The notes beneath the pieces are model-generated. The model saw only the letters and a program-made list of their open reading frames with translations. It was not told the DNA's origin and made no database searches. Of a stretch of 64,000 nt of DNA, positions 1 to 64,000 are shown piece after piece. The position numbers and the translations under genes were made by a program. The DNA is taken from assembly GCA_965649115.1 (NCBI GenBank), contig CBFGJN010000001.1, forward strand, positions 568-64,567. Direction: 5' to 3'. Source of the stretch: a candidate division WOR-3 bacterium (GTDB lineage Bacteria; Hydrothermota; Hydrothermia; LBFQ01; DSFT01). Numbering within the stretch: position 1 is the first letter of the stretch; every line of letters starts with the position of its first letter.

Positions 1-276
1 GTTTCGCCCCCATTAAAACCTCCTAAAACAAAGATTTCTAATAAATTTTCGCAAGTTATTAACAATCAATTACAAAGCTTCGCTTTATAAATTCCCATAT
101 TTAGGCTATGGGTGTCAAAGCCCCCCCCAATAATTCATCACACAAAATCAATAACCTTAAATTAACACTAATAATAAGCCTACAACTTATAAACACCCCA
201 ACTTTTACCTTTGGAGGATTTTCCACCATTAACACTCAATAAAATCAAGTCTTCAAAATTCATTATTGGACAAAGC
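1..276 (+). repeat. MITE-like structured interspersed repeat copy, cut by the window edge. Variant subfamily with the CCTCCTAAAACAAAGATTTCTAATAAATTTTC interior.
   Basis: Ends with the family 3' terminus ATTATTGGACAAAGCA at 262-276. The interior shares TTCGGCTATGGG and CAAAGCCCCCCC boxes with other copies, for example 18484-18560. Confidence 0.6.
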
Positions 277-286
277 AATTATCAAT

Positions 287-448
287 TACTTGATGCTGTA
301 TTTAGTAATCCTAAAAGTATTTATTTTATTATGTTCTCCAATCAGTCCTGAATTTAAGCCTTCGGCTTACAAATCTTCGCTCCCCGTTAGAACCTCCTAA
401 AATCAATGGTTTCATTGACAATTGCTTAACATTATTTACTAAACAAAG
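287..448 (+). repeat. Degenerate copy of the same repeat family
   Basis: Contains the TATTTATTTTATTAT, AAGCCTTCGGCTT hairpin, AAAATCAATGGTTTCATTGA and AACAAAGCA boxes in family order. Confidence 0.55.
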
Positions 449-451
449 CAA

Positions 452-1036
452 TTACTTGACACCTTTATCTGAATAAAATTTTTTGGCAATTTCGTATTTC
501 CCTTCCTCTTTGTTTTTGTGTTTTATTTCCAAAATTAAATCATCACCAATAAATAAACTAAATTTGTACTGATCCTCAAATTTCTCAACTTTTATTTTTG
601 AGTTTGGATATTCTCTTTTTAATCTGCTAATGAAATCATCAAAATTACTTAACAAAAATTTTCTTTTTGACCAAAGAACATTTTCTAAAAATTCAAATAG
701 CTTATTAAAGCCATAATCAAAATAAATTCCACAACAATATGCTTCAAAAATTGTTGCCAATAAATAATCTGAAAATTTTATACTTCCAACATAAATTAAT
801 TCTTTATCCAAATTTAATTCTTTTGAAATATAACTTAAACTTCTTTTACTTGCTAATATCCCTCTTTCAATAGATGCATATTTTAAGTCATCAAAGTAAA
901 TTTGAAATAACTTTTGTCTTAAATACAAATCAATTAAGCTATCGCCAATAAATGCATATATTCTTTGAAACTTTCCACCTGCTGAACTATGTCTAAATAC
1001 TCTATCTCTTGTTTTAGAATTTAATTCAACCTTCAA
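452..1036 (-). CDS. rnc: Ribonuclease III-like protein (divergent)
   Basis: Has an AFIGDS motif resembling the RNase III signature LEFLGDS and an [12 protein letters not shown] block resembling ALEALIGAIYLD. The C-terminus is dsRBD-like, and the gene sits immediately downstream of fabF and acpP in the conserved acpP-fabF-rnc order. Some catalytic acidic residues appear substituted. Confidence 0.55.
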
Positions 1037-2273
1037 ATTTTTTGAAAATTAAACTAACATTATGACCACCAAAACCAAAAGAATTTTTAAGAGCGTATTT
1101 CACCTGTTTAGTTCTTTTTATATTTGGAACATAATCTAAATCACATTCAGGGTCAGGAACTTCATAATTTATTGTAGGATGAATAATTCCTGTTTCAATA
1201 GTTTTTATAACCGCTATACTCTCTACAACGCCAGCAGCACCAAGTAAATGACCAATCATAGATTTTGTAGAGCTTATTGGTATTTTATAAGCATATTCTT
1301 TAAATACACTTTTTATTGCAAGTGTTTCTGATTTGTCATTTAATTCAGTAGATGTTCCATGAGCATTAATATAATCAATTTGTGAAATATCAATTTGAGC
1401 ATCTTTTAAAGCATTTAACATACACTTAATAGCACCTTCTCCATCAGAACAAGGAGCTGTTATATGATAAGCATCAGCACTTTGACCATAACCTACAATT
1501 TCAGCATAAATTTTAGCACCTCTTTTTAAAGCATGTTCAAGCTCTTCAAGAACAATAATGCCTGCACCTTCTCCCATTACAAAACCATCTCTTAGCTTAT
1601 CAAATGGCCTTGAAGCTTTTTCTGGTTCATCATTTCTTGTTGATAATGCCCTAATTTGATTAAACCCTGAAATAGCAATAGGAATAATAGGAGCTTCTGC
1701 ACCTCCTGCCAATATAACATCAGCATCACCGTACTTTATTAATCTATAAGCTTCTCCAATAGCATGAGCAGAAGATGAACAAGCAGAAACAGTACAAAAG
1801 TTTGGACCCTTAAAACCAAACTTTATAGATACTAAACCACTTGCCATATCAGGTATCATCATAGGAACAAGATAAGGGCTAACTCTATCATAACCTTTAT
1901 CAAAGGCAACTTTAATTTCCCCAACTAATGTTTCAATCCCACCAATTCCACTCGCTATAATAACACCAACTCTATCAGGATTTACATTATATAATTTCGC
2001 ATCTTCAACAGCTTCAACCGAACAGTACAAAGCATATATGGAAAATCTATCAAGTTTATTTAATGGAACACCTGCTTCCTTCTTTTGTAATTTTTCAAAT
2101 GGATCAAAATCTTTTGGTAATAATCCTGCAATTTGCGTTTTTAGATTAGATACATCAAATCTATCTATTCTTCTAATACCACTTTTCCCTTCAATTAAAT
2201 TTTTCCAAAATTCATTTACATTTTTTCCAAGGGGCGTTAATGCCCCCATTCCCGTTATTACTACTCTCCTCAT
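1026..2273 (-). CDS. fabF: 3-oxoacyl-[acyl-carrier-protein] synthase II (KAS II)
   Basis: Full-length thiolase-fold condensing enzyme with active-site Cys in the CSSS context and HGTST and GHLLGAAG motifs. It is adjacent to acpP. Confidence 0.95.
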
Positions 2274-2509
2274 GTTCCCAACTTGCTCTTTATATAATTT
2301 ATTGCATCTCCGACAGTTCTAATTTTTTCAATATCTTCATCAGGTATCTTTATGCCATATTCTTCCTCAAACTTCATTACAAGCTCCATAAGTCCAATAG
2401 AGTCAGCACCAAGGTCTTCTATAAATCTTGCCTCTTCCTTTACTTGAGAGGGATCTATTGAAAGCTCATCTGCTATAAGTTTTTTGAACTTTTCAACATC
2501 AAAATTCAT
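2270..2509 (-). CDS. acpP: Acyl carrier protein
   Basis: 79 aa with the phosphopantetheine attachment motif [12 protein letters not shown] strong AAAGGAGG Shine-Dalgarno sequence precedes it. The stop overlaps the fabF start. Confidence 0.95.
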
Positions 2510-2537
2510 AACCTTTTCCTCCTTTTTGAATTTTAGA

Positions 2538-2554
2538 TTTGAAAATTTTAAAGG
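2538..2554 (-). promoter_or_regulatory. Palindromic promoter-like motif CTTTAAAATTTTCAAA upstream of acpP
   Basis: An instance of the recurrent 16-bp palindrome, about 30 nt upstream of the acpP start. Confidence 0.5.
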
Positions 2555-2572
2555 ATAGTTGATTAAAGATTT

Positions 2573-2777
2573 GCTGTGTCCAATAATTCTAAAACTATTT
2601 ATTTTATTATATTTTTCCCACCCACCCTATATTTAAGCCTTCGGCTTATAAATACCCATATTTCGGCTATGGGGGGCGAAGCCCCCCTAATAATCCCCCC
2701 GATAAATCAATAGTTTCATTAAAACTTTAATAAGTTATTGATATTCAAGGACTTAACAATAATTATTGGACAAAGCA
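2573..2777 (+). repeat. Full-length MITE-like repeat unit (205 bp) with terminal inverted repeats
   Basis: Starts GCTGTGTCCAATAATTCT and ends AATTATTGGACAAAGCA. It is flanked by perfect 10-bp direct repeats TTAAAGATTT at 2563-2572 and 2778-2787. The interior carries the CCCACCCACCC, AAGCCTTCGGCTT, GGGGGGCGAAGCCCCCC and TTGATATTCAAGG boxes. Confidence 0.8.
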
Positions 2778-2787
2778 TTAAAGATTT

Positions 2788-2935
2788 GCCTTGTCTAGTA
2801 ATTCTGAAAATATATTCATTTCTTTATTTTACCCACCCACCTATCCTGAAAATAAAGGTGGAGCCTTATAAATACCCAATTTTTTGCCTTTGGAGGGCAG
2901 AGTTCCCCTTAAATTCCCCCTGAAAATTTATGCTT
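2788..2935 (+). repeat. Degenerate tandem second copy of the repeat
   Basis: GCCTTGTCTAGTAATTCTGAAAA start, then CCCACCCACC and GGAGCCTTATAAATACCC boxes. The 3' end is missing. Confidence 0.6.
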
Positions 2936-2964
2936 TATAATTTTCAACTAACGGGAGGTGGAAC

Positions 2965-3252
2965 ATGTGGTTAATAATTATAAGTCAAATAAATCCCTTT
3001 ACAATACAAAGGGATATAAATAGAATGAGTGTTGAAATATATGATACATCCTGGACAAATCATCCTGAAAAAATCCAATCACTTATGGAATATCTCAAAA
3101 ATGCTCTTAGTAATAATCTCGTTTATATATCCTATGACAATTTCAAAACAGCTATATATATGAAATTCAGAAATTGGACTGAAAATGATTCCTTAACTAT
3201 TGAAAAAATTTTAATAGAAAAGGGGGTAAATGGCTATGTTGTTCGTCATTGA
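2965..3252 (+). CDS. Hypothetical small protein
   Basis: ORF preceded by a GGGAGGTGG RBS. No recognisable motif. Confidence 0.35.
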   Translation: MWLIIISQINPFTIQRDINRMSVEIYDTSWTNHPEKIQSLMEYLKNALSNNLVYISYDNFKTAIYMKFRNWTENDSLTIEKILIEKGVNGYVVRH

Positions 3253-4828
3253 GCTTCAAATCTGGGCAGGTTTAAAAACTTATGGTGGTTCTAATTGGGA
3301 TCAATTGTGGGGTGTTGATTTTAATGCACCTGGCAATAATATCGTTGCGAACTTATTCTCTATGACATATAAAATTGATGCTTCTACTGGTGCTGATTTT
3401 GTTGTTATCGTCTCTACACAATCTGGAACTCCTGTTTGGGAAAGAATTGTAGGAAGGTCAAATATGAATGAATGGTCTTATAAAATTGCTTATGATAATG
3501 CTGGAAATCCAATTATAGGAGGAGCAAGTTGTGTTCCAAATGGTGGTCCTTCAAATTGTCAATTATCTACGAGTGATAGGGCGTTTGCTATTAAACTTAA
3601 TGGTTCAAGTGGTGCTTTCATATCTGCAAGAGATTTAGCTTCAAGCTGGGGAAGTTCTGATTGGATAAGGATAATGTCAATTAACGCTACAAGTGATGGT
3701 GGATTTGTAGTAGCAGGAGATATATATTACGATTCTTGGGCTGGCGATATTGATGGCTTTGTTGCTAAGTTTGATGCAAGCATGAACTTACAATGGAGGA
3801 GAATTCTTGGAACGACTGGTGCTGAATGGCTAACTACTGCTTTTCAAACAACAGATGGTAATATTGTTGTTGTTGGAACACCATTTAATGAGATTTTTAT
3901 AGCAAAACTAAATGTTTCTAATGGTAATATTATATGGCAAAGAAGGTATCCAAGAACCTATTATGATGATGGGTCTGGAAAGTACTTTACTTGGGCTAAA
4001 CCTTCTTCTGATGGAGGGATTATTATTGCAGATGAGATAAGTGGTGGCACTAATAGAGATGTCCTTTTTGCAAAGTTAAATGGTAGTGGTAATGTTGTTT
4101 GTGCAAGAAGGATAGGTGGTCCTGGTCATGATGTTGGAATTGATGTTGTAGAAGGAGCAAATTATTATTACTTAGCAGGATTTTGGAATGGTGGTGATTT
4201 ATTCTATGCAAAGTTTGATAAAACGAATTGTAATTTAGTAGGTAATGTCAGATATGTTCTATCATCTGGTGATGAATCTGCAAGGGCTATTGATATAAGG
4301 CCTTCCTCTGGAATTCCTTATGTTGCAGGTTATACAAATAGAGCGGGATGGACTGCTGGAAATTATGATGGATTATTAGCAGCAGATAGTGGAACACAAG
4401 ATACTTGTTATTGGAGAAGTTTAACACCAACGACGAATGTTTCTGTTTCATTTAGTAATAGTGGCTCTTGGAGTGATTATGGGAATACGGGAATAAATGT
4501 TTCAAGTGTTACTTATACAACTGTTTCAGTTAATACTAATAAAACTATTGCTTGTGGTTTATTAACACCTGTTTCTAATAATGAAAAATATGAGGATTGT
4601 TATATTTCAATAGCAAAAGATGGTTCATTTTTAACGATAAGGTCAAAGGACAAGCAGGATATAAGGTTAGTAATTTATAGCTCAGATGGTAAAGTGATTT
4701 ATAAGAATGAGTTTAGAAATGTTGAAGGTGTTTTAAATGAGAAAATTAAATTGAATAGTGGAATTTATATCGTTAAAGTTAATTATAAAAAAGGAGAGAT
4801 AAAAAATAAGTTTATAGTTAGGGATTAA
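3230..4828 (+). CDS. SBBP beta-propeller-repeat secreted protein with a T9SS C-terminal sorting domain
   Basis: Repeated DGG(F/I)VVAG and GNIVVVG blocks typical of PF06739-like beta-propeller repeats. The C-terminal approximately 80 aa (…SGIYIVKVNYKKGEIKNKFIV) match the Por secretion tail. The likely start is the second ATG at 3236 (MLFVIELQIW), 8 nt after an AAGGGGG RBS. Confidence 0.7.
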   Translation: MAMLFVIELQIWAGLKTYGGSNWDQLWGVDFNAPGNNIVANLFSMTYKIDASTGADFVVIVSTQSGTPVWERIVGRSNMNEWSYKIAYDNAGNPIIGGASCVPNGGPSNCQLSTSDRAFAIKLNGSSGAFISARDLASSWGSSDWIRIMSINATSDGGFVVAGDIYYDSWAGDIDGFVAKFDASMNLQWRRILGTTGAEWLTTAFQTTDGNIVVVGTPFNEIFIAKLNVSNGNIIWQRRYPRTYYDDGSGKYFTWAKPSSDGGIIIADEISGGTNRDVLFAKLNGSGNVVCARRIGGPGHDVGIDVVEGANYYYLAGFWNGGDLFYAKFDKTNCNLVGNVRYVLSSGDESARAIDIRPSSGIPYVAGYTNRAGWTAGNYDGLLAADSGTQDTCYWRSLTPTTNVSVSFSNSGSWSDYGNTGINVSSVTYTTVSVNTNKTIACGLLTPVSNNEKYEDCYISIAKDGSFLTIRSKDKQDIRLVIYSSDGKVIYKNEFRNVEGVLNEKIKLNSGIYIVKVNYKKGEIKNKFIVRD

Positions 4829-6767
4829 AGAGCATCCAAGCAAGTTTATCTTTTGCCTTCTTTTTAATAGCAATATTTTGATAAAATAGGCTTTTGAAAT
4901 TGTCATTTAAAATATAAAACATTGCAGATAATGTCCAATATGCATCTATTTCTAAAAGAAAAGTAGCAATTTTTGCTTTTTCAATTGCTAAATCATATTT
5001 TTTCAATTTGAAAAGACTTAATGCCCATAAATGATATAAATAACCATTTAAATAACATCTATCTGAAATAATTTTCATTAAACTATCTAATTTTTGATAT
5101 TCTTTCAATTCATAATAAAGAGCAGATTGAAGCTCTCTTATATTTCTATTACAAAACTCATAACTTAAAACTTCATTTATTTTATTTTCCAAAGCTTTGT
5201 AATTTGTAGTTTTTGTTAATTCCAAGAAATTGTACTTATAACTAACTTCATTAAAAAAATTATTATTTTTGTAAATTTTAAAAAAGCAAATTAAACTAAA
5301 TGATGAAAACAACAATAAAAATAAAAATTCATAAAATTTTTTTTGAATTGAAAGAATAAAACAAATAACTGAAAATAAAATTCCAACTAAAATGTTTATT
5401 TCTAAAATTTTTGAGATTATTATAAATGTTGAACTAGTTAAAATTGCCTGAATAAATTTTCCGAAATTTCCAAATAAAGTGTAAGCTGTAAATATAAGTC
5501 CTTTTTTATCGCCTTCAACATCAGATAAATCTTTAATTCCAAATCCAAGTGTTATGCCAATTATAACACTTAAAATAATTTTTTCATTTAAAATCAAAAT
5601 TGGATTTTCCTTATAAAAATAACTAATCCCAAGAACAATGCTCATTAGTGCAATAAAACTTAAATTTAATGTAGATAATAACCAAAATCTTTTAATCCTT
5701 ATAGGTTCAATTGAATAAATAATAGCTGATGATATAATAACAGCTAAAACAATAAAGACACTATAAGAAGTTAAAAATGAAAATAAAATTGAAAGAAGAG
5801 ATAAGGTAATAATAAAAGGTAAAAATTCCTTCTCATTTAAAATTCCATCATTAAAAACATTTTTTTTATTGTTAATTTTGTCAATTTCCCTATCGTAATA
5901 ATCATTTACAATTAAAGCGATTAAAAACGCCAAAAATAATGAAAAAATGATATTGAAAATTCCCGAATAATCAAATATATTTTCAAAAGCTCTAAAATAT
6001 GTGAATTTAACAACTTTAATTCCAACAAAAAATCCAAATATCAATAGTGGTAAATAATATAAAAATTTATAAATTCTCATTTTTAGAATTTTTAAAATAT
6101 ATTCAGGAAAAATCAAAATTAAAAATATCGTTAAAATATATAAATTTACAAGGGCGTACCGTTGAGTATCGGTTTCAATTAGTGAAAAAGAATTAAAATA
6201 AACTTTTGATATAAATCCTGGCATTGAGCCAATTATTGCTAAAATTATTAAAAATGAAATGGTTGTTGAAATTGATTTTAAAAAATTTTTTGAGATTGAT
6301 AGTGTCCATAATAGAATCCCAATAACTGCCAAAAAAATCTCAAATCTCATTCCAGGACTTAATGCCTTTAATTGGACGAATGGATTAAAAACATTCAAAA
6401 GACTAAATATAAATTCTTCAAATGTAAATATATAGCTTGGCCTAAAATTCCCTCCAAAAAATAAATCAATTATTGGTGGTGTTATGATAATAATTGAGGT
6501 TGAAAATATAAATGTTAAAGTTTTGATTATATCTTTTTTATGAATTAATTTGATTAAAAAAGCAAGTGCGAAATAAACTGAAAAATAAAATGTGTATTGA
6601 TGAAAAAATATAAATAAAAATGATTTGTATTCAATAGGATTTGTTAGCATTTTGTTGTGATCAATAGCACCTTCAAGAACACCTCTAATTATTGGACTAA
6701 TTAAAGCTATTATTAAAGCATTAATAAAATTTGTATTTTCAATATAATCAAAAATTTTTTTCATCAT
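4818..6767 (-). CDS. Large polytopic membrane protein with a UbiA-family prenyltransferase core and a C-terminal TPR-like soluble domain
   Basis: Asp-rich motifs NDYYDREID (NDxxDxxxD) and KDLSDVEGD (DxxDxxxD) are embedded in multi-TM segments. There are about 230 extra N-terminal TM residues and about 160 C-terminal helical-repeat residues. The start overlaps the upstream ORF in an ATGA arrangement. Confidence 0.6.
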   Translation of the reverse strand: MMKKIFDYIENTNFINALIIALISPIIRGVLEGAIDHNKMLTNPIEYKSFLFIFFHQYTFYFSVYFALAFLIKLIHKKDIIKTLTFIFSTSIIIITPPIIDLFFGGNFRPSYIFTFEEFIFSLLNVFNPFVQLKALSPGMRFEIFLAVIGILLWTLSISKNFLKSISTTISFLIILAIIGSMPGFISKVYFNSFSLIETDTQRYALVNLYILTIFLILIFPEYILKILKMRIYKFLYYLPLLIFGFFVGIKVVKFTYFRAFENIFDYSGIFNIIFSLFLAFLIALIVNDYYDREIDKINNKKNVFNDGILNEKEFLPFIITLSLLSILFSFLTSYSVFIVLAVIISSAIIYSIEPIRIKRFWLLSTLNLSFIALMSIVLGISYFYKENPILILNEKIILSVIIGITLGFGIKDLSDVEGDKKGLIFTAYTLFGNFGKFIQAILTSSTFIIISKILEINILVGILFSVICFILSIQKKFYEFLFLLLFSSFSLICFFKIYKNNNFFNEVSYKYNFLELTKTTNYKALENKINEVLSYEFCNRNIRELQSALYYELKEYQKLDSLMKIISDRCYLNGYLYHLWALSLFKLKKYDLAIEKAKIATFLLEIDAYWTLSAMFYILNDNFKSLFYQNIAIKKKAKDKLAWMLFNP

Positions 6768-7213
6768 TTAAAATTGTACTCTTTGAGAATAATTATTTTG
6801 TTTTTTATAACTTTTAGTTTATATGGGGCATTATTTAGTTTTTTATAAAAAAATTGTCCATCAATTAAATCAATGACACTATCATTTATCCATATACTAC
6901 TTGGCTTTTCGGTTATTCCAAAAGCATGCCAATTTTTCCTTTCAAAAAATATAATAAAATAATTAGCACTTTTCCCCTTTTCAAAATATATTTTTCCAAA
7001 ATTGGAATTATTATTTCTATCTAAAATCCTATAATTTTTTATTCCTGAAGTTGATTTCGTTGAAATTTTTAATGTTTCATTTTGGATTTTATAGTTATCA
7101 AACTCAAATAACTTGGCATTTAAGTTAAAAATTTTTAGACTATCAAGTGTTATGTTAAAAACAATTAAGCTATCTATTATGAAATTCATATATAACCTCT
7201 TTCTTTTAACCAA
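6764..7213 (-). CDS. Hypothetical protein, translationally coupled between the cysK-like and UbiA-like genes
   Basis: An alternative start at 7189 would overlap the cysK-like stop as ATGA. The stop overlaps the next gene's start. Confidence 0.4.
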   Translation of the reverse strand: MVKRKRLYMNFIIDSLIVFNITLDSLKIFNLNAKLFEFDNYKIQNETLKISTKSTSGIKNYRILDRNNNSNFGKIYFEKGKSANYFIIFFERKNWHAFGITEKPSSIWINDSVIDLIDGQFFYKKLNNAPYKLKVIKNKIIILKEYNFK

Positions 7214-8133
7214 TTTTCATTGAATGCTTTGCTTAAATATCTGCTTCCTCCATCGGGAAATAGAACAACAGCACGTTTTATTTCAGGATGCTCTTTTATG
7301 TACTTTAAAGCACCAACTAATGCCGCTCCTGATGATGGACCTACAAATAATCCCTCATATCTTAATAAATTTAAAGTCATTTCAAAAGCTTCCTTATCAT
7401 ATATTCTTACAAAATCATCAATTACTGAAAAATCTAAGGTTTTTGGTATGAAATCTTCTCCAATTCCTTCAACATCATAAACTCTTGCTTGAACAATTTC
7501 CTTTTTATAAAAATAATCATAGAGAATTGAACCATCAGGATCAATACCAACAATTTTTATTTTTGAATTCATATTTTTTAGAAATTTTCCAACACCAGAA
7601 ATTGTTCCACCTGTTCCAACACCTGCAAAGAAAGCATCAATTTTTCCATTCATTTGATACCAAATTTCAGGTCCCGTTGTTTCATAATGGGCTTTTGGAT
7701 TATTTGGATTTTCGTATTGATTAGGATAAAATGCATTTCTTTCTTTTGCTATTCTTTTTGAAACTTCATAATAACTATTTGGGTCATTTGGTGGCACATT
7801 TGTAGGACATATAACTACTTCTGCACCATAACTTCTTAACAAGTTTCTTTTTTCTTCTGAAACCTTATCTGGCATAACTGCTATAAATTTATAACCTTTT
7901 AGGTTGGAAATGAGTGCAAGACCAAGTCCTGTATTTCCACTTGTTGGTTCAACAATATAAGAGCCTTTTCTTAAAATCCCTTCTTTTTCAGCATGTTCTA
8001 TCATATAAAGTGCTATTCTATCTTTTACACTTCCTGTTGGGTTGTAAAATTCAAGTTTTGCGTATATTTCATAAGATGATGTTGAAAAACTCTTCAATTT
8101 ATAGATAGGTGTTTTGCCTATAAATTCAATCAT
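7186..8133 (-). CDS. cysK: Cysteine synthase family PLP-dependent enzyme (O-acetylserine sulfhydrylase-like)
   Basis: PLP-lysine motif SVKDRIA, the glycine-rich loop GVGTGGTISG, and a TSGNTG block. Confidence 0.85.
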   Translation of the reverse strand: MIEFIGKTPIYKLKSFSTSSYEIYAKLEFYNPTGSVKDRIALYMIEHAEKEGILRKGSYIVEPTSGNTGLGLALISNLKGYKFIAVMPDKVSEEKRNLLRSYGAEVVICPTNVPPNDPNSYYEVSKRIAKERNAFYPNQYENPNNPKAHYETTGPEIWYQMNGKIDAFFAGVGTGGTISGVGKFLKNMNSKIKIVGIDPDGSILYDYFYKKEIVQARVYDVEGIGEDFIPKTLDFSVIDDFVRIYDKEAFEMTLNLLRYEGLFVGPSSGAALVGALKYIKEHPEIKRAVVLFPDGGSRYLSKAFNENWLKERGYI

Positions 8134-8136
8134 AGT

Positions 8137-8152
8137 TTTGAAATTTTAAAGG
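8137..8152 (-). promoter_or_regulatory. Promoter-like palindrome motif immediately upstream of the cysK-like start
   Basis: CACCTTTAAAATTTCAAAACT-ATG in gene orientation. No Shine-Dalgarno sequence is present. Confidence 0.5.
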
Positions 8153-8162
8153 TGAATTAGAT

Positions 8163-8227
8163 GCTGTGCCCAAATAATTCTGAAAATCGGCACTTTTAAA
8201 ATACTCATTTTTTAATTATTTATCTTG
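8163..8227 (+). repeat. Fragment (5' end) of the repeat family
   Basis: GCTGTGCCCAAATAATTCTGAAAAT start box only. Confidence 0.5.
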
Positions 8228-9427
8228 TTATCTTTGTTCTTCCAGTTCAATATCAGGAAGATATTGACCGAAACCTTGAACATTTGAAAATAAAAGTTTA
8301 TAATCTCCTGTTCCAAGTTGGTCATAAAATTTAAATTTTTTATTTCCATTATAATAAATCCATATTACATAAGATTTCGTTCCAAGAGCAACTTCTTCCC
8401 TTCTTATATCATCTGGTTGTCCAAATAAAATGTAAATTTTGCCCATATCAGTATATCTTCCTTTTTTGAATGGTGTTGAAAATTTTAAATCTGCTTCAAT
8501 TACTCTTTGTCTAAATATAGGATAGAAAGAACCATCTGGATCTTTAATTTTCCAAAACTTTTCAATCCATAAATTTTTACTTTTTATATCCTTTATATTT
8601 CTAAATTCATTTAATTCACTTGGTGAAGCTATATAATCAATGAAATACCTTATCTCATCGTTGAGAACTATTCCTTCTCTTTGAATGATAAAGTAATGCT
8701 TTAAAACTTTTTTTATGTTTAAACCCAAATCAACAATTTCAAATTTTAAATTGTACTCTCCATCAGATATATTATTTAGTGGAATTTTTCCACTAACTAC
8801 AAGTTGTTCTTTATCCTTTATGATTAATTGAGGGCTTGATATTAAAATTACACTATCATTTTTATCTTCAATGATGTACCTTAAAAAAAGTTTTTGACTA
8901 TCCTTCTTAATATTGTAAATTTCAAAAAAGTAAAAAATTGTATCTTTGAAAATATTTGATGGATTTGGTAAAAATCCAATTCCATTTCTATAAAATGGAC
9001 TATTTAAGCTGTCTTCATAAAGTGAACTTGATAAGACAAGAGAAGAAAAATTCAAATTACTATCTTCTTGAATAATTAAAGGAAATTCAATTTTTGAAGA
9101 CTTACTTTTCGTTTTAACTTCAAATTTTATTGTATATTTCCCAGGTTTAGATAGAATTTCATAACTATCCACCATATAAATAGCATTTTTTGAAATTTTT
9201 TTGTCTTTTTTTTCTTCCATAAGTTTTTGCCTATCCAAGAAAACTCTTAAATATATTTGATAATTTTCAGAAATATCGTTTGGGTTTATTGAATAAACAA
9301 AATTTACAATATAAATATCACCTGATAGTTTAAAGTATATAGGTTCAACATAACCCCTAATAGCTCCATCTAAAACGTAACTTTTATTATCTAATGTAGT
9401 CAGTCCAACTAGAAGGAGCAAGTTCAT
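8228..9427 (-). CDS. GWxTD domain-containing protein
   Basis: C-terminal region contains FWKIKDP … GRYTDMGKIYILFGQPDDI … YVIWIY … LGTGDYKLLF, matching the GWxTD-domain architecture. Confidence 0.7.
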   Translation of the reverse strand: MNLLLLVGLTTLDNKSYVLDGAIRGYVEPIYFKLSGDIYIVNFVYSINPNDISENYQIYLRVFLDRQKLMEEKKDKKISKNAIYMVDSYEILSKPGKYTIKFEVKTKSKSSKIEFPLIIQEDSNLNFSSLVLSSSLYEDSLNSPFYRNGIGFLPNPSNIFKDTIFYFFEIYNIKKDSQKLFLRYIIEDKNDSVILISSPQLIIKDKEQLVVSGKIPLNNISDGEYNLKFEIVDLGLNIKKVLKHYFIIQREGIVLNDEIRYFIDYIASPSELNEFRNIKDIKSKNLWIEKFWKIKDPDGSFYPIFRQRVIEADLKFSTPFKKGRYTDMGKIYILFGQPDDIRREEVALGTKSYVIWIYYNGNKKFKFYDQLGTGDYKLLFSNVQGFGQYLPDIELEEQR

Positions 9428-10400
9428 AATCGCCTGTCCCGTACTTATCTATAAAAATAAACCTAAGATTTAAGCTTTCATAGTACCATATTTGATATGG
9501 TCTATCGTAAAGATTTAGTTCGCTTTTCTCTATATAATCAGGAGGTCCGTACCTTAAATAAACTAATCCCATAGCATTTATTTTGTTATTTTTAGTATAA
9601 TTTTTTATAACATAATGGTATCTTTGTAAAAATAATTCTTTCTCTTCGTTTAAATTTGTATTTGGAGTTGGGTCCTTATCTTTCCAAAAACTTTCCCACG
9701 CTTTCTTTAAGTCATTGTTGTTCTTTTTAAGATATTTACTAAATTCTCCTGAGTAAAGGTAGTTAAGAGCAAAGATAAGGTTTTTAAGTTCATCGGAAGT
9801 TAGGTTAAATAGTCCAAGCTTTTGAAATTCAAATGTTCTTGAAATTTTAAATTTTTTATATTTAAATTCTAATTTGCCTTCATATCTATCAAGTTTCAGG
9901 TTTTTAATTTCAAGAGGAATTTCTACTTCATTTTCACCATCTCTCAAATAAAATTTGTAGTTCTTCTTCGTTTTACTTTTTAAACTTTCAAATTTCATTT
10001 CAATATTTATAGTATCGTTAATTTTTGAATAGATTGGGACTTTTAATACTAAAAAACTATCATTTTCTTCATATTTATTTTTATTAGTTATAGGCTTTCC
10101 AAGAATAAAATAATCATTGCTTTGTGGTTTTAAGTTAAATGAAGTGTCATAAAGTGTAGCATCTGTTTTTTGGTTTTTAACTAAAAAATTAACTTTATAG
10201 CTTTCATTATATTTTAGGTTAATTTTTAAATTAAGAGAACTATCAAATTCAACAATTTCAGATTTAAAAATTTTTTTGTTTTCAAAAACATCATAAAGAG
10301 CTCTATAATTTCCTTTTTCATTTAAAACAAAATTAATAACTAATAAGTAGTTTTCTTTTTGAGGAATTTCTATGACTTGAATAAAATTAATAAGCCACAC
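9387..10400 (-). CDS. GWxTD domain-containing protein (paralog of 8228-9427)
   Basis: Same C-terminal block: FWKDKDP … GLVYLRYGPPDYI … YQIWYY … YGTGDYELAP. Confidence 0.7.
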   Translation of the reverse strand: MWLINFIQVIEIPQKENYLLVINFVLNEKGNYRALYDVFENKKIFKSEIVEFDSSLNLKINLKYNESYKVNFLVKNQKTDATLYDTSFNLKPQSNDYFILGKPITNKNKYEENDSFLVLKVPIYSKINDTINIEMKFESLKSKTKKNYKFYLRDGENEVEIPLEIKNLKLDRYEGKLEFKYKKFKISRTFEFQKLGLFNLTSDELKNLIFALNYLYSGEFSKYLKKNNNDLKKAWESFWKDKDPTPNTNLNEEKELFLQRYHYVIKNYTKNNKINAMGLVYLRYGPPDYIEKSELNLYDRPYQIWYYESLNLRFIFIDKYGTGDYELAPSSWTDYIR

Positions 10401-11235
10401 CTATCTCCCTCGCAAGTTGTTTTAGCCTCTTTATTCTTTCACTTGTTGGTGGGTGGGTTGAAAATAGTTTTTGTAATCCTTCCAAAACGGGAGGAATTAT
10501 AAACATATGACTTGTTGCTGGATTTGCTTGGAATTGATAATCATAAACACCCTTTTCAATTTTTTCAAGGGCATTTGCTAATGCTATTGGATCTCTTATA
10601 AATTTTGCTCCTGTCTCATCTGCTAGGAATTCTCTTGAACGGGATATAGCCATTTGTATTATTATAGCTGAGATTGGGGCAAGTAGAATTATTAATATAT
10701 CTAAAATTGGGTTATGATTTTGCCTTTCGTCTGAACTCCTAAAAATAAACATCCATCTTCCTATTTCAATTAAATATACAATAGCACTTGCCAAAACTGC
10801 GGAAATTGTAGATATTAAAATATCTCTATTTTTTATATGAGCTAACTCGTGAGCTATAACACCTTTTAATTCTCTTTCATCAAGTATTCTCAAAATACCA
10901 GTTGTGAATACAACTGCTGAATGATTAGGGTTTCTACCTGTTGCAAAGGCATTCGGAGCTGTTTCTTCTATTATATAGACCTTTGGCATAGGAAGATTTG
11001 CTTTTATTGCAACTTCCTTTACAAGTTCATATAACTTTGAACTTTTGTCAACTTCTTTTGCTCCGTACATTTTAAGGACAATTTTATCAGAGAACCAGTA
11101 AGAAAAGAAATTAAATATAATTGCAATAACGAGAGCAATCGTAAGTCCTATTTTCCCTCCAAAGTATCCACCAATCACAATTAAGAGAGCAGAAAGCAAC
11201 GTCAATAATATAAGTGTCTTTATTTGGTTAGTCAT
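10387..11235 (-). CDS. htpX: Zinc metalloprotease HtpX
   Basis: N-terminal TM helices, HEXXH motif AHELAHIKNRD, and M48 family length. Confidence 0.9.
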   Translation of the reverse strand: MTNQIKTLILLTLLSALLIVIGGYFGGKIGLTIALVIAIIFNFFSYWFSDKIVLKMYGAKEVDKSSKLYELVKEVAIKANLPMPKVYIIEETAPNAFATGRNPNHSAVVFTTGILRILDERELKGVIAHELAHIKNRDILISTISAVLASAIVYLIEIGRWMFIFRSSDERQNHNPILDILIILLAPISAIIIQMAISRSREFLADETGAKFIRDPIALANALEKIEKGVYDYQFQANPATSHMFIIPPVLEGLQKLFSTHPPTSERIKRLKQLAREIGVAY

Positions 11236-11237
11236 AT

Positions 11238-11252
11238 TGAAATTTTAAAGGA
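11238..11252 (-). promoter_or_regulatory. Promoter-like palindrome motif abutting the htpX start (leaderless arrangement)
   Basis: CTATCCTTTAAAATTTCAAT-ATG. TAAAAT lies 6 nt before the A of ATG. Confidence 0.5.
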
Positions 11253-11293
11253 TAGATTTTCTGTTTTAATTAAGCAAATAATCTGAGGCTTAT

Positions 11294-11372
11294 TGCTTTG
11301 TCCAATAAGAGGCATAAGAATGGTGATTTGTAAGCCGAAGGCTTGAATACAGGGTGAGTGGGAGAAATAAGA
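11294..11372 (-). repeat. Partial repeat copy in reverse orientation
   Basis: TGCTTTGTCCAATAAGA … AAGCCGAAGGCTT … AGGGTGAGTGGG, the reverse complements of the family boxes. Confidence 0.6.
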
Positions 11373-11433
11373 AATAATCTATTTGTCTAGTAAATTAAGG
11401 AAGGGTGAATGATTAAGCCTTTCTAAAAAATAA

Positions 11434-11612
11434 TGCTTTGTCCAGTAAATAATGTTAAGTAATTGACAATCAATAACTTATAAAAATCTACTTGAAACTA
11501 TTGATTTTATTGGGAGGAATTAAGGGGGCGAAGTTATAAGCGGAAGGCTTAATTTCAGTGGGGCTAGGAAAACAAAGAAAAATAAATACTTTCAGAATTT
11601 TCAGACACACCA
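11434..11612 (-). repeat. Repeat copy in reverse orientation
   Basis: TGCTTTGTCCAGTAAATAATG … TCAATAACTTATAAAA … GGGGGCGAAG … AAGCGGAAGGCTT … TTTCAGAATTTTCAGACACACCA. Confidence 0.7.
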
Positions 11613-11680
11613 GATAGTAAGGAAAGTTATGCTTTAAAATTTTCAAAGTTAGCTATGCTAACTAAAAAGGAGGTAAGGGT

Positions 11681-12109
11681 ATGAAGGTAAAAATGCTAAC
11701 AATAACAATAATCCTAGTAGGGGCAATATCTGCTGTAATGCTAATGGGACAATCTAAAACTAAACAGACTACTGACTTTACAGTATATATAAGAGCTTAT
11801 GATACGAATATACCAGAAGCTACGATAGAAGGTGTCCAAATAAAAAACGTAAGGCAATTCAATGTAATAAATGAACCATCTGACTTAGTTGTAAGAAAAG
11901 GAACCACTGTAAATGTAAGAATCATAAATGAATCTCCTATAAGTGAGAACTTTTCAATAGATGGTTATAATGATGTAAATTGGACACTGAAAGCAAAGGA
12001 AACCAAAGAATTTTCATTTGTTGCCAATAAAGTTGGTTCATATACTATATGGTGTAATCTACATCCTAAGAATATTCATCTTCCTGGAACATTTTCAGTA
12101 ATAGAATGA
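11681..12109 (+). CDS. Secreted cupredoxin-like (putative copper-binding) protein
   Basis: Signal peptide, then a C-terminal [10 protein letters not shown] block resembling a type-1 copper ligand set. Co-oriented and overlapping with the SCO1 gene. AAAGGAGGT RBS. Confidence 0.45.
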
Positions 12110-12642
12110 AAAAAATTATCATTTTTGGACTCCTTTTGGGGTCCTGCCAAAAAAATTTCAATGGAATGGTTTTGAAAGAACCAATTAAAGTAGAGCAAGA
12201 TTTCTTTTTGTTTGATTACAATGGAAATATAATTAATTTAAAAAACATTCTGAAAAGTTATAACTTAATTTTCTTCGGATATACAAGTTGTCCTGATGTA
12301 TGTTTTTTAGCTCTCAAAGATATTTCTGAAACTTTGAGATATGTCAAAAAGAAAGAAATAAATGTTATATTTATAAGTTTAGATTTAAAAAGGGATAAGC
12401 CTGAAATTGTAAAAAGTTATTTAAGCAAATTCAATAGTTCGTTTCTTGGATTTATTCCAAAGGATGAAAATGAATTGTATAAAATTTCAAAATTTTTCTC
12501 AGTTGCTTATGAAATAGATACTTTATCAGGTTATATTGGTCATAGTGCTTTTATTATATTCGTAAAAGGTAATAAAATTATTGAGTACTTTCCAATTGGG
12601 ATGAAACCTATTGATATAGCATCTGATATAAATAAATTCTAA
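12106..12642 (+). CDS. SCO1/SenC family copper chaperone (cytochrome oxidase CuA assembly)
   Basis: Thioredoxin-fold CxxxC motif [10 protein letters not shown]. Confidence 0.75.
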
Positions 12643-12694
12643 TAAGGATAAATCTTTATGAATTTTTAATGAAATTATTGAATTTGTAGGGGTT

Positions 12695-12880
12695 TGCCTT
12701 CCTATACCGAAAAAGTGTTAAGTTGTTGATTATTAATAATTTATAAATTTTTAAGAAAATCACTTATTTATTGGGGGGTTTTAAGGAGGACGAAGATTTT
12801 AAGCCATAGGCTAAGTTTTTATTTTTGTAAATCAAAACATTTGCCTCCATAAGTTATTGATAATCAGAAATTTATAAAAC
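12695..12880. repeat. Degenerate repeat-family remnant(s)
   Basis: GGGGGGTTTTAAGGAGGACGAAG, AAGCCATAGGCTAAG and TTATTGATAATCAG boxes. Confidence 0.45.
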
Positions 12881-12917
12881 TTGAAATGGTACCACATTAA
12901 ACTAAAAAATTTTCAGC

Positions 12918-14297
12918 ATGATTTTACTAACCTTTCATTTCATAAATGGTTATGGCGATAATGTAGATAACTACGCTTATTCTATAAGTATAACATCAGC
13001 TAATGAGATTATTGTTGTTGGTAAAGATGGTGGTGGTATGATAACGAAAATGGATTTAAATGGAAATATAAAATGGGCAAAGAGAGTAGGAGGACTATAT
13101 ACTATAAACGATATTGTAGAAACATTAGATGGTAAATATATTGTAGTTGGACAAACGGATGCAGGGAATATTTTTATATCTAAAATTGATACGAATGGAA
13201 TAGAAATTTGGAAAAAATCAATATATAATGGTGGGCTTGCTTCTGGTTATAAGATAGTAAAACTAGGAGATGGAAATTATTTAATTATTGATTATTTTAG
13301 GGGTATTGCAGTAATAGATGAGAGTGGAAATGTAATAAAAACTAGGAAAGAAAATACTTATTCCAATACGATATTTTACACTGGTTTGGCAAGAATTGAG
13401 GGTAGTTACTTAATAGCAGGCAATATCTCTTCACAAGGAATGGCTATTGTTCATACTGACTTTTCAATTGATTATTTTACAAAAGCAGATAATCCTAATG
13501 CTTCTATTTATCCTTACTTTATTTTTCAAGATGATGATAGTTCGTGCATTATTACTGGCTCTATTAACTCACAAGGCTTTATAATAAGACTTGATAAAAA
13601 TATAAATCCATTTCAATTAAAGTGGGCTAAAATTTATAATGGAACGAATAACATAAAATTTATTTCAAAAACTTCTGATGGAAATTATATTGCTATTGGA
13701 AACTATAAACCAAATAATGATTCTACTCAAATTGTCATATTTAAAACAGATACACTTGGAAATGTTATTTTCTCTAAAATTTTTAAGAGTCTTCATAATA
13801 AGTTCATCACATCAGCTATTTATAAAAATGGCTATGTCTATGTAATTTCAAATTTTAAGAATGTTAATAATAATGTCGATTTTTTGGTTATGAAAATAGA
13901 TGAGAACCTATCAGGAGATTGTAATTTCCAAAATCATAATTTAACATATAGTGATTTTCAGCTTAACAGGCAAGCTTTAACTCATTCTTACAATATATCA
14001 AATTCAATAAGTACTCCATCAACATCAATAAATGATTTGAATTATAATAGCTATAATTTTTGTACTACTCATAATCTTGAAAGTTGTCATTATAATATAT
14101 CAATCTCAATAAGTGGATACAATTTGAAAATTTATTCTCCATACAGAAATGAAATGTTTTATATTTACGATGTTTTAGGTAATCTTATAAAAAGAGGATA
14201 TTTAAAAGAAAATAATTTAATTAGTTTTAGTAAAGCGGGAATTTACATTTTAAAAGTTAAAGACAGAACTTATAAACTTTTCATAGGAAGGAGGTGA
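12918..14297 (+). CDS. SBBP beta-propeller-repeat protein with a T9SS C-terminal sorting domain
   Basis: Repeats of the DG(K/N)YI(V/A)(V/I)G type. C-terminus …AGIYILKVKDRTYKLFIGRR. N-terminus MILLTFHF, with no classical signal peptide. Confidence 0.7.
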   Translation: MILLTFHFINGYGDNVDNYAYSISITSANEIIVVGKDGGGMITKMDLNGNIKWAKRVGGLYTINDIVETLDGKYIVVGQTDAGNIFISKIDTNGIEIWKKSIYNGGLASGYKIVKLGDGNYLIIDYFRGIAVIDESGNVIKTRKENTYSNTIFYTGLARIEGSYLIAGNISSQGMAIVHTDFSIDYFTKADNPNASIYPYFIFQDDDSSCIITGSINSQGFIIRLDKNINPFQLKWAKIYNGTNNIKFISKTSDGNYIAIGNYKPNNDSTQIVIFKTDTLGNVIFSKIFKSLHNKFITSAIYKNGYVYVISNFKNVNNNVDFLVMKIDENLSGDCNFQNHNLTYSDFQLNRQALTHSYNISNSISTPSTSINDLNYNSYNFCTTHNLESCHYNISISISGYNLKIYSPYRNEMFYIYDVLGNLIKRGYLKENNLISFSKAGIYILKVKDRTYKLFIGRR

Positions 14298-14404
14298 GTT
14301 TATGTTAATGTTTATAATGAGCGAGATATTTCTTTGGAGAGGTGTAGCACAGGAACTAGAAAAAAGTTTCTATAAATTTAAAACTATAAAAAGGAGGTGA
14401 AAAT

Positions 14405-15520
14405 ATGATGCCCCTTATAATAACCACCATAACTCAAAACAACCCTGGAATGTGGGATGAATACATAAGAACCTACGAGAGGACAATAATAGAGAACAAA
14501 GGACAACTGAAAGACAGAGAAATAATCCTATACTCAAAAATAGACAAAAACCTAAACATATACCTAAAAGAGGACGGACTATACTTTGTAATATACTCAA
14601 ACGAAAAATATAACATAGTAAAGTACAATCTTATGTCATCAAGAATAAAAAAAGAGAACATAGTATATGAAGAAGAACTACCTGGATACAGAAATTACTA
14701 TTTATCAAATAGCCAAGGGGTGCTTTTTGTAAAGAGTTATAAGAAAGCCATAATAAAGGACATATATAACAACATAGATTGGGTATTAAAATTTGACGAA
14801 TATGGCAAATTTCATCACGAATTTATAGTAAAGAAAGGGGGGAGAGTTGAAGACATAAAGATAAGGATTGAAAATGGAAAAATCAGAATAGATGATAACA
14901 GAAAAAACATAATAATAACTACTGAACTTGGAGAGATAAAAGATGGAAACTTAATAGCATATCAAGAAGGCAAGGAAATTGAAGTAAAATTAAATTTGAG
15001 TAATAATAATGAAATAACTTATGAAGTTTCAAATTATGACAAGAACAAGGATTTAACAATTGACCCAAATACACTAATATGGTCTACTTACTTTGGAGGA
15101 AGTAGTGATGATTTTTCTTATTCCATTACAACAGATGCTAATGGTAATGTATATATAACGGGATACACTGCTTCAACAGACTTTCCATTAGCAAATCCAG
15201 GAGGAGGCGCTTATTTTGATAATACTCAAAATGGTTCTTACGATGCTTTCATTTCAAAATTTACTGGTTCAACTTCCATAAATGAAAAATATGAATATAC
15301 CTATATTAAAGATGGAATATATTTAAATCTACAAAAGACAGACAAGCCCATTAAAGTTATAATTTATAGCATAGATGGAAAGTTAATAAGAGAATATAAC
15401 TATTTAAAATCAGATGGGAAATTATTTATTAGAACCAAAGAATTAAAAAATGGCATTTATATTATAAAGGTTTATATTGATAGTAGAGAAGTTCTAAGTT
15501 TAAAAGCAATTAAAAATTAA
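14405..15520 (+). CDS. SBBP-repeat protein with an N-terminal DUF-type domain and a T9SS C-terminal domain
   Basis: Canonical SBBP block LIWSTYFGGSSDDFSYSITTDANGNVYITGYTASTDFP…YDAFISKF. C-terminus NGIYIIKVYIDSREVLSLKAIKN. AAGGAGGTG RBS. Confidence 0.75.
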   Translation: MMPLIITTITQNNPGMWDEYIRTYERTIIENKGQLKDREIILYSKIDKNLNIYLKEDGLYFVIYSNEKYNIVKYNLMSSRIKKENIVYEEELPGYRNYYLSNSQGVLFVKSYKKAIIKDIYNNIDWVLKFDEYGKFHHEFIVKKGGRVEDIKIRIENGKIRIDDNRKNIIITTELGEIKDGNLIAYQEGKEIEVKLNLSNNNEITYEVSNYDKNKDLTIDPNTLIWSTYFGGSSDDFSYSITTDANGNVYITGYTASTDFPLANPGGGAYFDNTQNGSYDAFISKFTGSTSINEKYEYTYIKDGIYLNLQKTDKPIKVIIYSIDGKLIREYNYLKSDGKLFIRTKELKNGIYIIKVYIDSREVLSLKAIKN

Positions 15521-15535
15521 AAAGGAGGTCAAGCT

Positions 15536-17002
15536 ATGCTCTTCTTTATCATAAATCAAACACTTCTTTGGATGGCGACTGAACAGGGTAATGGTCCAGG
15601 GGGTGCATCTATGAAGATTATCTATTATAATGATACACTCTTTTCTTTTGGAACGCTGAATATGAGTAATTTCTCAACCGACTACGATGTATGTAGTATA
15701 TCTTATAGCATGAATGGGACTAAACTTTGGCAAAATTGCTACGGTGGTAATGCTAATTCAAATGACCATTTTGGTGACGCTATAATAGGAATTGACGGAT
15801 ATATATATACTACCGCTGGGGTTAAGAATTTAAGTAGTGATTATGATATAGTTGTTTATAAGCACAATAGGGCTAATCTTATACCTGTATGGAGTTATTT
15901 GTATAACAGCTCTCAAAATAGGTGGGATGAAAGTAGTGTTATTGTCCAGGATAATAGTGGGAATCTGTATGTAGGGGGCTATTCTGATACAATTGTTAAT
16001 AACACTACAAGTCAAAAGCATATTGTTTTAAGCCTTAATCAAAATGGAAATTTAAGATGGATTTATAAGAATTATGTAGGTAATAATTGGGGATATTCTC
16101 AAGGTGTTCGATCAATAGCTTATGTTAATAATGCTGTTTATGCTTCTGGAACATTTAATTCTTCAACAATTTTTTCATTAAATGCTAATAATGGTTCTTT
16201 GAAGTGGTACAATTCGCAAGTTTTGCCTAATGATAATATAATTTACGATAATGGTTATTTATATGTTTCTGGTGTTAAATGGTTTGCTGGCGTACCAAAA
16301 TTAACAGTTGATAAAGTTGATACGATAAATGGTAGTTCTATATGGGGGACGATAGTATCAGATTCTATAGCAACTGGGAGCACACGGATTACAAAAGGAA
16401 CTGATGGATATATTTATTTTATTGGTTGTGCAAGTTATAATAATGTTTATCAATATATTATTTCAAAAATTGATCCTCAAAATGGGCAGAAAATTTTTGC
16501 TTCAAATTATTCAATATTGAATTCTTCTTGTCCTGGTTCTACGCCTGTTATTTATGGCAATAATGGTAGTTTATATTTTGGTGGAAAAAGAGCTGATTCA
16601 CTTGTTATTTATAAAATAAATTCACAAAATGGAAACTTAATATGGAAATGGACTTATCCCCAATCTATGGTTTATTCAATCGTTTATGTTAATTCAAATC
16701 CTCCAAAAATATGTGGCTCTGGGTATTTAGGGAATAACTTTCTAACATTTTGTATTCAAGATAATTCAACTCAAATTTTAGAGAAGAGTAATTTAATAAT
16801 AAAGGATAACAAGATAATTGTAAAGTTGTCTGGAGTTTCAAAAAACAATTTAAAAATTGCTTTATATTCTGTTGATGGAAGGAAAATCTATGAAAGTAGT
16901 TTTGAAATTAAGAATGGGGAAGTTTCTCTTAATAAACCTGATAGAAGAGGTATTTACATTATAAAAATTGAATCCATAGGAAGCATGAGGGTTATTTTTT
17001 AA
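15536..17002 (+). CDS. SBBP beta-propeller-repeat protein with a T9SS C-terminal sorting domain
   Basis: Repeats GNLYVGGYSD and NAVYASGTF. C-terminus KIALYSVDGRKIY…RGIYIIKIESIGSMRVIF. AAAGGAGGT RBS. Confidence 0.75.
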   Translation: MLFFIINQTLLWMATEQGNGPGGASMKIIYYNDTLFSFGTLNMSNFSTDYDVCSISYSMNGTKLWQNCYGGNANSNDHFGDAIIGIDGYIYTTAGVKNLSSDYDIVVYKHNRANLIPVWSYLYNSSQNRWDESSVIVQDNSGNLYVGGYSDTIVNNTTSQKHIVLSLNQNGNLRWIYKNYVGNNWGYSQGVRSIAYVNNAVYASGTFNSSTIFSLNANNGSLKWYNSQVLPNDNIIYDNGYLYVSGVKWFAGVPKLTVDKVDTINGSSIWGTIVSDSIATGSTRITKGTDGYIYFIGCASYNNVYQYIISKIDPQNGQKIFASNYSILNSSCPGSTPVIYGNNGSLYFGGKRADSLVIYKINSQNGNLIWKWTYPQSMVYSIVYVNSNPPKICGSGYLGNNFLTFCIQDNSTQILEKSNLIIKDNKIIVKLSGVSKNNLKIALYSVDGRKIYESSFEIKNGEVSLNKPDRRGIYIIKIESIGSMRVIF

Positions 17003-17004
17003 AA

Positions 17005-17020
17005 AGGGGCTCTTGCCCCT
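17005..17020. terminator. Bidirectional intrinsic terminator hairpin between convergent genes
   Basis: AGGGGCTCTTGCCCCT GC-rich hairpin flanked by T-run and A-run. Confidence 0.6.
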
Positions 17021-17023
17021 AAA

Positions 17024-18469
17024 TTAAGAGCTTTTTACTTGTACATTTAAAAATACATCGTTGTAATTTTTTGAAATAATTTCAAATCCAAATTTTTTAT
17101 TTAAATAGTTTATAATTCGCTTGACTTCTTTTTTTCTAAAATAATAGTAGCTATTTAGGTTAATGTGGCATTGCGATTTTATTAAACTTAATAAAAATTT
17201 ACAAGCTTTGCTATTCTTTCTCAATTTTATTAATTTATTATCAATTTTGAAGTTGATGAATGTTTTTTCTTCAATTAAACTTAAACTTTTTGGAAGTTTC
17301 AAGTATCTTGAAATAATTTTTAAGAATTTTAAATTTTTCTGTGCTTTTGGAATTTTTCTAAATAAAATCATATTTAAATATAAATGAGTTAAAACTTTAT
17401 GCTTCTTCGCCAACTGAAATGCATTATTGAACCTACCTTTCAAAAAATAATAAGTAATTTTATCCTTAATTCTTAAAGAATTTTTAAAAGAATTTAAGTC
17501 AATTTTAGGTTTTAAGTTATCGTATATTGCTTTTTTTAGGTTTATAAGCATTTCGTAATTACTATAAGCAATTTTGTATTTATGACATAAAAATGAGATT
17601 TTTCTTAAATTAATCTCAAATAAAACTTGCTGATCTGTCATTAAGTAGGCAATAGCTTTTTTTACTAAATATGCTATTTGTTCTCCATCATATTTACTTT
17701 TAAAGCCAAAAGTCAAGAATTTTCTGAAATTTCCTTCATAAAAGTAAATATCAGGGTCTTGTGGATTAATTTTTTCAAGCTTGTCAATAGTTCCAATTGA
17801 AACATAAATGCTTTTTAATAAATTATATATCCAGTTTTCTTGTTGTTTTCTATAAAGTTTTTCAAATAATTTCAAGAGTTTATTTAAAACTTCTTTTCTA
17901 TCCCACAAGGAATTTAGAATCATACCGAAAATTCTATATTTCAGCCAATTAGGCAGTTTTATGATATTACCTTTTTCGTTATTGTAAATTTCAAAAATTT
18001 CATCTTTTTTCCCTAAGTTTCTCAAAATCTCAAGTTTTACAAGTAAAAATTTATAGTAGGAAAATTTATAACTTGATTTTATACATATCTCCATATATTC
18101 TTCAACTTTTTTTAAGGCTAAGTGAAAGTCAATTTTTCCAAATGATATTAAATGATTATATTTATGTGGTAGATGAAATAGTGGAAGATACTTATCATCA
18201 ATGCTTTCATAAAGATATGTCCATTCTTGTTTTAATAAATTATATTTCAAAATTTCTTTTATTGATTTAAAGTCCTTTTGCTCTATTAATTTTGTTATAA
18301 TTTTTAAAAACTCATTGCTTGGATATTCAAATGAATAAACACCGTATCTTGATAGTTTTTCATTTATTGTTGAGATTGGTAATTTGAAATGTTTTGAGAT
18401 TTTTTTATGATGAAAAATTAAATTTTTTTCCACATACAAGTAAATTTTATAAGCAATTTCATCTATCAT
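17024..18469 (-). CDS. Hypothetical lysine-rich helical protein
   Basis: Long ORF with a promoter palindrome directly at its start. No recognisable motif. Confidence 0.4.
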   Translation of the reverse strand: MIDEIAYKIYLYVEKNLIFHHKKISKHFKLPISTINEKLSRYGVYSFEYPSNEFLKIITKLIEQKDFKSIKEILKYNLLKQEWTYLYESIDDKYLPLFHLPHKYNHLISFGKIDFHLALKKVEEYMEICIKSSYKFSYYKFLLVKLEILRNLGKKDEIFEIYNNEKGNIIKLPNWLKYRIFGMILNSLWDRKEVLNKLLKLFEKLYRKQQENWIYNLLKSIYVSIGTIDKLEKINPQDPDIYFYEGNFRKFLTFGFKSKYDGEQIAYLVKKAIAYLMTDQQVLFEINLRKISFLCHKYKIAYSNYEMLINLKKAIYDNLKPKIDLNSFKNSLRIKDKITYYFLKGRFNNAFQLAKKHKVLTHLYLNMILFRKIPKAQKNLKFLKIISRYLKLPKSLSLIEEKTFINFKIDNKLIKLRKNSKACKFLLSLIKSQCHINLNSYYYFRKKEVKRIINYLNKKFGFEIISKNYNDVFLNVQVKSS

Positions 18470-18483
18470 AGTAAAATTTTAAA

Positions 18484-18737
18484 GCTGTGTCTAATAATTC
18501 TGGAATTATTTATTTTCCTCCTAAAACAAGGATTTCTAATAAATTTTCATAAGTTAAAGCATAATTCTAAAAATATAATCATTCCTATTTAAGGCTTCAC
18601 AATTCATCAACCCTCCATTGTCTTGAAATGCTTGAAGTAATAGGGAATTAAAAAGGCTTAGAACCGAAGGCTCAATTCGTAGGGTGAGTGGTAAAAGTAT
18701 AGAAATAATTATACTCTCAGAATTTTTGGACACAGCA
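18484..18737. repeat. Repeat element with perfect inverted ends (head-to-head arrangement of family termini)
   Basis: Starts GCTGTGTCTAATAATTCTGG and ends CAGAATTTTTGGACACAGCA. The interior has AACCGAAGGCTC and AGGGTGAGTGG boxes in reverse orientation. Confidence 0.7.
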
Positions 18738-18757
18738 AAAACCATTTATTTTTTAGC

Positions 18758-18774
18758 TTTAAAATTTTCAAAGT
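18758..18774 (+). promoter_or_regulatory. Promoter-like palindrome CTTTAAAATTTTCAAAG upstream of serS
   Basis: Ends 4 nt before the serS ATG. No Shine-Dalgarno sequence. Confidence 0.5.
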
Positions 18775-18778
18775 TTTT

Positions 18779-20047
18779 ATGCTTGATTTAAGTTATCTAA
18801 AGGGAGAAAAACTTGAAAAATTAAAAAGTAGTTTAATAAATAGAGGATATAGCTTAGATATTCTTGAAAAGATTTTGGATATTGATGGAAAAAGAAGGAA
18901 ATTAATTAAGGAAGTGGATGATTTAAGAGCAAAGAAAAATGAGAAATCAAAAATTATTTCTCAAATGATATCAAAAGGAGAAAATGTAGATGATTTATTA
19001 AAGGAGGCAAGGGAAATTGATAATATGCTTGAACATTTGGAAGAAGAAAGAAGAAAAATTGAAAATGAATTTAATTATTATTGGAGTTTAATTCCAAACA
19101 TTCCCCATCAAAGTGTTCCTATTGGTAAAGATAGTTCTGATAATGTAGTAGTTAGAGAATGGGGTAGAATTCCAGAATTTGAATTTGAACCCAAACCACA
19201 CTGGGAAATATGCGAAAAACTTGATATTATAGATTTTAATATGGGAGGGGAATTAGCAGGTTCAAGATTTGTTGTTTATAAAGGAATTGGAGCAGAGCTT
19301 GAATGGGCTTTGATAAACTATTTTAGAGAATTTGCTAAAAAGCATGGATATAAAGAAATTATTCCACCATTTTTGGTAAATGAAAGAGTTATGTTCAATA
19401 GTGGCCAATTACCAAAATTTAAGGATGAAATGTACTATATTGAAAAAGATGAGTTATATCTCGTTCCTACAGCAGAAGTTCCACTAACAAGTTTATTTAT
19501 GAATAAAACATTAGATGAAGAAGAATTACCTATATATTACTTTGCCTATACACCTTGTTTTAGGAGAGAAGCTGGCGCTTATGGTAAAGATGTTAGAGGA
19601 ATTAAAAGAATGCATCAATTTAATAAAGTTGAATTATATAAATTTACACTTCCTGAAAATTCATATGAGGAACATGAAAAAATGGTAAGAGATGTTGAGG
19701 AAATTTTACAAAGTTTGAATATTCCTTATAGAGTTGTTTTGCTATGTACTGGTGATATGGGCTTTGCATCAGCTAAAACTTATGATATTGAGGTTTATTG
19801 TGCAGGGCAAGGTGGTTATTTGGAAGCAAGTTCAATTAGTAATGTAGAAGATTTTCAAAGTAGAAGAGCTAATATAAAAGTTAAAAGAAAAAGTGGAAAG
19901 AAGGATTTTGTTCATACACTTAATGGTTCAGGTCTTGCAACACCAAGAGTCCTAATAAGTATTATTGAAAATAATCAAACAAAGGAAGGTTATGTTGTTA
20001 TTCCTGAACCTTTAAGAAAATATATTGGAGTTGATATTATTAAATGA
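18779..20047 (+). CDS. serS: Seryl-tRNA synthetase
   Basis: N-terminal coiled-coil arm and class II aaRS motifs (…FRREAG…, GSGLATPR). Confidence 0.95.
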   Translation: MLDLSYLKGEKLEKLKSSLINRGYSLDILEKILDIDGKRRKLIKEVDDLRAKKNEKSKIISQMISKGENVDDLLKEAREIDNMLEHLEEERRKIENEFNYYWSLIPNIPHQSVPIGKDSSDNVVVREWGRIPEFEFEPKPHWEICEKLDIIDFNMGGELAGSRFVVYKGIGAELEWALINYFREFAKKHGYKEIIPPFLVNERVMFNSGQLPKFKDEMYYIEKDELYLVPTAEVPLTSLFMNKTLDEEELPIYYFAYTPCFRREAGAYGKDVRGIKRMHQFNKVELYKFTLPENSYEEHEKMVRDVEEILQSLNIPYRVVLLCTGDMGFASAKTYDIEVYCAGQGGYLEASSISNVEDFQSRRANIKVKRKSGKKDFVHTLNGSGLATPRVLISIIENNQTKEGYVVIPEPLRKYIGVDIIK

Positions 20048-20897
20048 AATTTTTAAGAAGTTTTCTTTCAATTTTTTCAATTATCCTATTTTTTTTGATG
20101 GTTTATTTTGCATTTAAAGATATTGATAAAATCAAGGAGATTTTAAAATTCTCAAATAAATTCTATCTTCTTTTATCAGGGATTTTTTTTTAGCGTTTAA
20201 TTTATTTTCAATTTATATTGTTAAGTTTATCTATCATTTTTTTTCACTTGAATTATCATTTAAGAGAGCTTTTTATATTTCATTTATTTCAATTCTTGGA
20301 AGATACCTACCTGGAAGGTTTTGGACATTTACATTACTTTTAGCATTCTCAAAAGCTTTAAATTTAGATTTGAAAGCAATTACAAAAGGTGCAATTTTAA
20401 ATCAATTTTTCTTAATTTTTTCAGCAATTCCTGCGTTGTGTTTTTATTTTTTGGAAATAAAAAATTACTTACTATTTTTTATTTTTTTAATTTTTTTCCT
20501 TATCTTTCCATTAACATTACATTTTTTGTCTTTAAAGTACGAAATAAAATTAAATGTCTTTGTGTTTTTAAAAATTTTTTTAATGTTTTTAGTTCTTTGG
20601 TTTCTTGTGGGTTTTTCTTTATTTTTCTTTATTTTATCATTTTCAAAATCAATAAATTTATTTTATACAATTTTAATTTTTCCGATAGCTTATAACATTG
20701 GGATATTGTCTTTAATATCACCTGCGGGAATTGGTATAAGAGAGGGAGTTATGACATTTATGTTATTAAAGTTTTTTGATTTGGAATTTTCAAATAAAAT
20801 TAGTGTTCTTTTTAGAATTTTTAATTTGATTATTGAATTGTTTCTTTCACTAATAGCTTATATTTTGTATAAATTAGATAAACTAAGTAGAATTTAA
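20044..20897 (+). pseudogene. Flippase-like / UPF0104 (LPG-synthase TM-type) membrane protein gene interrupted by a frameshift at a T9 homopolymer
   Basis: ATG at 20044 overlaps the serS stop. The frame breaks at TTTTTTTTT (20173-20181). Inserting one T joins it to the 20370-20897 frame (…ILGRYLPGRFW…SPAGIGIREGV…), giving an approximately 284-aa protein. Confidence 0.55.
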
Positions 20898-21449
20898 CAG
20901 ATTTACTAAATTTTCCTTGCTTAATGTATTCAGCTCAAAATTACCAAAATTTACTATAATTGCCCTATTTTTAATTTTAATAATCATAGGAAGAGCATAA
21001 TAAGGCTCAATTCTTTTTAAAAAACTATAAATTTTTTCATTAAAGTCAAGAATCCCATCGTTTTCATCGTGAAGTTTTCCCTCGGGAAAAATAAAGAAGT
21101 AAAATTTATTTGGAAATTCGTTAAGAAGTCTAATTGTTTTAATAATTGAAGCAGTTCTAATATGTTTTTCTTTAAATGGTAAAGTTAATGCAAATTTTGA
21201 AAAAAATGGATATTTTTCATATTCTTCCATCCAAATAATTATTTTTCTATCTTTAAGGATTGTTTTTCTTAACCTATTTAAAATATGAACATCATAAATA
21301 TAAAAGTGATTGGAATAAATAATAATTTTTTTATCTTTGTATTCACTAAAATTTGGAATGTTCAATAAAATTAACTTTCCAATCATTTTTAATTGAATTT
21401 CAAGAACAAGATCAACAAGAAACTTAGGATAATAACTTTTAATACTCAT
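20883..21449 (-). CDS. Lysophospholipid (1-acylglycerol-3-phosphate) acyltransferase family protein
   Basis: HxxxxD block (NHFYIYD) and FPEG block of PlsC-type acyltransferases. Confidence 0.6.
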   Translation of the reverse strand: MSIKSYYPKFLVDLVLEIQLKMIGKLILLNIPNFSEYKDKKIIIYSNHFYIYDVHILNRLRKTILKDRKIIIWMEEYEKYPFFSKFALTLPFKEKHIRTASIIKTIRLLNEFPNKFYFFIFPEGKLHDENDGILDFNEKIYSFLKRIEPYYALPMIIKIKNRAIIVNFGNFELNTLSKENLVNLLNST

Positions 21450-21540
21450 ATCAATAGAAAATGTTAAAGATTAGGTAAAAATAGACTTTATTTATTAAGC
21501 AAAACACAAATTTTTCATTTACTTTAAAATTTCAAACTTT

Positions 21541-22485
21541 ATGAAAACAATTGATTATCTTTTGAAATTTGACGGTAAAATTGTTTTAATTGTTCATAAA
21601 AATCCTGACCCTGATTGTATTGGTAGTGCATTAGCACTTTACAAATTTTTAAAAAATTTTAAAAGTGATGTTAAAATTGTTTCAAAAGATGAACCACCTC
21701 AAAACTTGGATTATTTGAAAGGATTTAATGAGATTATTGTTAATAATTTTCAGGATGCTAATTTATATGTCTTAATTGATACACCTAATATAAAAAGAAC
21801 AGGTTTTGATAATTTTAATTTTAATAATAAAAATATAATAAAAATTGACCATCATATTTCTGATGATAAATATAGTGAATTTGATTATGTTAAGATTGAG
21901 GCTCCTTCAACAACATATCTGATTTTAGAACTTATAAGAAATTATAATGAAAATTATTTAGATGAAGATATGGCTGAGTGTATTTTTATAGGACTTGTAG
22001 GTGATACGGGTAGCTTTTCATATTCAAACTTGAAGTTAGCATTTGAAGCAGCTTTGTATTTAGCAAATAAAGGTTATGATTTATCTAAATTTTCAGAGAG
22101 ATATTCAAGAAATAATTCAATAAGTAGATTTTGTTTAATTAGGAAGGCTCTTGAAACATTAAAGCAAGATGGTGAGATTGCTTATATTGTAATAAGAAAG
22201 CATTTTTATGATGATTGTAGTGCTAAAAAATATGAAAATTTTGGAATTGTTGATTATCCACTTTCAATAAAAGGTGTAAAGGTTGCTTTGAAATTTGAAG
22301 AAATAGAAAATAATAAATGGAAAATAAATTTAAGAAGTAAAAAGGAAATAGATGTTCAAAAATTTGCTTCGCTTCATGGTGGTGGAGGACATAAGAATGC
22401 TTCTGCATTTGAAAAGTTAGGAACAGAAGAAGAGGTTATAAATGAGGTTATTTCTGATTTGAAGGAATATCTAAAAAGCTTTTGA
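21541..22485 (+). CDS. DHH-family phosphoesterase (NrnA-like oligoribonuclease/pAp phosphatase)
   Basis: DPDCIGSALAL, KIDHHISDD (DHH) and GGGH motifs. Confidence 0.8.
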   Translation: MKTIDYLLKFDGKIVLIVHKNPDPDCIGSALALYKFLKNFKSDVKIVSKDEPPQNLDYLKGFNEIIVNNFQDANLYVLIDTPNIKRTGFDNFNFNNKNIIKIDHHISDDKYSEFDYVKIEAPSTTYLILELIRNYNENYLDEDMAECIFIGLVGDTGSFSYSNLKLAFEAALYLANKGYDLSKFSERYSRNNSISRFCLIRKALETLKQDGEIAYIVIRKHFYDDCSAKKYENFGIVDYPLSIKGVKVALKFEEIENNKWKINLRSKKEIDVQKFASLHGGGGHKNASAFEKLGTEEEVINEVISDLKEYLKSF

Positions 22486-23590
22486 TTTCATCAATTTCAG
22501 ATTTTTTGTTTACTTTTAAAATTTCTAAAAGTTGATTAAAATCTTTATTGGTTAATTCATATAAGAATTGGATAATAGAAGCAAATCCACTTCCAATTAA
22601 AAATTTTAATTGCTCGTAATCTATATTTTTAAAATTGAGAACCATAAGTTTCAAGTAATAGTCAGCAATTTTCAAATTATAATTCTCATCAAATTGTTCA
22701 GTTATATGTTTTGGTAAATTTTCAAATTTTAGAACTTTATTATCTAAGGATAATGCATATTTTATAGCATTTTCAATTTCGCTAAAATTTCCAAACCAAG
22801 GATAAGTTAAGAATGCTTTATAAAAGTTATCTTCAATCTCAATAAAATCATTTGAAATTTTCCTTAAAAAGTGTTCTAAAATTAGTAATTTTTCTTTATT
22901 GTTTCTTTCACTTATTGAGGGAATATAAATTGAAGGGATTGTCAATAAATTTTGTGGAGGAGATATTTTATCAGTAATAAAAATAATTCTCTGACCACGT
23001 TTATAAATTTCATTTATAGCAAAATTCAAATCATATTCGTTTTCAAATAAATCTATATTTAGTATAATGATTGATTTTTCAGTTTTTTTATTATCAGTTT
23101 TGAATCCAGCATGTTTTTCCTCAATCTCAAAATAATCAATAGCATTTTCAAGAATTGATCTAATAATTGTTAATTTGCCAACACCTCTTTGACCATATAT
23201 TAATATCCAAGGATTATAAGGACTTTTTAGTAATGTTTCAAGTTTTTCGTAAGTCTCCATTGTTTGACCATAATAGCAAACAAATTTAACATTTGCAGGT
23301 TTTAGGCTGTCTAAGTTGTAAAATTTATTATAAAAATCAGAAATTCTTTGTCTTATTGTCTTCTTTGAATAATCATTTAAGAAATTTTTAATTTCATCTT
23401 TATTTTCAAATGACCAATCTACTGATTTAAAATTCGTTTTACCAATTGTAATAGTTAGATAATTTAAGGATAATTCATATAATTTTTTATGGTTGTTAGG
23501 AATTATTACAATATCGGGAATATCAGTTATAGATTTTGCTAATTCGTATTGTTCAATTTTTAGATCCTTTACTAAATTAAGAATTTTCAA
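22448..23590 (-). CDS. AAA+ ATPase resembling the sigma-54 interaction domain but lacking a canonical GAFTGA
   Basis: Walker A GQRGVGKLT. A FGNFSEIENAIKYAL block matches the GNVRELEN sensor-II region of enhancer-binding proteins. The GAFTGA position reads HAGFKTD. Confidence 0.5.
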   Translation of the reverse strand: MKILNLVKDLKIEQYELAKSITDIPDIVIIPNNHKKLYELSLNYLTITIGKTNFKSVDWSFENKDEIKNFLNDYSKKTIRQRISDFYNKFYNLDSLKPANVKFVCYYGQTMETYEKLETLLKSPYNPWILIYGQRGVGKLTIIRSILENAIDYFEIEEKHAGFKTDNKKTEKSIIILNIDLFENEYDLNFAINEIYKRGQRIIFITDKISPPQNLLTIPSIYIPSISERNNKEKLLILEHFLRKISNDFIEIEDNFYKAFLTYPWFGNFSEIENAIKYALSLDNKVLKFENLPKHITEQFDENYNLKIADYYLKLMVLNFKNIDYEQLKFLIGSGFASIIQFLYELTNKDFNQLLEILKVNKKSEIDEIKSFLDIPSNQK

Positions 23591-23597
23591 TAATAAG

Positions 23598-23670
23598 AGC
23601 GAGCGACGGGACTCGAACCCGCAACCCCCAGCTTGGAAGGCTGGCGCTCTACCAATTGAGCTACGCTCGC
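23598..23670 (-). tRNA. tRNA-Gly (anticodon UCC)
   Basis: Reverse complement GCGAGCGTAGCTCAATTGGTAGAGCGCCAGCCTTCCAAGCTGGGGGTTGCGGGTTCGAGTCCCGTCGCTCGCT folds as a cloverleaf. The anticodon loop is CTTCCAA and the discriminator is U. CCA is not encoded. Confidence 0.85.
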
Positions 23671-23674
23671 AAGG

Positions 23675-23689
23675 TTTAAAATTTTAAAG
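23675..23689. promoter_or_regulatory. Perfect palindrome TTTAAAATTTTAAAG shared by divergent tRNA-Gly and truB
   Basis: Lies 5 nt upstream of the tRNA 5' end on the minus strand and 9 nt upstream of the truB ATG on the plus strand. Confidence 0.55.
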
Positions 23690-23698
23690 CATAAGTTT

Positions 23699-24535
23699 AT
23701 GGATGGTTTTATCCTCATAAACAAACCAAAGGGTTGGACATCTTACGATGTTATTAGGGTTTTAAAGAAGTTATTTAATGTTAAAAAAATAGGACACTCT
23801 GGGACATTAGACCCTTTTGCAGAAGGACTTTTAATTATTGGGATAAATAAAGCTACAAAATTTATTGAATTCTTGATGAATTTACCAAAGGAGTACATTG
23901 CTAAAATTAAACTTGGTGCTGAAACGGATACACTTGATATAGATGGTGAAATTGTAAATTACGATAATAACTTTAAATTAAATAGAGAAATTCTTGAAAT
24001 GGTTATTAATGATTTTCCAAGAGATTATGAGCAAATTCCACCAAAATTCTCTGCTAAGAAAATTGATGGAAAAAGGGCTTATGAATTAGCAAGGGAAGGT
24101 AAGGAATTTGAATTAAAACCAAAACTTGTAAGTATATATGATTTGAAAATTGAAGATATTGATGAGGTTAATAATGAAGCTATTTTTTATCTTAAAGTTA
24201 GTTCTGGGTTTTATGTTAGAAGTTTTGCAAGAGATTTAGCCAATAAAATGGGAACATTTGGATATTTATTAGAATTAAAAAGGATAGCAATTGGTAATTT
24301 TAAAATAGAAAAAGCACATAGTATAAATGATAAAGAATTTAAACTTATTCAAATTGATACTGCTCTTGATTTTATAGAAAAAATTGAAATTCTTGATTGT
24401 AGAAAATTCAAAAATGGCCAGATTACAACTTATAAATACAAAGATGGAATTTATAGAGTTTACTGTGATAGTAATTTTTTAGGAATAGGAAAAATTGAAA
24501 ATAATTTATTAAAACCATTAAAAGTTTTGACTTAA
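23699..24535 (+). CDS. truB: tRNA pseudouridine(55) synthase
   Basis: GHSGTLDPFAEGLL catalytic Asp motif and TruB length. Confidence 0.9.
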   Translation: MDGFILINKPKGWTSYDVIRVLKKLFNVKKIGHSGTLDPFAEGLLIIGINKATKFIEFLMNLPKEYIAKIKLGAETDTLDIDGEIVNYDNNFKLNREILEMVINDFPRDYEQIPPKFSAKKIDGKRAYELAREGKEFELKPKLVSIYDLKIEDIDEVNNEAIFYLKVSSGFYVRSFARDLANKMGTFGYLLELKRIAIGNFKIEKAHSINDKEFKLIQIDTALDFIEKIEILDCRKFKNGQITTYKYKDGIYRVYCDSNFLGIGKIENNLLKPLKVLT

Positions 24536-24555
24536 ATAGTTTTAAATTGCTTGGT

Positions 24556-24640
24556 ATCGGGTGGCTTTTTGGCTTTAAAAACTCCATTTTTTGGCATTGG
24601 GGGTTCGCCTTTATAAATACTTTGGGTGAGAAATTCCAAA
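24556..24640 (+). repeat. Degenerate repeat fragment
   Basis: GGGTGGC … GGGGGTTCGCCTTTATAAATAC boxes. Confidence 0.4.
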
Positions 24641-24645
24641 TTACC

Positions 24646-24828
24646 TGCTTTGTCCAATAAATAATGTTAAATGCCTAATAATCAATAACTTATAAAATTT
24701 TTAAGGAAATTATTGAATTTTAGCCCCCCATAACCGAAAAATGGGTATTTTTAAGCCGAAGGCTTAATTTCAGGGTGGGTGGGAAAAATATAGAAAAATA
24801 AATAATTTCAGAATTATTAGACACAGCA
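24646..24828 (-). repeat. Repeat copy in reverse orientation
   Basis: TGCTTTGTCCAATAAATAATG … AATCAATAACTTATAAAA … GCCCCCCATAACCGAAAAATGGG … AAGCCGAAGGCTT … AGGGTGGGTGGG … CAGAATTATTAGACACAGCA. Confidence 0.8.
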
Positions 24829-24863
24829 TAATTTCAGGAAATTTATCCTTTAAACTTTTCATA

Positions 24864-26327
24864 GTGGAAAAATTGTCTATTGAAATTTCTAATGGTGCTA
24901 TTGGTTTTTCGCTTCCAGAGTTAGATGTGCCAGAAGTTAAAATTGATGAGAGAATTCCAAGTCATTTATTAAGAAAAACAGAATTGAATTTACCTCAAAT
25001 TTCTGAAAATGAAACATTTAGACATTTTTTGAGATTATCTCAATTGAATTATAACATTGATAAAGGAATTTATCCACTTGGTTCTTGTACTATGAAATAT
25101 AATCCTAAAATAAATGAGGAATTGGCAAGGCACTATAAATTCGTTAATATCCACCCTCATACACCTATTGAATTTTCACAAGGTTGTTTAGCAATAATAT
25201 ATGAGTTATCTGAATTATTAAAAGAAATATCGGGAATGGATGCTGTTAGCTTACAAGCGGTAGCAGGTGCTCAGGGAGAATTGGCGGGTGTTTTAATTAT
25301 TTCAAAGTATCATAAAATGAAAAATGAAAAACGAGACATTATATTAGTTCCCGATTCAGCACATGGAACTAATCCAGCAACTGCTACACTTGCAGGTTTA
25401 AATACTATTGAAATTAAAACTATTGAAACAAATGGAATTTTAAGGGCTAAATTGGTTAAGAAAGAAGTTGAAAATTATGGAGAAAGAATAGCAGGTTTAA
25501 TGATTACAAATCCAAATACACTTGGTATATTTGAAGAAGAAATATATGAAATTTCGCAAATGCTTCATCAAATAGATGCACAAATATATATGGATGGAGC
25601 AAATATGAATGCATTAGTAGGGAATATAAAGCCTTCAAAATTTGGTATTGATGTAATGCACTTTAATTTACATAAAACATTTTCAACACCTCATGGAGGT
25701 GGTGGTCCTGGTAGTGGAGCAATTGCTGTTAAAAAACATCTTGAAAAATTTTTGCCAAATCCAAGAATTAGGAAAATTGGTGAGAAGTACGAGTTAGTTT
25801 ATGAAGATGAAGAATATAGCATTGGAAGATTACATAGTTTTTATGGAAATTTTGGAATGTTCATTAGAGCATTAGTATATATAAGAATGCTTTCAAGTGA
25901 AGGATTGAAAATGATTTCATATTTGGCGGTTTTAAATGCTAATTATTTGAGGAAAAGACTTGAAGAAATAGGATTTAAGATATCTTTTGATATGCCAACA
26001 ATGCATGAATTCGTTTTAACATTAAAAGATATAAAAGAAAAATATAATGTAAAAGCGTTAGATTTTGCTAAAAGAATTCTAGATTATGGTTATCATGCAC
26101 CTACAATTTATTTCCCTCTAATCGTTGAAGAAGCATTTATGATAGAACCGACTGAAAGTGAAAGTAAAATTTCACTTGATAATTATATTGAAGTTTATAG
26201 AAAAATTTTAAATGAGATAAGAGAAAACCCTGAAATTGTCCTTTCTGCTCCATTAAATACTCCTGTATCAAGACTTGATGAAGTTAAGGCAGCAAAAGAT
26301 TTAATTGTAAAATGGCAAGATATTTAA
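24864..26327 (+). CDS. gcvPB: Glycine dehydrogenase (decarboxylating) subunit 2
   Basis: GTG start. N-terminal LPQISENETFRHF block, a PLP-binding NLHKTFSTPHGGGGPG block, and approximately 487 aa. Confidence 0.9.
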   Translation: MEKLSIEISNGAIGFSLPELDVPEVKIDERIPSHLLRKTELNLPQISENETFRHFLRLSQLNYNIDKGIYPLGSCTMKYNPKINEELARHYKFVNIHPHTPIEFSQGCLAIIYELSELLKEISGMDAVSLQAVAGAQGELAGVLIISKYHKMKNEKRDIILVPDSAHGTNPATATLAGLNTIEIKTIETNGILRAKLVKKEVENYGERIAGLMITNPNTLGIFEEEIYEISQMLHQIDAQIYMDGANMNALVGNIKPSKFGIDVMHFNLHKTFSTPHGGGGPGSGAIAVKKHLEKFLPNPRIRKIGEKYELVYEDEEYSIGRLHSFYGNFGMFIRALVYIRMLSSEGLKMISYLAVLNANYLRKRLEEIGFKISFDMPTMHEFVLTLKDIKEKYNVKALDFAKRILDYGYHAPTIYFPLIVEEAFMIEPTESESKISLDNYIEVYRKILNEIRENPEIVLSAPLNTPVSRLDEVKAAKDLIVKWQDI

Positions 26328-26836
26328 TGCTATTTTTTATTTTTGGTTGTTTAAATGCCCAAAACTCTCTAAAATTAAATGAAGAGAAATTAAATGAATT
26401 TATTAAAAAAAATTTTAAAAATTATCAGCTCTTTGAAAAGCCTATTATAAGAAAACAATATAAAAATTTTATTCTTGTTGATTTTGCTTATGCTGGTGCA
26501 ACAGGAAATTATTCGGTTTTGATTATAAATAAAAACAATAATTTTCAAATTGCAAAACTTAAAAATAAAGAAATTAAAAATGCTATATTTCTAATTGCTT
26601 CAGGAGGAGCTGGAAGATATAGTTCTTATGTGGAACTTGATGATAAATTAAAAGTTTTTGAATATTCAATTTATGGAGAGGATAATGATTATTGTAGGGT
26701 TGAAGTTTATAGTTTTCAAAAAGGTTATTTTATTTACGACAAAACTTTAAGTGATATAGAAAGGAAAAATTATTGTAAAAAAATTTGTGAAATGCTTTCA
26801 ATTGAAAGTAAAGTTTGTAAAACCTTGGAAAAATAA
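26312..26836 (+). CDS. Hypothetical secreted protein or lipoprotein
   Basis: N-terminal signal peptide LMLFFIFGCLNAQ. Confidence 0.4.
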   Translation: MARYLMLFFIFGCLNAQNSLKLNEEKLNEFIKKNFKNYQLFEKPIIRKQYKNFILVDFAYAGATGNYSVLIINKNNNFQIAKLKNKEIKNAIFLIASGGAGRYSSYVELDDKLKVFEYSIYGEDNDYCRVEVYSFQKGYFIYDKTLSDIERKNYCKKICEMLSIESKVCKTLEK

Positions 26837-26900
26837 ATCATTATAAGGACTAATATAGGGTAATCTGCCCCCCATAAAAACTATATTTTCTTAAAATTTT

Positions 26901-27857
26901 TTAGTCACTTATTTCCATTACAATTTTTCCTCTAACATGACCGCTTTCTAATATCTTATGAGCTTTTTTAACACTTTCAACACTAAATGGTAAAACCTCT
27001 GAAATTATTGGTTTCACTAATCCCCTTTCAATAACTTCCTTCATTTCTTCAAGTCTTTTACTTTCTCTTGTTAAGAAAATCCCATATAGAGTTATATTAT
27101 TTCTATAAAGCAATGATAAATCTCCTTTCGGTGGTAATATACAAGCAACCCTTCCAAAAGGTTTAATTACAGGTAAAACTCTTGAAACGATGTTATCACC
27201 TTGAATATCAAAAGCACAGTCAACCCCTTTATTTTCAGTTATTTCCATAACAATTTTATTTACATCGTCATTATAGTCAATAACATAATCTGCTCCAATT
27301 TGCTTTAAGAAGTCAAAATTTCTTGGACTACTTGTTGCAATTACTCTTGCAGAAATCATTTTAGCAAACTGAACAGCAAAAGAACCAACACCACCTGCTC
27401 CCGAATGAATAAGAATTGTCTCGTAAGGCCTTATATTTAACCTTCTAACAATTGCTTCCCAGGCTGTTCCTCCTGCTAAGGGAACAGCTGATGCTTCAAT
27501 GAATGACAAATTTTTTGGTTTTTTTGAAACAATGTTTGCTTTAACAACATTATATTCTGCATAAGCACCATTTGGATTATTATATATTTCAGGAGTGTAA
27601 TAAACTTCATCACCGACTTTAAAATCTTTAACACCTTCCCCAACTTCTTCAACAATTCCACTTACATCATAACCTATTATAATAGGTGGCTTTAATCCAG
27701 CCCAAGTTCCATTTATTCTTATTTTATAATCAACAGGGTTAAAAGCAACTGCCTTAACCTTCACAAGTATTTCGCCAGCATTAGGTTTTGGTTTTTTCAT
27801 TTCAGTCATTTCAAAGTTTTCAACATCTCCAAACTCTTTAAGAACGATCGCACGCAT
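26901..27857 (-). CDS. Zinc-type alcohol dehydrogenase-like / NADPH:quinone oxidoreductase (MDR family)
   Basis: GroES-like N-terminal domain and Rossmann GxGxxG (GAGGVGSFAVQ) block. Confidence 0.85.
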   Translation of the reverse strand: MRAIVLKEFGDVENFEMTEMKKPKPNAGEILVKVKAVAFNPVDYKIRINGTWAGLKPPIIIGYDVSGIVEEVGEGVKDFKVGDEVYYTPEIYNNPNGAYAEYNVVKANIVSKKPKNLSFIEASAVPLAGGTAWEAIVRRLNIRPYETILIHSGAGGVGSFAVQFAKMISARVIATSSPRNFDFLKQIGADYVIDYNDDVNKIVMEITENKGVDCAFDIQGDNIVSRVLPVIKPFGRVACILPPKGDLSLLYRNNITLYGIFLTRESKRLEEMKEVIERGLVKPIISEVLPFSVESVKKAHKILESGHVRGKIVMEISD

Positions 27858-27896
27858 AGTTTGAAAATTTTAAAGCTTTTTAGAGACTTTCAATTG

Positions 27897-28032
27897 CTGT
27901 GTCTAGCCTAAAAATAAGGCTTCGCCTTATAAATGCCCATTTTTCGGCTATGGGAGGGCTTAAATTCAATAATTTCATTAAAAATTTTACAAGTTCTTGA
28001 TCGTCAAGGACTTAACACTATTTATTGGACAA
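27897..28032 (+). repeat. Compact repeat copy. Its 3' end overlaps the C-terminal codons of ORF 27987-28556.
   Basis: GCTGTGTCTAGCC … AAGGCTTCGCCTT (hairpin with swapped stem) … TTTTCGGCTATGGGAGGG … TCAAGGACTTAACACTATTTATTGGACAA. Confidence 0.7.
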
Positions 28033-28556
28033 TTGTATAATTGCAAATTTCTATTTATAATTTCTTTTAAATTTTTCAAAGTTTGACTTTTTTCAAAATT
28101 AGTGAAAATAATTTCTAAAACTTGTTCAAATTTAAATTCAGATTTGAGTTCCTTCAATTTGCCATAATTAGTTCCTTTTATTTCTTTATATATTTCATTT
28201 ACAAAACTTTCAATTGCTTTTGGTTTGACAATCCAAACTTGATGTTTGGGATTTTGTTTCTTTTTAAAAATTATCATTAAATCATTTTCGCATGAATTAT
28301 AATCTTCATGGAGTTTTAATTTTTTAGCGAGTTTATCAAAATGTTGTTCATTATCATAATCAAAAACTGCAATTATTAGTTTATTTTTATTATTATTTTT
28401 AATTCTTTTACAATAAGTTTTTATAACTCCATCATAACCACCTGTTTCTACTTCATCTGAGCAGTGTAAAACATCACAAACAGCATTTAGTTTTAAAAAA
28501 TCTCGTAATTTCTTAAAAAATGAGTAATCATTATTACATTCAACAATAAAAATCAT
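27987..28556 (-). CDS. Small TOPRIM-like protein (DUF4276/DUF4435-like), partner of the AAA_21 ATPase
   Basis: N-terminal IFIVEC (conserved Glu) followed by IIAVFDYDNE (DxD) about 60 aa later, the TOPRIM arrangement. Start overlaps the ATPase stop (ATGA). Confidence 0.5.
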   Translation of the reverse strand: MIFIVECNNDYSFFKKLRDFLKLNAVCDVLHCSDEVETGGYDGVIKTYCKRIKNNNKNKLIIAVFDYDNEQHFDKLAKKLKLHEDYNSCENDLMIIFKKKQNPKHQVWIVKPKAIESFVNEIYKEIKGTNYGKLKELKSEFKFEQVLEIIFTNFEKSQTLKNLKEIINRNLQLYNCPINSVKSLTIKNL

Positions 28557-29647
28557 TTTTTACTGAAATATTCAGTATTAAGGAAGGGGTCTAAATCTTC
28601 TTCTTGATAAATTTTTTCAGTTATATCAATAATTTTTGTTTCTTCATTCTCAAATTTAAATAGAAGAACTGCAACATCTTTATTTTCCTTACCTTCTCTA
28701 ACAAGTTTTCTAAATAGATAAGGATTATGAGTTGAAATGAAAAATTGGTTTTCACTATAATAAATATCTTTTGCCATTTCAAAAATAAATGGAGGGAAAA
28801 CTTTACTTTCAGGTTCTTCAAAAATTAAAGTTGAATTTTCTGATGAATGAATTGCTGATAAATAAAAGATGTAGTTCCTCAAAGTATCTGCTAACAATAG
28901 ATAAGAAAGTCTTATAATTTTCCCTTCCTTTTTCTTAACGACATAGTACTCCTTATCATCTACATCTTCGTAAATTTCATACCCTATTTTTTGAAGATAA
29001 AGTCTAAATCTCTCATAAACTTCTCTGTTTCTATTTAAAATTCCAAATATATTTTTGCCATAAGGTGGAATAAGGGAAGGATAATAAAAATTGTATCTTT
29101 CTTTTTCTTCTAAATCCAAATGATAATATCTTTTTACAGAATTTAAGGGTTTTGGTACTTCAATTTCACCAAGGTATTCAATTCCAAAATTTCCTTTATA
29201 AAATTTAAATTCCAAATTTTTTGAAATGGAAAAACTATAAAAAATTTTTCCTTTCATTTTTTCTGTGAGTTCTAAAAGATTTTTTACTTGTTCCAATTCT
29301 TCTTCAAATTTTAATTTGTCTTGATACCTTATTAGAAATCCGCAAACTGATTCAACATAATCAAAAATAATAAGTGAAAATTCTTTGTTAATATCAATAT
29401 AAATTTTTTCTTGAATGTTCTTAAAATAAAAAAGTTCATAGGGGGAGTTAATACGAATAATTTTTTTGTCAATTAACATTGGTGATTTCGTTAATAAAAA
29501 ATTTATAGGGTTTAAAATAGTTAAGGCTTCTAAAAAGTTGCTTTTCCCTGAGTTTGGACTTCCAATAATTAGATTTATTCTTCTTATATTTTCCAACTTA
29601 ACATCTTTAAGGGTTTTGAAATTTCTTATACTGATTTCTCTAATCAT
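28553..29647 (-). CDS. AAA_21/ABC-type ATPase of the OLD/PARIS-AriA-like defense family
   Basis: N-terminal ISIRNFKTLKDVKLENIRRINLIIGSPNSGKSNFLEAL (SMC-like Walker A), a LIFEEPESKVFP Walker B/D-loop, and an STHNPYL H-loop. Confidence 0.65.
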   Translation of the reverse strand: MIREISIRNFKTLKDVKLENIRRINLIIGSPNSGKSNFLEALTILNPINFLLTKSPMLIDKKIIRINSPYELFYFKNIQEKIYIDINKEFSLIIFDYVESVCGFLIRYQDKLKFEEELEQVKNLLELTEKMKGKIFYSFSISKNLEFKFYKGNFGIEYLGEIEVPKPLNSVKRYYHLDLEEKERYNFYYPSLIPPYGKNIFGILNRNREVYERFRLYLQKIGYEIYEDVDDKEYYVVKKKEGKIIRLSYLLLADTLRNYIFYLSAIHSSENSTLIFEEPESKVFPPFIFEMAKDIYYSENQFFISTHNPYLFRKLVREGKENKDVAVLLFKFENEETKIIDITEKIYQEEDLDPFLNTEYFSKK

Positions 29648-29682
29648 ATTTAAAATTTTAAAGGAAAAAATTTTATTTATCT

Positions 29683-29800
29683 GCTGTGTCTAGGAATTCT
29701 AAAATCATTTATTTTTCACCCTTTAAATAAAGCTTCGCCCTAATAAAATCAATAATCTCAAAAAAGTTTTTATAAGTTTGTGTCTAATAATTAATACCCC
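29683..29800 (+). repeat. Compact or degenerate repeat copy plus a fragment
   Basis: GCTGTGTCTAGGAATTCTAAAATCATTTATTTTTCACCC … AAAGCTTCGCCCT … AAAATCAATAATC, then GTTTGTGTCTAATAATTAATACCCCCC. Confidence 0.6.
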
Positions 29801-29821
29801 CCGTCTTAGATAAAACGCAAT

Positions 29822-31219
29822 CTATTTAATTAAAGACCTTACAACTTCCTCATCATCAAAATGATATTTTATTCCCTTGATTTCTTGATATGTTTCATGA
29901 CCTTTTCCTGCAATTAAAATAACATCATCTTCATTTGAAATGGAAATTGCAAGTTCTATTGCTTTTTTTCTGTCTATTTCAATAATGTGAGCCTTATCAA
30001 TACCTTCTTCTATATCTCTAATAATATCCATAGGGTCTTCATCTCTTGGATTATCGCTTGTTAAAATAATAATATCAGCTATTTGTGAAACTTTTCCCAT
30101 AATTGGTCTTTTTAAATGATCTCTATTTCCACCTGCTCCAAAAACCAAAATAATTTTTTTATTATAAACACTTTTTAATGTTTTCAAAACCCTTTCAAGA
30201 GCATCAGGTGTATGAGCATAATCAATAAATACATTTTTTATTTTTTGTAATCTTCCTTTTGGTGGTTTAACGTTTCTTAAAACATCAATAATTTTATTAA
30301 TGTCAAATCCAATTGAATTCAATATGGAAAATGAGCAAAGTAAATTATAAGCATTAAATTCACCTATGAAGTTTTCATTTTCAATAATTTTATCAAAAAC
30401 TTTTATTTTTAAACCATTTTTTGAATTTTCAATAATCTCTCCTTTTATATTAGCATTTTTATAAAATCCATATGTTATTGCTTTACCCTTACAGGCATTT
30501 ATGAAATAAGGACTATTCTCATCATCTAAATTTATAATACCAATAGCATTTTCATTTAACATTCTAAATAATTTGAGTTTTGCTTCTCTGTAATTTTCAA
30601 ATGTTTTGTGAAAATCAAGATGATCTATCGTTAAATTTGTAAAAACTGCTATTTTGAAATTAACATCATCAACTCTATTTAGTGCTAATGAATGACTTGA
30701 AACTTCCATTACAAGAAATTCACCATTATTTTTTAGAATTTCAAACATGTACCTTTGTAAATCTAAGGATTGAGGCGTTGTTAATTTTGGCACTTCTTTT
30801 CTTGAAATTAAATCATTTATTATTGTTCCAAGAAGAGCAGTTTTATGTCCCAATAGATTTAAAGCTTGATAAGTTATATAGGTTGTTGTAGTTTTTCCAT
30901 TCGTTCCTGTAATTCCTATTACAAATAAATTTTTTGAGGGATAATTGTAAAATTTTGCTGAAATTTTTGAAAGTTCAATTCTTGAATTTTCAACAATTAC
31001 TTGATTAACCTTTACATCTAACTTTCTTTCAACAACAATAGCTTTTGCTCCATTATTGATTGCTTCATATACAAAATCATGACCATCAAACTTTTCTCCC
31101 TTTATTGCAAAAAAGACATAATTTTCTTTTACTTCTTTGCTATTATAGGCAATTCCTTCAACTATAAAATCTTCAAAGTTTTCAATTTTATAACCTTCAA
31201 ATAATTCTGAGAACTTCAA
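29822..31219 (-). CDS. murE: UDP-N-acetylmuramoyl-L-alanyl-D-glutamate--2,6-diaminopimelate ligase
   Basis: Mur ligase P-loop GITGTNGKTTTT and the MurE-specific DNPRDEDP (DNPR) motif. Confidence 0.9.
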   Translation of the reverse strand: MKFSELFEGYKIENFEDFIVEGIAYNSKEVKENYVFFAIKGEKFDGHDFVYEAINNGAKAIVVERKLDVKVNQVIVENSRIELSKISAKFYNYPSKNLFVIGITGTNGKTTTTYITYQALNLLGHKTALLGTIINDLISRKEVPKLTTPQSLDLQRYMFEILKNNGEFLVMEVSSHSLALNRVDDVNFKIAVFTNLTIDHLDFHKTFENYREAKLKLFRMLNENAIGIINLDDENSPYFINACKGKAITYGFYKNANIKGEIIENSKNGLKIKVFDKIIENENFIGEFNAYNLLCSFSILNSIGFDINKIIDVLRNVKPPKGRLQKIKNVFIDYAHTPDALERVLKTLKSVYNKKIILVFGAGGNRDHLKRPIMGKVSQIADIIILTSDNPRDEDPMDIIRDIEEGIDKAHIIEIDRKKAIELAISISNEDDVILIAGKGHETYQEIKGIKYHFDDEEVVRSLIK

Positions 31220-31470
31220 AGTTGTTTATAAAGAATTACAAGGATAAGCCCAAAAATTAACATTATTAAAGAAAATGAAAACATTAAGGAAAGTGAGAAA
31301 TTGAAAGCAACTAAATCAACTTTTAAGTTTTCTATTCCAAATCTGATTTTGTGAGTTAAAAATTCACTTGCAGGGTGAGGAGGAAAGTATCTGTTTATTG
31401 ACCAATCTAAGATAGTTCCTATAATAATACCGATTATAAATACAACAAAATAAGATTTTACTGATTTCAA
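31216..31470 (-). CDS. Small integral membrane protein upstream of murE. The start is uncertain.
   Basis: Two TM helices. The longest ORF would begin inside the tRNA-Leu gene, so the real start is probably internal or non-ATG. Confidence 0.4.
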   Translation of the reverse strand: MKSVKSYFVVFIIGIIIGTILDWSINRYFPPHPASEFLTHKIRFGIENLKVDLVAFNFSLSLMFSFSLIMLIFGLILVILYKQL

Positions 31471-31473
31471 AGA

Positions 31474-31559
31474 TGCCCGGGGAGGGACTCGAACCCTCAC
31501 GCCCCTTTCGGGGCCCAGGATTTTAAGTCCTGTGCGTCTTCCGATTCCGCCACCCGGGC
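31474..31559 (-). tRNA. tRNA-Leu (anticodon UAA)
   Basis: Reverse complement GCCCGGGTGGCGGAATCGGAAGACGCACAGGACTTAAAATCCTGGGCCCCGAAAGGGGCGTGAGGGTTCGAGTCCCTCCCCGGGCA. Long variable arm, anticodon loop CTTAAAA, discriminator A. Confidence 0.85.
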
Positions 31560-31562
31560 AAG

Positions 31563-31648
31563 TTTTAAAATTTTAAAGGATAGAGCTTAATTTATGAAAA
31601 ATTTAATGGGGGCGCCAGGAAGCTTAAATATCCTTTAAAATTTTAATT
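31563..31648. promoter_or_regulatory. Divergent pair of promoter-like palindromes (tRNA-Leu on the minus strand, kelch gene on the plus strand)
   Basis: TTTTAAAATTTTAAAGG at 31563-31579 lies 4 nt from the tRNA 5' end. CCTTTAAAATTTTAATT at 31632-31648 abuts the ATG at 31649. Confidence 0.55.
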
Positions 31649-32551
31649 ATGAGGAAGCCTTCTATATTATTAATTTTCGTTATATCCTGTGCTAAAAGTA
31701 GTATGGAGAAATTTTGGCAAGATGGGAATCCTTTACCTTACAGCGTTGCAAATTTTGGATGGACATCAGACTTAAATGGTTTTTATATATTTGGAGGAGA
31801 TACAAGCTTTAATGATTATTCAACTTCAAGAATGATTATTTATAATAATAATTCTTATCAAATTTCTGAAACTTTAATAGCTCCTATTCACTTAAAAAAT
31901 TCCTGTATCGCTATTTATAATAATAAAGTTTATATTTTTGGGGGTTATATTGCTAATAGTCCGACGAATTATTTCTTTTCTTATGATTTAAATACAAAAA
32001 CTTATCAAGATTTAGGAAATTTGCCTTTTGATGCAGGAGGATGTTTTGCTCTTACTTTGAATAATAAAATTTACATTATTGTTGGTGCAAATACTTCTTC
32101 GTTTTATGAATTCAATCCTACAAATAATTCGTTTAATCAAAAGGCATCATTAAAATATAGTAGAGATGGGGCTTGTGCAGTTGTTTTAAATGGACAAATT
32201 TATGTCATTGGAGGAGGAAATGATAAGCTTGAGGCTTATGATATTACAACGAACGCTTGGATTGAAAAGAAAAATTTAGATATTAGTTTAAAAAATCATA
32301 CATGTTCAGTTTTAGATAATAATGTATATGTTTTTGGAGGTCAAACATCTTCAAATACTATTTCTTCAAAGGTTTTTAAATACGATCCTAATAGTGATAC
32401 TTGGACATATATAACTGATATGAAAACACCAAGAAAAGGGCTTGGTTCAGCAGTAATAGGAAATGAAATTTATATATTTGGTGGTATTGATGATAACAAT
32501 AACTTTACAAATAAAGTAGAGATATTTAAGGTTTCTCCTATTGTTTTTTAA
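31649..32551 (+). CDS. Kelch-repeat beta-propeller lipoprotein
   Basis: Lipoprotein signal (VISCAKSS). Six repeats of the xYIFGG/IYVIGG type. Confidence 0.7.
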   Translation: MRKPSILLIFVISCAKSSMEKFWQDGNPLPYSVANFGWTSDLNGFYIFGGDTSFNDYSTSRMIIYNNNSYQISETLIAPIHLKNSCIAIYNNKVYIFGGYIANSPTNYFFSYDLNTKTYQDLGNLPFDAGGCFALTLNNKIYIIVGANTSSFYEFNPTNNSFNQKASLKYSRDGACAVVLNGQIYVIGGGNDKLEAYDITTNAWIEKKNLDISLKNHTCSVLDNNVYVFGGQTSSNTISSKVFKYDPNSDTWTYITDMKTPRKGLGSAVIGNEIYIFGGIDDNNNFTNKVEIFKVSPIVF

Positions 32552-33632
32552 TTCAGTTTTAAATTTAATTAATATCTTACTTGGTTTTTTAAATTTGAAA
32601 GTTCTTTTTACTTTTTTAGATTTAAAAACATTAGATAATTTCTTTTTAATTCAGTCAATATCACTTTCAATTTCAAGTATATTTGTTGTTAGTTTTGAAA
32701 CAACTTTTCAAAATTTCATTCCAAAGATGAATGATAAAGATAGTAAAATTTTACTTACAAAATCATTAATTTTGACTTTTTGTTTTTATATAATTTTTTC
32801 CATTTTTAATTTTAAAATTTTTCTTTTTTTCCCCTATGCTATTTTTCCAATTTTTTTAAGTTATCTTTATGCTATTAAAAAATTTACAATCTCTAATATA
32901 ATAAATGCCCTTTCAATTATTTCAACAACTTTTTTCATTTTCCTTATCAAACCAAAAGAAATAAAATTAGTTATTCTTATATATTTCTTCGTTTATTTAG
33001 TGTTTTGCTTATTTTTGATTGTCTTAATAAGACCACCTTTGACTTTTAAAAAAGAAATTATAATTCAAATAAAAGATTATTATAAATTCTCATTCCTTTC
33101 ATCACTAACAAGCCCTATATATAGATATTTAGATAGATTTATTCTTGGATTTTTTGGGAATGTTGGTGATGTTTCAGGATTTGTGCTAATCAGAAGAATT
33201 GATAATTTCATTAGGCAAGTTTTAAATGCACCATTATCAATAGCGCTTGTAAATATAAGTTCAAATCCAAATTATTTCAATAATTTTTTTAGAAAGTATT
33301 TAATTTTTTCATTTTTTCTCTTTATTGTTGAATTAGTTTTAGGATATTTTATTCTTCTCATTATTGGAGGTAAAATTTTTTTAAAATTTTATTTTTCATT
33401 AATTTTGTTCTCTTTTTCATTTCTAATTTCTGCTATTTTTTCAGTTTTCATATTAAAAGAAAGAGTTCTTAACAATCCAAAACCATTTTTCATTTATAAT
33501 ATCTCATTTGTAGTTTTTTACTTTCTTTTCTCTATAATTTTATTTAAATTTTTTAATTATAATGGTATTGCATTAGCTTTTCTTTTAAGCACAGTAATTT
33601 CAAGTTTAATTAGTATGAGCTTTAAAATTTAA
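32541..33632 (+). CDS. Polytopic membrane protein (possible polysaccharide flippase-like)
   Basis: About 10 predicted TM helices. No specific motif. Confidence 0.35.
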   Translation: MFFNSVLNLINILLGFLNLKVLFTFLDLKTLDNFFLIQSISLSISSIFVVSFETTFQNFIPKMNDKDSKILLTKSLILTFCFYIIFSIFNFKIFLFFPYAIFPIFLSYLYAIKKFTISNIINALSIISTTFFIFLIKPKEIKLVILIYFFVYLVFCLFLIVLIRPPLTFKKEIIIQIKDYYKFSFLSSLTSPIYRYLDRFILGFFGNVGDVSGFVLIRRIDNFIRQVLNAPLSIALVNISSNPNYFNNFFRKYLIFSFFLFIVELVLGYFILLIIGGKIFLKFYFSLILFSFSFLISAIFSVFILKERVLNNPKPFFIYNISFVVFYFLFSIILFKFFNYNGIALAFLLSTVISSLISMSFKI

Positions 33633-33634
33633 AA

Positions 33635-34081
33635 ATGCCTATTTTAATCATAGTTCTTTTAATTTTAGGATGTAAAAAGAAAGATCTTGTAGAATCTTGT
33701 CAAGAACCATCCCAACAAAATATGTCAGGCGTTTGGAAGGGTTCATGGAAGCTACCACCTGATCCGCCTTACAATAGCCAAACAGGTCAGATCTGCTCTA
33801 AAATTAATCAAAATGGAAATTTGTTAAATGGAAAATTGTACGATATGGACAATTCAAGTCAATTTTTTGATAGTATTGATATAAAAGGGACAATATGTGG
33901 TTCTTCATTGAAATTGCAAACTGATACGATGACATTTATAATTAAAATTGTTGCTAAGTTTAATGGAAGTGTAATAAATGATAGCTCATATGGAACATTT
34001 AGAATATATTCAGAAAATAATTATGAAAGTCAAGATGGAACTTGGTGGATGAAAAAAGATACTGCCAATGCTTGTAAATGA
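33635..34081 (+). CDS. Hypothetical lipoprotein
   Basis: Lipobox LLILGC. Confidence 0.4.
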   Translation: MPILIIVLLILGCKKKDLVESCQEPSQQNMSGVWKGSWKLPPDPPYNSQTGQICSKINQNGNLLNGKLYDMDNSSQFFDSIDIKGTICGSSLKLQTDTMTFIIKIVAKFNGSVINDSSYGTFRIYSENNYESQDGTWWMKKDTANACK

Positions 34082-35088
34082 TATTTATTATAATTCAACA
34101 AGTTTTGGAAGGTGCTAAACCACTATTTGAAATAAAGAACACTAATCCATATAATTTATTTGAAAAAAAACCGAATTATATTCAGTTTTTCAAATATAAA
34201 AACAATTACATAATGGAAGGTTATTTTTTCAACGATGAAAATCATTTTTTAAAGCAATTAATTATTTTGGATAGTTTAAGTTATTTTAAAATTGTTCAAA
34301 ACTATTCAAGAAAACAAAGTTTTTTAATACACTATTTAACTTCGCAAGCTTTAATTTCTTATATATTTTATTCTGATTTTGCTAATGTTATTGAAATTCC
34401 TGAAAGTTTTGTAAAACCTTTAAGAGTTTATTTTCCTTTAATTTGGACGAGTTTTAGTTATATTTTAAGCTTGAAGTTTTCACCAATTACTTCTTCTATG
34501 GTTTATTCTTCAACTTCTTGTGCAATTATTTCTTATTTAAAAAACTATTTAGTTCTTGATATTTATGACAGAATTGTTTGGAGTATGATTGAAAATAACT
34601 TTTGTTTTATCACTTCGTACTACATAAAACCTAAAATACCAAATATAACGCGTGGAATTTTTTTAATATTTTTGTTTTATTATAATTATTATAGCTTTGA
34701 AAACAATTTATTTGATATAAAGAGTTCTTTTAATAGTTCTCTAATAAATGCTTTGAATTTGTTTTTATCTTATTTTGAAAGAAAATCAACAAATGGTGAT
34801 GTTTTTTTTGAAGGTTTCTCATCATTTTCTTTTGGTTATAGCTTTTATAATTTAACAAAGAATTATAGGTATTCAGCAATAGCATCTAATTTAGGTTATT
34901 TAACAGGCTTTATTCTTTCCCAAAAGAATGATTTATCACTTTCAAAATCATTAGCAATTATTATTTCAACTTTAATTTTTACTTATACAATTTCAGGAAC
35001 ACTAAGTAATTATGAAAAAGAAGTTTATAACTTCTTGCCTGTTATTCTTTATTTAGATTACTTTCTATTTAGCAAAATTAAAATTTAA
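34078..35088 (+). CDS. Hypothetical membrane protein
   Basis: Hydrophobic ORF overlapping the previous stop. Confidence 0.35.
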   Translation: MIFIIIQQVLEGAKPLFEIKNTNPYNLFEKKPNYIQFFKYKNNYIMEGYFFNDENHFLKQLIILDSLSYFKIVQNYSRKQSFLIHYLTSQALISYIFYSDFANVIEIPESFVKPLRVYFPLIWTSFSYILSLKFSPITSSMVYSSTSCAIISYLKNYLVLDIYDRIVWSMIENNFCFITSYYIKPKIPNITRGIFLIFLFYYNYYSFENNLFDIKSSFNSSLINALNLFLSYFERKSTNGDVFFEGFSSFSFGYSFYNLTKNYRYSAIASNLGYLTGFILSQKNDLSLSKSLAIIISTLIFTYTISGTLSNYEKEVYNFLPVILYLDYFLFSKIKI

Positions 35089-35115
35089 ATGCTCTGTCCC
35101 ATAAAATCAATAATT

Positions 35116-36756
35116 TTATTCTAAATTCAATATCTTTTTTATTATTTCATAGTGATTTTTAATTTCGTTATCATCAGGTTTCTTTTCATAGGCTTGCTTG
35201 ATGTACTTAAAAGCTTCTTCGTATTGACCTTTTTTAAATAATGCCCAGCCATAAGAATCTAATATAGATGCATCGTTTGGATTTAAAGAAATTGCCTTCT
35301 TTATTAATTCAAATCCTTTATTTATGTCTATATTTTCATTAACTAACATATATCCATAATTATTATAAACCATTGAAGCAAAAATGATAAACTGTTTATC
35401 AGTTGTTGTATCAATTATTTCCTGAATGATTTTTATCGTTTCTTCATAATAATATTGTGCTTTTTGGAAATCACCTTCTTTATTATATTCTTCTGCCAAT
35501 TCAAAATATGCTGAATAATCTTCTGGTTTTCTTTTAGTATATTCAATTAGAACCTCCTTTGCTTTTTTTTGAAATCCTATCCTTTTATAAAAATTTGAAA
35601 GTTCTCTATATCTTGATAAATTATCTTTATCATAATCAACTGCAAGTTTATAGTATTTTTCAGCAAGTTTAAGTTTGTTTTCATTTTCAAAGATGTTTGC
35701 CAGTGCAGAGAATAATGAGGGTTTTTTTGATTTAACACCTAATGCTAAATTTTTAGCTTCTTCATATCTCTTATCTTCTACTAACCAATGAATTTTTAAA
35801 ATTTTATAGTCATCTTTGAAATCTAAAATTTTATCAATAACTTTATAAGCTCTTTCCTTCATTTTAAGTTTATAATATGAGTAAGCAATAAAAAAGTCAT
35901 TGTCAGTTGAATAAGATAAACTATTTGCTAATTGTAAATTTTCTATCACTTTTGAGTAAAGACTATCTTGTTTTTTATCCTCTGCTATTTTATAATAAGA
36001 AAAACCCTTATATTTCCAACAATAATCTTCATCAGGGTAAGTCTTTAACAAATCTTCACATATCTCAATAACCCTTTCATATTCTTTATATCCAAATAGC
36101 ATACTCACAAGAAATTTATTAAATTCTTTTTTTTCTTTTAAAGAATAAATATATGCTCTAACACCCGTTAAAATTGCATTTTCTTTATCTCCTTTTTTGT
36201 TATAAATAGATGACAATGCAGCAAGAACTCTAAAATGTAATTCTTGATTTTTTAAAAAAACATCAATTGAACCTTTTATCTCAAAATTACTTAAAATACT
36301 ATCTGCTTTTTTTAGATAAAGTAAAGCTTGGTCATAATTCTTTTTTCTAAATAAAATTATTCCATAATTTACAAGATTTTCTAAATTTGATGTATCCATT
36401 TCATAAAGCTTTTTAAAAATACTATAAGCCTCTTCTATTTTATCCATATTATCTAAAAAAATTGCTTGATATTTGAGAAAGTTAGAATTTTCAGGAAATT
36501 TAAGATATGCTTTTTTTGACCAATTATAACCACCTTTTAAGTCTTTTAAACTTCCATGAATCCTTATTATTAAATCATAAGCTGAACTATCATCCACATA
36601 TTTAATATATTTTTTAAGTAATTTTAAAGCATTTTTGTAATCTTGTTTTTTTAAATAATAATTTGCTAATTCCTTTAAAGCAAATGTATCTTTTGATTTT
36701 ATTCTTTGTTTTAATTTAATTTCTGTTGTATCAATTAATAAAATTAAAAAAATCAC
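35116..36756 (-). CDS. TPR-repeat protein
   Basis: Multiple 34-residue repeats with W/LG/Y/A/F/A/P spacing ([20 protein letters not shown] and similar). Confidence 0.65.
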
Positions 36757-38138
36757 TCAGATGGTTTGTAAAACTTATCAAGGTACTCTTTTGAAATTCT
36801 AACTAATTCGCTTCTTGGTAGTATTGAGAGTAATTTCCAGCCAACTTCAAATGTTTGTTCTATCGTTCTACCTTCAAATCCTTGATTTATCATAACTTTT
36901 TCAAATTCGTCAGCGAATTTAATGTACTTTCTATCTATTTCAGATAAAGCATCTTCTCCTACAATTGCAGCAAGTCTTCTATTATCTTTTCCTCTTGCAT
37001 AAGCGGCAAAAATTTGATCTGCCCATTGTCTGTGATACTTTTCAGTTTTACCTTCACCAATTCCATTATTCATTAATCTTGAAAGTGAAGGTAATATGTC
37101 AATTGGTGGGAATATACCTAATCTATGTAATTCTCTTGATAGAACAATTTGTCCTTCTGTAATATAACCTGTTAAGTCTGGTATTGGATGAGTAATATCA
37201 TCATCAGGCATGGTTAAAATTGGAATTTGTGTAACTGAACCTTTTTTACCTTTAATTCTTCCTGCTCTCTCATATATACTTGCTAAATCGGTGTACATAT
37301 AACCAGGATAACCTCTTCTTCCTGGAACTTCCTCTCTTGCTGAGGAAATTTCTCTCAGTGCTTCACAATAATTTGTAATATCAGTTAAGATAACAAGGAC
37401 ATGGTAATCTAATTCAAATGCAAAGTATTCAGCAACAGTTAGGGCAAATCTTGGTGTTAAAATTCTTTCAATAGTAGGGTCATCAGCTAAGTTTATAAAT
37501 GCTATTAATCTATTACTTGCTCCCATTTCTTCAAATTGTTGTTTAAAATAAGCATATTCTCTTTGGGTTATACCAATTGCACCAAATACAATTAAGAATT
37601 GCTCACCTTCTCCTCTAACGGTAGCATATCTCATAATCATTGCTGCTATTTCATTTGCAGGAAGTCCTGAACCAGAAAATATAGGTAATTTTTGGCCTCT
37701 TACTAATGTGTTAAAACCATCAATAGCAGAAATTCCTGTTTGTATAAAGTCAGATGGTTTTTCCCTTGCGACAGGGTTTATTGGAGAACCTATGATTGGT
37801 AGCTTCTTTTCGGGTATAACTGGACCAAGGTCATCAATTGGTTCTCCTCTTCCATTGAATATTCTTCCAATCATATTTCTACTTACTCCAAAACGAATAA
37901 CATCTTCAACTAATTTTATTTTACATGTTTTAACATCAAGTCCAAGTGTTCCTTCAAGAACTTGAATGACTGCAAATTCTTCTGTAACTTCAAGAACTTG
38001 ACCACTTCTTTTAATACCCGTTTCAGTTTCTATTTCAACTAAAGCTCCATAAGAAAGTTCCTTAGCATTTTTTACTATTAATAGAGGTCCAGATATGTAA
38101 TCAACGGATGTCCATTCTTTAATAGATAAGTCAGTCAT
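36753..38138 (-). CDS. atpB: V/A-type ATP synthase subunit B (non-catalytic)
   Basis: High-confidence B-subunit blocks: [13 protein letters not shown] (degenerate P-loop), [25 protein letters not shown] and PSLSRLM. Confidence 0.9.
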
Positions 38139-38190
38139 ATTGAAAATTTTAAAGGGTAAATAATTTACTTTTCAGCTAAATCGGTTTTTT

Positions 38191-38350
38191 ACCACTTACC
38201 TGCTTTGTTTAATAATTCTAAAATTATTTATTTTTCTTTATTTCCCCACCCACCCTAAAAATAAGCCTTCGGCTTATAAAAGCCCCTATTTTTTTTCAGG
38301 AGGCTTTGCCCCCTTATTAACCCCCATAAAATCAATAGGGACTTAAAATA
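38191..38350 (+). repeat. Repeat copy (3'-truncated)
   Basis: TGCTTTGTTTAATAATTCTAAAATTATTTATTTTT … CCCACCCACCCTAAAAATAAGCCTTCGGCTTATAAAAGCCCC … CCCCCATAAAATCAATAGGGACTTAAAA. Confidence 0.75.
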
Positions 38351-38351
38351 T

Positions 38352-38996
38352 CTATAAAAAATTATCTATGCTAACTTCAAAAACTTCTTTAAAAATTCTT
38401 TCATTAAGAAGTGTTGAATAAATTTTTCCATTTTTCATAATAATAAAATCTTTAAAATACTTAATTGCTAAATGAATATCGTGAATTGTTAAAATAACTG
38501 TCTTGTTAATTTGATTTAGGTAATTTAAGAGTTTTATTTGGAAGTAAGGATCCAAGTGAGATAATGGTTCGTCAAGTATTAAAATTTTTGAATCTGAATT
38601 AATAACTCTACTTAACCTAACTCTTTGAATTTCTCCACTTGAAAGTTCATCTAATTTTTTGTTTAATAGGTTTGATATTTCAAAAATATCATATTTTAGT
38701 TTTATATTTGCTAAATTTAAATATGTTTTAACTTTTATGCTTGGGCAATATTCAACTTGTAATAAAAAAGAACAAAGTCTTGTAAGTTCTTTTTGACTAA
38801 TTTCACTTAATTCTTTATTAAATAATTTTATAGAGCCTTCATAATTTAACATTTTTAGTAGGGTTTTTATAAGTGTGCTTTTACCACTTCCATTCGGACC
38901 TAAAATGGCAATTTTCTGTCCTTCGTAAATTTCTAAATTACCTATATGAATTTTAAAATTTTTATAACCTGAAATAACATTTTTTAATTTTAACAA
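38352..38996 (-). CDS. ABC transporter ATP-binding protein (short, single-domain)
   Basis: Walker A GPNGSGKST, signature LSSGE, Walker B ILILDEP. Confidence 0.8.
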   Translation of the reverse strand: MLKLKNVISGYKNFKIHIGNLEIYEGQKIAILGPNGSGKSTLIKTLLKMLNYEGSIKLFNKELSEISQKELTRLCSFLLQVEYCPSIKVKTYLNLANIKLKYDIFEISNLLNKKLDELSSGEIQRVRLSRVINSDSKILILDEPLSHLDPYFQIKLLNYLNQINKTVILTIHDIHLAIKYFKDFIIMKNGKIYSTLLNERIFKEVFEVSIDNFL

Positions 38997-38999
38997 TGC

Positions 39000-39620
39000 T
39001 TATATTTCTTTTCCGTGTTTAAAAATTTTACCTTCCATAAGAAAAATAACATCTTCACATATATTAGTACATAAATCTGCTATTCTTTCAAGATTTTGAA
39101 TAATGTTTATTGTCTTTATACCACTATCAACAAGATTTGAATTTTCCGTCATTAAACTGACAATTTTGTTAATCAGCTCATTTCTTAAATTATCAATTTC
39201 TTTGTCACCATTTAAAACTTCTCTTGCTATAACTAAATCATTATTCCTATATGAATTTATTGATTTTTGAAAGACATTGAAAACCTTTTCAAACAATTCA
39301 TCAATACTAATAATAACATTATCCTTTATTAGATAAAAGTCTCTTGCTATATTTTCAATATGGTCTGCTATTCTCTCTAAATCATTATTTACTTTAATAG
39401 CGGTTATGATTTTTCTTAAATCCATGGCTTCTGGTTGATACAATGCTAATATCCTTATTGCGAAAAATTCAATTTCAATTTCACTTTGATTAACACTATC
39501 TTCAAGTTTTAAAATTTCTTCATAATTATGACAATGTAAAAACATATTTTTTATAATATCTGACATCTGAAAAATTTTCTCTTCAAGTTCTTTCAATTCA
39601 TCAGAAAGGGGTTTTCTCAT
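39000..39620 (-). CDS. phoU: Phosphate transport system regulator PhoU
   Basis: Two PhoU repeats with a (D/E)LERIADH(I/A)ENIA block. Confidence 0.8.
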
Positions 39621-40375
39621 CCAAACCTTCCTGTTATATAATCTTCTGTTAGCTTTTGTTTAGGTCTAGTAAATATATCATCGGTTTTTCCATATTCTAT
39701 AATTTCTCCAAGGTACATAAAAGCTGTCCAGTCAGATACCCTTGCTGCTTGTTGCATATTATGAGTTACAATAACGATTGTCATTTTTTTACCAAGTTCC
39801 CTTATAAGTTCTTCAATTTTGGCAGTAGATATTGGGTCAAGGGCACTTGTTGGCTCATCAAATAATAAGACTTCTGGTTCAACCGCAATAGCCCTTGCTA
39901 TACATAGTCTTTGTTGTTGTCCGCCTGATAATGATAAGGCATTTTTGTTTAATTTGTCTTTTACCTCATCAAATAAATATGCGTCTTTTAGTGCTTTTTC
40001 AACCCTATCTTTAATTTCAGTTTTATTTTTTATTCCTTTAAGTTTAAGACCAAATGCGACATTATCAAAAATTGACATATTAAAAGGGGTTGGTTTTTGA
40101 AAAACCATTCCTATTCTCATTCTTAAACTTATGACATTTATATTATTTTTTAAAATATTTTCATTATCAAAAATAATTTCACCTTCATATTTCGTATTTG
40201 GATATAAATCGTGTATCCTATTTAAACATCTTAAAAATGTAGTTTTACCACATCCTGATGGACCAATTAGAGCGGTTATTTTGTTCTCAAAAATTTTCAA
40301 ATTTATGTTTTTAAGAACTTTTAAATTACCATAATAAAAATTTAAATTTTTGACCTCTATTTTGATATTTTCCAT
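39617..40375 (-). CDS. pstB: Phosphate ABC transporter ATP-binding protein PstB-like
   Basis: Walker [10 protein letters not shown], an [14 protein letters not shown] signature, and characteristic PstB length and C-terminus. Confidence 0.85.
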
Positions 40376-40380
40376 AAAGC

Positions 40381-40469
40381 TGAAATTTTAAAGGACTTTC
40401 TAAAATATGTGTATAATAAATTTTGAAACTATTCAAGGCGTATTAAAATAGACTTTAAAATTTTCGTCT
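40381..40469. promoter_or_regulatory. Divergent promoter-like palindromes for pstB (minus strand) and coxB (plus strand)
   Basis: GTCCTTTAAAATTTCAG at 40381-40394 in minus orientation and GACTTTAAAATTTTCGTCT at 40451-40469 abutting the coxB ATG. Confidence 0.55.
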
Positions 40470-41423
40470 ATGCTTTGGATAACCAACCTTTTTCCAAAGA
40501 TAGGTTCATCTTATGGCAAAGAAGTAGATAATTTATTTTGGTTTATTTTTTGGATTTCACTATTTTTCTTTTTAATTGTTCAAATTGCTATGATTTACTT
40601 TGTAATTAAGTATAGAAATAAAAAGGAGGAGGAAGTTAGCACTGTTGAAGGAAACAATTTTCTTGAAATAACTTGGACAATTATTCCAACGATTATTCTT
40701 GTTATTATATTCTTTTATGGAGTTTATGTTTTTGATAACTTCCAAAGAAGACCTCCCGCTAATAGTATAGAGATAAAAGTTATTGGTCATCAGTGGTGGT
40801 GGGAATTTCAATATCCAAATGGTTATACTACAAGAGATACACTTATTGTTCCTACTAATAAACCAGTAAAACTCATTATGACATCAACTGATGTAATTCA
40901 TAGTTTTTATGTAAGAAGTTTTAGAATTAAAGAAGATGCTGTTCCTGGAAGATATACTTGGACTTGGTTTAAAGTAGTTGAACCTGGTGTTTATGATATT
41001 CAATGTGCGGAATATTGTGGTTCAAGACATTCAAAAATGATAGGATATATTAAGGCTGTAAATAGAAGTGATTTTGAAACGTGGCTGGCAAGTGTTTCCA
41101 AAGAAACTGATTTATCTTCATTATCTCCTGTTGAGAAAGGTAAGAAATTATCTCAAATTAAAGGTTGTACAAGTTGTCATTCAGTTGATGGTTCTCAACT
41201 TGTAGGACCAACTTGGAAAGGATTATATAACCATGAAGTAGTTGTTTTAGAGAATGGAAAAGAAAAGAAGATATTAGCAGATGAAAATTATTTGAGAGAA
41301 AGCATATTAAATCCAAATGCTAAAATTGTCAAAGGTTTTCAAAATATAATGCCTTCTTATCAGGGTCAATTAAGTGAAGATGAGATTTTAGCAATCATAG
41401 AATATATAAAAAGTTTGAAGTAA
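40470..41423 (+). CDS. coxB: Cytochrome c oxidase subunit II with fused C-terminal cytochrome c (caa3-type)
   Basis: CuA ligands H…CAEYCGSRHSKM and a heme-c CTSCH motif. Confidence 0.9.
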   Translation: MLWITNLFPKIGSSYGKEVDNLFWFIFWISLFFFLIVQIAMIYFVIKYRNKKEEEVSTVEGNNFLEITWTIIPTIILVIIFFYGVYVFDNFQRRPPANSIEIKVIGHQWWWEFQYPNGYTTRDTLIVPTNKPVKLIMTSTDVIHSFYVRSFRIKEDAVPGRYTWTWFKVVEPGVYDIQCAEYCGSRHSKMIGYIKAVNRSDFETWLASVSKETDLSSLSPVEKGKKLSQIKGCTSCHSVDGSQLVGPTWKGLYNHEVVVLENGKEKKILADENYLRESILNPNAKIVKGFQNIMPSYQGQLSEDEILAIIEYIKSLK

Positions 41424-41439
41424 AAGGAGGGATTTAGAT

Positions 41440-43047
41440 ATGCTAAATAAACTTTTAAGCCATGAACCAAGACCTGGGATATTAGGTTGGTTGTTTTCAA
41501 CAGATCATAAGAGAATTGCCCTTCTTTATTTTTGGACAATAATTTTCATTTTCTTAATAGCGGGTATTTTCGCACTCTTAATAAGAACTGAACTTTTCTT
41601 ACCTGGAAAGCAAATTGTTGATTCTGATACTTATAATAGATTATTCACACTACATGGTGTAATGATGGTTTTCTTAGTTATTGTTCCTTTAATACCTGCG
41701 GTCATGGGCAATTATTTAATTCCGCTTATGATAGGAGCAAGAGATGTTGCATTTCCAAAATTAAATCTTTTGAGTTATTGGATATTTTTAACAGGTGTTA
41801 TTATTATCCTATCTTCACTTATATTTGGTGCTATTGATACAGGTTGGACATTTTATACACCATATAGTCTTAAGACAGGCGGTGGTGTTTTATTGGCGCT
41901 ATTTGGTGTTTTTGTTGTTGGTTTTTCATCTATTTTAACAGGTCTGAATTTTGTCGTTACAATTCATAGGTTAAGAGCACCTGGAATGACATGGAGCAAA
42001 TTACCCCTTTTCGTTTGGGCTTTATATGCTACTTCACTAATGAATGTTATTTCAACACCTGTTATTGGTATAACATTATTACTATTAATTTTGGAAAGGG
42101 TTTTTGGTGTTGGCTTCTTTGATCCTACAAAAGGTGGAGATCCTTTAATGTTTCAACATTTCTTTTGGTTTTATTCTCATCCCGTTGTTTATATAATGAT
42201 ACTTCCAGGAATGGGTATAATTTCTGAATTAATTGCAGTTCATTCAAGAAAAAGGATATTTGGTTATTGGGCAATGGCTGCTGCCATTTTTGGAATTGCT
42301 TTTATTGGTTTTATTGTTTGGGCTCATCATATGTTCGTTAGTGGTATGTCTGATGTTGCAAGGTGGGTATTTTCATTCTTAACATTTTTTGTTGCTGTTC
42401 CAACAGGTGTTAAAATTTTTAATTGGGTAGCTACACTTTATAAAGGTTCAATTAGATTAACAACACCTATGTTATTTGCTTTGTCATTCTTATTCCTTTT
42501 TACAATTGGTGGATTAACGGGATTATGGCTTGCTACTATTGCTACTGATGTTTATTTACATGACACATATTTTGTAGTAGCACACTTTCATTATGTAATG
42601 GTTGGAGGTGCTATAACTGCATTCTTTGGTGGATTGTTCCATTGGTTTCCTAAAATTACAGGTAGAATGTACAACGAAAATTGGGGTAGGTTAGGAGCGA
42701 TTCTTATATTTATAGGTTTTAATCTAACATTCTTCCCACAATTTCTCTTGGGTATGCAAGGTATGCCAAGAAGATATTGGGATTATTTACCTGAATTTAC
42801 ATTATTAAATCAAATATCTACAATTGGTGCATATACAATAGCTCTTGGTGTTTTCATTTCACTAATAACATTACTTATAGCTTGGAGAAGAGGACAAAAA
42901 GCTTCTGAAAATCCTTGGGGTGGTGCAACACTTGAATGGAAGACTTCATCTCCACCACCATATTATAATTTTGAAGAAATACCACATGTAGAACACGGAC
43001 CTTATGATTTTGAACATTTATTAAAGAAAGAAAAAGTTTCTCAATAA
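41440..43047 (+). CDS. coxA: Cytochrome c oxidase subunit I
   Basis: 12-TM heme-copper oxidase with WAHHMF and HFHYV blocks. AAGGAGGG RBS. Confidence 0.95.
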   Translation: MLNKLLSHEPRPGILGWLFSTDHKRIALLYFWTIIFIFLIAGIFALLIRTELFLPGKQIVDSDTYNRLFTLHGVMMVFLVIVPLIPAVMGNYLIPLMIGARDVAFPKLNLLSYWIFLTGVIIILSSLIFGAIDTGWTFYTPYSLKTGGGVLLALFGVFVVGFSSILTGLNFVVTIHRLRAPGMTWSKLPLFVWALYATSLMNVISTPVIGITLLLLILERVFGVGFFDPTKGGDPLMFQHFFWFYSHPVVYIMILPGMGIISELIAVHSRKRIFGYWAMAAAIFGIAFIGFIVWAHHMFVSGMSDVARWVFSFLTFFVAVPTGVKIFNWVATLYKGSIRLTTPMLFALSFLFLFTIGGLTGLWLATIATDVYLHDTYFVVAHFHYVMVGGAITAFFGGLFHWFPKITGRMYNENWGRLGAILIFIGFNLTFFPQFLLGMQGMPRRYWDYLPEFTLLNQISTIGAYTIALGVFISLITLLIAWRRGQKASENPWGGATLEWKTSSPPPYYNFEEIPHVEHGPYDFEHLLKKEKVSQ

Positions 43048-43059
43048 GGAGGCTTAGAA

Positions 43060-43686
43060 ATGGAGCATATTTTAGAACATAAACATATTGAAACTACTCA
43101 TAGAGATGATTTTTCTGCTAAACTTGGAATGTGGCTATTCCTTGCAACTGAATTACTTCTTTTTGCAGGTCTATTCACACTTTATTTTTTATTTAGAGGA
43201 ATATACTTACCATTTTTTCATGAAGGTCAAAAGGAACTTCAACCAATTATAGGACTTATAAATAGTATTGTTTTATTTATTGGAGGATTAACAGCAGTTT
43301 TATCTATATCAGCAGCAAGAAAAGATAATAAAAACCACTTAATTCTATTTCTTTTTATTACAATTCTAACGGGATTAACATTTCTTGGAATAAAAGCTTA
43401 TGAATATGGTTTGAAGTTTGAGCATGGTTTATTCTTTAATATGGAACACTTTAAAAGTTTGCCAAATGGTGAAAAAATTTTCTTTTCTTTATATTTTGTA
43501 ATGACTGGTATTCATGCTTTACACGTTTTAATAGGTGTTATATTATTTTCATTTTTGTTATTTTTTGCCATTAGAGGAGATTATAATTCAAAAAACTACA
43601 TTCAAGTAGAAATAGGGGGATTATATTGGTGTCTTGTTGATTTAATATGGATGTATCTTTTTCCTCTTTTATATTTAATTAAGTAA
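43060..43686 (+). CDS. coxC: Cytochrome c oxidase subunit III
   Basis: Five to seven TM helices. The MWLFLATE and GIHALHVLIG blocks are typical of subunit III. Confidence 0.8.
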   Translation: MEHILEHKHIETTHRDDFSAKLGMWLFLATELLLFAGLFTLYFLFRGIYLPFFHEGQKELQPIIGLINSIVLFIGGLTAVLSISAARKDNKNHLILFLFITILTGLTFLGIKAYEYGLKFEHGLFFNMEHFKSLPNGEKIFFSLYFVMTGIHALHVLIGVILFSFLLFFAIRGDYNSKNYIQVEIGGLYWCLVDLIWMYLFPLLYLIK

Positions 43687-44444
43687 TGGATTTTTTAAAA
43701 AAATTTTTTGAAGTTTTATATAATTTTAATGCTTTTAAGGAAATTTCAAGTAAGAACTACATTTTGCCATCTATATTATTTTTTATAATTTCCACGATAA
43801 CATTCAATAGCTTGAAAATTTCACTAAATTACGATAAATATAGAGAACTTATGTTAAATCAAATGGATACTAATCTTAATGAAATAAAGAAAAATTTGAA
43901 AAAGCAGGATTTAACTACACAAGAGATTGAAAAACGCCTTGAAAATTATAAAAATGTTTATTTGGCTTCAATATCACTTGAAATTATTATTCTTTCTGAA
44001 ATAGCAAAGGGAATTTTTATCCAACCTATTATTCTTTTAATTCAGTCTCTTGCTTTCAGTTTGATATTTTTAATTTTTTCAAAAGTTCAAATAAAATTAG
44101 AATTTAAGAAATTATTTTCAATTTTAATTTATTCAAAATCTCCAATTATTATAGGCTCATTTATTGTTTTTATTTTATCAGTTATTCTACAAAATCCATT
44201 CTTTTCTTTAAATTTTTCAAATTTTATTCCTTATGAGATTGTTTCAAATAATGATTATTTAAAGGCTTTAAGAAATACACTTTATCATGTTGAACCATTT
44301 TCAATTTTAAGTTTAATTTTGCTTTCTTTTGGAATAAATAAAGCTTTTGAATTTCCACTAAAAAGTGTTATTTATGGTGTTTTTGTTATATATTTTTCAT
44401 TTTTGATTTTAAATGCTTTGTTCTATCTAATTTTTTTTAAATGA
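43686..44444 (+). CDS. Hypothetical membrane protein co-transcribed with the cox operon
   Basis: Overlapping start/stop with coxC. Multi-TM. Confidence 0.4.
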   Translation: MDFLKKFFEVLYNFNAFKEISSKNYILPSILFFIISTITFNSLKISLNYDKYRELMLNQMDTNLNEIKKNLKKQDLTTQEIEKRLENYKNVYLASISLEIIILSEIAKGIFIQPIILLIQSLAFSLIFLIFSKVQIKLEFKKLFSILIYSKSPIIIGSFIVFILSVILQNPFFSLNFSNFIPYEIVSNNDYLKALRNTLYHVEPFSILSLILLSFGINKAFEFPLKSVIYGVFVIYFSFLILNALFYLIFFK

Positions 44445-45424
44445 AACGGATAATTTTTTTATTTTTGTTATCTTGTTCAAAAGTTGATATTATTCCAAAA
44501 ATTTCAATTAGTCCAAATCCTTCCCAATCAAATAGTTATGTAAATATATTACTTGACATTCCTGATACTTTAAAAAAATTTGATAAGTACTTGGTTGTCC
44601 ATTTCATTTATAAAAATAGTAAGGAAAGGAAAGTTATTAAATTAAATGATGAAAAAATTTATCAGATTTATCTTCCTGAAAGTTTGATTAATTATTCAGT
44701 TTATTTAATTGTTGATACATTTAATGCAAAAGTTGAAGGTATTAGGGTTTATGATGGTTCAAAACCGAAAGAAGGAACATTTTTTATTTCTTCAAGTTAT
44801 ACAAAAAATGATAGTGAAAAATTAGCTCTTATTGAAAAAGAATTAACATTTTATCCTAATAACATTAAAGCAAGAGCATATTATGATTGTTTGAAAGGAA
44901 TTAAAAATAATGTTAGTGAAATTTATGAAATTTATTATAATATATGTAAAAATGAAAATGATTATCAAAGCATTTATAAAGCGCTATATTATGGTGATAG
45001 TTCTTATGAATTTTTATTGAAATTGGCAAGTGTTTCAGATACTATTCTTGAAATTGCATCAAAAAAATTTCCTGATGATATTCAAATTCAAATGATGAAA
45101 TTAAAAAAGTTAAATGAAAAAAATAGATTTAACGAAGCTATTATTTATTCCGACTTTATATTACAGAACTTAAATATTGAGTGGTTATATAAATTTTTTC
45201 CAAATTTAAATTATATTGAGAGAAACAGAAAGTTTTTTGAAAATTTTTCAAATGTTTATAAATTAAGAGCAATGGCATATTTGAAATTGAACGATAGTTT
45301 AAAATATAAAGAAAATTTTTTACTTTATTGCCTAAATTATCCTAATGAAAGTGAAGTTTACGAAGAGTGTAAAAGTTTTGATAGATTTTTAAATAAAATA
45401 AAGAAAAAGGAGAAGAAAAAATGA
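44441..45424 (+). CDS. Hypothetical lipoprotein (TPR-like)
   Basis: Lipobox FLLSCSK. Confidence 0.4.
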   Translation: MKRIIFLFLLSCSKVDIIPKISISPNPSQSNSYVNILLDIPDTLKKFDKYLVVHFIYKNSKERKVIKLNDEKIYQIYLPESLINYSVYLIVDTFNAKVEGIRVYDGSKPKEGTFFISSSYTKNDSEKLALIEKELTFYPNNIKARAYYDCLKGIKNNVSEIYEIYYNICKNENDYQSIYKALYYGDSSYEFLLKLASVSDTILEIASKKFPDDIQIQMMKLKKLNEKNRFNEAIIYSDFILQNLNIEWLYKFFPNLNYIERNRKFFENFSNVYKLRAMAYLKLNDSLKYKENFLLYCLNYPNESEVYEECKSFDRFLNKIKKKEKKK

Positions 45425-45972
45425 ATAGAGAGTGGGCTATAAATTTAGTTAAACAACATATAAAGAAACCTAATCTTATAAAGCATGTTATAGCGGTTGG
45501 AGGGTGTATGAGGAGACTTGCTAATTATTTTAATGAAAATGAAGAAAGATGGGAAATAGCAGGAATTTTACATGACTTGGATTATGAATATACAAATGAA
45601 GATCCTCAAAATCATCCTGAAATGGGTGTTAATATATTAAGGGCGTTAGGTTTTAATGATGAAGAAATTTTACATGCTATTTTAGCCCATAATAATAAAG
45701 TTCCTCTTGAAACACTAATGGACAAGGCACTTTATTTATCTGACCCAACAAGTGGATTTATTGTTGCTTGTGCTTTAATTTTACCTCAAAAAAATTTAGA
45801 TTATGTTGATGTTGATTTTATGTTAAGAAGGTTTAAAGAAAAGTCATTTGCAAAAGGAGCTAATAGAGAACAGATATTAAGGTGTAAAGAACTTTTAAAT
45901 TTGGAATTAAGTGAATTTCTTAATTTATGTCTTGAAGGTTTGAAACTTGTTAGAAGTGAGCTTGAATTATGA
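45421..45972 (+). CDS. HD-domain phosphohydrolase
   Basis: Metal-ligand motifs KH…ILHDLDY…AILAHN. Confidence 0.7.
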   Translation: MNREWAINLVKQHIKKPNLIKHVIAVGGCMRRLANYFNENEERWEIAGILHDLDYEYTNEDPQNHPEMGVNILRALGFNDEEILHAILAHNNKVPLETLMDKALYLSDPTSGFIVACALILPQKNLDYVDVDFMLRRFKEKSFAKGANREQILRCKELLNLELSEFLNLCLEGLKLVRSELEL

Positions 45973-46934
45973 TTGTTGATACAATTGTTTTTTCATTTGT
46001 AGGCGATATAATGATTACGAATAACTATCCATTTTCTGAAAAATTGCCATCTTACGAAGTTTTTAAAAATTCGGATATTGCTTTTGGAAATCTTGAAGGT
46101 CCAATAATTGAAAATGGTAAATCTACAAAATGTTCAGAAGAAAGTATAAAATTAAAAAAATGTTTTGCATTTAAGATGCCAAAAATTTCTGCAATTTATT
46201 TAAAAGAAATGGGTTTTAATGTTTTAGCATTAGCTAATAATCATATTTTAGATTATGGAATTGAAGGCATAGAATCAACAAAGAAAATGCTTGATAGTGT
46301 TAAAATTAACTATTGTGGAACTAATAAAGAAGATAATGCTTATGTAATTTTGAAAGTTAGGAACACGAAAATTGGTATTATTTGTTTTGACCATAATCCT
46401 ATTTCTCCCAGTGTAAATGATATTGAATATTCAAAAAAAATTGTTAGAGATTTAAGAAAAAATGTAGATATTTTGATTGTTTCATTTCATGGAGGAGCAG
46501 AAGGTTCAAATGCTCAAAGGGTTAAGGATGGAAATGAGTACTTTTATGGTGAAAATAGAGGAAATTTAAAATTGTTTTCAAGAATTGTAATTGATGAAGG
46601 TGCTGATTTAGTAATAGGTCATGGACCTCATGTTTTAAGAGGTATGGAAGTTTATAAAAATAAATTAATAGCTTATTCACTTGGTAATTTCTTGACTTAT
46701 GAACATTTTAATCTTTCGGGTAATCAATCAATTACTTGTGTTTTACAAGTTAAACTAACTTCAAAGGGTGAATTTGTTGAAGGCAAAATTTATCCTTTTA
46801 AACTTTTTGGCATTGGTTTATTAAGAGAAGATAATGATAAAAATGCAATAAAAATTATTAAGAAACTATCAGAATTGGATTTTCCAGAAACTAAACCTAT
46901 TATTCTTGATGATGGAACAATAAAATTAAAATAA
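45969..46934 (+). CDS. CapA/PgsA-family metallophosphatase (capsule biosynthesis protein-like)
   Basis: FGNLEGP, ALANNHILDYG and GHGPHVLRG blocks. Confidence 0.75.
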   Translation: MIVDTIVFSFVGDIMITNNYPFSEKLPSYEVFKNSDIAFGNLEGPIIENGKSTKCSEESIKLKKCFAFKMPKISAIYLKEMGFNVLALANNHILDYGIEGIESTKKMLDSVKINYCGTNKEDNAYVILKVRNTKIGIICFDHNPISPSVNDIEYSKKIVRDLRKNVDILIVSFHGGAEGSNAQRVKDGNEYFYGENRGNLKLFSRIVIDEGADLVIGHGPHVLRGMEVYKNKLIAYSLGNFLTYEHFNLSGNQSITCVLQVKLTSKGEFVEGKIYPFKLFGIGLLREDNDKNAIKIIKKLSELDFPETKPIILDDGTIKLK

Positions 46935-46937
46935 ATA

Positions 46938-47960
46938 ATGAAGTTAATTTTTCTTATTATCTTTTCTTTCCATTTATTTTCCTTAATCATTGCCATTTAT
47001 AAATTCTTCTCAATTAAAAAATTAAAAAGAAACTATCAAAATAACTTTAATAGAATCTCTATTTTAATTCCTGCGAGAAATGAAGAAAGAAACATAGAAA
47101 GAATTTTAAATTCTATTAAAAATTTAGATTATGAAAATTACGAAGTTTTAATTTATGATGATTTATCAGAAGATAGGACTTATGAAATTGCTAAAGGTTT
47201 TGAAAGTGAAAAAATAAGAGTTATAAAGGGATTTGATAAGCCAAAAGAATGGGTTGGTAAAAATTTTGCTCTTTATAATCTTGTAAAATTTTCAAGTGGA
47301 GAAATTTTATTATTTTTAGATGCAGATATTGAAATCAAAGATAAGGAGATTTTAAAAAAAATTTCAGAAAATATAAATGATGATGTTATTACAGGTTTTG
47401 GAAAATTTGAAGGATATGGAAAATTTATATTATCTATTGTTCCTTATTTATTTTCAATAATCCCAATAAATTTGGGTTTAAATGGTCAATTTTGGGCAAT
47501 TAAAAAAAACATTTATTTAAAATACAATCCTCATCTTTTATTTAAAAACGAAATTCTTGAAGATGTTAAAATTGGAAATTATCTAAAAATGAAGGGAATT
47601 AAGGTTAAGTTTTATGATTTGAAAGATGTGTTTGAAGTCAGAATGTACAATAATTTTAATGAATTACTTGAAGGTCTTACAAAAAATTCTTATAGAATGT
47701 TTGGAAAATTTTTAACACCAATTGCACTCATTTTTTATATTTTATTTTTCATATTACCATTTTTAAAATTTTGGAAAATTGGATTTATAGTTATCTTTGT
47801 AAAATTTATTTCGGATTTTAAGTTTGGCTTTTCAATTAAAGAAACAATTTTATCACCAATTGGTTTTATGATATTTGGAATAATTATTTTAAGGTCTTGG
47901 ATTTTTTCTATTTTAAATAGAATTTATTGGAAAGGTAGAAAATTGGAAACTAAATTGTGA
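46938..47960 (+). CDS. Glycosyltransferase family 2 (membrane-anchored)
   Basis: ISILIPARNEE, YDDLSEDRT and LDAD (DxD) motifs. C-terminal TM helices. Confidence 0.8.
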   Translation: MKLIFLIIFSFHLFSLIIAIYKFFSIKKLKRNYQNNFNRISILIPARNEERNIERILNSIKNLDYENYEVLIYDDLSEDRTYEIAKGFESEKIRVIKGFDKPKEWVGKNFALYNLVKFSSGEILLFLDADIEIKDKEILKKISENINDDVITGFGKFEGYGKFILSIVPYLFSIIPINLGLNGQFWAIKKNIYLKYNPHLLFKNEILEDVKIGNYLKMKGIKVKFYDLKDVFEVRMYNNFNELLEGLTKNSYRMFGKFLTPIALIFYILFFILPFLKFWKIGFIVIFVKFISDFKFGFSIKETILSPIGFMIFGIIILRSWIFSILNRIYWKGRKLETKL

Positions 47961-47984
47961 GTTAATGTTAAGTTTTTCATTATA

Positions 47985-48527
47985 AATAAGTTATTTTCGA
48001 GTGGGTGGGGAAAATAAAGTTGCTTTGTTCAATAAAAATTTTAAGAAAACTATTGATTTTAGCGGGTTTTTAAGGGGGGCAAAGCCCCCCATAACCGAAA
48101 TAGACACAGCAAATATATTTTGCTTTGTCCAGTAATTATTGTCAATCACTTGATAATCAATAACTTATAAAATTTTTAGGGAAATTATAGATTTCATTAG
48201 GGGGATTTTAGGGGGGCGAAGTCCCCCACAGCCTAAAAATGGGCATTTTAAAGCCGAAAGCTTTTATTTAGGGTGAGCGAGGAAAAATAGTAAAATAAAT
48301 AATTTTAGAATTATTAGACACAGCAAATATATTTAACTTTGTCTAGTAATTGGTGTTAAGTTATTGATAATCAATAATTTGTGAAAACTTAATAAAATTA
48401 TTGTCTTTATGGGGGTTTTAAGGGGGGCGAAGCCCCCCATAGCCGAAATATGGGTATTTTAAAGCCGAAGGCTTAATTTTAGGGTGGGTGGGAAAAATAA
48501 ATGGTTTTAGAATTACTAGACACAGCA
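47985..48527 (-). repeat. Array of three reverse-orientation repeat units plus a leading fragment, separated by a constant AATATATTT(T/A) spacer
   Basis: Units approximately 48011-48111, 48122-48325 and 48336-48527. Each starts (T)GCTTTGTYYARTAA and ends AGACACAGCA. The GGGGGGC(A/G)AAG(C/T)CCCCC hairpin is present in all. Confidence 0.8.
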
Positions 48528-48561
48528 AATATATTTATCAATTCTACTTTAAAATTTCATT

Positions 48562-48747
48562 ATGAAAAAAATTTTAATAATTATAATTTTTTTACTTTCT
48601 TGTGAGAAAGAAGCTGATATTATAATAGAAAAAAATGGCTCTGTAATTATAAAAAGTAAAAGAATTAAATGCGAAAAAGAAAAATTCCTTTTTTGGGAAA
48701 CAGGTAGATTGAAATGTTATATTGTAGAGGAAAAAGGGAGAAAATAA
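48562..48747 (+). CDS. Small hypothetical lipoprotein
   Basis: Lipobox FLLSCEK. The promoter palindrome CTTTAAAATTTCATT abuts the ATG. Confidence 0.4.
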   Translation: MKKILIIIIFLLSCEKEADIIIEKNGSVIIKSKRIKCEKEKFLFWETGRLKCYIVEEKGRK

Positions 48748-48749
48748 AA

Positions 48750-50207
48750 ATGTTGCTTTTATTTCTTTTTGGAAGTTTTTCATTAATTTTAACTCAATAT
48801 CCATTTTATTTTTTTCCAGCAAGCTTATTTGCTTTTGTTCCACTGCTTATTATAACGAAAAATTTTGATAATAAAAGGACATTTTTTATAAGTTTTCTTT
48901 ATACCTTTCCATTTTTTTTTATTCATTTAAATTGGTTGTACAATTTAGATGTAGGTAAAAGTCTTGGGGTTTTATTAGTGATTGGTGTTAGTTTTATGAT
49001 AATTTTAAGAACAATTTTATTTTGTATTTGGTTTTTATTATTTAGAAAATCAAAAAGTCCTATTATTTTTGGACTTTCATTTACAGTCTATGAATGGATT
49101 ATTTCATATTGGTTATTTGATTTATCACTTCCTTGGGCAAATTATTATTATTCATCACTTGGTTTTTTAATATATGCTCAAATTAGTTCAGTTTTTGGTC
49201 CTCATTTCATAACATTTTCTCTTATTACATTCAATTATGCACTTTATCTCTCAATTGAAAGAAGGATTAATATATTGCCATATTCATTTTTTATACTAAT
49301 TATAGTAATTTTTGGTATCTTTTGGAAGAATTTTAAAATTAAAGAAAATGATTATTTAAGAGTTGCTATTATTCAACCAAATGTCCTTCCAAGATATGCT
49401 TATGACCCGATGGAATGGAAAGAGACAAGAGAAGCATTTTCAATTCTATTAGATTCCATAAAAAATAAAAATTATGATATTTTAGTTTTGTCTGAATCAG
49501 CAATACCTGGAATTTATCCTCAAAATTATTGGAATTTTGAACTTGTTAATAAAATTTTAAAAGAAACAAAAAGGCCAATTCTAATGGGAAGTGCTCGTGA
49601 GGAAGATGGTAATTATTATAATACAGCTCTTTTAATTGATACAACTGGAAAAATTGTTGATTTTTATGATAAAGTTCATATTGTTCCTTTTGGTGAAAAT
49701 CTACCATTTTATGAATATCTTCCAAATTTTATTAAAAATTTAGATTTAGGTCAAGGCAATTACAAGAAGGGAAAATTTTTCAAACCTATTAATTTTAATG
49801 AACAAAAAATTGGTGTTATGATATGTTATGAAAGTATATTTCCTGAAATTTCAAGAAGCTTAGTTAGGAATGGTTCAAATGTTCTTTTTGTTATAACGAA
49901 TGACGGATGGTTTGGTCCTTCAACAGGACCAAGAGAACATTATTTATTTTCAAAATTGAGAGCTATTGAAACAGGAAAATTCATTGTTAGGAGTGCAAAG
50001 ACTGGTATTTCTGCTATTATAAATGATAAGGGAGAGACAATTAAGGAGATAGATTTATTTAAAAGAGGATATTTAATTGAAAATGTTCCAACTAATGACT
50101 ATAAAACATTATATTCTTATATTGGAGAATCTTGGATTTTCGTTATTTTCTTGCTTTTAGTGATTTTAAAATTTCTTCAAATTTTCCATAAAAATTCTCA
50201 TAACTAA
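48750..50207 (+). CDS. lnt: Apolipoprotein N-acyltransferase
   Basis: N-terminal TM domain plus a C-N hydrolase domain (ICYESIFPE with catalytic Cys; E…K…C triad). The likely start is at 48750 after an AAGGGAG RBS rather than at 48714. Confidence 0.85.
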   Translation: MLLLFLFGSFSLILTQYPFYFFPASLFAFVPLLIITKNFDNKRTFFISFLYTFPFFFIHLNWLYNLDVGKSLGVLLVIGVSFMIILRTILFCIWFLLFRKSKSPIIFGLSFTVYEWIISYWLFDLSLPWANYYYSSLGFLIYAQISSVFGPHFITFSLITFNYALYLSIERRINILPYSFFILIIVIFGIFWKNFKIKENDYLRVAIIQPNVLPRYAYDPMEWKETREAFSILLDSIKNKNYDILVLSESAIPGIYPQNYWNFELVNKILKETKRPILMGSAREEDGNYYNTALLIDTTGKIVDFYDKVHIVPFGENLPFYEYLPNFIKNLDLGQGNYKKGKFFKPINFNEQKIGVMICYESIFPEISRSLVRNGSNVLFVITNDGWFGPSTGPREHYLFSKLRAIETGKFIVRSAKTGISAIINDKGETIKEIDLFKRGYLIENVPTNDYKTLYSYIGESWIFVIFLLLVILKFLQIFHKNSHN

Positions 50208-51057
50208 ATAATTTAATAAATAATTCTTTTTGATTGAAATCTTCAATTTCAGAGTTTTTAATATAATTTGCGATTTGTTCTATACTATCAAAACACCATT
50301 CATATTTACTAACTAATTGTAAAATCTCAAAAGCTCCACCTGCACTACTTAGGGTTAAAACAGGAACACCATAATAGAGTGATTCTAAACAAACAAAAGG
50401 AAATGCTTCATAATAACTTGTTATTATAATTGCTTTTGCCTTATTAATAAATTCATAAACATTATTGACATATCCAAAAAATTTAATGTTATTATAATTT
50501 TTTCCTTCAACACCTAAAACCCATCCCTCATAATTAGGCAATAATTTCATAAGCTCTAAGAATCTATTTAGTCCTTTAATCCAAGCATTTCTTCCAATCC
50601 AAAGCAAAACATTCTCATTTTTATTTCTTTCCATTTTTGGTAATGAATCAAAATCCAAAGGAGAATGTAAAATAAAGCTATTAACATTATAAAATTTTTT
50701 AGCCATAAAACTCATAGAAAATGAAACACTTATAAAATAATCAAAGTTTTTAAGCCAATTTCTAAATTTGATAAGTTTTAGGATATGATAAGGATTAAAT
50801 TCAAATTTATTTAGAATCATTCTTTTAGAAACTTCTCTTAAGCCTTGAAAGTAATAAATTTTTATTTTATTTTTAAAAGGTTCAAAATTAAAATTAGAAA
50901 TATAGCCGTGTAAAATAATAGTATCAACTTCATCTAGGTTTAAAGGTGGTTCTTTTTGTTTTTTCATTTCCCAAATAATTTCACCTTTCCTTTCAAGAAT
51001 TTTTAAGAATGTTCCTATTCCACCTCCTTTTATGTTTGTAATATGAAGAACTTTCAT
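50143..51057 (-). CDS. Glycosyltransferase family 1 (GT4-like)
   Basis: C-terminal GT-B motif EAFPFVCLESLYYGVPVL. Confidence 0.7.
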   Translation of the reverse strand: MKVLHITNIKGGGIGTFLKILERKGEIIWEMKKQKEPPLNLDEVDTIILHGYISNFNFEPFKNKIKIYYFQGLREVSKRMILNKFEFNPYHILKLIKFRNWLKNFDYFISVSFSMSFMAKKFYNVNSFILHSPLDFDSLPKMERNKNENVLLWIGRNAWIKGLNRFLELMKLLPNYEGWVLGVEGKNYNNIKFFGYVNNVYEFINKAKAIIITSYYEAFPFVCLESLYYGVPVLTLSSAGGAFEILQLVSKYEWCFDSIEQIANYIKNSEIEDFNQKELFIKLFSYENFYGKFEEILKSLKARK

Positions 51058-51992
51058 TATTTTAATATAAATTCAGGATTATCCAAAATTCTTTTAATTC
51101 CTTCTTCTATGCTAATAAATTCTTTCTTGTAAAACATTCTTAACTTTGAAATATCAGGGCATCTTCTTTTCATATCACCCTCTTGGAGGGGTGGAAGAAA
51201 AACGATTTGCGATTTTGAATTTGATAAATTTTTAATGATATTAGCAAGTTCTAAAATTGTTATTTCATTATCTGAACCTATATTAACAATTTCATTCATA
51301 AAAATATCTTTTTCAATTGTAAAAATAATTATATCTATTAAATCATTTATGTAAAGAAATGTTCTCGTTTGTTTTCCATCTCCATATATTGTAATTGGTT
51401 CATTCTTTAAAGCTTGTTTTATAAATTTAGAAATTACAAAATCGGGTCTTTGAAGCTCTCCATATATATTGAATAATCTAAAAATTGTCCAAGATAAATT
51501 ATGTTGTCTTGAAAAATGTCTTATATAAGTTTCTCCAAAGACTTTTACAACAGCATAAGGTAATTTTGAATTTAATGGTGTTGATTCCTCATCTTGTGGA
51601 ATTTTAAATGGTTCTCCATAAACTTCTGATGATGATGAAAAAAATAATCTTTTAACATTTGTATAATATGAAAGATGAACAATGTTCTTTATCCCTTCAA
51701 TATCCTTAAAAACAAGCATAGGATTTTCTAATGTTTGTTTGACACCTACAACAGCAGCAAAATGAAAAACATAATCAAATGAATAAGTGTAAAAAATTGA
51801 TGATATTGAATTAAAATCATTTACATCGCAATTTATAAATTTGATATTATCTGCTTTTTTAATTCTTCTTAAATCCCCAAATAGTAAATTATCAACACAC
51901 ACAATAAACCAATTTGGAAACTTTTCAGATAAAGCGTTTGCTAATGATGCACCTATAAAACCTGCTACACCTGTTATAAGAACTTTTTTCAT
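51057..51992 (-). CDS. NAD-dependent epimerase/dehydratase (extended SDR)
   Basis: N-terminal Rossmann VLITGVAGFIGASL and a YAVVK (YxxxK) catalytic motif. Confidence 0.85.
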   Translation of the reverse strand: MKKVLITGVAGFIGASLANALSEKFPNWFIVCVDNLLFGDLRRIKKADNIKFINCDVNDFNSISSIFYTYSFDYVFHFAAVVGVKQTLENPMLVFKDIEGIKNIVHLSYYTNVKRLFFSSSSEVYGEPFKIPQDEESTPLNSKLPYAVVKVFGETYIRHFSRQHNLSWTIFRLFNIYGELQRPDFVISKFIKQALKNEPITIYGDGKQTRTFLYINDLIDIIIFTIEKDIFMNEIVNIGSDNEITILELANIIKNLSNSKSQIVFLPPLQEGDMKRRCPDISKLRMFYKKEFISIEEGIKRILDNPEFILK

Positions 51993-52054
51993 AGTATGAA
52001 ATTTTAAACGAGGTAAAAGATGAAAAATTATTTTAATGAGACTTTTGATTTCAT

Positions 52055-52180
52055 GGGGGGATTGAAGGGGGTGGTAGCCCCCTACTGCTGAAAAATGTGT
52101 ATTTTAAAGGTTCCACCTTGGTGGATGGGTAAAATAAAGAAATAATCTATATTTTAGAATTACTAGACAAAGAAAATAAT
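52055..52180 (-). repeat. Degenerate repeat copy in reverse orientation
   Basis: GGGGGGATTGAAGGGGGTGGTAGCCCCC … GGTGGATGGG … TTTAGAATTACTAGACAAAG. Confidence 0.55.
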
Positions 52181-52212
52181 TTTAAATAATTTTCCTTAAA
52201 ATTTTAAGTTTA

Positions 52213-53100
52213 ATGAAATTTCCAATTTCTTTAATTTTTTTAATCGTTTCATTATTTTTTTATTTTTTGAAAACTGATTTTTCTCTATTTTTTCTTTCAG
52301 TTCATAAATTGATGATAATTTTTATTGTTGGTTCATCGTTGTCAATTTCAGGTCTTATTTTACAAAATTTGTTAAAAAATCCACTTGTTGAACCATATAT
52401 TCTTGGTATATCTTCAGTTTCTGCGCTTGGTTATGTTTTATCAATTATTCTAAACTTAAATGTTGTTTTATCGAATATCTTAATGCTAATTTTTGTTTTT
52501 ATCTGTTTTTTTATTATTATGCTAAGTTATGATAATTCATTTAAGCTTATATTGGTCGGTATAGCAATAAATATGCTATCTTCAAGTTTAATAAATTTTT
52601 TGATGGCAATTTCAAAACAAGATATATTCAAAACAATTTTTATTCTTTGGGGAAATGTTGATAGAATTTTGAAAAAATCAGAAGTTATATTTCTATATTT
52701 CTGTTTTGTAGTAGTTATAATAATTATATTTTGGTTATTTTTAAATCGTAAAAAGCTTTTATTGTTATCACTTTCAGATGAAGAAGCATTAAGTTTTGGT
52801 TTTGATATAAAAAGATATAAAAAAATTTTTTTAATAATAAGCTTTTTCTTAACATCAATTAGTGTGTATTTTGCAGGAATTATTGGTTTTATAGGTTTGA
52901 TTGTTCCACATATTTCAAGGATGTTAAATGATGATAATTATAATTCTATAATTATTGATTGTATAGGTTTTTCAGTATCATTTATTATTCTTTCTTTTCT
53001 AATTTTTAAGTTTCTAAATTTATCTTTACCAATAGGAATTATAACTTCAATCATTGGAACACCAATTTTTATTATAATTCTTTTAAGATATTTTAGGTGA
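52213..53100 (+). CDS. FecCD/BtuC-family ABC permease (vitamin B12/siderophore type)
   Basis: Close block matches to BtuC: LQNLLKNPLVEPYILG, LWGNVDR, AGIIGFIGLIVPHISRML and LPIGIITSIIGTPIF. Confidence 0.8.
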   Translation: MKFPISLIFLIVSLFFYFLKTDFSLFFLSVHKLMIIFIVGSSLSISGLILQNLLKNPLVEPYILGISSVSALGYVLSIILNLNVVLSNILMLIFVFICFFIIMLSYDNSFKLILVGIAINMLSSSLINFLMAISKQDIFKTIFILWGNVDRILKKSEVIFLYFCFVVVIIIIFWLFLNRKKLLLLSLSDEEALSFGFDIKRYKKIFLIISFFLTSISVYFAGIIGFIGLIVPHISRMLNDDNYNSIIIDCIGFSVSFIILSFLIFKFLNLSLPIGIITSIIGTPIFIIILLRYFR

Positions 53101-53130
53101 TAATAAGAGGCAATGCTTTAAAATTAACAT

Positions 53131-55053
53131 ATGATTTTCATAACAACTTCTCTAATAACTTTTAAAGTTAGAGATGCTTTTACATTCTTTGGGGTGAGTG
53201 ATTATAGTGTCGTCGTTAGAGATCCGAATGGTTCTATTTTAAGCTACAAATCTAACAATCCTATATTCAAATTCCAAGGTGATAAGAAAGGTAAATATGA
53301 ATTTGAATTTTACGCTGATGGTTATCAGACATTAAGTACTTATTTTATGATAGACGATACTACCAATTTGGATGTTGATATTTTACTTTCTTCAAAGGCT
53401 TCTAAATTAGATGATGTTAAATTAATGCCTGATGAAGTTCTTATTGAAGGTTATGTTTCGGATAATGATAATTTAAAACCTCTTCCTAATGTAAAAATTA
53501 AAGTTGGAAATTTAACGACTTTTACTAATGAAAAGGGATACTTTTCGATAAGGCTAATTACTTTTAGTCCTTATGAAGATGAAAATTCAAGAGAATATAG
53601 AGTTATATCTGACAGAAAAGATATGTCGTTTTCAAAATTTGGTTATAAGGATTACATTTTAAAAAATGTTTTAATAGTTCCTGGAAGAAAAATTATAAGA
53701 ATTGCTTTGGAAAAGGGTCAAGGCTTTGTTATTAAGGAATATAAACATGGACTTATTGACAGAAAAACTGATGAATATCTTATAAAGGATGGCATCAATT
53801 CAAGTGAAAATGGTATTTATCAAAAAGATAAATTAGAAAAAATTAAAAGTGATAATGTTATTAATGAGACTGATGTTATACCGTTGCCATTTTTTGATCC
53901 ACCAAGTTCAATAAGAGTAGGGACGAATTGTTCTTGTACAAGTTGTTCAAGTGTTTCAGTAATGAGTCTAGAAAATTATGTAGGAACTGGATTAGATGAT
54001 GAGTGGATAGCTGGTTGGAATGCGCAGTCTTTAAGAGCTGGTGCTCTTGCTTATAGGGCTTATGGTTCTTGGTACGTTTTAAATCCTATATCTAATAATT
54101 ACGATATATGTTCTACTGCTTGTTGTCAAGTTTGGAATGCTGATCAATATCAAAGTACAATGAATGCAGCTATTTATACTTCTGGTTTTGCTATTTCGCC
54201 GTCTTCTAATTCGGTTGCAAGGGCCGAGTATTCTGCTGAAAATAATGGACTTGTTGGTCAATTAAATTGTGTTAATAGTTGTCCTTGTGGAGATGGTAAA
54301 GCAGGTTCTCCTTGTGCAGGTTGGCCTTGTATAAGTGATAATGTTTGTTCTGGGCAGGCTTGTTTTGGACATGGAAGAGGAATGTGTCAGTGGGGAACTT
54401 ATAGATGGGGTAATAACGGGAAGTTTTGGGACTGGATGGCGATTCATTATTATTCTCCCAAAGGTTGGCATATTTCAACACCTATGGGATTTACAAATTT
54501 ATCTGCTAATCCAACCAATGTCCAACCTGGTCAAACATTTACAATATATGCAAGTATTTATTCTGGTGCTCAAAATTCACATAATCAAATTATGCTTGGA
54601 GCTAGCTTATATGATGGTGCTAATTGGATAAGTGATCCTGCTCATGATGTAAAGATAAATATAACGCCAGGAAATGGAACTTATCAAAGACAGTTTACAA
54701 CACCAAGCAATATAGCAACTAAGTGTTATGATTTGGTAGTTATGATATGGTTTGATATTGATGAAAATAATCAAATAAACTCTCCTGCTGACTTGCCAAT
54801 AGATAAGATAACTAAAACTAATTATATATGTGTTACTGCTGTTAATCAAAATGAAGTTTCAATAGGAGATTTGAAGTTTTATTTGAAGGATTCAAAACTA
54901 ATTTTTAGTGGTTATGGTAGATTTAACTTATACTCCACTGATGGAAAAGTTATAATATCTGATGAAGTAAGGGGTAAAAAGATTTTAAACTTGAAAAGGG
55001 GGCTTTATATTTTAAAGGTAGAAAAAATTATCAAAGTTATCTTAATACCATAA
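53131..55053 (+). CDS. SpoIID/LytB-domain cell-wall protein with N-terminal CarbopepD-like domains and a T9SS C-terminal sorting domain
   Basis: SLRAGALAYRAYGSW…YDICSTACCQVW…MNAAIYTSGFAI…FGHGRGMCQWGTYRW matches the SpoIID/LytB domain. C-terminus RGLYILKVEK. Confidence 0.7.
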   Translation: MIFITTSLITFKVRDAFTFFGVSDYSVVVRDPNGSILSYKSNNPIFKFQGDKKGKYEFEFYADGYQTLSTYFMIDDTTNLDVDILLSSKASKLDDVKLMPDEVLIEGYVSDNDNLKPLPNVKIKVGNLTTFTNEKGYFSIRLITFSPYEDENSREYRVISDRKDMSFSKFGYKDYILKNVLIVPGRKIIRIALEKGQGFVIKEYKHGLIDRKTDEYLIKDGINSSENGIYQKDKLEKIKSDNVINETDVIPLPFFDPPSSIRVGTNCSCTSCSSVSVMSLENYVGTGLDDEWIAGWNAQSLRAGALAYRAYGSWYVLNPISNNYDICSTACCQVWNADQYQSTMNAAIYTSGFAISPSSNSVARAEYSAENNGLVGQLNCVNSCPCGDGKAGSPCAGWPCISDNVCSGQACFGHGRGMCQWGTYRWGNNGKFWDWMAIHYYSPKGWHISTPMGFTNLSANPTNVQPGQTFTIYASIYSGAQNSHNQIMLGASLYDGANWISDPAHDVKINITPGNGTYQRQFTTPSNIATKCYDLVVMIWFDIDENNQINSPADLPIDKITKTNYICVTAVNQNEVSIGDLKFYLKDSKLIFSGYGRFNLYSTDGKVIISDEVRGKKILNLKRGLYILKVEKIIKVILIP

Positions 55054-55060
55054 TTTAAAA

Positions 55061-56203
55061 ATGTCCCTTAAACTTTTGAGTATGAAGAAACTAACCTTAG
55101 CCACTTTGTTGAGCATAGGGGTTGCTTTTGCAACAGAAACGAGAGTAAATGTTCTAACTCAAAACTCAAATAGATTCGGCTATGCGAACTTCCTCTTGGA
55201 TGATGAGTACATAATTCAATTCTATCCTTCTGCTCTCTTCAAATTCCCAGCCCACTTCACTATTGAAGTTCCTAATATACCAAGAAATACAGTTTATGGT
55301 AATTATGATTATGCTTCTGCTTTTGGTAAATATCAAAATTATGGATTTGGTGCGTATCTTGGAAGAGATAGGGTAGGTATTGATTTAGATTTAAATGGTA
55401 ATGTTGATTTTACTGTTGTTCCTATTGATCTTGTAGGAGCTATAAACTTAACAAGTGCTTCCTTTGGTCTAAATTTAAGATTTGGAAATGCCTCAATTGA
55501 TGATAAACAGAATCCTGCAACTGTTAATAGTGCAACTGTAATTGGTTTAAATCCATCCTTAACATTTAATATAGCTGAGAATAGTGCTTTTAACCTTGGT
55601 ATTCCTTTACAATTTGTTAATGGTTCAAGCAAAACTGGTAATACTAAAAACTTTGATTATAAAGATAATAGATTTGGTTTCTTTGGAAGATTTTACAATT
55701 CAAAATTTATAGCTTATGCTTTATATTTAAATAGAAGTCAAAGTTCTGATAATCCAGCGACAAATGCTAACCCTGATATAAAAATTACTACTAATACATT
55801 TTCAGCAGGAGGAGGCTTGAATTTACCAATTTCTGATATTGGATTTGGTATTATTGGTCTTACAGCAAATGTTGAAAGTCAAAATAGGACTGTTGGTAAT
55901 CAAGAAACAAAAACCTCTGATTTCTTCTTAGGATTTCTAATTGGTGGTGAAGTGAAGGCATTAAGAGATAATTTCAAATTGAGAAGTTCATTTACTTATG
56001 ATTTCCTTAGGAATGTAGATGCTAATGTTAAAGCAAGTGGAATTGGTAGTGTTGGTGATTTAACACTTGGTTTTGGATATGAAATTGGATTTATAAGATT
56101 TGATGCATCTGTCTCAACTGAATTAATATATAATGGTCCATATTTCTTAACAGGTGTTCCATCAGGATTTATTCCAAGTATTTCTATTCTCGGAAAATTT
56201 TAA
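55061..56203 (+). CDS. Outer-membrane beta-barrel protein (porin-like)
   Basis: Clear signal peptide (…LLSIGVAFA). Alternating amphipathic beta strands. C-terminal aromatic (…ILGKF). Confidence 0.6.
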   Translation: MSLKLLSMKKLTLATLLSIGVAFATETRVNVLTQNSNRFGYANFLLDDEYIIQFYPSALFKFPAHFTIEVPNIPRNTVYGNYDYASAFGKYQNYGFGAYLGRDRVGIDLDLNGNVDFTVVPIDLVGAINLTSASFGLNLRFGNASIDDKQNPATVNSATVIGLNPSLTFNIAENSAFNLGIPLQFVNGSSKTGNTKNFDYKDNRFGFFGRFYNSKFIAYALYLNRSQSSDNPATNANPDIKITTNTFSAGGGLNLPISDIGFGIIGLTANVESQNRTVGNQETKTSDFFLGFLIGGEVKALRDNFKLRSSFTYDFLRNVDANVKASGIGSVGDLTLGFGYEIGFIRFDASVSTELIYNGPYFLTGVPSGFIPSISILGKF

Positions 56204-56222
56204 GGGGCTTTTGCCCCTTTTT
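56203..56222 (+). terminator. Intrinsic terminator
   Basis: AGGGGCTTTTGCCCCT hairpin followed by a TTTTT run. Confidence 0.65.
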
Positions 56223-56226
56223 CAAA

Positions 56227-57138
56227 ATGATAATTGTTCATGGTGGTGCAGGTGAATGGAATGAAGAAAAATTTAAAATTGCTGAAAAAATTTTAATTAA
56301 AGCAGTAGAAGAAGCATTAGAAATTTTAAGAAAAGATGATGACCCTATAACTGCTTGTGAAACAGCTATTAAAATTCTTGAAGATGAACCTATCTTTAAT
56401 GCAGGAACGGGAAGTGTTTTGAATATATTTGGTGAGGTTGAAATGGATGCAAGCATTATGCGTGGAGATAATTTAAAAGCAGGGGCTGTTGCAGGTATTA
56501 AAAATATTAAAAATCCAATCAGTTTAGCAAGGAAAATTATGGAAGAAACTGAACATGTTTTAATAATTTCAGAAGGCGCTCAAAAACTTGCTAAAACCTT
56601 TGGATTTGAAGAATATAATCCTATTACAGATGAAAGTATTGAAAAGTACAAAAAGGCAAAAGAAAATTTTGATAAAATTAATAGTTTGAAACATATTAAA
56701 GAATTTATGGAAAAATATCCAAATTATTTCATTGGAACTGTTGGAGCAGTTGTTGTAAATAGTAAGGGAGTTATTGTAAGTGGTTCTTCAACAGGTGGGA
56801 CAATTTTAAAATTAAAGGGTAGAGTTGGAGATACACCCTTAATTGGTGCAGGAATATATGCTAATGATGTTTGTGGAGCAAGTGCAACAGGAATAGGAGA
56901 GGGCATAATTAGAGTAAATTTAAGTTCATTTGTTTGTTATTTAGTTAAATTTGGAGTTTCAGTTGAAAATGCTACAAAAAGTGCTATTGATTATTTAACT
57001 CAAAAAGTAAATTTGCCAGCAGGTATTATTGCTGTTGATAAATATGGAAATGTAGGATTTTATCATAATACAAAATATATGCCTGTTGCCTACTATAAAG
57101 ATGGTGAAATTCAAACAAAATTTAGTTGTTTTGTCTAG
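56227..57138 (+). CDS. Isoaspartyl peptidase / L-asparaginase (Ntn-hydrolase)
   Basis: Autoproteolytic GTVGAVVVN site (Thr nucleophile) and GAGI/GGT blocks. Confidence 0.85.
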   Translation: MIIVHGGAGEWNEEKFKIAEKILIKAVEEALEILRKDDDPITACETAIKILEDEPIFNAGTGSVLNIFGEVEMDASIMRGDNLKAGAVAGIKNIKNPISLARKIMEETEHVLIISEGAQKLAKTFGFEEYNPITDESIEKYKKAKENFDKINSLKHIKEFMEKYPNYFIGTVGAVVVNSKGVIVSGSSTGGTILKLKGRVGDTPLIGAGIYANDVCGASATGIGEGIIRVNLSSFVCYLVKFGVSVENATKSAIDYLTQKVNLPAGIIAVDKYGNVGFYHNTKYMPVAYYKDGEIQTKFSCFV

Positions 57139-57250
57139 TAATTCCAATTTCGGTTATGGGGGGCAAAGCCCTCTTAACCCCCGATAAATCAACTATTTTA
57201 AGGACTTAACAATAATTACTGAACAAATAGTTCGGCTGTGGGGCTGAGCA
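57139..57250 (+). repeat. Partial repeat copy (3' portion)
   Basis: TTCGGTTATGGGGGGCAAAGCCC … CCCCCGATAAATCAAC … AAGGACTTAACAATAATTACTGAACAAA. Confidence 0.6.
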
Positions 57251-57262
57251 ATTTAAAGAACT

Positions 57263-58660
57263 TTATATTTTTTCTTCTTCAAGATTAATAAATTTTAAAT
57301 TTTTAGATTTTATTTCTTTTAATATACTTCCAAGTGATTTTAGTGTGTTTTTTCTTTCGTGAAATAGAATTATTGAACCTCCTCTTAATTGGTTAATTAC
57401 TTTAAAATAAATTCCATTTGGACTTAAAAGTTTCCAATCTTCTGAATCATCGTTCCATAAAACTACTTTCATATTTAAGTCTCTTATTACTGAATCCATA
57501 GTGTAGGAATATCTTCCATAAGGTGGTCTAAAAAGGAAGGGTTTAAAACCTGTTAATTTCTCTATTAATTTATTTGTAGTATCAATCTCTTTTCTTATCG
57601 TTTTATAATCTTTAAAAATTAAAACAGGTGAGTGTGAATATGAATGATTTCCAATTATGTGTCCCCTCTTATAAATTTCTAAAACTTCATTTGGATATTT
57701 TTCTATATTCTTTCCAACTAGAAAGAAAACAGCTTTTATTTGGTATTTATCTAAGGTATCAAGTATTTGTTTTGTCCATGGACTTGGTCCATCATCAAAT
57801 GTTATTAAAACTTCGTCTTTGCTATTTAATTGATATATAATATATGGCTTTTTAAGTAATTTTTTGTTTAGTTGAGCATGGACTTCAAAGTACGAAAATG
57901 TAATTAGTATAATAGCAAAAACTACAAATGCTAAAATGTTTCTTCTTTTTATCTCTCTAATTGGTGGTAAGTTCTTCATAATAGGTTTTTTAAAAACATT
58001 TAAAAAGATGTAATTTAGTAAAATATATACAAATAAAGATTTAAAAAGACCCATTTTAAATCTCCTACTTGATGTAATAACAGGATTGTTAATGGTTTTT
58101 ACTTTGCCTATTTTCTTTAAACGATTGCCAAGGTCAATATCTTCGCCTGTTATAAAATTTAAATTAAATCCACCCACTTTCAAAAATGCTGATTTTTTAA
58201 CTGCAAAATTACAACCTGCAAAACTATTATTTCCTTTTATCATTCTTTCAATTTTTAAGACAATTGGTGTAAAAATTTTAAAAATTAATGATGTAAAATT
58301 AAAGACCTCTTTAAATTTTACTTCTCCATTTAAAGCAATTATATTTTCATCTTTTTTAAATTCCTCAACATATTTACTTATCCAATTTCTTGGAACAATA
58401 GTGTCAGCATCTGTTGATAAAATAATATCCCCACTTGCATTTAAAAATCCTGTTTGTCTTGCAAAGGCAGTTCCTTTTCTATTTTCAACAATTACTTTAA
58501 CAGGATAATTTTTTAAAATTTCTAATGTTCTATCAGTAGAACCATTATCAACAACAATAATTTCATATTCTTCTTCATAATCTTGATTTAGCAAAGATTC
58601 TATACAATTTTTTATATATTTTTCTTCATTATAAACAGGAATAACGATAGAAACTTTCAT
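57263..58660 (-). CDS. Bifunctional GT2 glycosyltransferase / polysaccharide deacetylase (PgaC-PgaB-like fusion)
   Basis: N-terminal VSIVIPVYNEE…DADT GT2 motifs, central TM helices, and a C-terminal NodB domain (ITFDDGP, GNHSYSH). The start at 58660 (MKVSIVIP) is preferred over the longer ORF that runs into the repeat. Confidence 0.75.
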   Translation of the reverse strand: MKVSIVIPVYNEEKYIKNCIESLLNQDYEEEYEIIVVDNGSTDRTLEILKNYPVKVIVENRKGTAFARQTGFLNASGDIILSTDADTIVPRNWISKYVEEFKKDENIIALNGEVKFKEVFNFTSLIFKIFTPIVLKIERMIKGNNSFAGCNFAVKKSAFLKVGGFNLNFITGEDIDLGNRLKKIGKVKTINNPVITSSRRFKMGLFKSLFVYILLNYIFLNVFKKPIMKNLPPIREIKRRNILAFVVFAIILITFSYFEVHAQLNKKLLKKPYIIYQLNSKDEVLITFDDGPSPWTKQILDTLDKYQIKAVFFLVGKNIEKYPNEVLEIYKRGHIIGNHSYSHSPVLIFKDYKTIRKEIDTTNKLIEKLTGFKPFLFRPPYGRYSYTMDSVIRDLNMKVVLWNDDSEDWKLLSPNGIYFKVINQLRGGSIILFHERKNTLKSLGSILKEIKSKNLKFINLEEEKI

Positions 58661-58699
58661 AATATATAAAATTTTAAAGTTTAATGTTGATTTTTTTGT

Positions 58700-58903
58700 G
58701 CCTTGTCCAATAATTCTGGAAATATAATTATTTCTATATTTTCCCACCCGCCCTAAAAATAAGCCTTCGGCTTTAAAAAACCCCATCTTTTGCTATGGGG
58801 GGCTCTGCCCCCCATAAAGTGCCCCCATTATTTCAAGTATTTCAATTAATACTTAATAAGTAGTTGATTATCAATCACTTAGCAATAATTATTGGACAAA
58901 GCA
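58700..58903 (+). repeat. Full-length repeat unit
   Basis: GCCTTGTCCAATAATTCTGG … CCCACCCGCCC … AAGCCTTCGGCTT … GGGGGGCTCTGCCCCCC … TTGATTATCAATCA … AATTATTGGACAAAGCA. Preceded by ATTTTTTTGT. Confidence 0.8.
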
Positions 58904-58913
58904 AGAGTTAGTT

Positions 58914-59116
58914 GCTGTGTCTAAGAATTCTGAAAGTATTTATTTTTCTTATTTTGCCCACCCGCCCTGAAATAAAGGCTACGCCTTTAAAATGCCCATT
59001 TTTCGGCTGTGGGGGGCTCCGCCCCCCATTAGATCCCCCATAAAATCAATAGTTTTATTGAAATTTTCGTAAGTCATTGATAATCAAGGATTTAACAATA
59101 ATTATTGGACAAAGCA
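58914..59116 (+). repeat. Full-length repeat unit (tandem to the previous one)
   Basis: GCTGTGTCTAAGAATTCTGAAA … CCCACCCGCCC … AAAGGCTACGCCTTT (stem-swapped hairpin) … GGGGGGCTCCGCCCCCC … AATTATTGGACAAAGCA. Followed by ATTTTTTTGT. Confidence 0.8.
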
Positions 59117-59126
59117 ATTTTTTTGT

Positions 59127-59200
59127 GCTGTGTCCAGTAATTCTGAAATATAAAATAATTCTTTTTCCCCCGAAAAATCAAGAGTTTTAATTAACAATAT
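59127..59200 (+). repeat. 5' fragment of a third tandem repeat unit
   Basis: GCTGTGTCCAGTAATTCTGAAATATAAAATAATTC. Confidence 0.6.
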
Positions 59201-59207
59201 TTTTCAT

Positions 59208-59225
59208 GCTTTAAAATTTTCAAAC
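59208..59225 (+). promoter_or_regulatory. Promoter-like palindrome GCTTTAAAATTTTCAAAC immediately upstream of the riboswitch
   Basis: The riboswitch P1 stem begins 1-2 nt after the motif. Confidence 0.55.
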
Positions 59226-59226
59226 A

Positions 59227-59366
59227 TGCAGGCGACAGGGAAGAGGGGTGAAATTCCCCCGCTGTCCCAGCAGCCGTGATGGGCATAAAAATTGCCCCTG
59301 AAAGCCACTGCCGAAAGGTGGGAAGGCTCAGGGGTTTTTAGCCCTAAGCCGGAAGACCTGCCTGCA
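59227..59366 (+). promoter_or_regulatory. Cobalamin (AdoCbl) riboswitch
   Basis: P1 TGCAGGC…GCCTGCA. Conserved AGGGAAGAGGGGTGAAATTCCCC, GCCACTG and GGGAAGGC elements. B12 box AAGCCGGAAGACCTGCC. A downstream hairpin CCCTTCCTG…CAGGAAGGGG can sequester the GGAGG RBS. Confidence 0.85.
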
Positions 59367-60841
59367 TGCTTCAAAACCCTTCCTGCTGGGGTTCAGGAAG
59401 GGGGGAGGTTGTAAGCTTGCTTGATACTATAATTGTTATAGATACTTTTAGATTTTTTTATAAAATTGATAGTTTAAGTAAATTTTCAGATTTTAGGGAA
59501 GTTTTTAGACAGAATAGTTCTATTATTTTTAGAGAACTTTCTAATAGGATTGTAGTTTCAATAAGAGGACTTGAAGATAAGCAAAATGAAGTTTATTTAA
59601 ATGGTGTAAAATTGAATAATCCAATTTGGGGATTTTTTTATGCTAATGCTTTACCTTTAAATTTAATAAGTTCTTCAAACGTTATTCTGAATAATTATAG
59701 AGTAAATTTTGAAATTTCAGGGGAGAAAGAAATTGGATTTTTTATTGGCTCATATAATAAATTTTCAATGTACTATAAAAATGGAACTTTTGGAATTGAA
59801 AGAACATATAATGAAAATAATTACAGATATTGGGATAGTTTTAATAGGGAATATCAAAGAAAAAATAATTTTGAAGATAAAATTGGAGGATTTTTAAATT
59901 TTAAGAATTTAAGCATCATTTTTTATGATGGAATTTTTGGAATGCCATTAAGAGGATATGGTAATGAAGGAAGCGATTTTGAAATTTATAAAGGTTTAAT
60001 TTTAAGTTATAAAAATCATTATTTTAATTATCAATTCTATCGCTATAATTATGAAAAACCCTATGAAAGCTATATATTGGATCTCAATTATTTCCAAGTA
60101 GTTTTTTCAAATATGGAAGAATTTCACAAAAGATTTATTTTCAAAATGCCTTTCAAATATCTTGGTTATTTTTCAATAGTTTTAGATGAAAACAATTTCA
60201 AATTTGACTATTTAATTTCAAAAGCTTTTAGGTATCATAATTTTATTTTTGAATTAGCACTAAAAAGAAGAATTCCAAATTTTTCTGAATTATATTATAA
60301 AAGTAATTATGCAATTGGAAATCAAAGCTTAACCCCTGAAAATTTTTACACATTACAAATGAAATATAAACTTTTTGACATTTTTATAACTTATATTCAA
60401 AATCCTATTTTATGGCTACCTGATGAAAATTATTGGAAAGCTCAAAACTTAAATTATTTATTTTTATATGGTTTTGAAATGGATTATAATTATAGATTTT
60501 TAGAGTTTTCAGTTTCTTATATCAAAAATAAGCTTTCAAATAACATGATATTGCCATATAGACCAAATTTAACAATTTCAGCCTCTATAAATTACAATTT
60601 TAGCTCTTTCTTGAAAGATAAATTAGTTTTTATATATTATTCAAAAAGACCAAGCTATTATTATCCTTCAAGTTTTTATTTAGAACCAATTTTAATAATA
60701 GATTATTATAAATTCTTTGAGTTTAAAAAGTTTTTCTTCTACATTTACTTTAAAAATCTTTTAAATAAATCTTATGAGTTTATAAAAGGCTATCCTATGG
60801 AAAGCTTTTCTTTAAACATAAAAGGAGGTTTAAAGTGGTAG
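59366..60841 (+). CDS. TonB-dependent outer-membrane receptor, BtuB-like (start uncertain; no recognisable signal peptide)
   Basis: The TonB-box-like DTIIVIDTFRF aligns with BtuB DTLVVTANRF. Plug motif VSIRGLEDKQNEVYLNGVKLNN. C-terminal aromatic (…GGLKW). A candidate TTG start at 59417 lies 8 nt after GGAGG. Confidence 0.6.
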   Translation: MLQNPSCWGSGRGEVVSLLDTIIVIDTFRFFYKIDSLSKFSDFREVFRQNSSIIFRELSNRIVVSIRGLEDKQNEVYLNGVKLNNPIWGFFYANALPLNLISSSNVILNNYRVNFEISGEKEIGFFIGSYNKFSMYYKNGTFGIERTYNENNYRYWDSFNREYQRKNNFEDKIGGFLNFKNLSIIFYDGIFGMPLRGYGNEGSDFEIYKGLILSYKNHYFNYQFYRYNYEKPYESYILDLNYFQVVFSNMEEFHKRFIFKMPFKYLGYFSIVLDENNFKFDYLISKAFRYHNFIFELALKRRIPNFSELYYKSNYAIGNQSLTPENFYTLQMKYKLFDIFITYIQNPILWLPDENYWKAQNLNYLFLYGFEMDYNYRFLEFSVSYIKNKLSNNMILPYRPNLTISASINYNFSSFLKDKLVFIYYSKRPSYYYPSSFYLEPILIIDYYKFFEFKKFFFYIYFKNLLNKSYEFIKGYPMESFSLNIKGGLKW

Positions 60842-61920
60842 CTTGGATAGATACAATATACTTATTTTCACACGGAGATGGTCAATGGTATGGTCAAAAT
60901 AACTATCCTTATATTGTTTATAATTCTCCACCTAATTCTGCTACACCTACTAATCCTTCACTTGATGTTTTATCGCTTGGAAAATATGGATTTATTATTT
61001 TTGGATTTAAAAATAAATTTACAAATTCGGAGATAAGAGTTTTTGAAAATGCTTTTATAACATCTACAAATCCTGACACGCAAGTTTTTGCTGAACCTGG
61101 ACTTCTTTACTATTCTAAAAATGGAAAATTATTTTTTATTTATCCTTTTGATACAAGCTCAAATAACATATACTATTGGAAAGGTCTTGCTGGAATAAAA
61201 CCAACGAATTATGGAGCGAATACAAATGATCCGAATGTTTGGATGGGTGATAAATTTCTATTTAATGATACTGTAAGATTTGTTTTAATAGCGGATTGGA
61301 TAGAGAAGTGTAAAAGTCAATTGTGTTCAGGTTTTGATTTAGATGCAACTGCTTGTTTAAATTGTCAAAACGATAATTATAATTATCAATTGCCTGAAAT
61401 TATTTATGCAGTAGGAATTGGTGGAGATACAAATGATTGGGAAAATAAATTAAAATTTGTAGATGGCAATTGTTTAAATATAGGTGAAAATGGGATTGTT
61501 ATTTTTAGAAATTTAAATATCATTAACAAAAATGGAATTGATTTTAAAATTAAAACAAATAAACCTGTCAGAATATATGGTGGAAATGGAAAACTGAATT
61601 TTATAAATGCTTTTTATAGTGATTCAAGAGTGGATAGTATTGGTGAAATAGATTCACTAAAATCAAGACAAATTTTAAGTCCATTTATTGTTTCTGATAC
61701 TATTAATATAATTGCTATAAGAAGCAAAGAAAATGCTTGTATTGATGGAATTGAGATTTATAACGCAAAATTAAATGAAGAAATAAAAAATTATGATATT
61801 GTAGAAATTTATAATTTAAGTGGTAAAAGGGTTTTTTATGGAAAGTATATGGATTTTAAATCAAAGGGTGTTTTTATAATAAGAAAAGGGAAACTTATCA
61901 AAAAGGAGGTAAAAAAATGA
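60835..61920 (+). CDS. Hypothetical cell-surface protein with a T9SS-like C-terminal domain, co-transcribed with the BtuB-like gene
   Basis: Overlaps the btuB-like stop. C-terminus IVEIYNLSGKRVFYGKYMDFKSKGVFIIRKGKLIKK. Confidence 0.4.
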   Translation: MVAWIDTIYLFSHGDGQWYGQNNYPYIVYNSPPNSATPTNPSLDVLSLGKYGFIIFGFKNKFTNSEIRVFENAFITSTNPDTQVFAEPGLLYYSKNGKLFFIYPFDTSSNNIYYWKGLAGIKPTNYGANTNDPNVWMGDKFLFNDTVRFVLIADWIEKCKSQLCSGFDLDATACLNCQNDNYNYQLPEIIYAVGIGGDTNDWENKLKFVDGNCLNIGENGIVIFRNLNIINKNGIDFKIKTNKPVRIYGGNGKLNFINAFYSDSRVDSIGEIDSLKSRQILSPFIVSDTINIIAIRSKENACIDGIEIYNAKLNEEIKNYDIVEIYNLSGKRVFYGKYMDFKSKGVFIIRKGKLIKKEVKK

Positions 61921-63074
61921 TAAACCTTATAGTTAGCTATGGAGCGTTTGTTATTGGTCAAAGTACAAAACAAGTTTATATTATATATCAAAATCAGATT
62001 GTTGATAGCTTTCCAACTGGAACAAGAGCTGTTCCAAATTATCTAATATCTTTTGGTGATACTTTTCTTATTGTGAATTCTGGTGGATTTTCAGATAATG
62101 GCTCAATTGCTTTTATAAAGAATAAAAACATCATATATGAACTTTTACTTCCAAGCTTTATGAATCCTATGGAAGCTGTTAAGGTAAACAACAAAATATA
62201 TTTTACTGATTTTGGAGATACTTTTAATGATAAAATTTACATTATTCAAAATTACCAAATTATTGATTCAATAAAGGTTTATAAAAGACCAAGTTCAATA
62301 GCTTATTGTTTTGGCTATATCTTTTCTACTTCAACGGGGATAAATAGTGATTATAGTTATGACGATTCGTCATTTGTTCATAAAATAAATCCTTCAAACA
62401 ATAGTGTTTTGAACTTAAAGCTTCGCTCAAATGCTAATGGTGTAAAATGTGATAATAATTATGTTTATGTAATGACAAGTGGAACTTATGATAATAATTT
62501 CAATCCTTTAAACAATTCAACAATTTATAAAATAAATCCACTGACATTTCAAATTATTGATTCTACAAAAAATTTAGAAAATGTTTCAAGTTTTGCTGTT
62601 GGTAATAATTATATTCTTGTTGGTGTTTGGAAATTTGATAGTGTAAAAGTTTATAAAATAAATAAAAATAATTTTAGTTTAATTGATAGTTTCAAATTAA
62701 ATTATGGTGGCCTTGGAGGGATTGATTTTGATGGTCAATTTTTTAAATTTTCACTTGGTGGATTTACAGGTGGTCCAAATGTAATTTATGTTTTAAAAGA
62801 AAGTGATAATACTTCATATTATTTTATTCATCATAATAGTGATGTTGGAAGTGGATTTATTAAAGGATTTATTAGTTTATCTAATTACGAGGTCGTTAAA
62901 AATAAAGTTGGAAACGGAATTATTCATTTCTCAAAAATTCAAGAAATCTATGTTTATGATATTTCAGGAAGAAAAATCCTTCATTTAAGAGATAATAAGT
63001 TAAATTTAAGAAGTTTAAATAATGGCGTTTATATTATTAAAACTGATGAAGGATATTTGAAAATTTTAAAATAA
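61917..63074 (+). CDS. Beta-propeller-like surface protein with a T9SS C-terminal domain (possible BtuG-like B12-binding protein)
   Basis: Overlapping ATGA start. Repeated (Y/F)x(T/V)D-type blade motifs (IYFTDFGD, YVYVMTSG). C-terminus NGVYIIKTDEGYLKILK. Confidence 0.4.
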   Translation: MINLIVSYGAFVIGQSTKQVYIIYQNQIVDSFPTGTRAVPNYLISFGDTFLIVNSGGFSDNGSIAFIKNKNIIYELLLPSFMNPMEAVKVNNKIYFTDFGDTFNDKIYIIQNYQIIDSIKVYKRPSSIAYCFGYIFSTSTGINSDYSYDDSSFVHKINPSNNSVLNLKLRSNANGVKCDNNYVYVMTSGTYDNNFNPLNNSTIYKINPLTFQIIDSTKNLENVSSFAVGNNYILVGVWKFDSVKVYKINKNNFSLIDSFKLNYGGLGGIDFDGQFFKFSLGGFTGGPNVIYVLKESDNTSYYFIHHNSDVGSGFIKGFISLSNYEVVKNKVGNGIIHFSKIQEIYVYDISGRKILHLRDNKLNLRSLNNGVYIIKTDEGYLKILK

Positions 63075-63089
63075 ATTGAGATAAACTTT

Positions 63090-63372
63090 ATTGGGGGTAG
63101 GGTTTTAAGGGAGTCCCCCCATAGCCTAAAAATGGACATTTAAAAGATGGATTTTTTAAAGCTGTGGGCTTAATTTTTAGGATAGGTAGGCAAAATATAG
63201 AAATACAATAACTTATAAATTTTTAAGGAAATTGTTAATTTATTGGGGGAAATTAAGGGGGGCGAAGCCCCCCACTGCCGAAAAATGGGTATTTTTAAGC
63301 CGAAGGCTTAATTATAGGGTGGGTGGGCAAAATATAGAAATGAATATATTTTTAGAATTATTGGACACAGCA
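63090..63372 (-). repeat. Two reverse-orientation repeat units
   Basis: GGGAGTCCCCCCATAGCCTAAAAATGG … and GGGGGGCGAAGCCCCCCACTGCCGAAAAATGGGTATTTTTAAGCCGAAGGCTTAATTATAGGGTGGGTGGGC … TTTTTAGAATTATTGGACACAGCA. Confidence 0.75.
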
Positions 63373-63407
63373 TTTGAACCTTTCTTATGCCCTTTAAAAT
63401 TTAAATT

Positions 63408-64000
63408 ATGCTATTTTTAAATTTTCAATTTACATGGAGTGGTTATTCAGATATTCATATAGCTGATGAGCAGATAAAAAGTGTGAAAGAAATTGGAAAT
63501 GGTTTTCTCATAACAGGATATTTCTATAATGATGATGGTTATGCTGATGTTATTATTATGAAAATTGATAAATTAGGTAATGTCGTTTGGGCTAAGTACT
63601 TTGGTGATTTTTATGTAGATGATGTTGGTTATGATATTTTAATTTTAAATGATGGTTTTTTGATTTTTGGGACAACAAATCAGGGTTCAATTGATGGCTA
63701 TAATGATTTATTTCTTGCAAAATTTACAAATAATGGAGATTTAATTTGGGCAAAAATTTATAAATATCCAGGTCAGGTTTATGCTAATGAAATTATAAGA
63801 GATAGTAATAGTTACATTCTTGTTTCAAAAATAGCTCCTGGAAATGTTTCACTTCATCCATTTGTTATAAATGTGGATACTAATGGAAATATAATATGGG
63901 CTAAATTTTATGGTTATCCTTCTGATATTCAGGAATATAGTCCTGCTTATTATTTTGATAGAATAGCACTAAAAATAAATGATGGTTTCTTTATATTAGG
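63408..64000 (+). CDS. SBBP beta-propeller-repeat protein (5' part; continues beyond the window)
   Basis: ATG at 63408 directly after CCTTTAAAATTTAAATT. N-terminus MLFLNFQFTW is paralogous to the other SBBP genes. Repeats DGYADVIIMKIDKLGNVVWAKYFG and DLFLAKFTNNGDLIWAK. Confidence 0.6.
   Translation, partial: MLFLNFQFTWSGYSDIHIADEQIKSVKEIGNGFLITGYFYNDDGYADVIIMKIDKLGNVVWAKYFGDFYVDDVGYDILILNDGFLIFGTTNQGSIDGYNDLFLAKFTNNGDLIWAKIYKYPGQVYANEIIRDSNSYILVSKIAPGNVSLHPFVINVDTNGNIIWAKFYGYPSDIQEYSPAYYFDRIALKINDGFFIL

Follow-up and report, generated by a model that had tools for sequence, protein, structure and literature searches.

A nearly invariant motif of the CTTTAAAATTT type precedes about 25 genes, two tRNAs and one riboswitch by a few bases in the 64,000-nt stretch of DNA analysed here (the window). 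Judged from the sequence, CTTTAAAATTT probably (at a probability of roughly 0.8) corresponds to positions -15 to -5 of the housekeeping sigma-70-type promoter, which would give rise to mostly leaderless or near-leaderless mRNAs. The motif is strongly over-represented, is oriented towards the unit downstream and lies at a short spacing from it, is associated with a dichotomy in Shine–Dalgarno (SD) sites and is conserved across the phylum. The first-pass annotation had proposed a conserved 16-bp palindrome as the core promoter; its core-promoter part is supported by indirect and comparative evidence, as spacing, the SD dichotomy, the non-coding units and the relatives all suggest that the motif acts as a -10 element, but the palindrome as a unit is not.

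Distribution and orientation of the motif

The directional 11-mer CTTTAAAATTT was present in 20 exact copies on the two strands of the window, compared with 1.84 expected and a maximum of 6 in Markov-1 simulations, an enrichment of approximately 11-fold, and the 16-mer of the first-pass annotation gave 38 strand-hits at up to two mismatches where 3.1 were expected. The motif and its strong over-representation are real. Although coding sequence makes up 91 % of the window, it fully contains just one of the 20 exact copies, the other 19 lying outside it (P ~5e-19). All 20 are oriented towards the unit downstream, these units being 15 ORFs (with the ATG 4–11 nt past the end of the 11-mer), two tRNAs, one cobalamin riboswitch and two SD genes with short leaders. 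The sample comprised the 64 kb window and approximately 100 kb of related loci rather than whole genomes; the source organism is a hot-spring bacterium of candidate phylum WOR-3, class 'Hydrothermia', with 26 % GC. In the 9 kb beyond the window (locus L044), all five exact copies were found just upstream of, and facing, called genes, with gyrA and the gene of an ECF sigma factor among the targets; another of the five targets, a 773-aa gene whose start position is uncertain, begins 19 nt past its motif copy.

At 26 % GC, A/T-rich and stop-rich words might be expected to accumulate by chance before the first ATG of ORFs; for TAAAAT alone, the base composition of the window predicts one occurrence in about 400 nt of each strand, and a generic sigma-70 two-hexamer scan was nearly uninformative (128 sites compared with 101 in shuffles, mostly intragenic and off the motif sites). 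An origin by chance is nevertheless extremely improbable, given the approximately 11-fold enrichment of the 11-mer, its exclusion from coding sequence and its retention in a relative with 52 % GC; in addition, loci of similar GC content from other phyla (L019, L025, L031, L039 and L043) held only 0–1 copies per 6–21 kb. The shuffles and these natural controls together refute this explanation. A terminator scan of the window returned five candidates where 4.6 were expected.

Among the 21 protein-coding cases, the gap between the end of TAAAAT and the start codon was 6–8 nt in 12, 9–10 nt in six and at least 11 nt in three. Gaps of 6 nt were found upstream of the 481-aa ORF (11-mer at 18474..18484, minus strand, ATG at 18469), the htpX-like M48 peptidase gene (11240..11250, minus, identical in the relatives L001 and L046), the 148-aa ORF (33620..33630, plus, an internal promoter that overlaps the last part of the preceding ORF), the 61-aa lipoprotein-like ORF with lnt (48547..48557, plus) and the SpoIID-domain protein gene (53116..53126, plus, the one-mismatch copy CTTTAAAATTA). 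The gap was 7 nt for the glycine dehydrogenase subunit gene (24848..24858, plus, the one-mismatch copy CTTTAAACTTT, with a GTG start), the AAA_15/AAA_21 ATPase gene (29653..29663, minus), the kelch-repeat gene (31633..31643, plus), the V/A-type ATPase B subunit gene (38144..38154, minus) and the last gene of the window (63392..63402, plus, ATG at 63408, 496 aa in the public call), and 8 nt for coxB (COX2 plus cytochrome c; 40453..40463, plus) and the epimerase gene (51999..52009, minus, the one-mismatch copy GTTTAAAATTT). The cysK-like PALP gene (8141..8151, minus), the qor-like Zn-dehydrogenase gene (27865..27875, minus) and the pstB-like ABC ATPase gene (40383..40393, minus) had gaps of 9 nt; the DHH/DHHA1 gene (21522..21532, plus), the FecCD permease gene (52194..52204, plus, the one-mismatch copy CCTTAAAATTT) and the GT2-deacetylase gene (58669..58679, minus) had gaps of 10 nt. 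The longest gaps were those of the 188-aa ORF (21459..21469, minus, the one-mismatch copy CTTTAACATTT, conserved in L001; 11 nt), serS (18757..18767, plus, ATG at 18779; 13 nt) and truB, which is described below.

The positions listed in the first-pass annotation all hold the motif within a few nucleotides and with at most one mismatch to CTTTAAAATTT, and sites at 11632(+), 33620(+), 24848(+), 52194(+), 53116(+), 21469(-) and 2933(+) can be added to them. Its gene names were mostly upheld by Pfam (cysK-like PALP, M48/htpX, serS, DHH, truB, qor-like ADH, AAA_21, kelch, V/A-ATPase B, ABC ATPase, COX2, epimerase, GT2-deacetylase and lnt), while the Pfam search of the last gene (63408) gave no match.

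Shine–Dalgarno sites and the -10 assignment

The placement of TAAAAT as a -10 element at 6–10 nt from the start codon, as originally suggested, applies to 18 of the 21 cases. None of these 21 genes had an SD site of at least 6 nt, compared with 10 of the 38 other genes (Fisher P = 0.01), in agreement with the claim that motif-adjacent genes lack such sites. The companion claim, that internal operon genes have a strong AAGGAGG, holds for approximately 10 genes, whereas in many others the stop and start codons overlap and an SD site is missing; the motif itself is absent from most internal genes.

The motif-adjacent start codons are sound, since each is the first of its ORF, the Pfam domains start at residues 1–27 and the N-terminus of SerS is invariant (M1-L2-D3 in seven WOR-3 orthologues; four WOR-3 loci were among the 80 matches listed in a SerS profile search of metagenomes). 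For the GT2-deacetylase, the correct start is the ATG at 58660 (465 aa, as in the public gene call) and not the longest-ORF start at 58786.

The -10 hexamer would be TAAAAT at -12 to -7, and C-15, T-14, T-13, T-6 and T-5 would act as additional lineage-specific determinants in a promoter with no -35 hexamer. When sites were selected by TAnAAT at 4–14 nt before window ORFs, with the flanks ignored in the selection, the flanking bases were C-15 in 17, T-14 in 18, T-13 in 19 and T-6 in 20 of 21. No -35 element or other upstream signal was found between -52 and -17, where no position exceeded 0.33 bit. With the hexamer 6–10 nt from most first-gene starts, RNA polymerase would be expected to initiate at the A of the ATG or 1–4 nt before it, such mRNAs would have no room for an SD site, and translation would presumably follow the leaderless route, in which the ribosome binds a 5'-terminal AUG, with operon-internal genes probably relying on AAGGAGG or on overlapping stop/start codons. 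The gaps of at least 9 nt (nine of 21) count against a uniformly leaderless reading, as some mRNAs would then carry leaders of 2–9 nt without an SD site.

The untranslated units are placed in the same manner. The tRNA-Leu promoter (31568..31578, minus) has its TAAAAT 10 nt before the tRNA 5' end and would also serve the small ORF and murE that follow, and the cobalamin riboswitch promoter (59209..59219, plus) has a predicted start at about 59224, 2 nt before P1 (AUGCAGGC), which runs from 59226. With the promoter 10 nt before the tRNAs and approximately 7 nt before the riboswitch, these RNAs would have almost no 5' extension. Three SD-led genes have the motif 21–38 nt upstream: the acyl-carrier-protein gene (11-mer at 2543..2553, minus; the ORF, 2270–2509, begins 33 nt downstream, with AAGGAGG before its start), the cupredoxin gene (11632..11642, plus; ORF start at 11681, 38 nt downstream, behind AAGGAGGT) and a 95-aa ORF (2933..2943, plus, the one-mismatch copy CTTTATAATTT, 21 nt before the ORF).

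These units bear on a very unlikely alternative, in which the motif is a non-SD signal for translation initiation in leadered mRNAs, similar to 'group B' of the Bacteroidota, and the promoters lie further upstream. The motif does occupy the region 4–14 nt before start codons in which ribosome-binding sites lie, and WOR-3 has FCB-like traits (Por_Secre_tail domains), approximately 90 % of FCB genomes belonging to group B (PMC6028130). However, because it is also found ahead of untranslated units (two tRNAs and one riboswitch aptamer) and of three genes with their own AAGGAGG, the motif is not a translation signal; moreover, most internal genes are without it, no other conserved promoter-like signal is present upstream of it and the GC-rich relatives keep TAnAAT, the signature of a -10 element, with T-12, A-11 and T-7 invariant.

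Symmetry of the motif and its form in relatives

The 16-bp palindrome CTTTAAAATTTTMAAG had no exact match in the window, and it does not hold as the recognised unit, conservation being asymmetric and orientation strict. A true palindrome, serving as the operator of a dimeric regulator or as a symmetric promoter that fires both ways at every site, is accordingly unlikely. Its centre AAAATTTT, the only self-complementary part of the motif, and the fit of positions 12–15 in 65–75 % of sites would be compatible with it, as would the single copy at 23674–23689 that serves both tRNA-Gly and truB, and bacteria commonly have promoters that fire both ways owing to symmetry of the -10 element (PMC10268837). 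Against this, the most informative flanking base has no mirror, since in gene direction position 1 was C in 17 of the 21 flank-blind sites and position 16 was G in none of 20, which makes the motif directional; every exact copy (20 of 20) points the same way as the unit downstream, and the reverse hexamer is GAAAAT in seven of 20 sites.

The tRNA-Gly/truB spacer (23671–23698) comprises 28 nt, the entire gap from the 5' end of tRNA-Gly to the ATG of truB, and contains GTTTAAAATTTTAAAG at 23674..23689, read on both strands. Towards tRNA-Gly, CTTTAAAATTT occupies 23689–23679 on the minus strand, with 10 nt from the end of the hexamer to the tRNA 5' end; towards truB, GTTTAAAATTT lies on the plus strand with its TAAAAT 16 nt before the ATG at 23699. 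The arrangement recurs in the relative L001 at 8723–8738, and of all sites only tRNA-Gly/truB plausibly acts in both directions. The divergent pairs pstB/coxB and tRNA-Leu/kelch have two separate copies each, as the first-pass annotation had noted, and this counts against a symmetric promoter firing both ways at every site. As summarized in PMC10268837, the symmetric bidirectional promoters of Warman et al. 2021 have starts 18 bp apart and reciprocal -7T/-11A. The window motif resembles them in its partly self-complementary A/T-rich -10 region and in the placement of tRNA-Gly/truB for both directions, but it is asymmetric, the starts predicted where TAAAAT is present on both strands are 15 bp apart, without that reciprocity, and the other sites are one-sided.

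The preferred reading as a directional -10 element also draws support from other WOR-3 loci. Close relatives (L001–L003 and L046–L048) have [CG][CT]TTAAAATTT 6–11 nt before the ATG, counted from the end of the hexamer to the start codon, and C-15 was found in 15 of 17 relatives. In the alignment of the window with L001, conservation starts at about -15 and sequence further upstream is unalignable. L049, with 52 % GC, carries CCTTTAAAATTT and similar sequences; since it keeps the flanks at this composition, they are not a by-product of AT-richness. In WOR-3 loci at 55–57 % GC, 25 of 58 ORFs have a TAnAAT that ends 5–9 nt ahead of the start, and the remainder of the 40-nt upstream region is nearly devoid of it; in controls from other phyla, three of 107 ORFs have it at that spacing. 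In the GC-rich L005, TAGAAT stands 9 nt ahead of the 5' end of tRNA-Leu. In these GC-rich relatives the motif is reduced to TAnAAT, and their invariant C is at -18, not -15, so that the phylum has no uniform flank, which counts against the promoter reading. A register aligning the motif C with this C-18 was rejected, as it turns the hexamer into AATTTT and places the start inside the ORF.

The adjoining repeat and known promoter systems

Beside the promoters lies a MITE-like repeat of approximately 205 bp, one end of which is 19–20 nt upstream of motif promoters in a fixed orientation. It is short and non-coding, has terminal inverted repeats and is present in approximately 25 copies or fragments, as is characteristic of MITEs; its ends are GCTGTGTCyAATAATT and AATTATTGGACAAAGC. 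At serS, the terminal inverted repeat of the A end, AGAATTTTTGGACACAGC (18719..18736, plus), ends 20 nt before C-15. Other A ends at 19–20 nt were found at 2573–2590(-), 11594–11611(+), 24810–24827(+), 27896–27908(-), 29683–29700(-), 48509–48526(+), 52156–52173(+), 58700–58717(-) and 63354–63371(+), and in the window and same-genus relatives together 13 of 19 intact A ends lay at this distance from a motif copy. Exact 10–11-nt direct repeats flank repeat copies in four arrays; no clean target-site duplication was detected around single copies, and no parent insertion sequence with matching ends and a transposase was noticed in the window. For serS there is one filled/empty pair, L047 having the repeat and L046 having none. 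The upstream AGAATTATTRGACACAGC box was considered as a -35 or UP element and rejected, its TAGACA being 27 nt from the hexamer and the box being the repeat end. A reading of the repeat as a structured RNA was not supported either (no Rfam match; RNAalifold -10.5 kcal/mol with three covarying pairs).

Some MITEs carry promoters (PMC10969869), and the position of the 13 A ends could suggest that the motif is not native but comes with the repeat, which, like a Correia element, would supply a mobile promoter facing outwards. This is highly improbable: the 19–20 nt between repeat end and motif are not conserved, roughly one promoter in two lacks a neighbouring repeat, and at serS the motif occurs in L047, where the repeat is present, as well as in L046 and L001, where it is absent. 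The motif is also found in L002, L003 and L049, all of which are repeat-free, and the fact that orthologous promoters have it in genomes lacking the repeat refutes the proposal. The repeat shares with Correia elements and promoter-associated MITEs a length of about 200 bp, the lack of coding capacity, inverted ends, high copy number and a location just upstream of genes (PMC10969869), but it does not itself carry the promoter and adjoins it at a fixed 19–20 nt, always by the same end and with 10–11-bp duplications. Tentatively, the -35-less leaderless promoters might be landing pads for a mobile element. The repeat would insert repeatedly by its A end, with the 10–11-bp duplications at about -35 to -25 and its terminus 19–20 nt from C-15; transposition may be guided by the promoter, through the motif or bound RNA polymerase, or the repeat end may have been co-opted as an upstream promoter element.

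As a promoter, the window motif is best read, from sequence comparison, as the design of GeneMarkS-2 group C in a new phylum. Group C includes Actinobacteria and Deinococcus-Thermus (M. tuberculosis and Deinococcus deserti), in which a Pribnow box lies 6–8 nt from the start and the reported leaderless share is 25–50 % (PMC6028130). The window shares with it a -10 hexamer of the TANNNT type near first-gene starts (18 of 21 at 6–10 nt, with a peak at 5–9 nt in GC-rich relatives), the absence of SD sites at first genes and their presence at leadered and internal genes, and the lack of a strong -35. It differs in its host phylum, WOR-3 (Caldifarciminota in NCBI taxonomy), which is not among the group C organisms known before; in the share of leaderless-type units, 21 of about 25 protein-coding units in the window compared with 25–50 %; and in a conserved block of 11 rather than 6 nt (C-15, T-14, T-13, T-6 and T-5), with gaps of 9–10 nt being common. 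Extended -10 (TGn) promoters likewise work without a -35 and have extra conserved bases directly upstream of the -10, but the window motif has C-15, T-14 and T-13 in place of T-15 and G-14 and so falls outside this class, and it is also conserved downstream of the hexamer (T-6 and T-5), with C-18 in GC-rich relatives. The sigma-A promoters of Bacteroidota have the consensus -33 TTTG/-7 TAnnTTTG. The window lineage is FCB-related and shares with them first genes without SD sites and an unusual promoter consensus, but it has neither TAnnTTTG nor -33 TTTG, most of its internal genes are without the motif, and canonical AAGGAGG is found elsewhere. An archaeal leaderless promoter with TATA/BRE (group D, TATA box approximately 22–26 nt upstream) was rejected, as the window hexamer is at 6–10 nt and the host, with MurE, Lnt and SpoIID, is bacterial.

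In the literature on WOR-3, no paper linking the phylum to leaderless transcripts was found, and the paper describing a WOR-3 isolate is silent on promoters; as an isolate, strain sy37, exists, the prediction is testable by start-site mapping. For annotation, gene finders must handle WOR-3 as leaderless 'group C', the longest-ORF start being wrong in cases such as the GT2-deacetylase. The promoter reading would extend pervasive leaderless expression to an uncultured FCB-affiliated lineage, whose neighbours mostly have non-SD leaders, and would provide a natural example of a long -10 box that works independently of a -35 element. Its two dialects, C-15 and C-18, could reveal a shift in sigma-A recognition with genome composition. 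Should targeting lie behind the fixed docking of the repeat at -35, this would make an uncommon instance of promoter-directed transposition in bacteria. Promoters that act as landing pads, taken with tRNAs and a riboswitch whose transcripts would have almost no 5' extension, would point to a phylum with its expression signals compressed into a single 11-bp box.

Identity and direction of the motif

The first-pass annotation had proposed a 16-bp palindrome, CTTTAAAATTTTMAAG, as the core promoter of this DNA (~26 % GC). No exact copy of it was present in the window, and 38 strand-hits were obtained at ≤2 mismatches, compared with 3.1 expected. Alignment of these hits gave as the conserved unit a directional 11-mer, CTTTAAAATTT, represented by 20 exact copies on both strands, whereas Markov-1 simulations predicted 1.84 and never gave more than 6. 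Each coordinate listed in that annotation matched a copy of the 11-mer with ≤1 mismatch, and sites at 11632+, 33620+, 24848+, 52194+, 53116+, 21469− and 2933+ had been overlooked. Only one of the 20 exact copies was wholly intragenic, although coding sequence made up 91 % of the window (P ~5e-19), and equally AT-rich loci from other phyla carried 0–1 copies per 6–21 kb.

All 20 exact copies faced a downstream unit. In 14 cases this was an ATG opening an ORF of ≥100 aa within 12 nt; one copy headed a 61-aa lipoprotein-like ORF upstream of lnt, one each preceded tRNA-Gly, tRNA-Leu and a cobalamin riboswitch, and two lay upstream of short-leader genes with an AAGGAGG site. None of the 20 had G at position 16 in the gene direction. 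The motif is directional and not a palindrome, its partial symmetry arising because the AAAATTTT centre is self-complementary. Sharing of one site by a divergent gene pair, also claimed previously, was borne out for tRNA-Gly/truB at 23674–23689 (GTTTAAAATTTTAAAG), but this was the only such site with TAAAAT on both strands and a unit on each side.

The bases flanking the hexamer were counted in 21 ORFs picked solely by TAnAAT 4–14 nt upstream, a selection unbiased for flanks. C was found at −15 in 17 of the 21 (1.6 bits) and T at −14 (18/21), −13 (19/21), −6 (20/21) and −5 (18/21). A −35 element was not found in the same ORFs, since information at positions −52 to −17 never exceeded 0.33 bit. 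A generic two-hexamer sigma-70 scan of the window was nearly uninformative (128 sites, compared with 101 expected), which suggests why a longer −10 box might be needed at 26 % GC.

Start codons, ribosome-binding sites and predicted leaders

Most of the gene names assigned previously were supported by Pfam; the last gene (63408) had no Pfam match. The start codons adjacent to the motif were the first in their ORFs and were ATG in 20 of 21 genes, with conserved domains starting at residues 1–27 (AAA_15 at 1, epimerase at 4, PALP at 4, COX2_TM at 8). Seven WOR-3 orthologues of SerS all shared the N-terminus M-L-D. In the GT2-deacetylase gene, the ATG predicted from the motif (58660) gives a protein of 465 aa, in agreement with the public gene call and the domain coordinates but at odds with the 507-aa longest ORF.

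As had been claimed, genes adjacent to the motif lacked Shine–Dalgarno (SD) sequences, a match of ≥6 nt being found in none of 21 compared with 10 of 38 other genes (Fisher P = 0.01). The companion claim of strong AAGGAGG sites in internal genes held only in part, for about 10 genes; many internal genes possessed neither SD nor motif, with overlapping ATGA-type junctions instead. Judged by motif placement, 21 of ~25 protein-coding transcription units in the window were of leaderless type, three had an SD-led start, with the motif (2553−, 2933+ and 11632+) 21–38 nt upstream, and one was riboswitch-led.

The best reading of these sequence patterns is that the motif is a housekeeping sigma-70-type promoter consisting of an extended −10 box only. 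Sigma-70 holoenzymes usually start transcription 6–9 nt past the hexamer. The distance from the last T of TAAAAT to the start codon was 6 or 7 nt (five genes each), 8 nt (two), 9 or 10 nt (three each) and 11, 13 or 16 nt (one each) in the 21 protein-coding genes adjacent to the motif. On the usual sigma-70 distance, 12 of the 21 mRNAs could have their 5′ end at the A of the ATG, six would have leaders of ~1–4 nt, and three would have longer leaders without SD. Such placement of the box would put the transcription start at the start codon or immediately upstream of it and leave the resulting mRNAs no space for an SD, and we propose that they are translated by the leaderless route; we infer where transcription starts, which sigma factor acts and how ribosomes load. 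The rival explanation, that the motif is a translation signal, fails because the motif also precedes tRNAs, the riboswitch and SD-led genes; moreover, in GC-rich relatives it shrinks to a classical −10 signature.

In both tRNAs of the window (23597–23670 and 31472–31560) the hexamer lay 10 nt before the 5′ end, and the tRNA-Leu (9867–9950) of L005, a 55–57 % GC WOR-3 locus, had TAGAAT 9 nt before it. These distances of 9–10 nt to the mature end imply predicted 5′ leaders of only ~2–4 nt, recalling the leaderless tRNAs of Nanoarchaeum equitans. An AAA+ gene (22448–23590, minus strand) begins with TTG 6 nt past the 3′ end of tRNA-Gly (23590–23597), and a small ORF and murE lie downstream of tRNA-Leu (31219–31472, minus strand). 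These genes have no motif or SD of their own, so they are perhaps co-transcribed with the tRNA and may be freed as near-leaderless mRNAs by tRNA processing. In P1 of the cobalamin riboswitch (59226–59233 and 59359–59368), the 3′ strand, GCCUGCAUG, includes the ATG (59366) of the gene that follows, which encodes a TonB-dependent receptor plug domain and has no clear SD; control may thus operate by direct occlusion of the start codon.

A repeat beside the promoters

A second motif, AGAATTATTRGACACAGC, occurred in 19 copies compared with 0.12 expected. It is the terminal inverted repeat at one end (the A end) of a MITE-like repeat of ~205 bp with termini GCTGTGTCyAATAATTCT ... AATTATTGGACAAAGC; the repeat also has GC-rich hairpins and a CCCACCCACCC box. 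Whole and fragmentary copies, ~25 in all, occupied ~7 % of the window (2573–2777, 2788–2928, 11435–11611, 18484–18736, 24647–24827, 27896–28033, 48122–48324, 48336–48526, 58700–58903, 58914–59116, 63206–63371 and fragments). Same-genus loci also carried the repeat, copies in relatives being at L001 6354–6553, L047 1550–1725 and L048 9577–9787; none was found in L002, L003 or the 55–57 % GC WOR-3 loci. It had no Rfam match and showed little RNA covariation.

Among intact ends in the window and same-genus loci, 13 of 19 A ends (13/15 outside arrays) lay 19–20 nt from the C−15 of a co-oriented promoter and four abutted the next repeat copy, compared with one of 17 B ends (the opposite terminus) near a promoter. 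Within arrays, the 10–11 nt beside each A end were exactly repeated while the copies themselves were only 63–77 % identical, which fits repeated insertion with a 10–11-bp duplication at the same site, ~−35 to −25 of the promoter. At the serS promoter the repeat was absent from L046 and L001 and present in L047. These observations suggest either promoter-directed insertion at ~−35 to −25 or co-option of the repeat as an upstream element; the docking pattern may stem from targeting or from selection.

Conservation among relatives and known promoter designs

SerS assigned the window to candidate phylum WOR-3 (Caldifarciminota in the NCBI taxonomy), class ‘Hydrothermia’, and assembly GCA_039803085.1 encodes proteins identical to those of the window. 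In L044, which covers 9 kb past the window end in the same assembly, all five exact copies lay just upstream of, and facing, called genes (BioY, ferredoxin, GyrA, an ECF sigma factor and, with an uncertain start 19 nt downstream, a 773-aa protein). Six AT-rich relatives (L001–L003 and L046–L048; SerS 82–93 % identical) carried [CG][CT]TTAAAATTT with the hexamer ending 6–11 nt before the ATG and C at −15 in 15 of 17 cases. Orthologous promoters of the window and L001 were conserved from ~−15 and unalignable further upstream. In L049 (52 % GC; SerS 69 % identical), CCTTTAAAATTT, CCATTAAAATT and CCCTTTAAAATT preceded the genes; retention of the flanks at this GC content argues that they are lineage-specific recognition bases and not a by-product of composition.

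In the 55–57 % GC loci (L004–L006 and L027), TAnAAT ended 5–9 nt before the start in 25 of 58 ORFs, a count that includes the near-duplicate loci L005 and L006, and occurred elsewhere within 40 nt upstream only twice; control loci from other phyla had it at the same placement in 3 of 107. All 18 TAnAAT promoters of L004, L005 and L027 had C at −18, 6 nt upstream of the hexamer, and 11 of the 18 had T at −19 (e.g. upstream of L005 10001 and L027 688–2493). The conserved C is thus shifted by 3 nt from its position in the AT-rich lineage and L049 (−15).

No paper tying WOR-3 to leaderless transcription was found in a literature search, and the paper on the cultured WOR-3 strain sy37 does not mention promoters. 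[quoted passage not shown]

Bacteroidota-type and archaeal promoters were rejected for the motif, as was a symmetric bidirectional promoter, in which starts are 18 bp apart (PMC10268837), a geometry that differs from that of the motif. The WOR-3 design matches GeneMarkS-2 ‘group C’, with a Pribnow box 6–8 nt from the start and SD in internal genes; this group comprises mainly Actinobacteria and Deinococcus-Thermus, with 25–50 % of operons of this type (PMC6028130). WOR-3 differs in belonging to another phylum, in an apparently higher share of leaderless units in the window, in a conserved box of 11 nt with C−15/T−14/T−13 instead of TGn, and in frequent gaps of 9–10 nt. We file the motif under this known leaderless promoter design, where its −10 box forms a separate dialect. 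Its placement in the AT-rich, 52 % GC and 55–57 % GC relatives indicates, at the level of sequence, that the phylum as a whole shares the leaderless positioning of the −10 element.

Follow-up and report, generated by a model that had tools for sequence, protein, structure and literature searches.

A repeat copy at the 3' end of a DUF3226-family gene in a candidate division WOR-3 bacterium: a MITE-like element supplies a short, variable protein tail

In the 64,000-nt window that we analysed (the whole stretch of DNA, from contig CBFGJN010000001.1 of a candidate division WOR-3 bacterium), the gene for a small protein on the minus strand ends inside a copy of an interspersed repeat. This raises the question of whether the element gave the protein a new C-terminus and stop codon when it inserted, or whether the gene and the repeat were joined in another way. 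The first-pass annotation had stated that approximately 15 codons and the stop of the ORF lie inside a repeat copy at 27897-28032, and this was true. The overlap of repeat and ORF comprises 46 nt, namely the TAA at 27987-27989, the 14 codons 176-189 and one base of codon 175, and the earlier coordinates were right to within 2 nt, since the copy occupies 27895-28032. The 14 codons read CPINSVKSLTIKNL and span 27990-28031, so that the repeat-encoded tail with its TAA covers 27987..28031 on the minus strand. This is the largest 3' overlap of an ORF with the repeat in the window.

The copy at this locus (27895..28032, plus strand) is degenerate and was defined by an nhmmer match, by alignment of the copies and by an exact terminal box. 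An nhmmer profile of eight further copies from the window matched 27907-28032 at E=7.6e-29. The 12-nt terminal box TGCTGTGTCTAG, which is exact at 27895-27906, carries the copy leftward to 27895, and the other end, ...TTATTGGACAA, lies at 28032. About 43 nt are deleted internally, just past the TGCTGTGTC end, the central G/C hairpin is also missing, and the gene-side TIR lacks its last 4 nt (AGCA). A simple terminator scan found no terminator for the DUF3226 gene inside the repeat, and the idea that the copy serves as the terminator of the gene was dropped. ORF 61917-63074, considered as a second fusion, was also rejected, because the 14 nt that it seems to share with a repeat fragment reflect no more than a blurred edge of the profile match.

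We then characterised the repeat family. Repeat finding and nhmmer (28 nhmmer matches) gave about 25-28 copies or fragments in the 64-kb window, nearly all of them intergenic. The unit is about 205-214 nt long, with a 9-bp spacer between units. In its TIRs, TGCTGTGTCYAATAATT pairs with AATTATTGGACAAAGCA, and 11 terminal pairs are retained in 6-7 of 8 copies. The repeat contains G/C-rich internal hairpins, whereas the genome is otherwise 73% A+T (the window is 27% G+C). Double changes were present in 4 of the 33 predicted pairs of these hairpins and the covariation term was about 0, with few informative copies. Direct repeats of 9 bp, taken as TSDs, flank several copies: TTAAAGATT at the copy at 2572, ATTACTTGA at the copy at 294, AAATATATT, present three times, at the tandem copies 48101-48532 (48325/48527), and ATTTTTTTG around the dimer of 58699 and 58913 (58699-59124), which it flanks as a unit. 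At copies c24828 and c11612 no TSD was seen, and the copy at the DUF3226 gene has only an arguable 4-nt remnant. By its size (below about 500 bp), TIRs, TSDs and copy number, the repeat behaves as a MITE-like element.

The repeat has no coding capacity: read from either end, all frames stop within 0-46 codons. From the gene-side end every frame stops within 0-22 codons, and any gene fusion to this end therefore stays short. No TIR pair at IS-like spacing enclosing a transposase was found in the window, and ORF 57263-58786, tried as a transposase, was rejected as it encodes a glycosyltransferase/deacetylase. No Rfam family covers the repeat. Repeat-pattern scans of the GTDB collection (185,579 species genomes) gave no true match, no autonomous element and no further orthologous loci; of the two scans, one returned 0 matches and the next 5 chance matches in Pseudomonas and Achromobacter. 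A metagenome scan returned only three solitary terminal boxes of 23-27 nt. No prior description of the family was found in Rfam, in the genome and metagenome scans or in the literature.

The gene that carries the tail (27987..28556, minus strand) encodes a 189-aa protein, which the ORF list, Pfam PF11536 and an alignment of partner proteins place in the DUF3226 family. The NCBI annotation contains the same 189-aa product as MEO0223477.1, a DUF3226 domain-containing protein from a candidate division WOR-3 MAG. The PF11536 match reached 30.4 bits against a cut-off of 27 (E=4.2e-7) and aligned residues 2-140 with profile positions 3-147 of 208; a close relative, P0003, also matched DUF3226. In a seven-sequence alignment with ATPase-partner proteins, E6, C7, D10, H31, D66, D68 and P112 were invariant. 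The upstream operon partner is an AAA_15/AAA_21 ATPase of 364 aa (28553..29647, minus strand), identified by Pfam and PADLOC. The ATPase stop and the small-gene start share 4 nt, and the two genes are translationally coupled.

PADLOC matched the ATPase to AbiLi at 2.3e-19 (residues 1-357), to AriA at 1e-11 and to PDC-M38A at 8.4e-15 (N-terminus) and 7.4e-11 (full length). For the small protein, it gave a weak, partial match to PDC-M38B (5.2e-4, residues 2-121), and neither PADLOC nor Pfam gave an AbiLii, AriB or DUF4435 match. The cassette does not classify as PARIS, as an AriB/DUF4435 TOPRIM partner was not found. Its layout, an AAA_15/AAA_21 ATPase followed by a coupled small protein with an N-terminal acidic E...DxD pattern, is like that of AbiL, PARIS AriA/AriB and PDC-M38, and ATPase plus DUF3226 pairings appear in AbiL- and PDC-M38-like candidate defence systems. 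Unlike in PARIS and AbiL, however, the partner matches DUF3226, not DUF4435 (AriB) or AbiLii, and the PDC-M38B match is weak and partial (5e-4). The genomic context, with murE and ADH genes, is not a defence island, and a defence role is a candidate one only. The earlier label "TOPRIM-like" was not confirmed. The E6...D66-x-D68 pattern is present and is kept across the partner family, but Pfam gave no Toprim or DUF4435 match for the small protein, PDB sequence and profile searches found nothing, and Foldseek against the PDB returned nothing at E<0.1 (AriB of PARIS came at E of about 0.75, with a model of mean pLDDT only 65).

Where the conserved protein ends was addressed by the ortholog alignment that the first-pass annotation had proposed. 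Single-sequence searches (15 billion proteins; phmmer against 1.8 billion representatives) found no repeat-free close ortholog and returned one 90% cluster of 3 sequences, the protein's own. We therefore reached remote relatives via the neighbouring ATPase, by collecting the small proteins whose genes come directly after those of homologous AAA_15 ATPases in other phyla. The ATPase has more than 400 homologs at about 30% identity, and four homologous ATPases that were looked up led to five distinct loci (L003, L005, L007, L008 and L009). At all five, the gene after that for the ATPase overlaps or abuts it, and its product is a protein of 151-167 aa that aligns full-length. A profile search yielded 42 family members, mostly of 148-179 aa and most commonly 156 aa, with two short ones of 97-116 aa.

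The results showed that these distant partners align from residue 1 to about residues 169-175 and then stop, and that CPINSVKSLTIKNL is absent from them. With hhalign, the three close sequences matched 25 members at E=5e-5 over query residues 1-169, reaching the template end. The C-termini of the 25 aligned members fall at residues 166-180 (median about 172; one outlier at 188), and none of the 25 has the repeat-encoded residues. This homology is remote (13-24% identity, hhalign probability 67%), so the native end is mapped only to within a few residues. The small protein is the most divergent member of the family: the near-invariant IDEDP is FDYDN here, PRLEEW is PKAIESF, and about 9 residues around a conserved LH are missing. 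In the AlphaFold model the last helix spans residues 158-175 and ends at the repeat boundary, while residues 176-189 have pLDDT <50; since the tail has no alignment depth, low pLDDT is expected there, and the helix end is the informative part. Codons 172-175 (QLYN; 28032..28043, minus strand) probably encode native C-terminal residues that are not repeat-derived, judging from the junction comparison, the reconstruction described below and the last helix. By alignment and model, the conserved protein is thus complete to about residue 171-175, and the repeat adds a tail and removes nothing recognisable. The suggestion that the family can remodel coding sequence is borne out on a minor scale: the protein gains about 14 aa, and no loss of conserved sequence was detected.

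In the three close relatives, the sequences part exactly at the junction with the repeat. The proteins are identical or nearly so up to L171 and then end in QLYNCPINSVKSLTIKNL, QLYNCPINSVK and SNDYQ, with all stops in the repeat. Their lengths are 189, 182 and 175 aa, and the remainder of the proteins is 92-100% identical. Three different repeat-encoded ends on near-identical proteins indicate that the tail is not conserved, and it looks unconstrained from this comparison.

The 182-aa version comes from L001 (GCA_965648865.1), which differs from the window by 56 mismatches in 6,415 nt, without gaps (99.13% identity). The repeat contains 8 differences in 137 nt, compared with 0 in the remaining 524 nt of the gene and 1 in the 1,091 nt of the ATPase gene; all compared sequences are metagenome assemblies, and the hairpin differences could partly reflect reads from other repeat copies. 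Seven of the 8 lie within 27990-28009, and 6 fall in an imperfect hairpin, AAGTCCTTGA-CGA-TCAAGAACTT (27991..28013, minus strand). Two of the hairpin differences turn TCC into TGA in L001 and so produce the earlier stop. On one reading, the window and L001 may each have repaired the same consensus stem mismatch on opposite arms, one with C-G and the other with A-T. Patchy gene conversion, quasi-palindrome template switching and mis-assignment of reads during assembly are possible sources of these changes. Elsewhere, 41 of the 56 differences cluster at window positions 31843-33017 (L001 110-1284), in genes for Kelch/beta-propeller-type proteins, with a single difference in each of the adjacent murE and ATPase genes; local recombination or diversifying variation could explain the cluster.

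The 175-aa version comes from L002 (ENA ERZ1669417), with 96.6% DNA identity over the cassette and a small protein that is 92% identical. This protein ends ...NRNLSNDYQ, and the QLYN codons are deleted. A repeat copy directly follows the gene in the same orientation, the junction is 14 nt deeper in the gene, and translation enters the element in another frame. Comparison of the window with L002 gave a dN/dS of 0.37 for the small gene (18 substitutions) and 0.52 for the ATPase (23 substitutions), values that are compatible with weak purifying selection but are not decisive; function of the gene is not firmly supported by them. The contigs also differ downstream. The zinc-type ADH gene at 26901-27857 is present in the window and in L001 and missing from L002, where a single, more complete repeat copy (L002 1340-1560) joins the same flanks in its place. 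In the window, the ADH gene lies between the copy at 27895-28032 and an apparent 35-nt repeat fragment at about 26867-26900, noticed by eye. This pattern points to gain or loss of the gene mediated by repeats.

The position of the copy is related to a promoter-like motif. The motif CTTTAAAATTTTMAA, which has a palindromic core and contains TAAAAT, occurs 22 times in the window, compared with 1.4 occurrences expected. Its sites include 2539-2553, 11632-11646, 18757-18771, 23675-23689, 27861-27875, 29649-29663, 31564-31578, 38140-38154 and 59209-59223, among others. ATG starts, tRNA 5' ends and a cobalamin riboswitch follow the motif at a distance of 1-10 nt, and because of this position we read it as a probable -10 region of promoters whose transcripts are leaderless or nearly so. 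At the locus studied here, the site is CTTTAAAATTTTCAA (27861..27875, minus strand); it precedes the ADH ATG by 3 nt and is separated from the repeat end by 19 nt.

Of the 13 outermost TGCTGTGTC ends, 10 are spaced exactly 18-19 nt from a promoter motif, and the end at 27895 is one of these. The outer TGCTGTGTC ends listed are at 2572, 11612, 18737, 24828, 27895, 29682, 48527, 52174, 58699 and 63372. The sequence between the TGCTGTGTC end and the motif is not conserved, and at 2572 this spacer includes the TSD, so it is no part of the element. These results suggest that the family inserts at a fixed distance upstream of promoters. With its family-typical 19-nt spacing, the copy at the DUF3226 gene would have had its position set by the ADH promoter. 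The DUF3226 gene itself stops directly upstream of that promoter.

Based on these findings, we consider it likely that a MITE-like insertion between the cassette and the ADH promoter, next to a native protein end at about residue 175, was followed by a deletion at the junction and left an apparently unconstrained tail. The element lies between the two-gene ATPase/DUF3226 cassette and the ADH promoter, 19 nt upstream of the motif. As there was almost no intergenic space there, its other end abuts the last DUF3226 codons. The native protein would have ended at about residue 175 with ...IINRNLQLYN. The insertion would have duplicated the target ATTGAAAGT (in the sense of the gene), and the 9-mer at 27886..27894 (minus strand), by the TGCTGTGTC end, is the proposed surviving copy of this TSD in our reconstruction. 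Joined to the gene, ATTGAAAGT gives an in-frame TGA. The empty site would thus read ...TACAATTGAAAGTCTCTAAAAAGCTTTAAAATTTTCAA, with LQLYN followed by TGA; the TGA within the target would have been the native stop, and the protein would at first have been unchanged. The intact insertion can be rebuilt as the gene (...TACA) plus ATTGAAAGT plus TGCTTTGTCC, giving a junction of ...TACAATTGAAAGT-TGCTTTGTCC and a 175-aa ORF that would end LQLYN-TGA.

From this state, a 12-nt deletion between TTG microhomologies would have removed the stop and the TIR tip and fused the ORF to the element; the frame now continues from codon 175 into the TIR for 14 codons, up to the first in-frame TAA. A single 12-nt TTG-flanked deletion from the reconstructed state gave the observed junction base for base. 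The L002 junction was reproduced by deleting either 26 nt from the intact state or 14 nt from that of the window. Later changes would comprise the further junction deletion in L002 (175 aa) and the hairpin substitutions in L001 (182 aa). The deletion model would account together for the missing TIR tip, the missing TSD, the promoter spacing and the position of the native end. What remains of the gene-side TSD is ATTG, and three of these bases could equally belong to the TIR. We found neither an empty-site relative nor one in which the junction is intact, and both the native stop and the order of events are therefore reconstructed. Of the first proposal, that the element supplied a new C-terminus and stop on insertion, the supply of tail and stop by the repeat is retained; the insertion itself does not appear to have replaced the stop, and a small, later junction deletion is the probable cause.

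A direct hit, in which insertion into the last codons itself replaced the C-terminus and stop and the TIR tip and TSD were later lost by point decay, is an unlikely account of this junction. The stop and 14 codons do lie in the element, the copy, with its two internal deletions, is old and decayed enough for its TSD to have eroded, and MITE-ORF fusions born at integration have been described for other families (PMC10969869). However, point decay requires that all four terminal TIR bases and five of the nine TSD bases were mutated while the rest of the copy stayed about 85% like the consensus, whereas a one-step 12-nt deletion fits exactly and leaves an in-frame TGA where the family proteins end. 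L002 shows, in addition, that deletions do happen at this junction. The join could also be an assembly artefact, with the contig misjoined within the repeat and the true 3' end of the gene elsewhere. Both the window and every sequence compared with it come from metagenome assemblies, the repeat is multi-copy and about one sequencing read long, and the clustered hairpin differences resemble the pattern left by mis-mapped reads. We nevertheless regard a misjoin as very improbable, because the same gene-repeat join is present in three independent assemblies (the NCBI MAG, also in Logan; GCA_965648865.1; and ERZ1669417), the downstream ADH gene is present in two of them with a different downstream arrangement in the third, and the family proteins end at this position anyway.

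The altered IDEDP and PRLEEW motifs and the roughly 9 missing residues of this most divergent family member, the dN/dS values of 0.37 and 0.52 from few substitutions and the degenerate repeats on both sides of the cassette are also what a decaying cassette might look like, in which the gene is an inactive remnant and the fusion a symptom of erosion. Yet both ORFs are intact in three lineages, the sole indel is in frame, E6, D66, D68, H31 and P112 are conserved, and the 4-nt start/stop overlap with the ATPase is kept; we judge decay to be quite unlikely. [quoted passage not shown] The family-profile match (E=7.6e-29), the 25 other copies in intergenic positions, and a tail that is absent from all distant homologs and unconserved even at 99% strain identity leave this origin with a negligible chance. 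The preferred reading thus remains insertion beside a native end followed by a small deletion.

Similar fusions are already known, and the present case is a further example. [quoted passage not shown] The order of events proposed for the DUF3226 gene, a stop-before-element state followed by an indel fusion, would be like that at enhC. In contrast to the Coxiella case, the organism and the sequence and size of the element are different and the extension is 14 aa; the pre-fusion state was observed in a sister strain of Coxiella, whereas here it is reconstructed. The RPE of Rickettsia, ERIC, BOX and the MITEs of Anabaena are small non-autonomous repeats with translational fusions to ORFs (PMC10969869). 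Like RPE, ERIC and BOX, the WOR-3 repeat is small and non-autonomous and has become part of an ORF. RPE, however, lie in frame inside genes and encode a conserved peptide, whereas the repeat studied here affects only the gene end, its peptide is unconserved and the frames differ between relatives. For this repeat family and this phylum, we found no earlier description of such fusions.

The consequence for the protein is minor and probably neutral. For annotation, the last 14 residues of MEO0223477.1 should be treated as transposon-derived and variable; they are not part of the DUF3226 family and are unfit for profiles. The locus offers a clean, datable small case in which a mobile repeat and a microdeletion lead to a new protein end. 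The gene is a defence candidate from an uncultured phylum, and three allelic outcomes occur among close relatives.

Of broader value is the repeat family, with its density, 9-bp duplications, arrays and fixed promoter spacing, and the most interesting lead is the constancy of the 18-19-nt spacing, along with the tandem arrays in which one 9-bp spacer is shared. We tentatively suggest, at somewhat less than an even chance, a targeting rule by which the TGCTGTGTC end is placed 18-19 nt from CTTTAAAATTTTMAA and re-insertion into the same 9-bp target builds arrays, with the gene fusion as a side effect. If this were true, an element directed to a promoter directly after a preceding gene, as at the ADH gene, would unavoidably hit the stop codon of that gene, and the family would systematically rewrite gene ends, and perhaps promoter-upstream regions, in the WOR-3 lineage.

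Head-to-tail repeat arrays were observed at 48032-48532, 2572-2935 and 58699-59168. Within an array, one and the same 9-mer recurs as the spacer (AAATATATT is present three times, TTAAAGATT two times), and one dimer has the internal spacer AGAGTTAGT and is flanked as a unit by ATTTTTTTG. The arrays suggest repeated insertion into one target, or transposition of dimers. A cobalamin riboswitch (59213-59379, 85.8 bits) directly follows a three-copy array and a promoter motif. A second degenerate copy in the same orientation lies at 29678-29800, just upstream of the ATPase/DUF3226 cassette and 18 nt from the promoter motif of the cassette; together with the copy at 27895-28032, it brackets the cassette with repeats. 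The longest ORF for the glycosyltransferase-2/polysaccharide deacetylase (57263-58786, minus strand) starts 92 nt inside copy c58699 (58695-58786). The first Pfam domain of this protein begins at residue 45, and there is a promoter motif at 58665-58679; the true start therefore probably lies downstream of the repeat.

Finally, a TGCTGTGTCYAATAATTCTAAAA box without the rest of the element was found in three unrelated A+T-rich metagenome contigs, at L015 175-231, L016 1184-1210 and L017 1822-1850. These boxes could be solitary ends of the element, or the box itself could serve a separate function. In L015 and L016 the box lies near a similar promoter-like motif, 19 and 22 nt away, respectively.

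Follow-up and report, generated by a model that had tools for sequence, protein, structure and literature searches.

The locus lies in a window of 64,000 nucleotides from a candidate division WOR-3 bacterium and comprises two overlapping minus-strand open reading frames, encoding proteins of 364 and 189 aa, between the housekeeping genes qor and murE (Table 1). Both frames are present as the sequence-only reading had described them, with a 4-nt ATGA overlap that suggests translational coupling, and an overlap of up to 4 nt likewise occurs in most of 43 related loci. A sister genome (L001), with 99.1% identity along 6.4 kb, has the pair at the identical position, with a single substitution in the ATPase gene and none in 28010-28556. 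A promoter scan of the locus performed no better than on shuffled sequence, and a terminator scan returned no minus-strand terminator.

Table 1 Features of the gene pair and its surroundings, in window coordinates.
Feature	Position	Strand	Basis or remark
Variable segment (qor, small gene, ATPase gene and both repeat copies), ~3 kb	26819..29824	.	Absent from relatives at the locus
MITE-like repeat copy with internal deletion, between qor and small gene	27896..28035	+	3' end overlaps small ORF
Small TOPRIM-like partner gene, 189 aa	27987..28556	-	ORF list, Pfam DUF3226, partner-family profile
E116 codon, in P112-KAIE-SF	28209..28211	-	Equivalent to family motif P-RLEE-W
D66-Y-D68 codons, TOPRIM DxD	28353..28361	-	D66 and D68 invariant in every alignment made
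E6-C7-N-N-D10 codons, first TOPRIM acidic motif	28527..28541	-	Equivalent to EGxxD/E of OLD-type TOPRIMs
ATGA overlap of ATPase stop and partner start (putative translational coupling)	28553..28556	-	Sequence
ABC-type (AAA_15/AAA_21) ATPase gene, 364 aa	28553..29647	-	ORF list, Pfam
H-loop codons, T306-H307-N308, within NQxFIxTHNPY	28724..28732	-	T306 and H307 100% conserved in clade
Walker B codons, F276-E-E-P-E280	28808..28822	-	96-100% conserved in ATPase clade
Walker A/P-loop codons, G29-S-P-N-S-G-K35-S-N37	29537..29563	-	Sequence and conservation
Partial MITE-like repeat copy, between ATPase start and murE stop	29682..29800	+	Repeat comparison

The larger protein is an ABC ATPase of the AAA_15/AAA_21 type, as had been proposed: with the gathering score as the criterion for Pfam membership, it passes both AAA_15 (E 1.3e-12; 48.4 bits against a cut-off of 32.1) and AAA_21 (E 6.5e-9; 36.7 bits against 27), and the residues conserved in its clade are all retained. 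Specifically, the Walker A region NLIIGSPNSGKSNFLEAL spans residues 25-42 and the H-loop STHN residues 305-308, and GSPNSGKSN, FEEPE and THN all fall at columns that are 85-100% conserved among 120 homologues, with G29, P31, N32, G34, K35, S36 and N37 reaching 98-100%. Every motif quoted earlier for the two proteins is present in their translations, and the ATPase, as read from its sequence, is intact. Its homologues number 425, at ~30% identity and 320-390 aa in length. Among PADLOC models the top match is AbiLi (E 2.3e-19), with residues 1-357 of the ATPase aligned to model positions 1-334 of 340 at 68 bits, a score that indicates family-level similarity, not orthology; the remaining PADLOC matches are generic. 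They include HEC-01A (E 2.6e-14, residues 2-316), PDC-M38A (E 7.4e-11 over the full length, residues 2-335, and E 8.4e-15 at the N-terminus only) and AriA, whose models score 42-43 bits, below AbiLi and in the range of many other ATPase models.

The 189-aa protein had attracted attention for a TOPRIM-like glutamate (IFIVEC, residues 2-7) and a DxD motif (VFDYD, residues 64-68). Both are retained and align with conserved columns of the partner family, that is, the small proteins encoded beside homologous ATPases. The E, C and D of the first acidic motif are at least 90% conserved across that family, in which long-type partners carry EGxxD, and E6, D10, D66, D68 and E116 all align with conserved family columns, the register of E116 differing in some MAFFT alignments. 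HMMER, hhalign and, once intermediates are added, MAFFT favour the register of Table 1, and one partner (L136) carries NPAIEKW at the equivalent motif; MAFFT with the core family alone shifts E116 and the rest of the second half, and on these alignments the register of the second half is ambiguous between aligners.

Placing this protein in a family required profiles. Single-sequence searches with phmmer against 1.84 billion representatives, and a word-indexed search of 5.8 billion proteins, recovered only the sister-strain copy; PDB sequences, queried by phmmer and by profile, returned only noise, and the PHROGs returned nothing. A 67-sequence partner-family profile built without the window protein, in which a 20-sequence set was enlarged with the partners of 44 genome loci and four divergent intermediates, aligns with residues 2-171 at an hhalign probability of 92.3% (P 5.4e-7) and gives an hmmsearch E of 1.8e-6. 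The smaller 20-sequence profile, likewise built without the window protein, is marginal (7.3 bits; hhalign probability 27%), and a match to P0001 at E 3e-33 was discounted as circular because the window protein sat in the query profile. By profile comparison, the 189-aa protein is a distant, divergent member of the partner family of homologous ATPases. It also passes Pfam DUF3226 (E 4.2e-7 and 30.4 bits, above the cut-off of 27, with residues 2-140 aligned to positions 3-147 of the 208-position profile), for which a literature search under that name or PF11536 found no paper. The 20 proteins of the core partner family match neither DUF3226 nor any other Pfam model. Likewise, seven partners (three core and four more divergent) match nothing in PADLOC, HEC-01B included, and one core and one long-type partner match nothing in PHROG. 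The window protein itself has no match to DUF4435 at E up to 1 in Pfam, none to a DUF4276 model, none to AriB among PADLOC matches at E up to 1 and none to the PADLOC models of AbiLii and HEC-01B; PDC-M38B matches weakly (E 5.2e-4, 17.8 bits, residues 2-121). To call it an uncharacterised variant is therefore fair, since AriB is longer and none of the AriB, DUF4435 and DUF4276 models is matched.

The AlphaFold model of one partner (P0132; pLDDT 93.6, pTM 0.88) has its best structural matches in the TOPRIM domains of OLD, GajA, PH0156 and AriB, and by this model the fold of the family is an OLD-type TOPRIM. We take PH0156 (PDB 2P62) to be the structural representative of DUF3226 (PF11536). The same protein is the top HHpred match of a lactococcal AriB (PMC11381338). 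The window protein, modelled from a 21-row alignment, gave a poor prediction (pLDDT 59.6) with fold matches to generic Rossmann or P-loop-kinase-like proteins and no significant match in Foldseek. The claim that it is a TOPRIM protein draws its support from the conserved acidic residues and from homology to a family with a confident TOPRIM model; its own model does not show the fold.

The two genes keep company well beyond this genome. From the ATPase side, 9/9 homologues looked up are followed immediately on the same strand by a gene for a protein of ~150-190 aa, overlapping or within ~60 nt; from the partner side, an ATPase lies immediately upstream in 43 of 44 genome loci, drawn from many bacterial and archaeal phyla. 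Co-occurrence is thus near-universal. Most related loci lie among housekeeping genes, outside defence islands: ~40 of 45 stand alone, and among 82 flanking proteins only 3 are DUF499 and 2 DUF1156. Defence-related or mobile settings also occur: some relatives lie between DUF1156 and DUF499 genes of the Hma/MADS type (L008, L009, L014 and L047), the L136 relative adjoins an EcoRV-type restriction-modification system, and another resides in an archaeal pleolipovirus provirus, Geoglobus ahangari pleomorphic virus 1, beside a RelE/ParE toxin.

The pair had further been described as a mobile islet between qor and murE, bounded by repeats. Repeats are indeed present on both sides: GCTGTGTCTAG begins at 27896 and 29683, each time succeeded by related stretches. 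With up to one mismatch allowed, however, the window contains 9 occurrences of this sequence where 0.19 would be expected, and the full MITE-like element, ~210 nt long, has 15 or more copies, complete or partial, within the 64 kb. The repeats therefore exceed chance by far and belong to a genome-wide MITE-like family that is not specific to the pair, so that they mark no island border. The left copy reaches into the small ORF at its 3' end and supplies roughly the final 14 codons, leaving approximately residues 1-174 as the native protein, and in the sister strain 7 SNPs clustered at 27990-28009 shift the stop of the small gene 7 codons upstream. Downstream of murE, the pair occupies a slot whose content varies between strains. 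It is absent at the locus from nine relatives with MurE 79-93% identical (L055-L063); in one of them (L060) the slot is empty, the ends of murE and hyp174 being 9 nt apart, and in others (L056, L057, L058 and L061) it holds Uma2 genes (L056-L058) or other genes. Because the relatives without the pair also lack qor there, the variable segment includes qor. A presence/absence polymorphism at a conserved site, as in a mobile islet, is thus borne out, but qor is not a fixed neighbour, no integrase or transposase gene lies next to the pair, and the flanking repeats are not island-specific.

Among characterized systems, PARIS is a close parallel in layout, and one that the sequence-only reading had drawn. 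It consists of the ABC ATPase AriA and the TOPRIM nuclease AriB in a 6:3 assembly, is activated by anti-restriction proteins and cleaves tRNA-Lys through AriB (PMC11464382), and it has been proposed as a 'Class 4' OLD (PMC10568477). As in PARIS, the genes of the window pair are separate, that for an AAA_15/21 ABC ATPase preceding that for a TOPRIM protein, and PARIS often resides on mobile elements, just as a relative of the window pair resides in a provirus. Membership in PARIS, however, must be abandoned: there is no AriB or DUF4435 match, the AriA matches are generic, and the two proteins fall well below those of PARIS in size (364 and 189 aa, an estimated ~42 and 22 kDa, against 55 and 35 kDa; PMC11464382). 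In OLD Class 1 (P2 Old, TsOLD) and Class 2 (GajA of Gabija), by contrast, ATPase and TOPRIM are fused (PMC10568477), and the matched OLD and GajA structures are single polypeptides of ~510-630 residues; assignment of the window pair to OLD Class 1 or Gabija was rejected on its two ORFs with an ATGA overlap and on the neighbouring genes, among which no helicase, GajB-like or other, was seen. The first glutamate of OLD-type TOPRIMs is followed by glycine, whereas cysteine takes this place in most proteins of the partner family, that of the window among them.

Other two-gene systems come close. [quoted passage not shown] HEC-01 and PDC-M38 follow the same two-gene logic as the window pair, whose ATPase matches the HEC-01A and PDC-M38A models, and the embedding of HEC-01 in Hma recalls the relatives lodged between DUF1156 and DUF499 genes. 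Membership in HEC-01 was nevertheless rejected: HEC-01A is matched, but HEC-01B is matched neither by the window small protein nor by the seven partner-family members searched. For PDC-M38, the small protein does match the B model, though at only 17.8 bits; we know of no defence assay of this system. AbiL of Lactococcus (the AbiLi ATPase plus AbiLii) is a two-gene abortive-infection system, and no PADLOC model matches the window ATPase better than AbiLi; AbiLii is unmatched by the small protein, and membership in AbiL was likewise rejected.

The pair is a divergent copy of a widespread two-gene module that, by analogy with PARIS and OLD, would most likely serve in defence against phages or other mobile elements. 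Specifically, we favour, at a probability of roughly 0.6, a translationally coupled operon of a compact OLD/AAA_15-type ABC ATPase and a minimal stand-alone OLD-type TOPRIM, in effect a split OLD and a candidate defence system. The defence settings of some relatives and the precedents of PARIS, the OLD classes and HEC-01 speak for this reading; the lack of protection by HEC-01, the housekeeping surroundings of the window pair and of most related loci, the poor model of the small protein and its lack of matches to AriB, AbiLii, HEC-01B, DUF4435 and DUF4276 weigh against it. If it works as PARIS, OLD and Gabija do, an ATPase oligomer would restrain the nuclease and sense a cue of infection, ATP-dependent activation would then free or switch on the TOPRIM nuclease, the nuclease would cleave nucleic acid (DNA, or tRNA as AriB does) by two-metal catalysis, and the cleavage would block the invader or abort the infection. 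More tentatively, the pair and its relatives may form a distinct minimal split-OLD immune family, distributed over bacteria, archaea and an archaeal virus and built of an ABC ATPase of ~330-360 aa and a TOPRIM effector of ~150-190 aa. Such an effector would usually carry a VEC..D motif, with cysteine beside the catalytic glutamate, would escape the current Pfam, PADLOC and PHROG partner models, and might have a trigger and a nucleic-acid target of its own, unlike those of PARIS, OLD and Gabija.

Modules that couple an ATPase to a TOPRIM domain (OLD, Gabija, PARIS) are a major theme of prokaryotic immunity, and few have known triggers or targets. The partner family is about the smallest version of this design, found across many bacterial and archaeal phyla, and annotation with Pfam, PADLOC and PHROG presumably overlooks the pair because the nuclease partner family matched nothing in those libraries. 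If active, the module would be a compact setting in which to study the gating of a TOPRIM nuclease by an ABC ATPase, and it would add to the defence systems catalogued for archaea and for uncultured lineages such as WOR-3. The window locus is a moderately interesting, uncharacterised minimal variant of the split ATPase/TOPRIM systems; as one more divergent copy, it is of value mainly as a pointer to the family.

The split-OLD defence reading has to be weighed against several alternatives. The pair might be a selfish module for addiction or for competition between elements, in which a TOPRIM toxin is restrained by the ATPase in the manner of a toxin-antitoxin system and which does not serve host immunity; it would persist because cells suffer when they lose it, or because a mobile element gains from it in excluding rivals. 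The strain-variable slot, the provirus copy beside a RelE/ParE toxin, the preponderance of stand-alone loci among housekeeping genes and the lack of phage protection by HEC-01 are all in keeping with this. Conversely, no integrase or transposase gene was seen beside the pair at the window locus, a tblastn search with the partner turned up no copy on a plasmid, and the mechanism overlaps with that of abortive-infection defence, from which it would be hard to separate. We consider such a module unlikely.

An improbable alternative is decay: the small gene would have drifted far and been struck by the repeat insertion, so that the pair no longer works. The failure of the single-sequence search to find the small protein outside the sister strain, its poor predicted structure, its repeat-derived C-terminus that differs between the two strains and the frameshifted ATPases of some relatives (L035, L048) point in this direction. 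However, neither window ORF is interrupted, the ATPase keeps all its motifs and the small protein all five acidic TOPRIM residues, the near-absence of substitutions between the sister strains in 28010-28556 and in the ATPase gene speaks against degeneration, and the divergence is consistent with the 27% GC bias. Moreover, the repeat starts approximately where family members end, so that it merely adds a tail to the small protein.

Less probable still, the pair could be an orphaned accessory of a methylation-linked system of the Hma/MADS type (DUF1156 plus DUF499), inert by itself. Besides the relatives placed between such genes, the MADS MAD3 ATPase (NF047739) is the top NCBIfam match of the window ATPase (E 7e-11). 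That match, however, covers residues 1-98 only and scores 41.9 bits against a cut-off of 420, on which grounds MAD3 equivalence was rejected; the great majority of loci stand alone, and Payne et al. have argued for the independent function of such embedded cassettes.

Least probable is a role in DNA repair, either housekeeping or stress-related, on the model of RecF (an ABC ATPase) and RecR (a TOPRIM protein; PMC10568477): RecF and Rad50 are the best solved-structure sequence matches of the ATPase (E 7e-4 to 1e-2) and a Y-family polymerase (IMS) gene adjoins the pair in three related loci, but those matches are confined to the N-terminal 45 residues around the P-loop, identity with RecF was rejected at 30.3 bits against a cut-off of 172 (TIGR00611, residues 2-46 only), the helix-hairpin-helix and zinc-finger regions of RecR are both missing from the small protein, the best fold matches of the partner family are OLD-type TOPRIMs, and the pair is unlike core repair genes in being absent from close relatives at the locus and scattered across phyla.

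The 364-aa and 189-aa proteins encoded beside qor and murE form, with a probability of about 0.9, an operon of an ABC ATPase and an OLD-type TOPRIM protein. Both ORFs occur on the minus strand at exactly the place given in the sequence-only reading, which had taken them for a candidate PARIS/OLD-like defence islet, and all five of the peptide motifs quoted there are present in the translations. The two genes, in a window with a GC content of 27%, share the ATGA at 28553-28556, the stop of the ATPase gene overlapping the start of the small gene. The source named for an identical ATPase protein points to a candidate division WOR-3 bacterium. A sister-strain locus (L001; GCA_965648865.1) is 99.1% identical to the window over 6.4 kb and carries the pair in an identical arrangement.

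Coordinates of the gene pair and of copies or stretches of the repeat element in the window
Feature	Position	Strand	Source
ATPase ORF, 364 aa	28553-29647	minus	ORF reading of window
Small-protein ORF, 189 aa	27987-28556	minus	ORF reading of window
Repeat element	~7-430
Repeat element	2539-2945
Repeat element	11316-11646
Repeat element	12661-12760
Repeat element	18484-18772
Repeat element	24640-24859
Repeat element	27896-28035
Repeat element	29682-29800
Repeat element	38196-38338
Repeat element	48035-48557
Repeat element	52030-52207
Repeat element	58704-59148
Repeat element	63110-63372

The ATPase exceeds the Pfam cut-offs for AAA_15 (E 1.3e-12) and AAA_21 (E 6.5e-9) and matches 74 PADLOC ATPase models, led over its full length by AbiLi (E 2.3e-19) and followed by PDC-M38A, HEC-01A, NsnB, HEC-02A, AriA and GajA at 35-53 bits. 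As sequence matches, the PADLOC hits point to family-level similarity without a specific assignment. The NCBIfam equivalog scores for MADS MAD3, the retron Eco8 effector, RecF, Rad50 and PtuA are all far under the cut-offs. A large protein database holds 425 homologues, those listed being ~30% identical and mostly 320-390 aa long. Aligned with 120 of these homologues, the window ATPase retains every strongly conserved position (G29xPNxGKSN37, E40, R65, PPxGxN199, DTL256, FEEPE280 and NQxFIxTHNPY310), and it looks functional. At two loci in other genomes the ATPase gene is broken into two ORFs (L035, 4989-5982; L048, 5043-6004) by either frameshift or pseudogenisation, which points to apparent decay of the module in some genomes.

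All nine ATPase homologues that were looked up are followed directly, on the same strand, by a gene of ~150-190 aa that overlaps them or lies at most ~60 nt away. A scan based on this partner, covering a single genome for each species, found 44 loci in Dehalococcoidia, Nitrospinota, Bacteroidota, Bathyarchaeia, Thermococci, Halobacteria and other lineages; the ATPase lies directly upstream in 43 of them (hmmsearch), the remaining locus being a marginal 32-residue match. The co-occurrence of the two genes elsewhere, a check proposed in the sequence-only reading, is thus decisively borne out. Motifs recurring in the partner family are hhVEC..D, a His, G-h-h-DEDP, C-P-R-L-E-E-W and LH..IN. No match was found for 20 core partners in Pfam, for seven partners (three core and four more divergent) in PADLOC or for two in PHROG, and the family is outside current models. 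The AlphaFold model of its representative P0132 is confident (pLDDT 93.6, pTM 0.88), and the family is an OLD-type TOPRIM. A published table ranks PH0156 first among the HHpred matches of an AriB/DUF4435 protein from a lactococcal source (PMC11381338). In most partners a Cys directly follows the TOPRIM Glu (VEC..D; family alignments A4, A9 and A10), accompanied by a conserved His and a second Cys ahead of P-R-L-E-E-W; the longer partners at L136 and L137 have the canonical EG..D instead.

We conclude from profile comparisons that the small protein of the window is a divergent member of this family, a reading consistent with its place after a homologous ATPase. A word-indexed search and an exhaustive phmmer run over 1.84 billion representatives each matched it to nothing but the sister-strain copy. 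PADLOC gave a weak PDC-M38B match alone (E 5e-4) and Pfam gave DUF3226 narrowly over the cut-off (30.4 bits vs 27; E 4.2e-7), a domain on which a literature search turned up no paper. A strong score against a profile that included the small protein as a query member was circular and was disregarded. Two partner profiles were then built without it. One of 20 sequences scored 7.3 bits with 27% hhalign probability; the other, in which sequences from the genome loci were joined by the divergent partners at L136, L137, L135 and L010 to a total of 67, reached 92.3% (P 5.4e-7, residues 2-171), with an hmmsearch E of 1.8e-6. P112-K-A-I-E116-S-F aligns with N-P-A-I-E-K-W of L136 and P-R-L-E-E-W of the family, and MAFFT with the core family alone gives another register of the second half (P103..W108). 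The divergent intermediates appear to settle this register, and under the P112/E116 alignment E6, D10, D66, D68 and E116 are kept. The AlphaFold model of the small protein is poor (pLDDT 59.6, and <50 at residues 82-138), and Foldseek with it gave no significant match; the protein would inherit the OLD-type TOPRIM assignment through homology and motifs.

At most related loci the pair stands alone among housekeeping genes, outside defence islands, which counts against a role in defence. The 82 flanking proteins include three DUF499, two DUF1156 and three Y-family polymerases, and at four loci (L008, L009, L014 and L047) the pair lies between or beside DUF1156 and DUF499 genes, which we presume to equate with Hma; this neighbourhood is taken to be a Hma/MADS-type arrangement. 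Payne et al., whose text does not use the names DUF1156 and DUF499, describe such an arrangement with embedded defence cassettes, among them HEC-01, an ABC ATPase and TOPRIM pair whose failure to protect in assays (bioRxiv 10.1101/2024.01.29.577857) also speaks against a defence role. The L136 pair adjoins an EcoRV-type restriction-modification pair. A related pair, gp15-gp16 (L138, BK065157.1, 5364-6805), is carried by the archaeal pleolipovirus provirus Geoglobus ahangari pleomorphic virus 1, where winged-helix regulators flank it and a RelE/ParE toxin is encoded nearby; a search for plasmid copies found none. We lean towards a function in defence or abortive infection.

PARIS (proposed Class 4 OLD), HEC-01 and AbiL are known systems of the split ATPase/TOPRIM design, and membership tests of the pair failed for each of them. 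Both proteins of the pair are markedly smaller and its partner family lacks model coverage; we would describe it as a minimal, uncharacterised variant of this known design. In PARIS, an AriA hexamer sequesters AriB, a viral protein is detected ATP-dependently, and the released AriB cleaves tRNA-Lys (PMC11464382). Beyond the anatomy and family relationships, which are established, we infer a mechanism modelled on PARIS, and also on OLD and Gabija (PMC10568477), in which the ATPase would sense a cue and gate the TOPRIM nuclease, which would cut DNA or RNA via two-metal catalysis.

The repeats flanking the pair are copies of an element of ~205-215 nt with 16-nt terminal inverted repeats (GCTGTGTCYAATAATT ... 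AATTATTGGACAAAGC) and, in its interior, two GC-rich UUCG-type hairpins with compensatory changes. The element is MITE-like and dispersed: the 64 kb contain at least 15 copies, whole or partial and some of them arranged in tandem. It matched no Rfam family. One copy abuts a cobalamin riboswitch (59213-59379). The repeats had been read as a sign of mobility; because the element occupies many intergenic regions of the window, they are no marker of it. The small ORF shares its last ~14 codons with the left copy, which begins about where partner-family proteins usually end. Seven of the 56 SNPs between the window and L001 fall in this repeat-derived tail, the stop codon lying 7 codons further upstream in L001. 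These seven differences are packed into 20 nt (27990-28009; L001, 5118-5137), which suggests sequence exchange between repeat copies.

Comparative genomics supports the pair as accessory. In nine metagenomic relatives (MurE 79-93% identical), neither gene of the pair follows murE, and qor is missing there as well. The slot is empty in L060, with 9 nt between murE and a conserved 174-aa gene; it is filled by between one and six tandem genes of the Uma2 family in L056, L057 and L058, and by a 177-aa Uma2-like gene (just under the Pfam cut-off) with housekeeping genes after it in L061. This comparison delimits a variable segment at ~26819-29824, qor included. The Uma2 paralogues (175 aa, PF05685), arrayed in L058 at 7594-10773, are putative restriction endonucleases. 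Two tRNA genes lie on the minus strand of the window (31474-31559 and 23598-23670), the first overlapping the annotated start region of a 94-aa ORF (31216-31500) upstream of murE, which makes that start doubtful.

Follow-up and report, generated by a model that had tools for sequence, protein, structure and literature searches.

A solitary V/A-type ATP synthase B subunit gene in a WOR-3 bacterium probably reflects scattering of the ATP synthase genes in its lineage

In a 64,000-nt stretch of DNA from a candidate division WOR-3 bacterium (hereafter the window), the gene for the non-catalytic B subunit of a V/A-type ATP synthase stands without its usual partners. We consider it very probable that B is alone because the ATP synthase genes of the WOR-3 clade are scattered, the ancestral operon having been broken up, and that B is a normal subunit of the enzyme. 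V/A-ATP synthase operons are among the most conserved operons in prokaryotes. The explanation draws on four observations, namely, the identity and conservation of B, the lack of partner genes near it, the solitary B, C, D, and F genes of relatives, and a motif shared close to start codons. The features of the locus and the solitary genes of relatives are collected in Table 1.

Table 1. Features around the B subunit gene in the window and solitary V/A-ATP synthase genes in related sequences.
Sequence	Feature	Position	Strand	Details
Window	TPR-repeat protein gene	35116-36756	-	546 aa; matches many TPR Pfam families; downstream of B
Window	atpB/ntpB, V/A-type ATP synthase non-catalytic B subunit	36753-38138	-	461 aa, full-length
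Window	Promoter-like motif CTTTAAAATTTTCAA	38140-38154	-	Exact match, 1 nt before the B ATG
Window	Copy of dispersed intergenic repeat, 137-nt core	38201-38336	-	nhmmer E = 3e-33; points towards B
Window	Terminator-like hairpin TAAGCC-GAA-GGCTTA, then TTTTT	38257-38276	-	Inside the repeat; RNA fold shows the hairpin
Window	Small FecE/BtuD-like ABC ATPase gene	38352-38996		Upstream of the B spacer, then phoU and pstB
L003/L004	Solitary B			S8 peptidase gene downstream
L005/L006	Solitary B			Two genes of unknown function downstream
L007/L008	Solitary B			Glutamate dehydrogenase gene downstream
L090	Solitary B			Glycosyltransferase gene downstream
L091	Solitary B			Convergent priA downstream
L199	Solitary subunit D	9000-9638		PF01813, 155 bits; then queD-like, ruvC, and ruvA genes
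L200	Solitary subunit F	411-737		PF01990, 38 bits; then pyrimidine-nucleoside phosphorylase gene

The product of the window gene scored 744.4 bits against the NCBIfam subfamily model NF003235, "V-type ATP synthase subunit B" (cut-off 349), and 727.7 bits against TIGR01041, a stricter archaeal equivalog model whose cut-off is 844.65. It has the three-domain layout of an N-terminal beta-barrel, an alpha/beta nucleotide-binding domain, and a V/A-type C-terminal domain, with Pfam matches above the cut-offs to ATP-synt_ab_N (PF02874, 38 bits), ATP-synt_ab (PF00006, 266 bits), and ATP-synt_VA_C (PF22919, 96 bits). The best solved relative was chain B of the Thermus thermophilus V/A-ATPase (3a5c_D, 705 bits over residues 3-457), and the Marinithermus B subunit is 70.5% identical to window B. 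When near-invariant columns were defined as those conserved in at least 97% of 94 other B subunits, window B retained 164 of 171 such positions (96%). Most of the seven changed positions had become isoleucine, as expected given the G+C content of the window (about 27%). At residue 155, where a P-loop would be, window B has SGSGLP and no Walker A motif (GxxxxGK[ST]), while PGRRGYPGY at residue 272 and SLSRL at residue 351 are both intact; we take the SLSRL segment to be the arginine finger that B gives to the catalytic site of the A subunit. The B subunits of T. thermophilus and Marinithermus belong to the same family and share the domain architecture, including the degenerate nucleotide site SGSGLP and the conserved SLSRL. 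The NCBI entry for the identical protein (MEO0223467.1) is named [quoted passage not shown] and within its 90% cluster the labels are WOR-3 or Candidatus Hydrothermia. Window B is a bona fide, ordinary V/A-type ATP synthase subunit, not an orphan with a new role. A 704-aa "B" (P0004), considered as a possible B fusion, was rejected as an internally duplicated B of another organism.

Sequence and Pfam matches agreed with the original prediction on the neighbors of B, which it had given as a repeat followed by an ABC ATPase gene upstream and a TPR gene downstream. The spacer 5' of B is 213 nt long and holds one copy of the repeat. On the other side, the GTG start codon of the TPR gene shares bases with the B stop codon (GTGA, read directly at the junction), so that the two genes probably share a transcript and are translationally coupled. 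A TPR homologue adjoins B only in the same species (L001 and L002) and in an approximately 90%-identical contig (L194), and none was found beside B in L003, L005, L007, L090, or L091. The TPR protein was therefore rejected as a conserved partner of B, the pairing being limited to the window species and its sister species.

The source is a metagenome-assembled genome (MAG), and an assembly or binning artefact could in principle have produced a chimeric junction with A and D hidden just outside it, a case that the original prediction had also allowed for. However, the order ABC-repeat-B-TPR is repeated in a contig of an independent MAG (GCA_039803085.1), with 99.98% identity over 15.6 kb, and a Logan contig from another run has the same B-TPR junction. 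Two JGI contigs at 89 to 90% nucleotide identity, one with pstB-phoU-ABC and the start of B (L136) and the other with B-TPR (L194), jointly span the whole ABC-B-TPR stretch. The overlap between the B stop codon and the TPR start codon also speaks against a false junction. Mis-assembly of the B locus is excluded, and we give an artefact of this kind a negligible probability.

The finding of a clear V-type B gene that lacks a neighboring A or D, as first described, withstood a wider search for partners. A phmmer search with B against all window ORFs gave no match other than B itself, and neither the Marinithermus A, C, D, E, F, G, I, and K subunits used as baits nor jackhmmer profiles trained on about 80 operons found a further V/A-ATPase subunit in the window. 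Pfam scans of window ORFs of at least 70 aa returned B as the sole V-ATPase family. The MAG of the same species continues for 10 kb to the right of the window, and this part contained no V-ATPase gene; leftward, the MAG contig stops about 1 kb outside the window. The canonical F-A-B-D arrangement was thus not found, A and D genes being absent from the 36.7 kb on the left of B and the approximately 36 kb on its right. The gene for the catalytic A subunit was not found in approximately 74 kb of this species or in approximately 704 kb of non-redundant contigs from the repeat scan described below, and none was found in the sequence searched from any clade member. With Marinithermus A as bait, the best 120 matches were all A subunits, 77 to 100% identical to it, and came from other phyla; none was identifiable as WOR-3, and their amino-acid composition singled out none as such.

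To set a baseline, we used 80 loci from other lineages that had been fetched with B (at most 69% identity), together with two Thermaceae-type operons. When overlaps between stop-to-stop ORFs were discounted as artefacts, about 60 of 64 loci had A immediately upstream of B, and about 73 of 76 had D immediately downstream. The arrangement in the window is thus unusual, and the original view of a split canonical operon is supported. True exceptions for A were L015, L039, L073, and L081, and those for D were Methanocaldococcus (L035/L036) and L085. In Methanocaldococcus, where D is detached, and in L015, where A is detached from B, most of the operon is still clustered, unlike in the WOR-3 clade; in L039 and L081, where A is likewise detached, only B-D is visible within the fetched flanks. 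In Thermus and Marinithermus, the nine genes form one atpGIKECFABD operon in which A, B, and D are contiguous, whereas window B is separate and paired with the TPR gene.

Comparison of synteny with relatives, one of the checks proposed at the outset, showed that the isolation of B extends well beyond the window species. The closest B proteins outside the species (74 to 79% identity) came from five distant relatives, and in all five B was solitary, each time in a different neighborhood, while the locus itself is conserved in the sister species. The next-closest B (72% identity), which is Thermaceae-like and lies outside the clade, is inside a full G-I-K-E-C-F-A-B-D operon. Subunit C was solitary in three relatives (L003, L093/L094, and L095), followed in the latter two by an AIRS-family gene. 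The closest V-ATPase gene pair in the clade was C and B of L003, which are 8 kb apart; an adjacent pair was never found in the WOR-3 clade loci examined, and a search with a clade C subunit, aimed at a neighboring A, showed no A beside C.

Further subunits came from contigs of the sister species, which were fished with a 23-nt pattern from the intergenic repeat of the window (11 matches in the window, 0 expected). The sample comprised 120 metagenome loci with a total of 839 kb (approximately 704 kb non-redundant, median G+C 27%), and those contigs that overlapped the window were 85 to 93% identical to it. Among them were a solitary D gene and a solitary F gene, on contigs that are sister-species metagenome sequence outside the window's own genome and are tied to the window only by the repeat family and low G+C. 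Weak matches to subunit I in L118 and L123 were rejected as coiled-coil false positives. The proposal to look for the other subunits was therefore answered in part: relatives yielded C, D, and F, and A was not located.

These solitary genes bear on whether window B could be an extra, moonlighting paralogue, with a complete canonical operon and its own B elsewhere in the genome. Such a reading could draw on the missing A gene, since the genome beyond the approximately 74 kb of this species was unseen, and on the score of B below the TIGR01041 cut-off. However, B retains its near-invariant positions, including SLSRL, a single type of B was recovered from the lineage, every clade member examined has a solitary B, and the D, F, and C genes of relatives are themselves solitary, outside any operon. 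A moonlighting or paralogous role, which the original prediction had offered as an alternative, is thus highly improbable.

It could also be argued that the V/A-ATPase is being lost and that B is what remains of a gene set in decay that no longer forms a functional complex, given that A was not found in the sequence searched and that the genome is scrambled in this lineage, with several other split gene sets. We regard this as very unlikely. B, C, D, and F are full-length, intact ORFs with strong family scores in relatives that are only 74 to 79% identical in B, and intact genes in relatives this divergent point to long-term purifying selection. The window also encodes an aerobic respiratory chain in the form of a cytochrome c oxidase (cox) operon, which calls for an ATP synthase. 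No homologue of F1 alpha/beta or FliI, nor any other F-type gene, was seen in the window or in the approximately 704 kb of related contigs. Moreover, the part of WOR-3 concerned has been reported to carry a complete or nearly complete V-type ATPase gene set along with cytochrome c oxidase (PMC12285271, PMC4791363). Neither of these papers comments on the order of the V-ATPase genes, and the supplements of PMC12285271 contain no V-ATPase gene list and none of the assemblies used here.

The repeat copy directly 5' of B had been suggested to mark a rearrangement that split the operon, and a recent local event by recombination at this repeat could be imagined, the family being dense (24 full or partial copies in the 64 kb). 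The element proved to be a generic one. Copies were present in about half of the intergenic regions of the window (11 of 21), and 16 of the 19 copies whose orientation could be assessed point at the downstream gene; the sister-species contigs contained 232 copies in 839 kb. No Rfam family was found for it. The repeat family was absent from eight loci in which B or C is solitary (L003, L005, L007, L008, L090, L091, L093, and L095), which indicates that the split is older than the repeat and was not caused by it. The locus is, in addition, conserved in the sister species at about 89% identity. A recent rearrangement at the repeat is consequently very improbable as the origin of the lone B gene.

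Across 229 copies of the repeat, one stem pair of the hairpin was CG in 172 and GC in 30, and the paired fraction was 0.91 compared to 0.69 after shuffling. Judged by its sequence, the element has the hallmarks of an intrinsic (Rho-independent) terminator, i.e., a G+C-containing hairpin, a T-run, and a compensatory change in the stem, so that the repeat looks like a terminator-plus-spacer cassette. The hairpin upstream of B probably ends the transcript of the ABC ATPase gene.

A short motif next to the B start codon suggests that B has a promoter of its own. The TAAAAT -10-like box within CTTTAAAATTTTCAA ends 8 nt before the B ATG, leaving 7 nt between them, and a promoter scan of the region upstream of B picked CTGAAA-18-TAAAAT at 38175-38146. 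From the position of TAAAAT, the transcription start is predicted to lie at or next to the B start codon, which would give a leaderless mRNA. The window contains 38 matches to CTTTAAAATTTTCAA with at most two mismatches, compared to 7.1 expected, and many first genes have the motif 1 to 10 nt ahead of their start codons. Two tRNA genes (tRNA-Gly and tRNA-Leu) have it 3 to 4 nt upstream, and the cobalamin riboswitch has it at its 5' end. In the window and the 120 repeat-scan loci together, an ORF of at least 60 aa starts 0 to 10 nt after 116 of the 176 occurrences. B, D, and F each have CTTTAAAATTTTCAA or CTTTAAAATTTTAAA 1 to 3 nt before the start codon, the distance being 3 nt for the solitary D and F genes. 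Its location makes the motif a candidate sigma-70-type promoter for leaderless transcription, and its presence at B, D, and F suggests that these genes form separate leaderless transcription units.

Under the scattering that we favor, the ancestral G-I-K-E-C-F-A-B-D operon would have disintegrated in the WOR-3 clade, leaving the subunit genes at separate loci, within mixed transcription units beside unrelated genes. In the window, B would head a two-gene unit with the TPR gene and probably be transcribed from its own promoter as a leaderless mRNA, with the -10-like box 7 nt before the ATG, while the terminator-like hairpin in the generic repeat would insulate it from the upstream ABC ATPase gene. 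We infer that A and the remaining subunits are encoded elsewhere in this genome and that the products would assemble into a single A3B3DF-stalk-rotor complex, as in Thermus. The enzyme is presumably the only ATP synthase of this aerobic thermophile, as it is in Thermus and Marinithermus. We lean slightly toward a more far-reaching version, in which all nine WOR-3 subunit genes are separate, heading or lying inside mixed units, several of them with a near-identical promoter motif of the leaderless type, and which would be the first bacterial case. If true, the stoichiometry of a rotary machine of more than 25 subunits would be set without operon-based co-expression, in parallel to the Crenarchaeota.

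In the Crenarchaeota Thermoproteus tenax and Ignicoccus hospitalis, the genes for the A-type ATP synthase have been described as dispersed, singly or in small clusters (PMC3189178, PMC2614490), and in Ignicoccus the ATP synthase is among approximately 180 disrupted gene clusters (PMC2614490). Those organisms are archaea, whereas the present case is a bacterium, in whose lineage each of at least four subunit genes (B, C, D, and F) is fully solitary. We found no report of V/A-ATPase gene dispersal in WOR-3 in the literature searched. As scattered A-type genes were already known from the Crenarchaeota, and the B protein had already been annotated, the novelty is modest and lies in the bacterial instance: in a lineage of free-living bacteria that are aerobic and thermophilic, the only ATP synthase appears to be encoded by dispersed genes, as in Crenarchaeota. 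The lineage thereby offers a bacterial test case for how the subunit ratios of a rotary ATPase are controlled without an operon, and for how far operons decay once every gene can gain a compact promoter right next to its start codon. There is a warning for annotation as well: where an "incomplete V-ATPase" is called from operon context in a WOR-3 MAG, the cause may simply be dispersal.

A B homologue is also present in Nanoarchaeum equitans (NEQ263, PDB 5bn3), whose genome is known for broken operons (PMC2614490). NEQ263 is, however, far more divergent (341 bits) and belongs to the incomplete subunit set of a reduced A-ATPase, whereas window B is near canonical. In Ignicoccus and in the window lineage, the dispersal of the ATP synthase genes occurs within a general break-up of conserved gene clusters. 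In the window, genes for a btuD-like ATPase, a FecCD permease, and a riboswitch-controlled TonB-plug receptor are at separate sites, pstB-phoU is present without pstSCA, and gcvPB stands on its own.

Besides the B subunit gene, which lies without A or D alongside, the window holds additional broken operons, namely a lone pstB-phoU pair and a lone gene for glycine-cleavage P-protein subunit 2. In contrast to these two, the cox operon (40470-43686) is unbroken. Detachment of A or D was also found in a few unrelated lineages (a UBP2 bacterium, a Deltaproteobacteria MAG, a Halobacteriota MAG, a Thermoplasmata MAG, and Methanocaldococcus); among the loci fetched with B as a baseline, A was separated from B at L015, L039, L073, and L081, and D at L035, L036, and L085. 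The component genes of a B12/siderophore-type uptake system likewise occupy separate sites in the window, and the TonB-plug receptor gene lies behind a riboswitch of the cobalamin family (RF00174 in Rfam, scoring 85.8 bits).

Coordinates of features in the window and in the sister-species contigs L199 (solitary D) and L200 (solitary F)
Feature	Position	Strand	Remark
pstB-phoU	39000-40375	-	without pstS, pstC, pstA
Glycine-cleavage P-protein subunit 2 gene	24864-26327	+	without gcvPA, gcvH, gcvT
FecE/BtuD-like ABC ATPase gene	38352-38996	-	
FecCD permease gene	52213-53100	+	13 kb from FecE/BtuD-like gene
TonB-plug receptor gene	59213-60841	+	7 kb beyond FecCD permease gene
CTTTAAAATTTTCAA, window	38140-38154, 18757-18771, 27861-27875, 11632-11646, 2539-2553, 59209-59223		plus ~30 near-matches
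CTTTAAAATTTTCAA, L199	about 9642-9656		
CTTTAAAATTTTCAA, L200	about 393-407		
137-nt repeat, first half of window	72-407, 2572-2927, 11311-11611, 18484-18737, 24571-24828, 27854-27961, 29682-29743		
137-nt repeat, second half of window	38201-38336, 48051-48527, 52044-52172, 57144-57192, 58699-59171, 63088-63372		
AAA_15/AAA_21 ATPase (364 aa) and DUF3226 protein (189 aa) gene pair	27987-29647	-	
Gene cluster, L199	9656-12418	+	divergent from solitary D gene

Scattered among the intergenic regions of the window is a family of 137-nt repeats, commonly in tandem units spaced by ~210 nt. Characteristic of the family are two hairpins (G6/C6 and TAAGCC/GGCTTA), a tract of GGGTGGGTGGG, and a TAGAAT box. 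Almost every copy is oriented toward the downstream gene. The repeat had no match in Rfam and was not found in more distant clade members; 232 more copies were present in 839 kb of sister-species contigs (120 metagenome loci fished with the repeat pattern).

The motif CTTTAAAATTTTCAA was strongly over-represented in the window (38 matches versus 7 expected). It lies 1 to 10 nt upstream of the start codons of first genes, precedes two tRNA genes at 3 to 4 nt, and also occurs where the cobalamin riboswitch has its 5' end. Judged from its placement, it looks like a -10 region that would give leaderless transcripts genome-wide.

In the L199 gene cluster, the first product had no match in Pfam, and its beginning resembles that of a type I-B Cas8b/Cst1 protein. 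Within the window, the AAA_15/AAA_21 ATPase and DUF3226 pair may be a defence-type module. Compared with the 99.98% identical contig of the independent MAG GCA_039803085.1, the sole structural difference was a ~66-bp indel (32202-32269) within a Kelch-repeat gene (31649-32551), which is split into two called ORFs in that MAG. Finally, the mechanical start (58786) of the ORF at 57263-58786 (-) overlaps a repeat copy (58699-58836), and its start region also overlaps a promoter-like motif (58665-58679); the real start is probably near 58660, and the NCBI call is a shorter protein of 465 aa.
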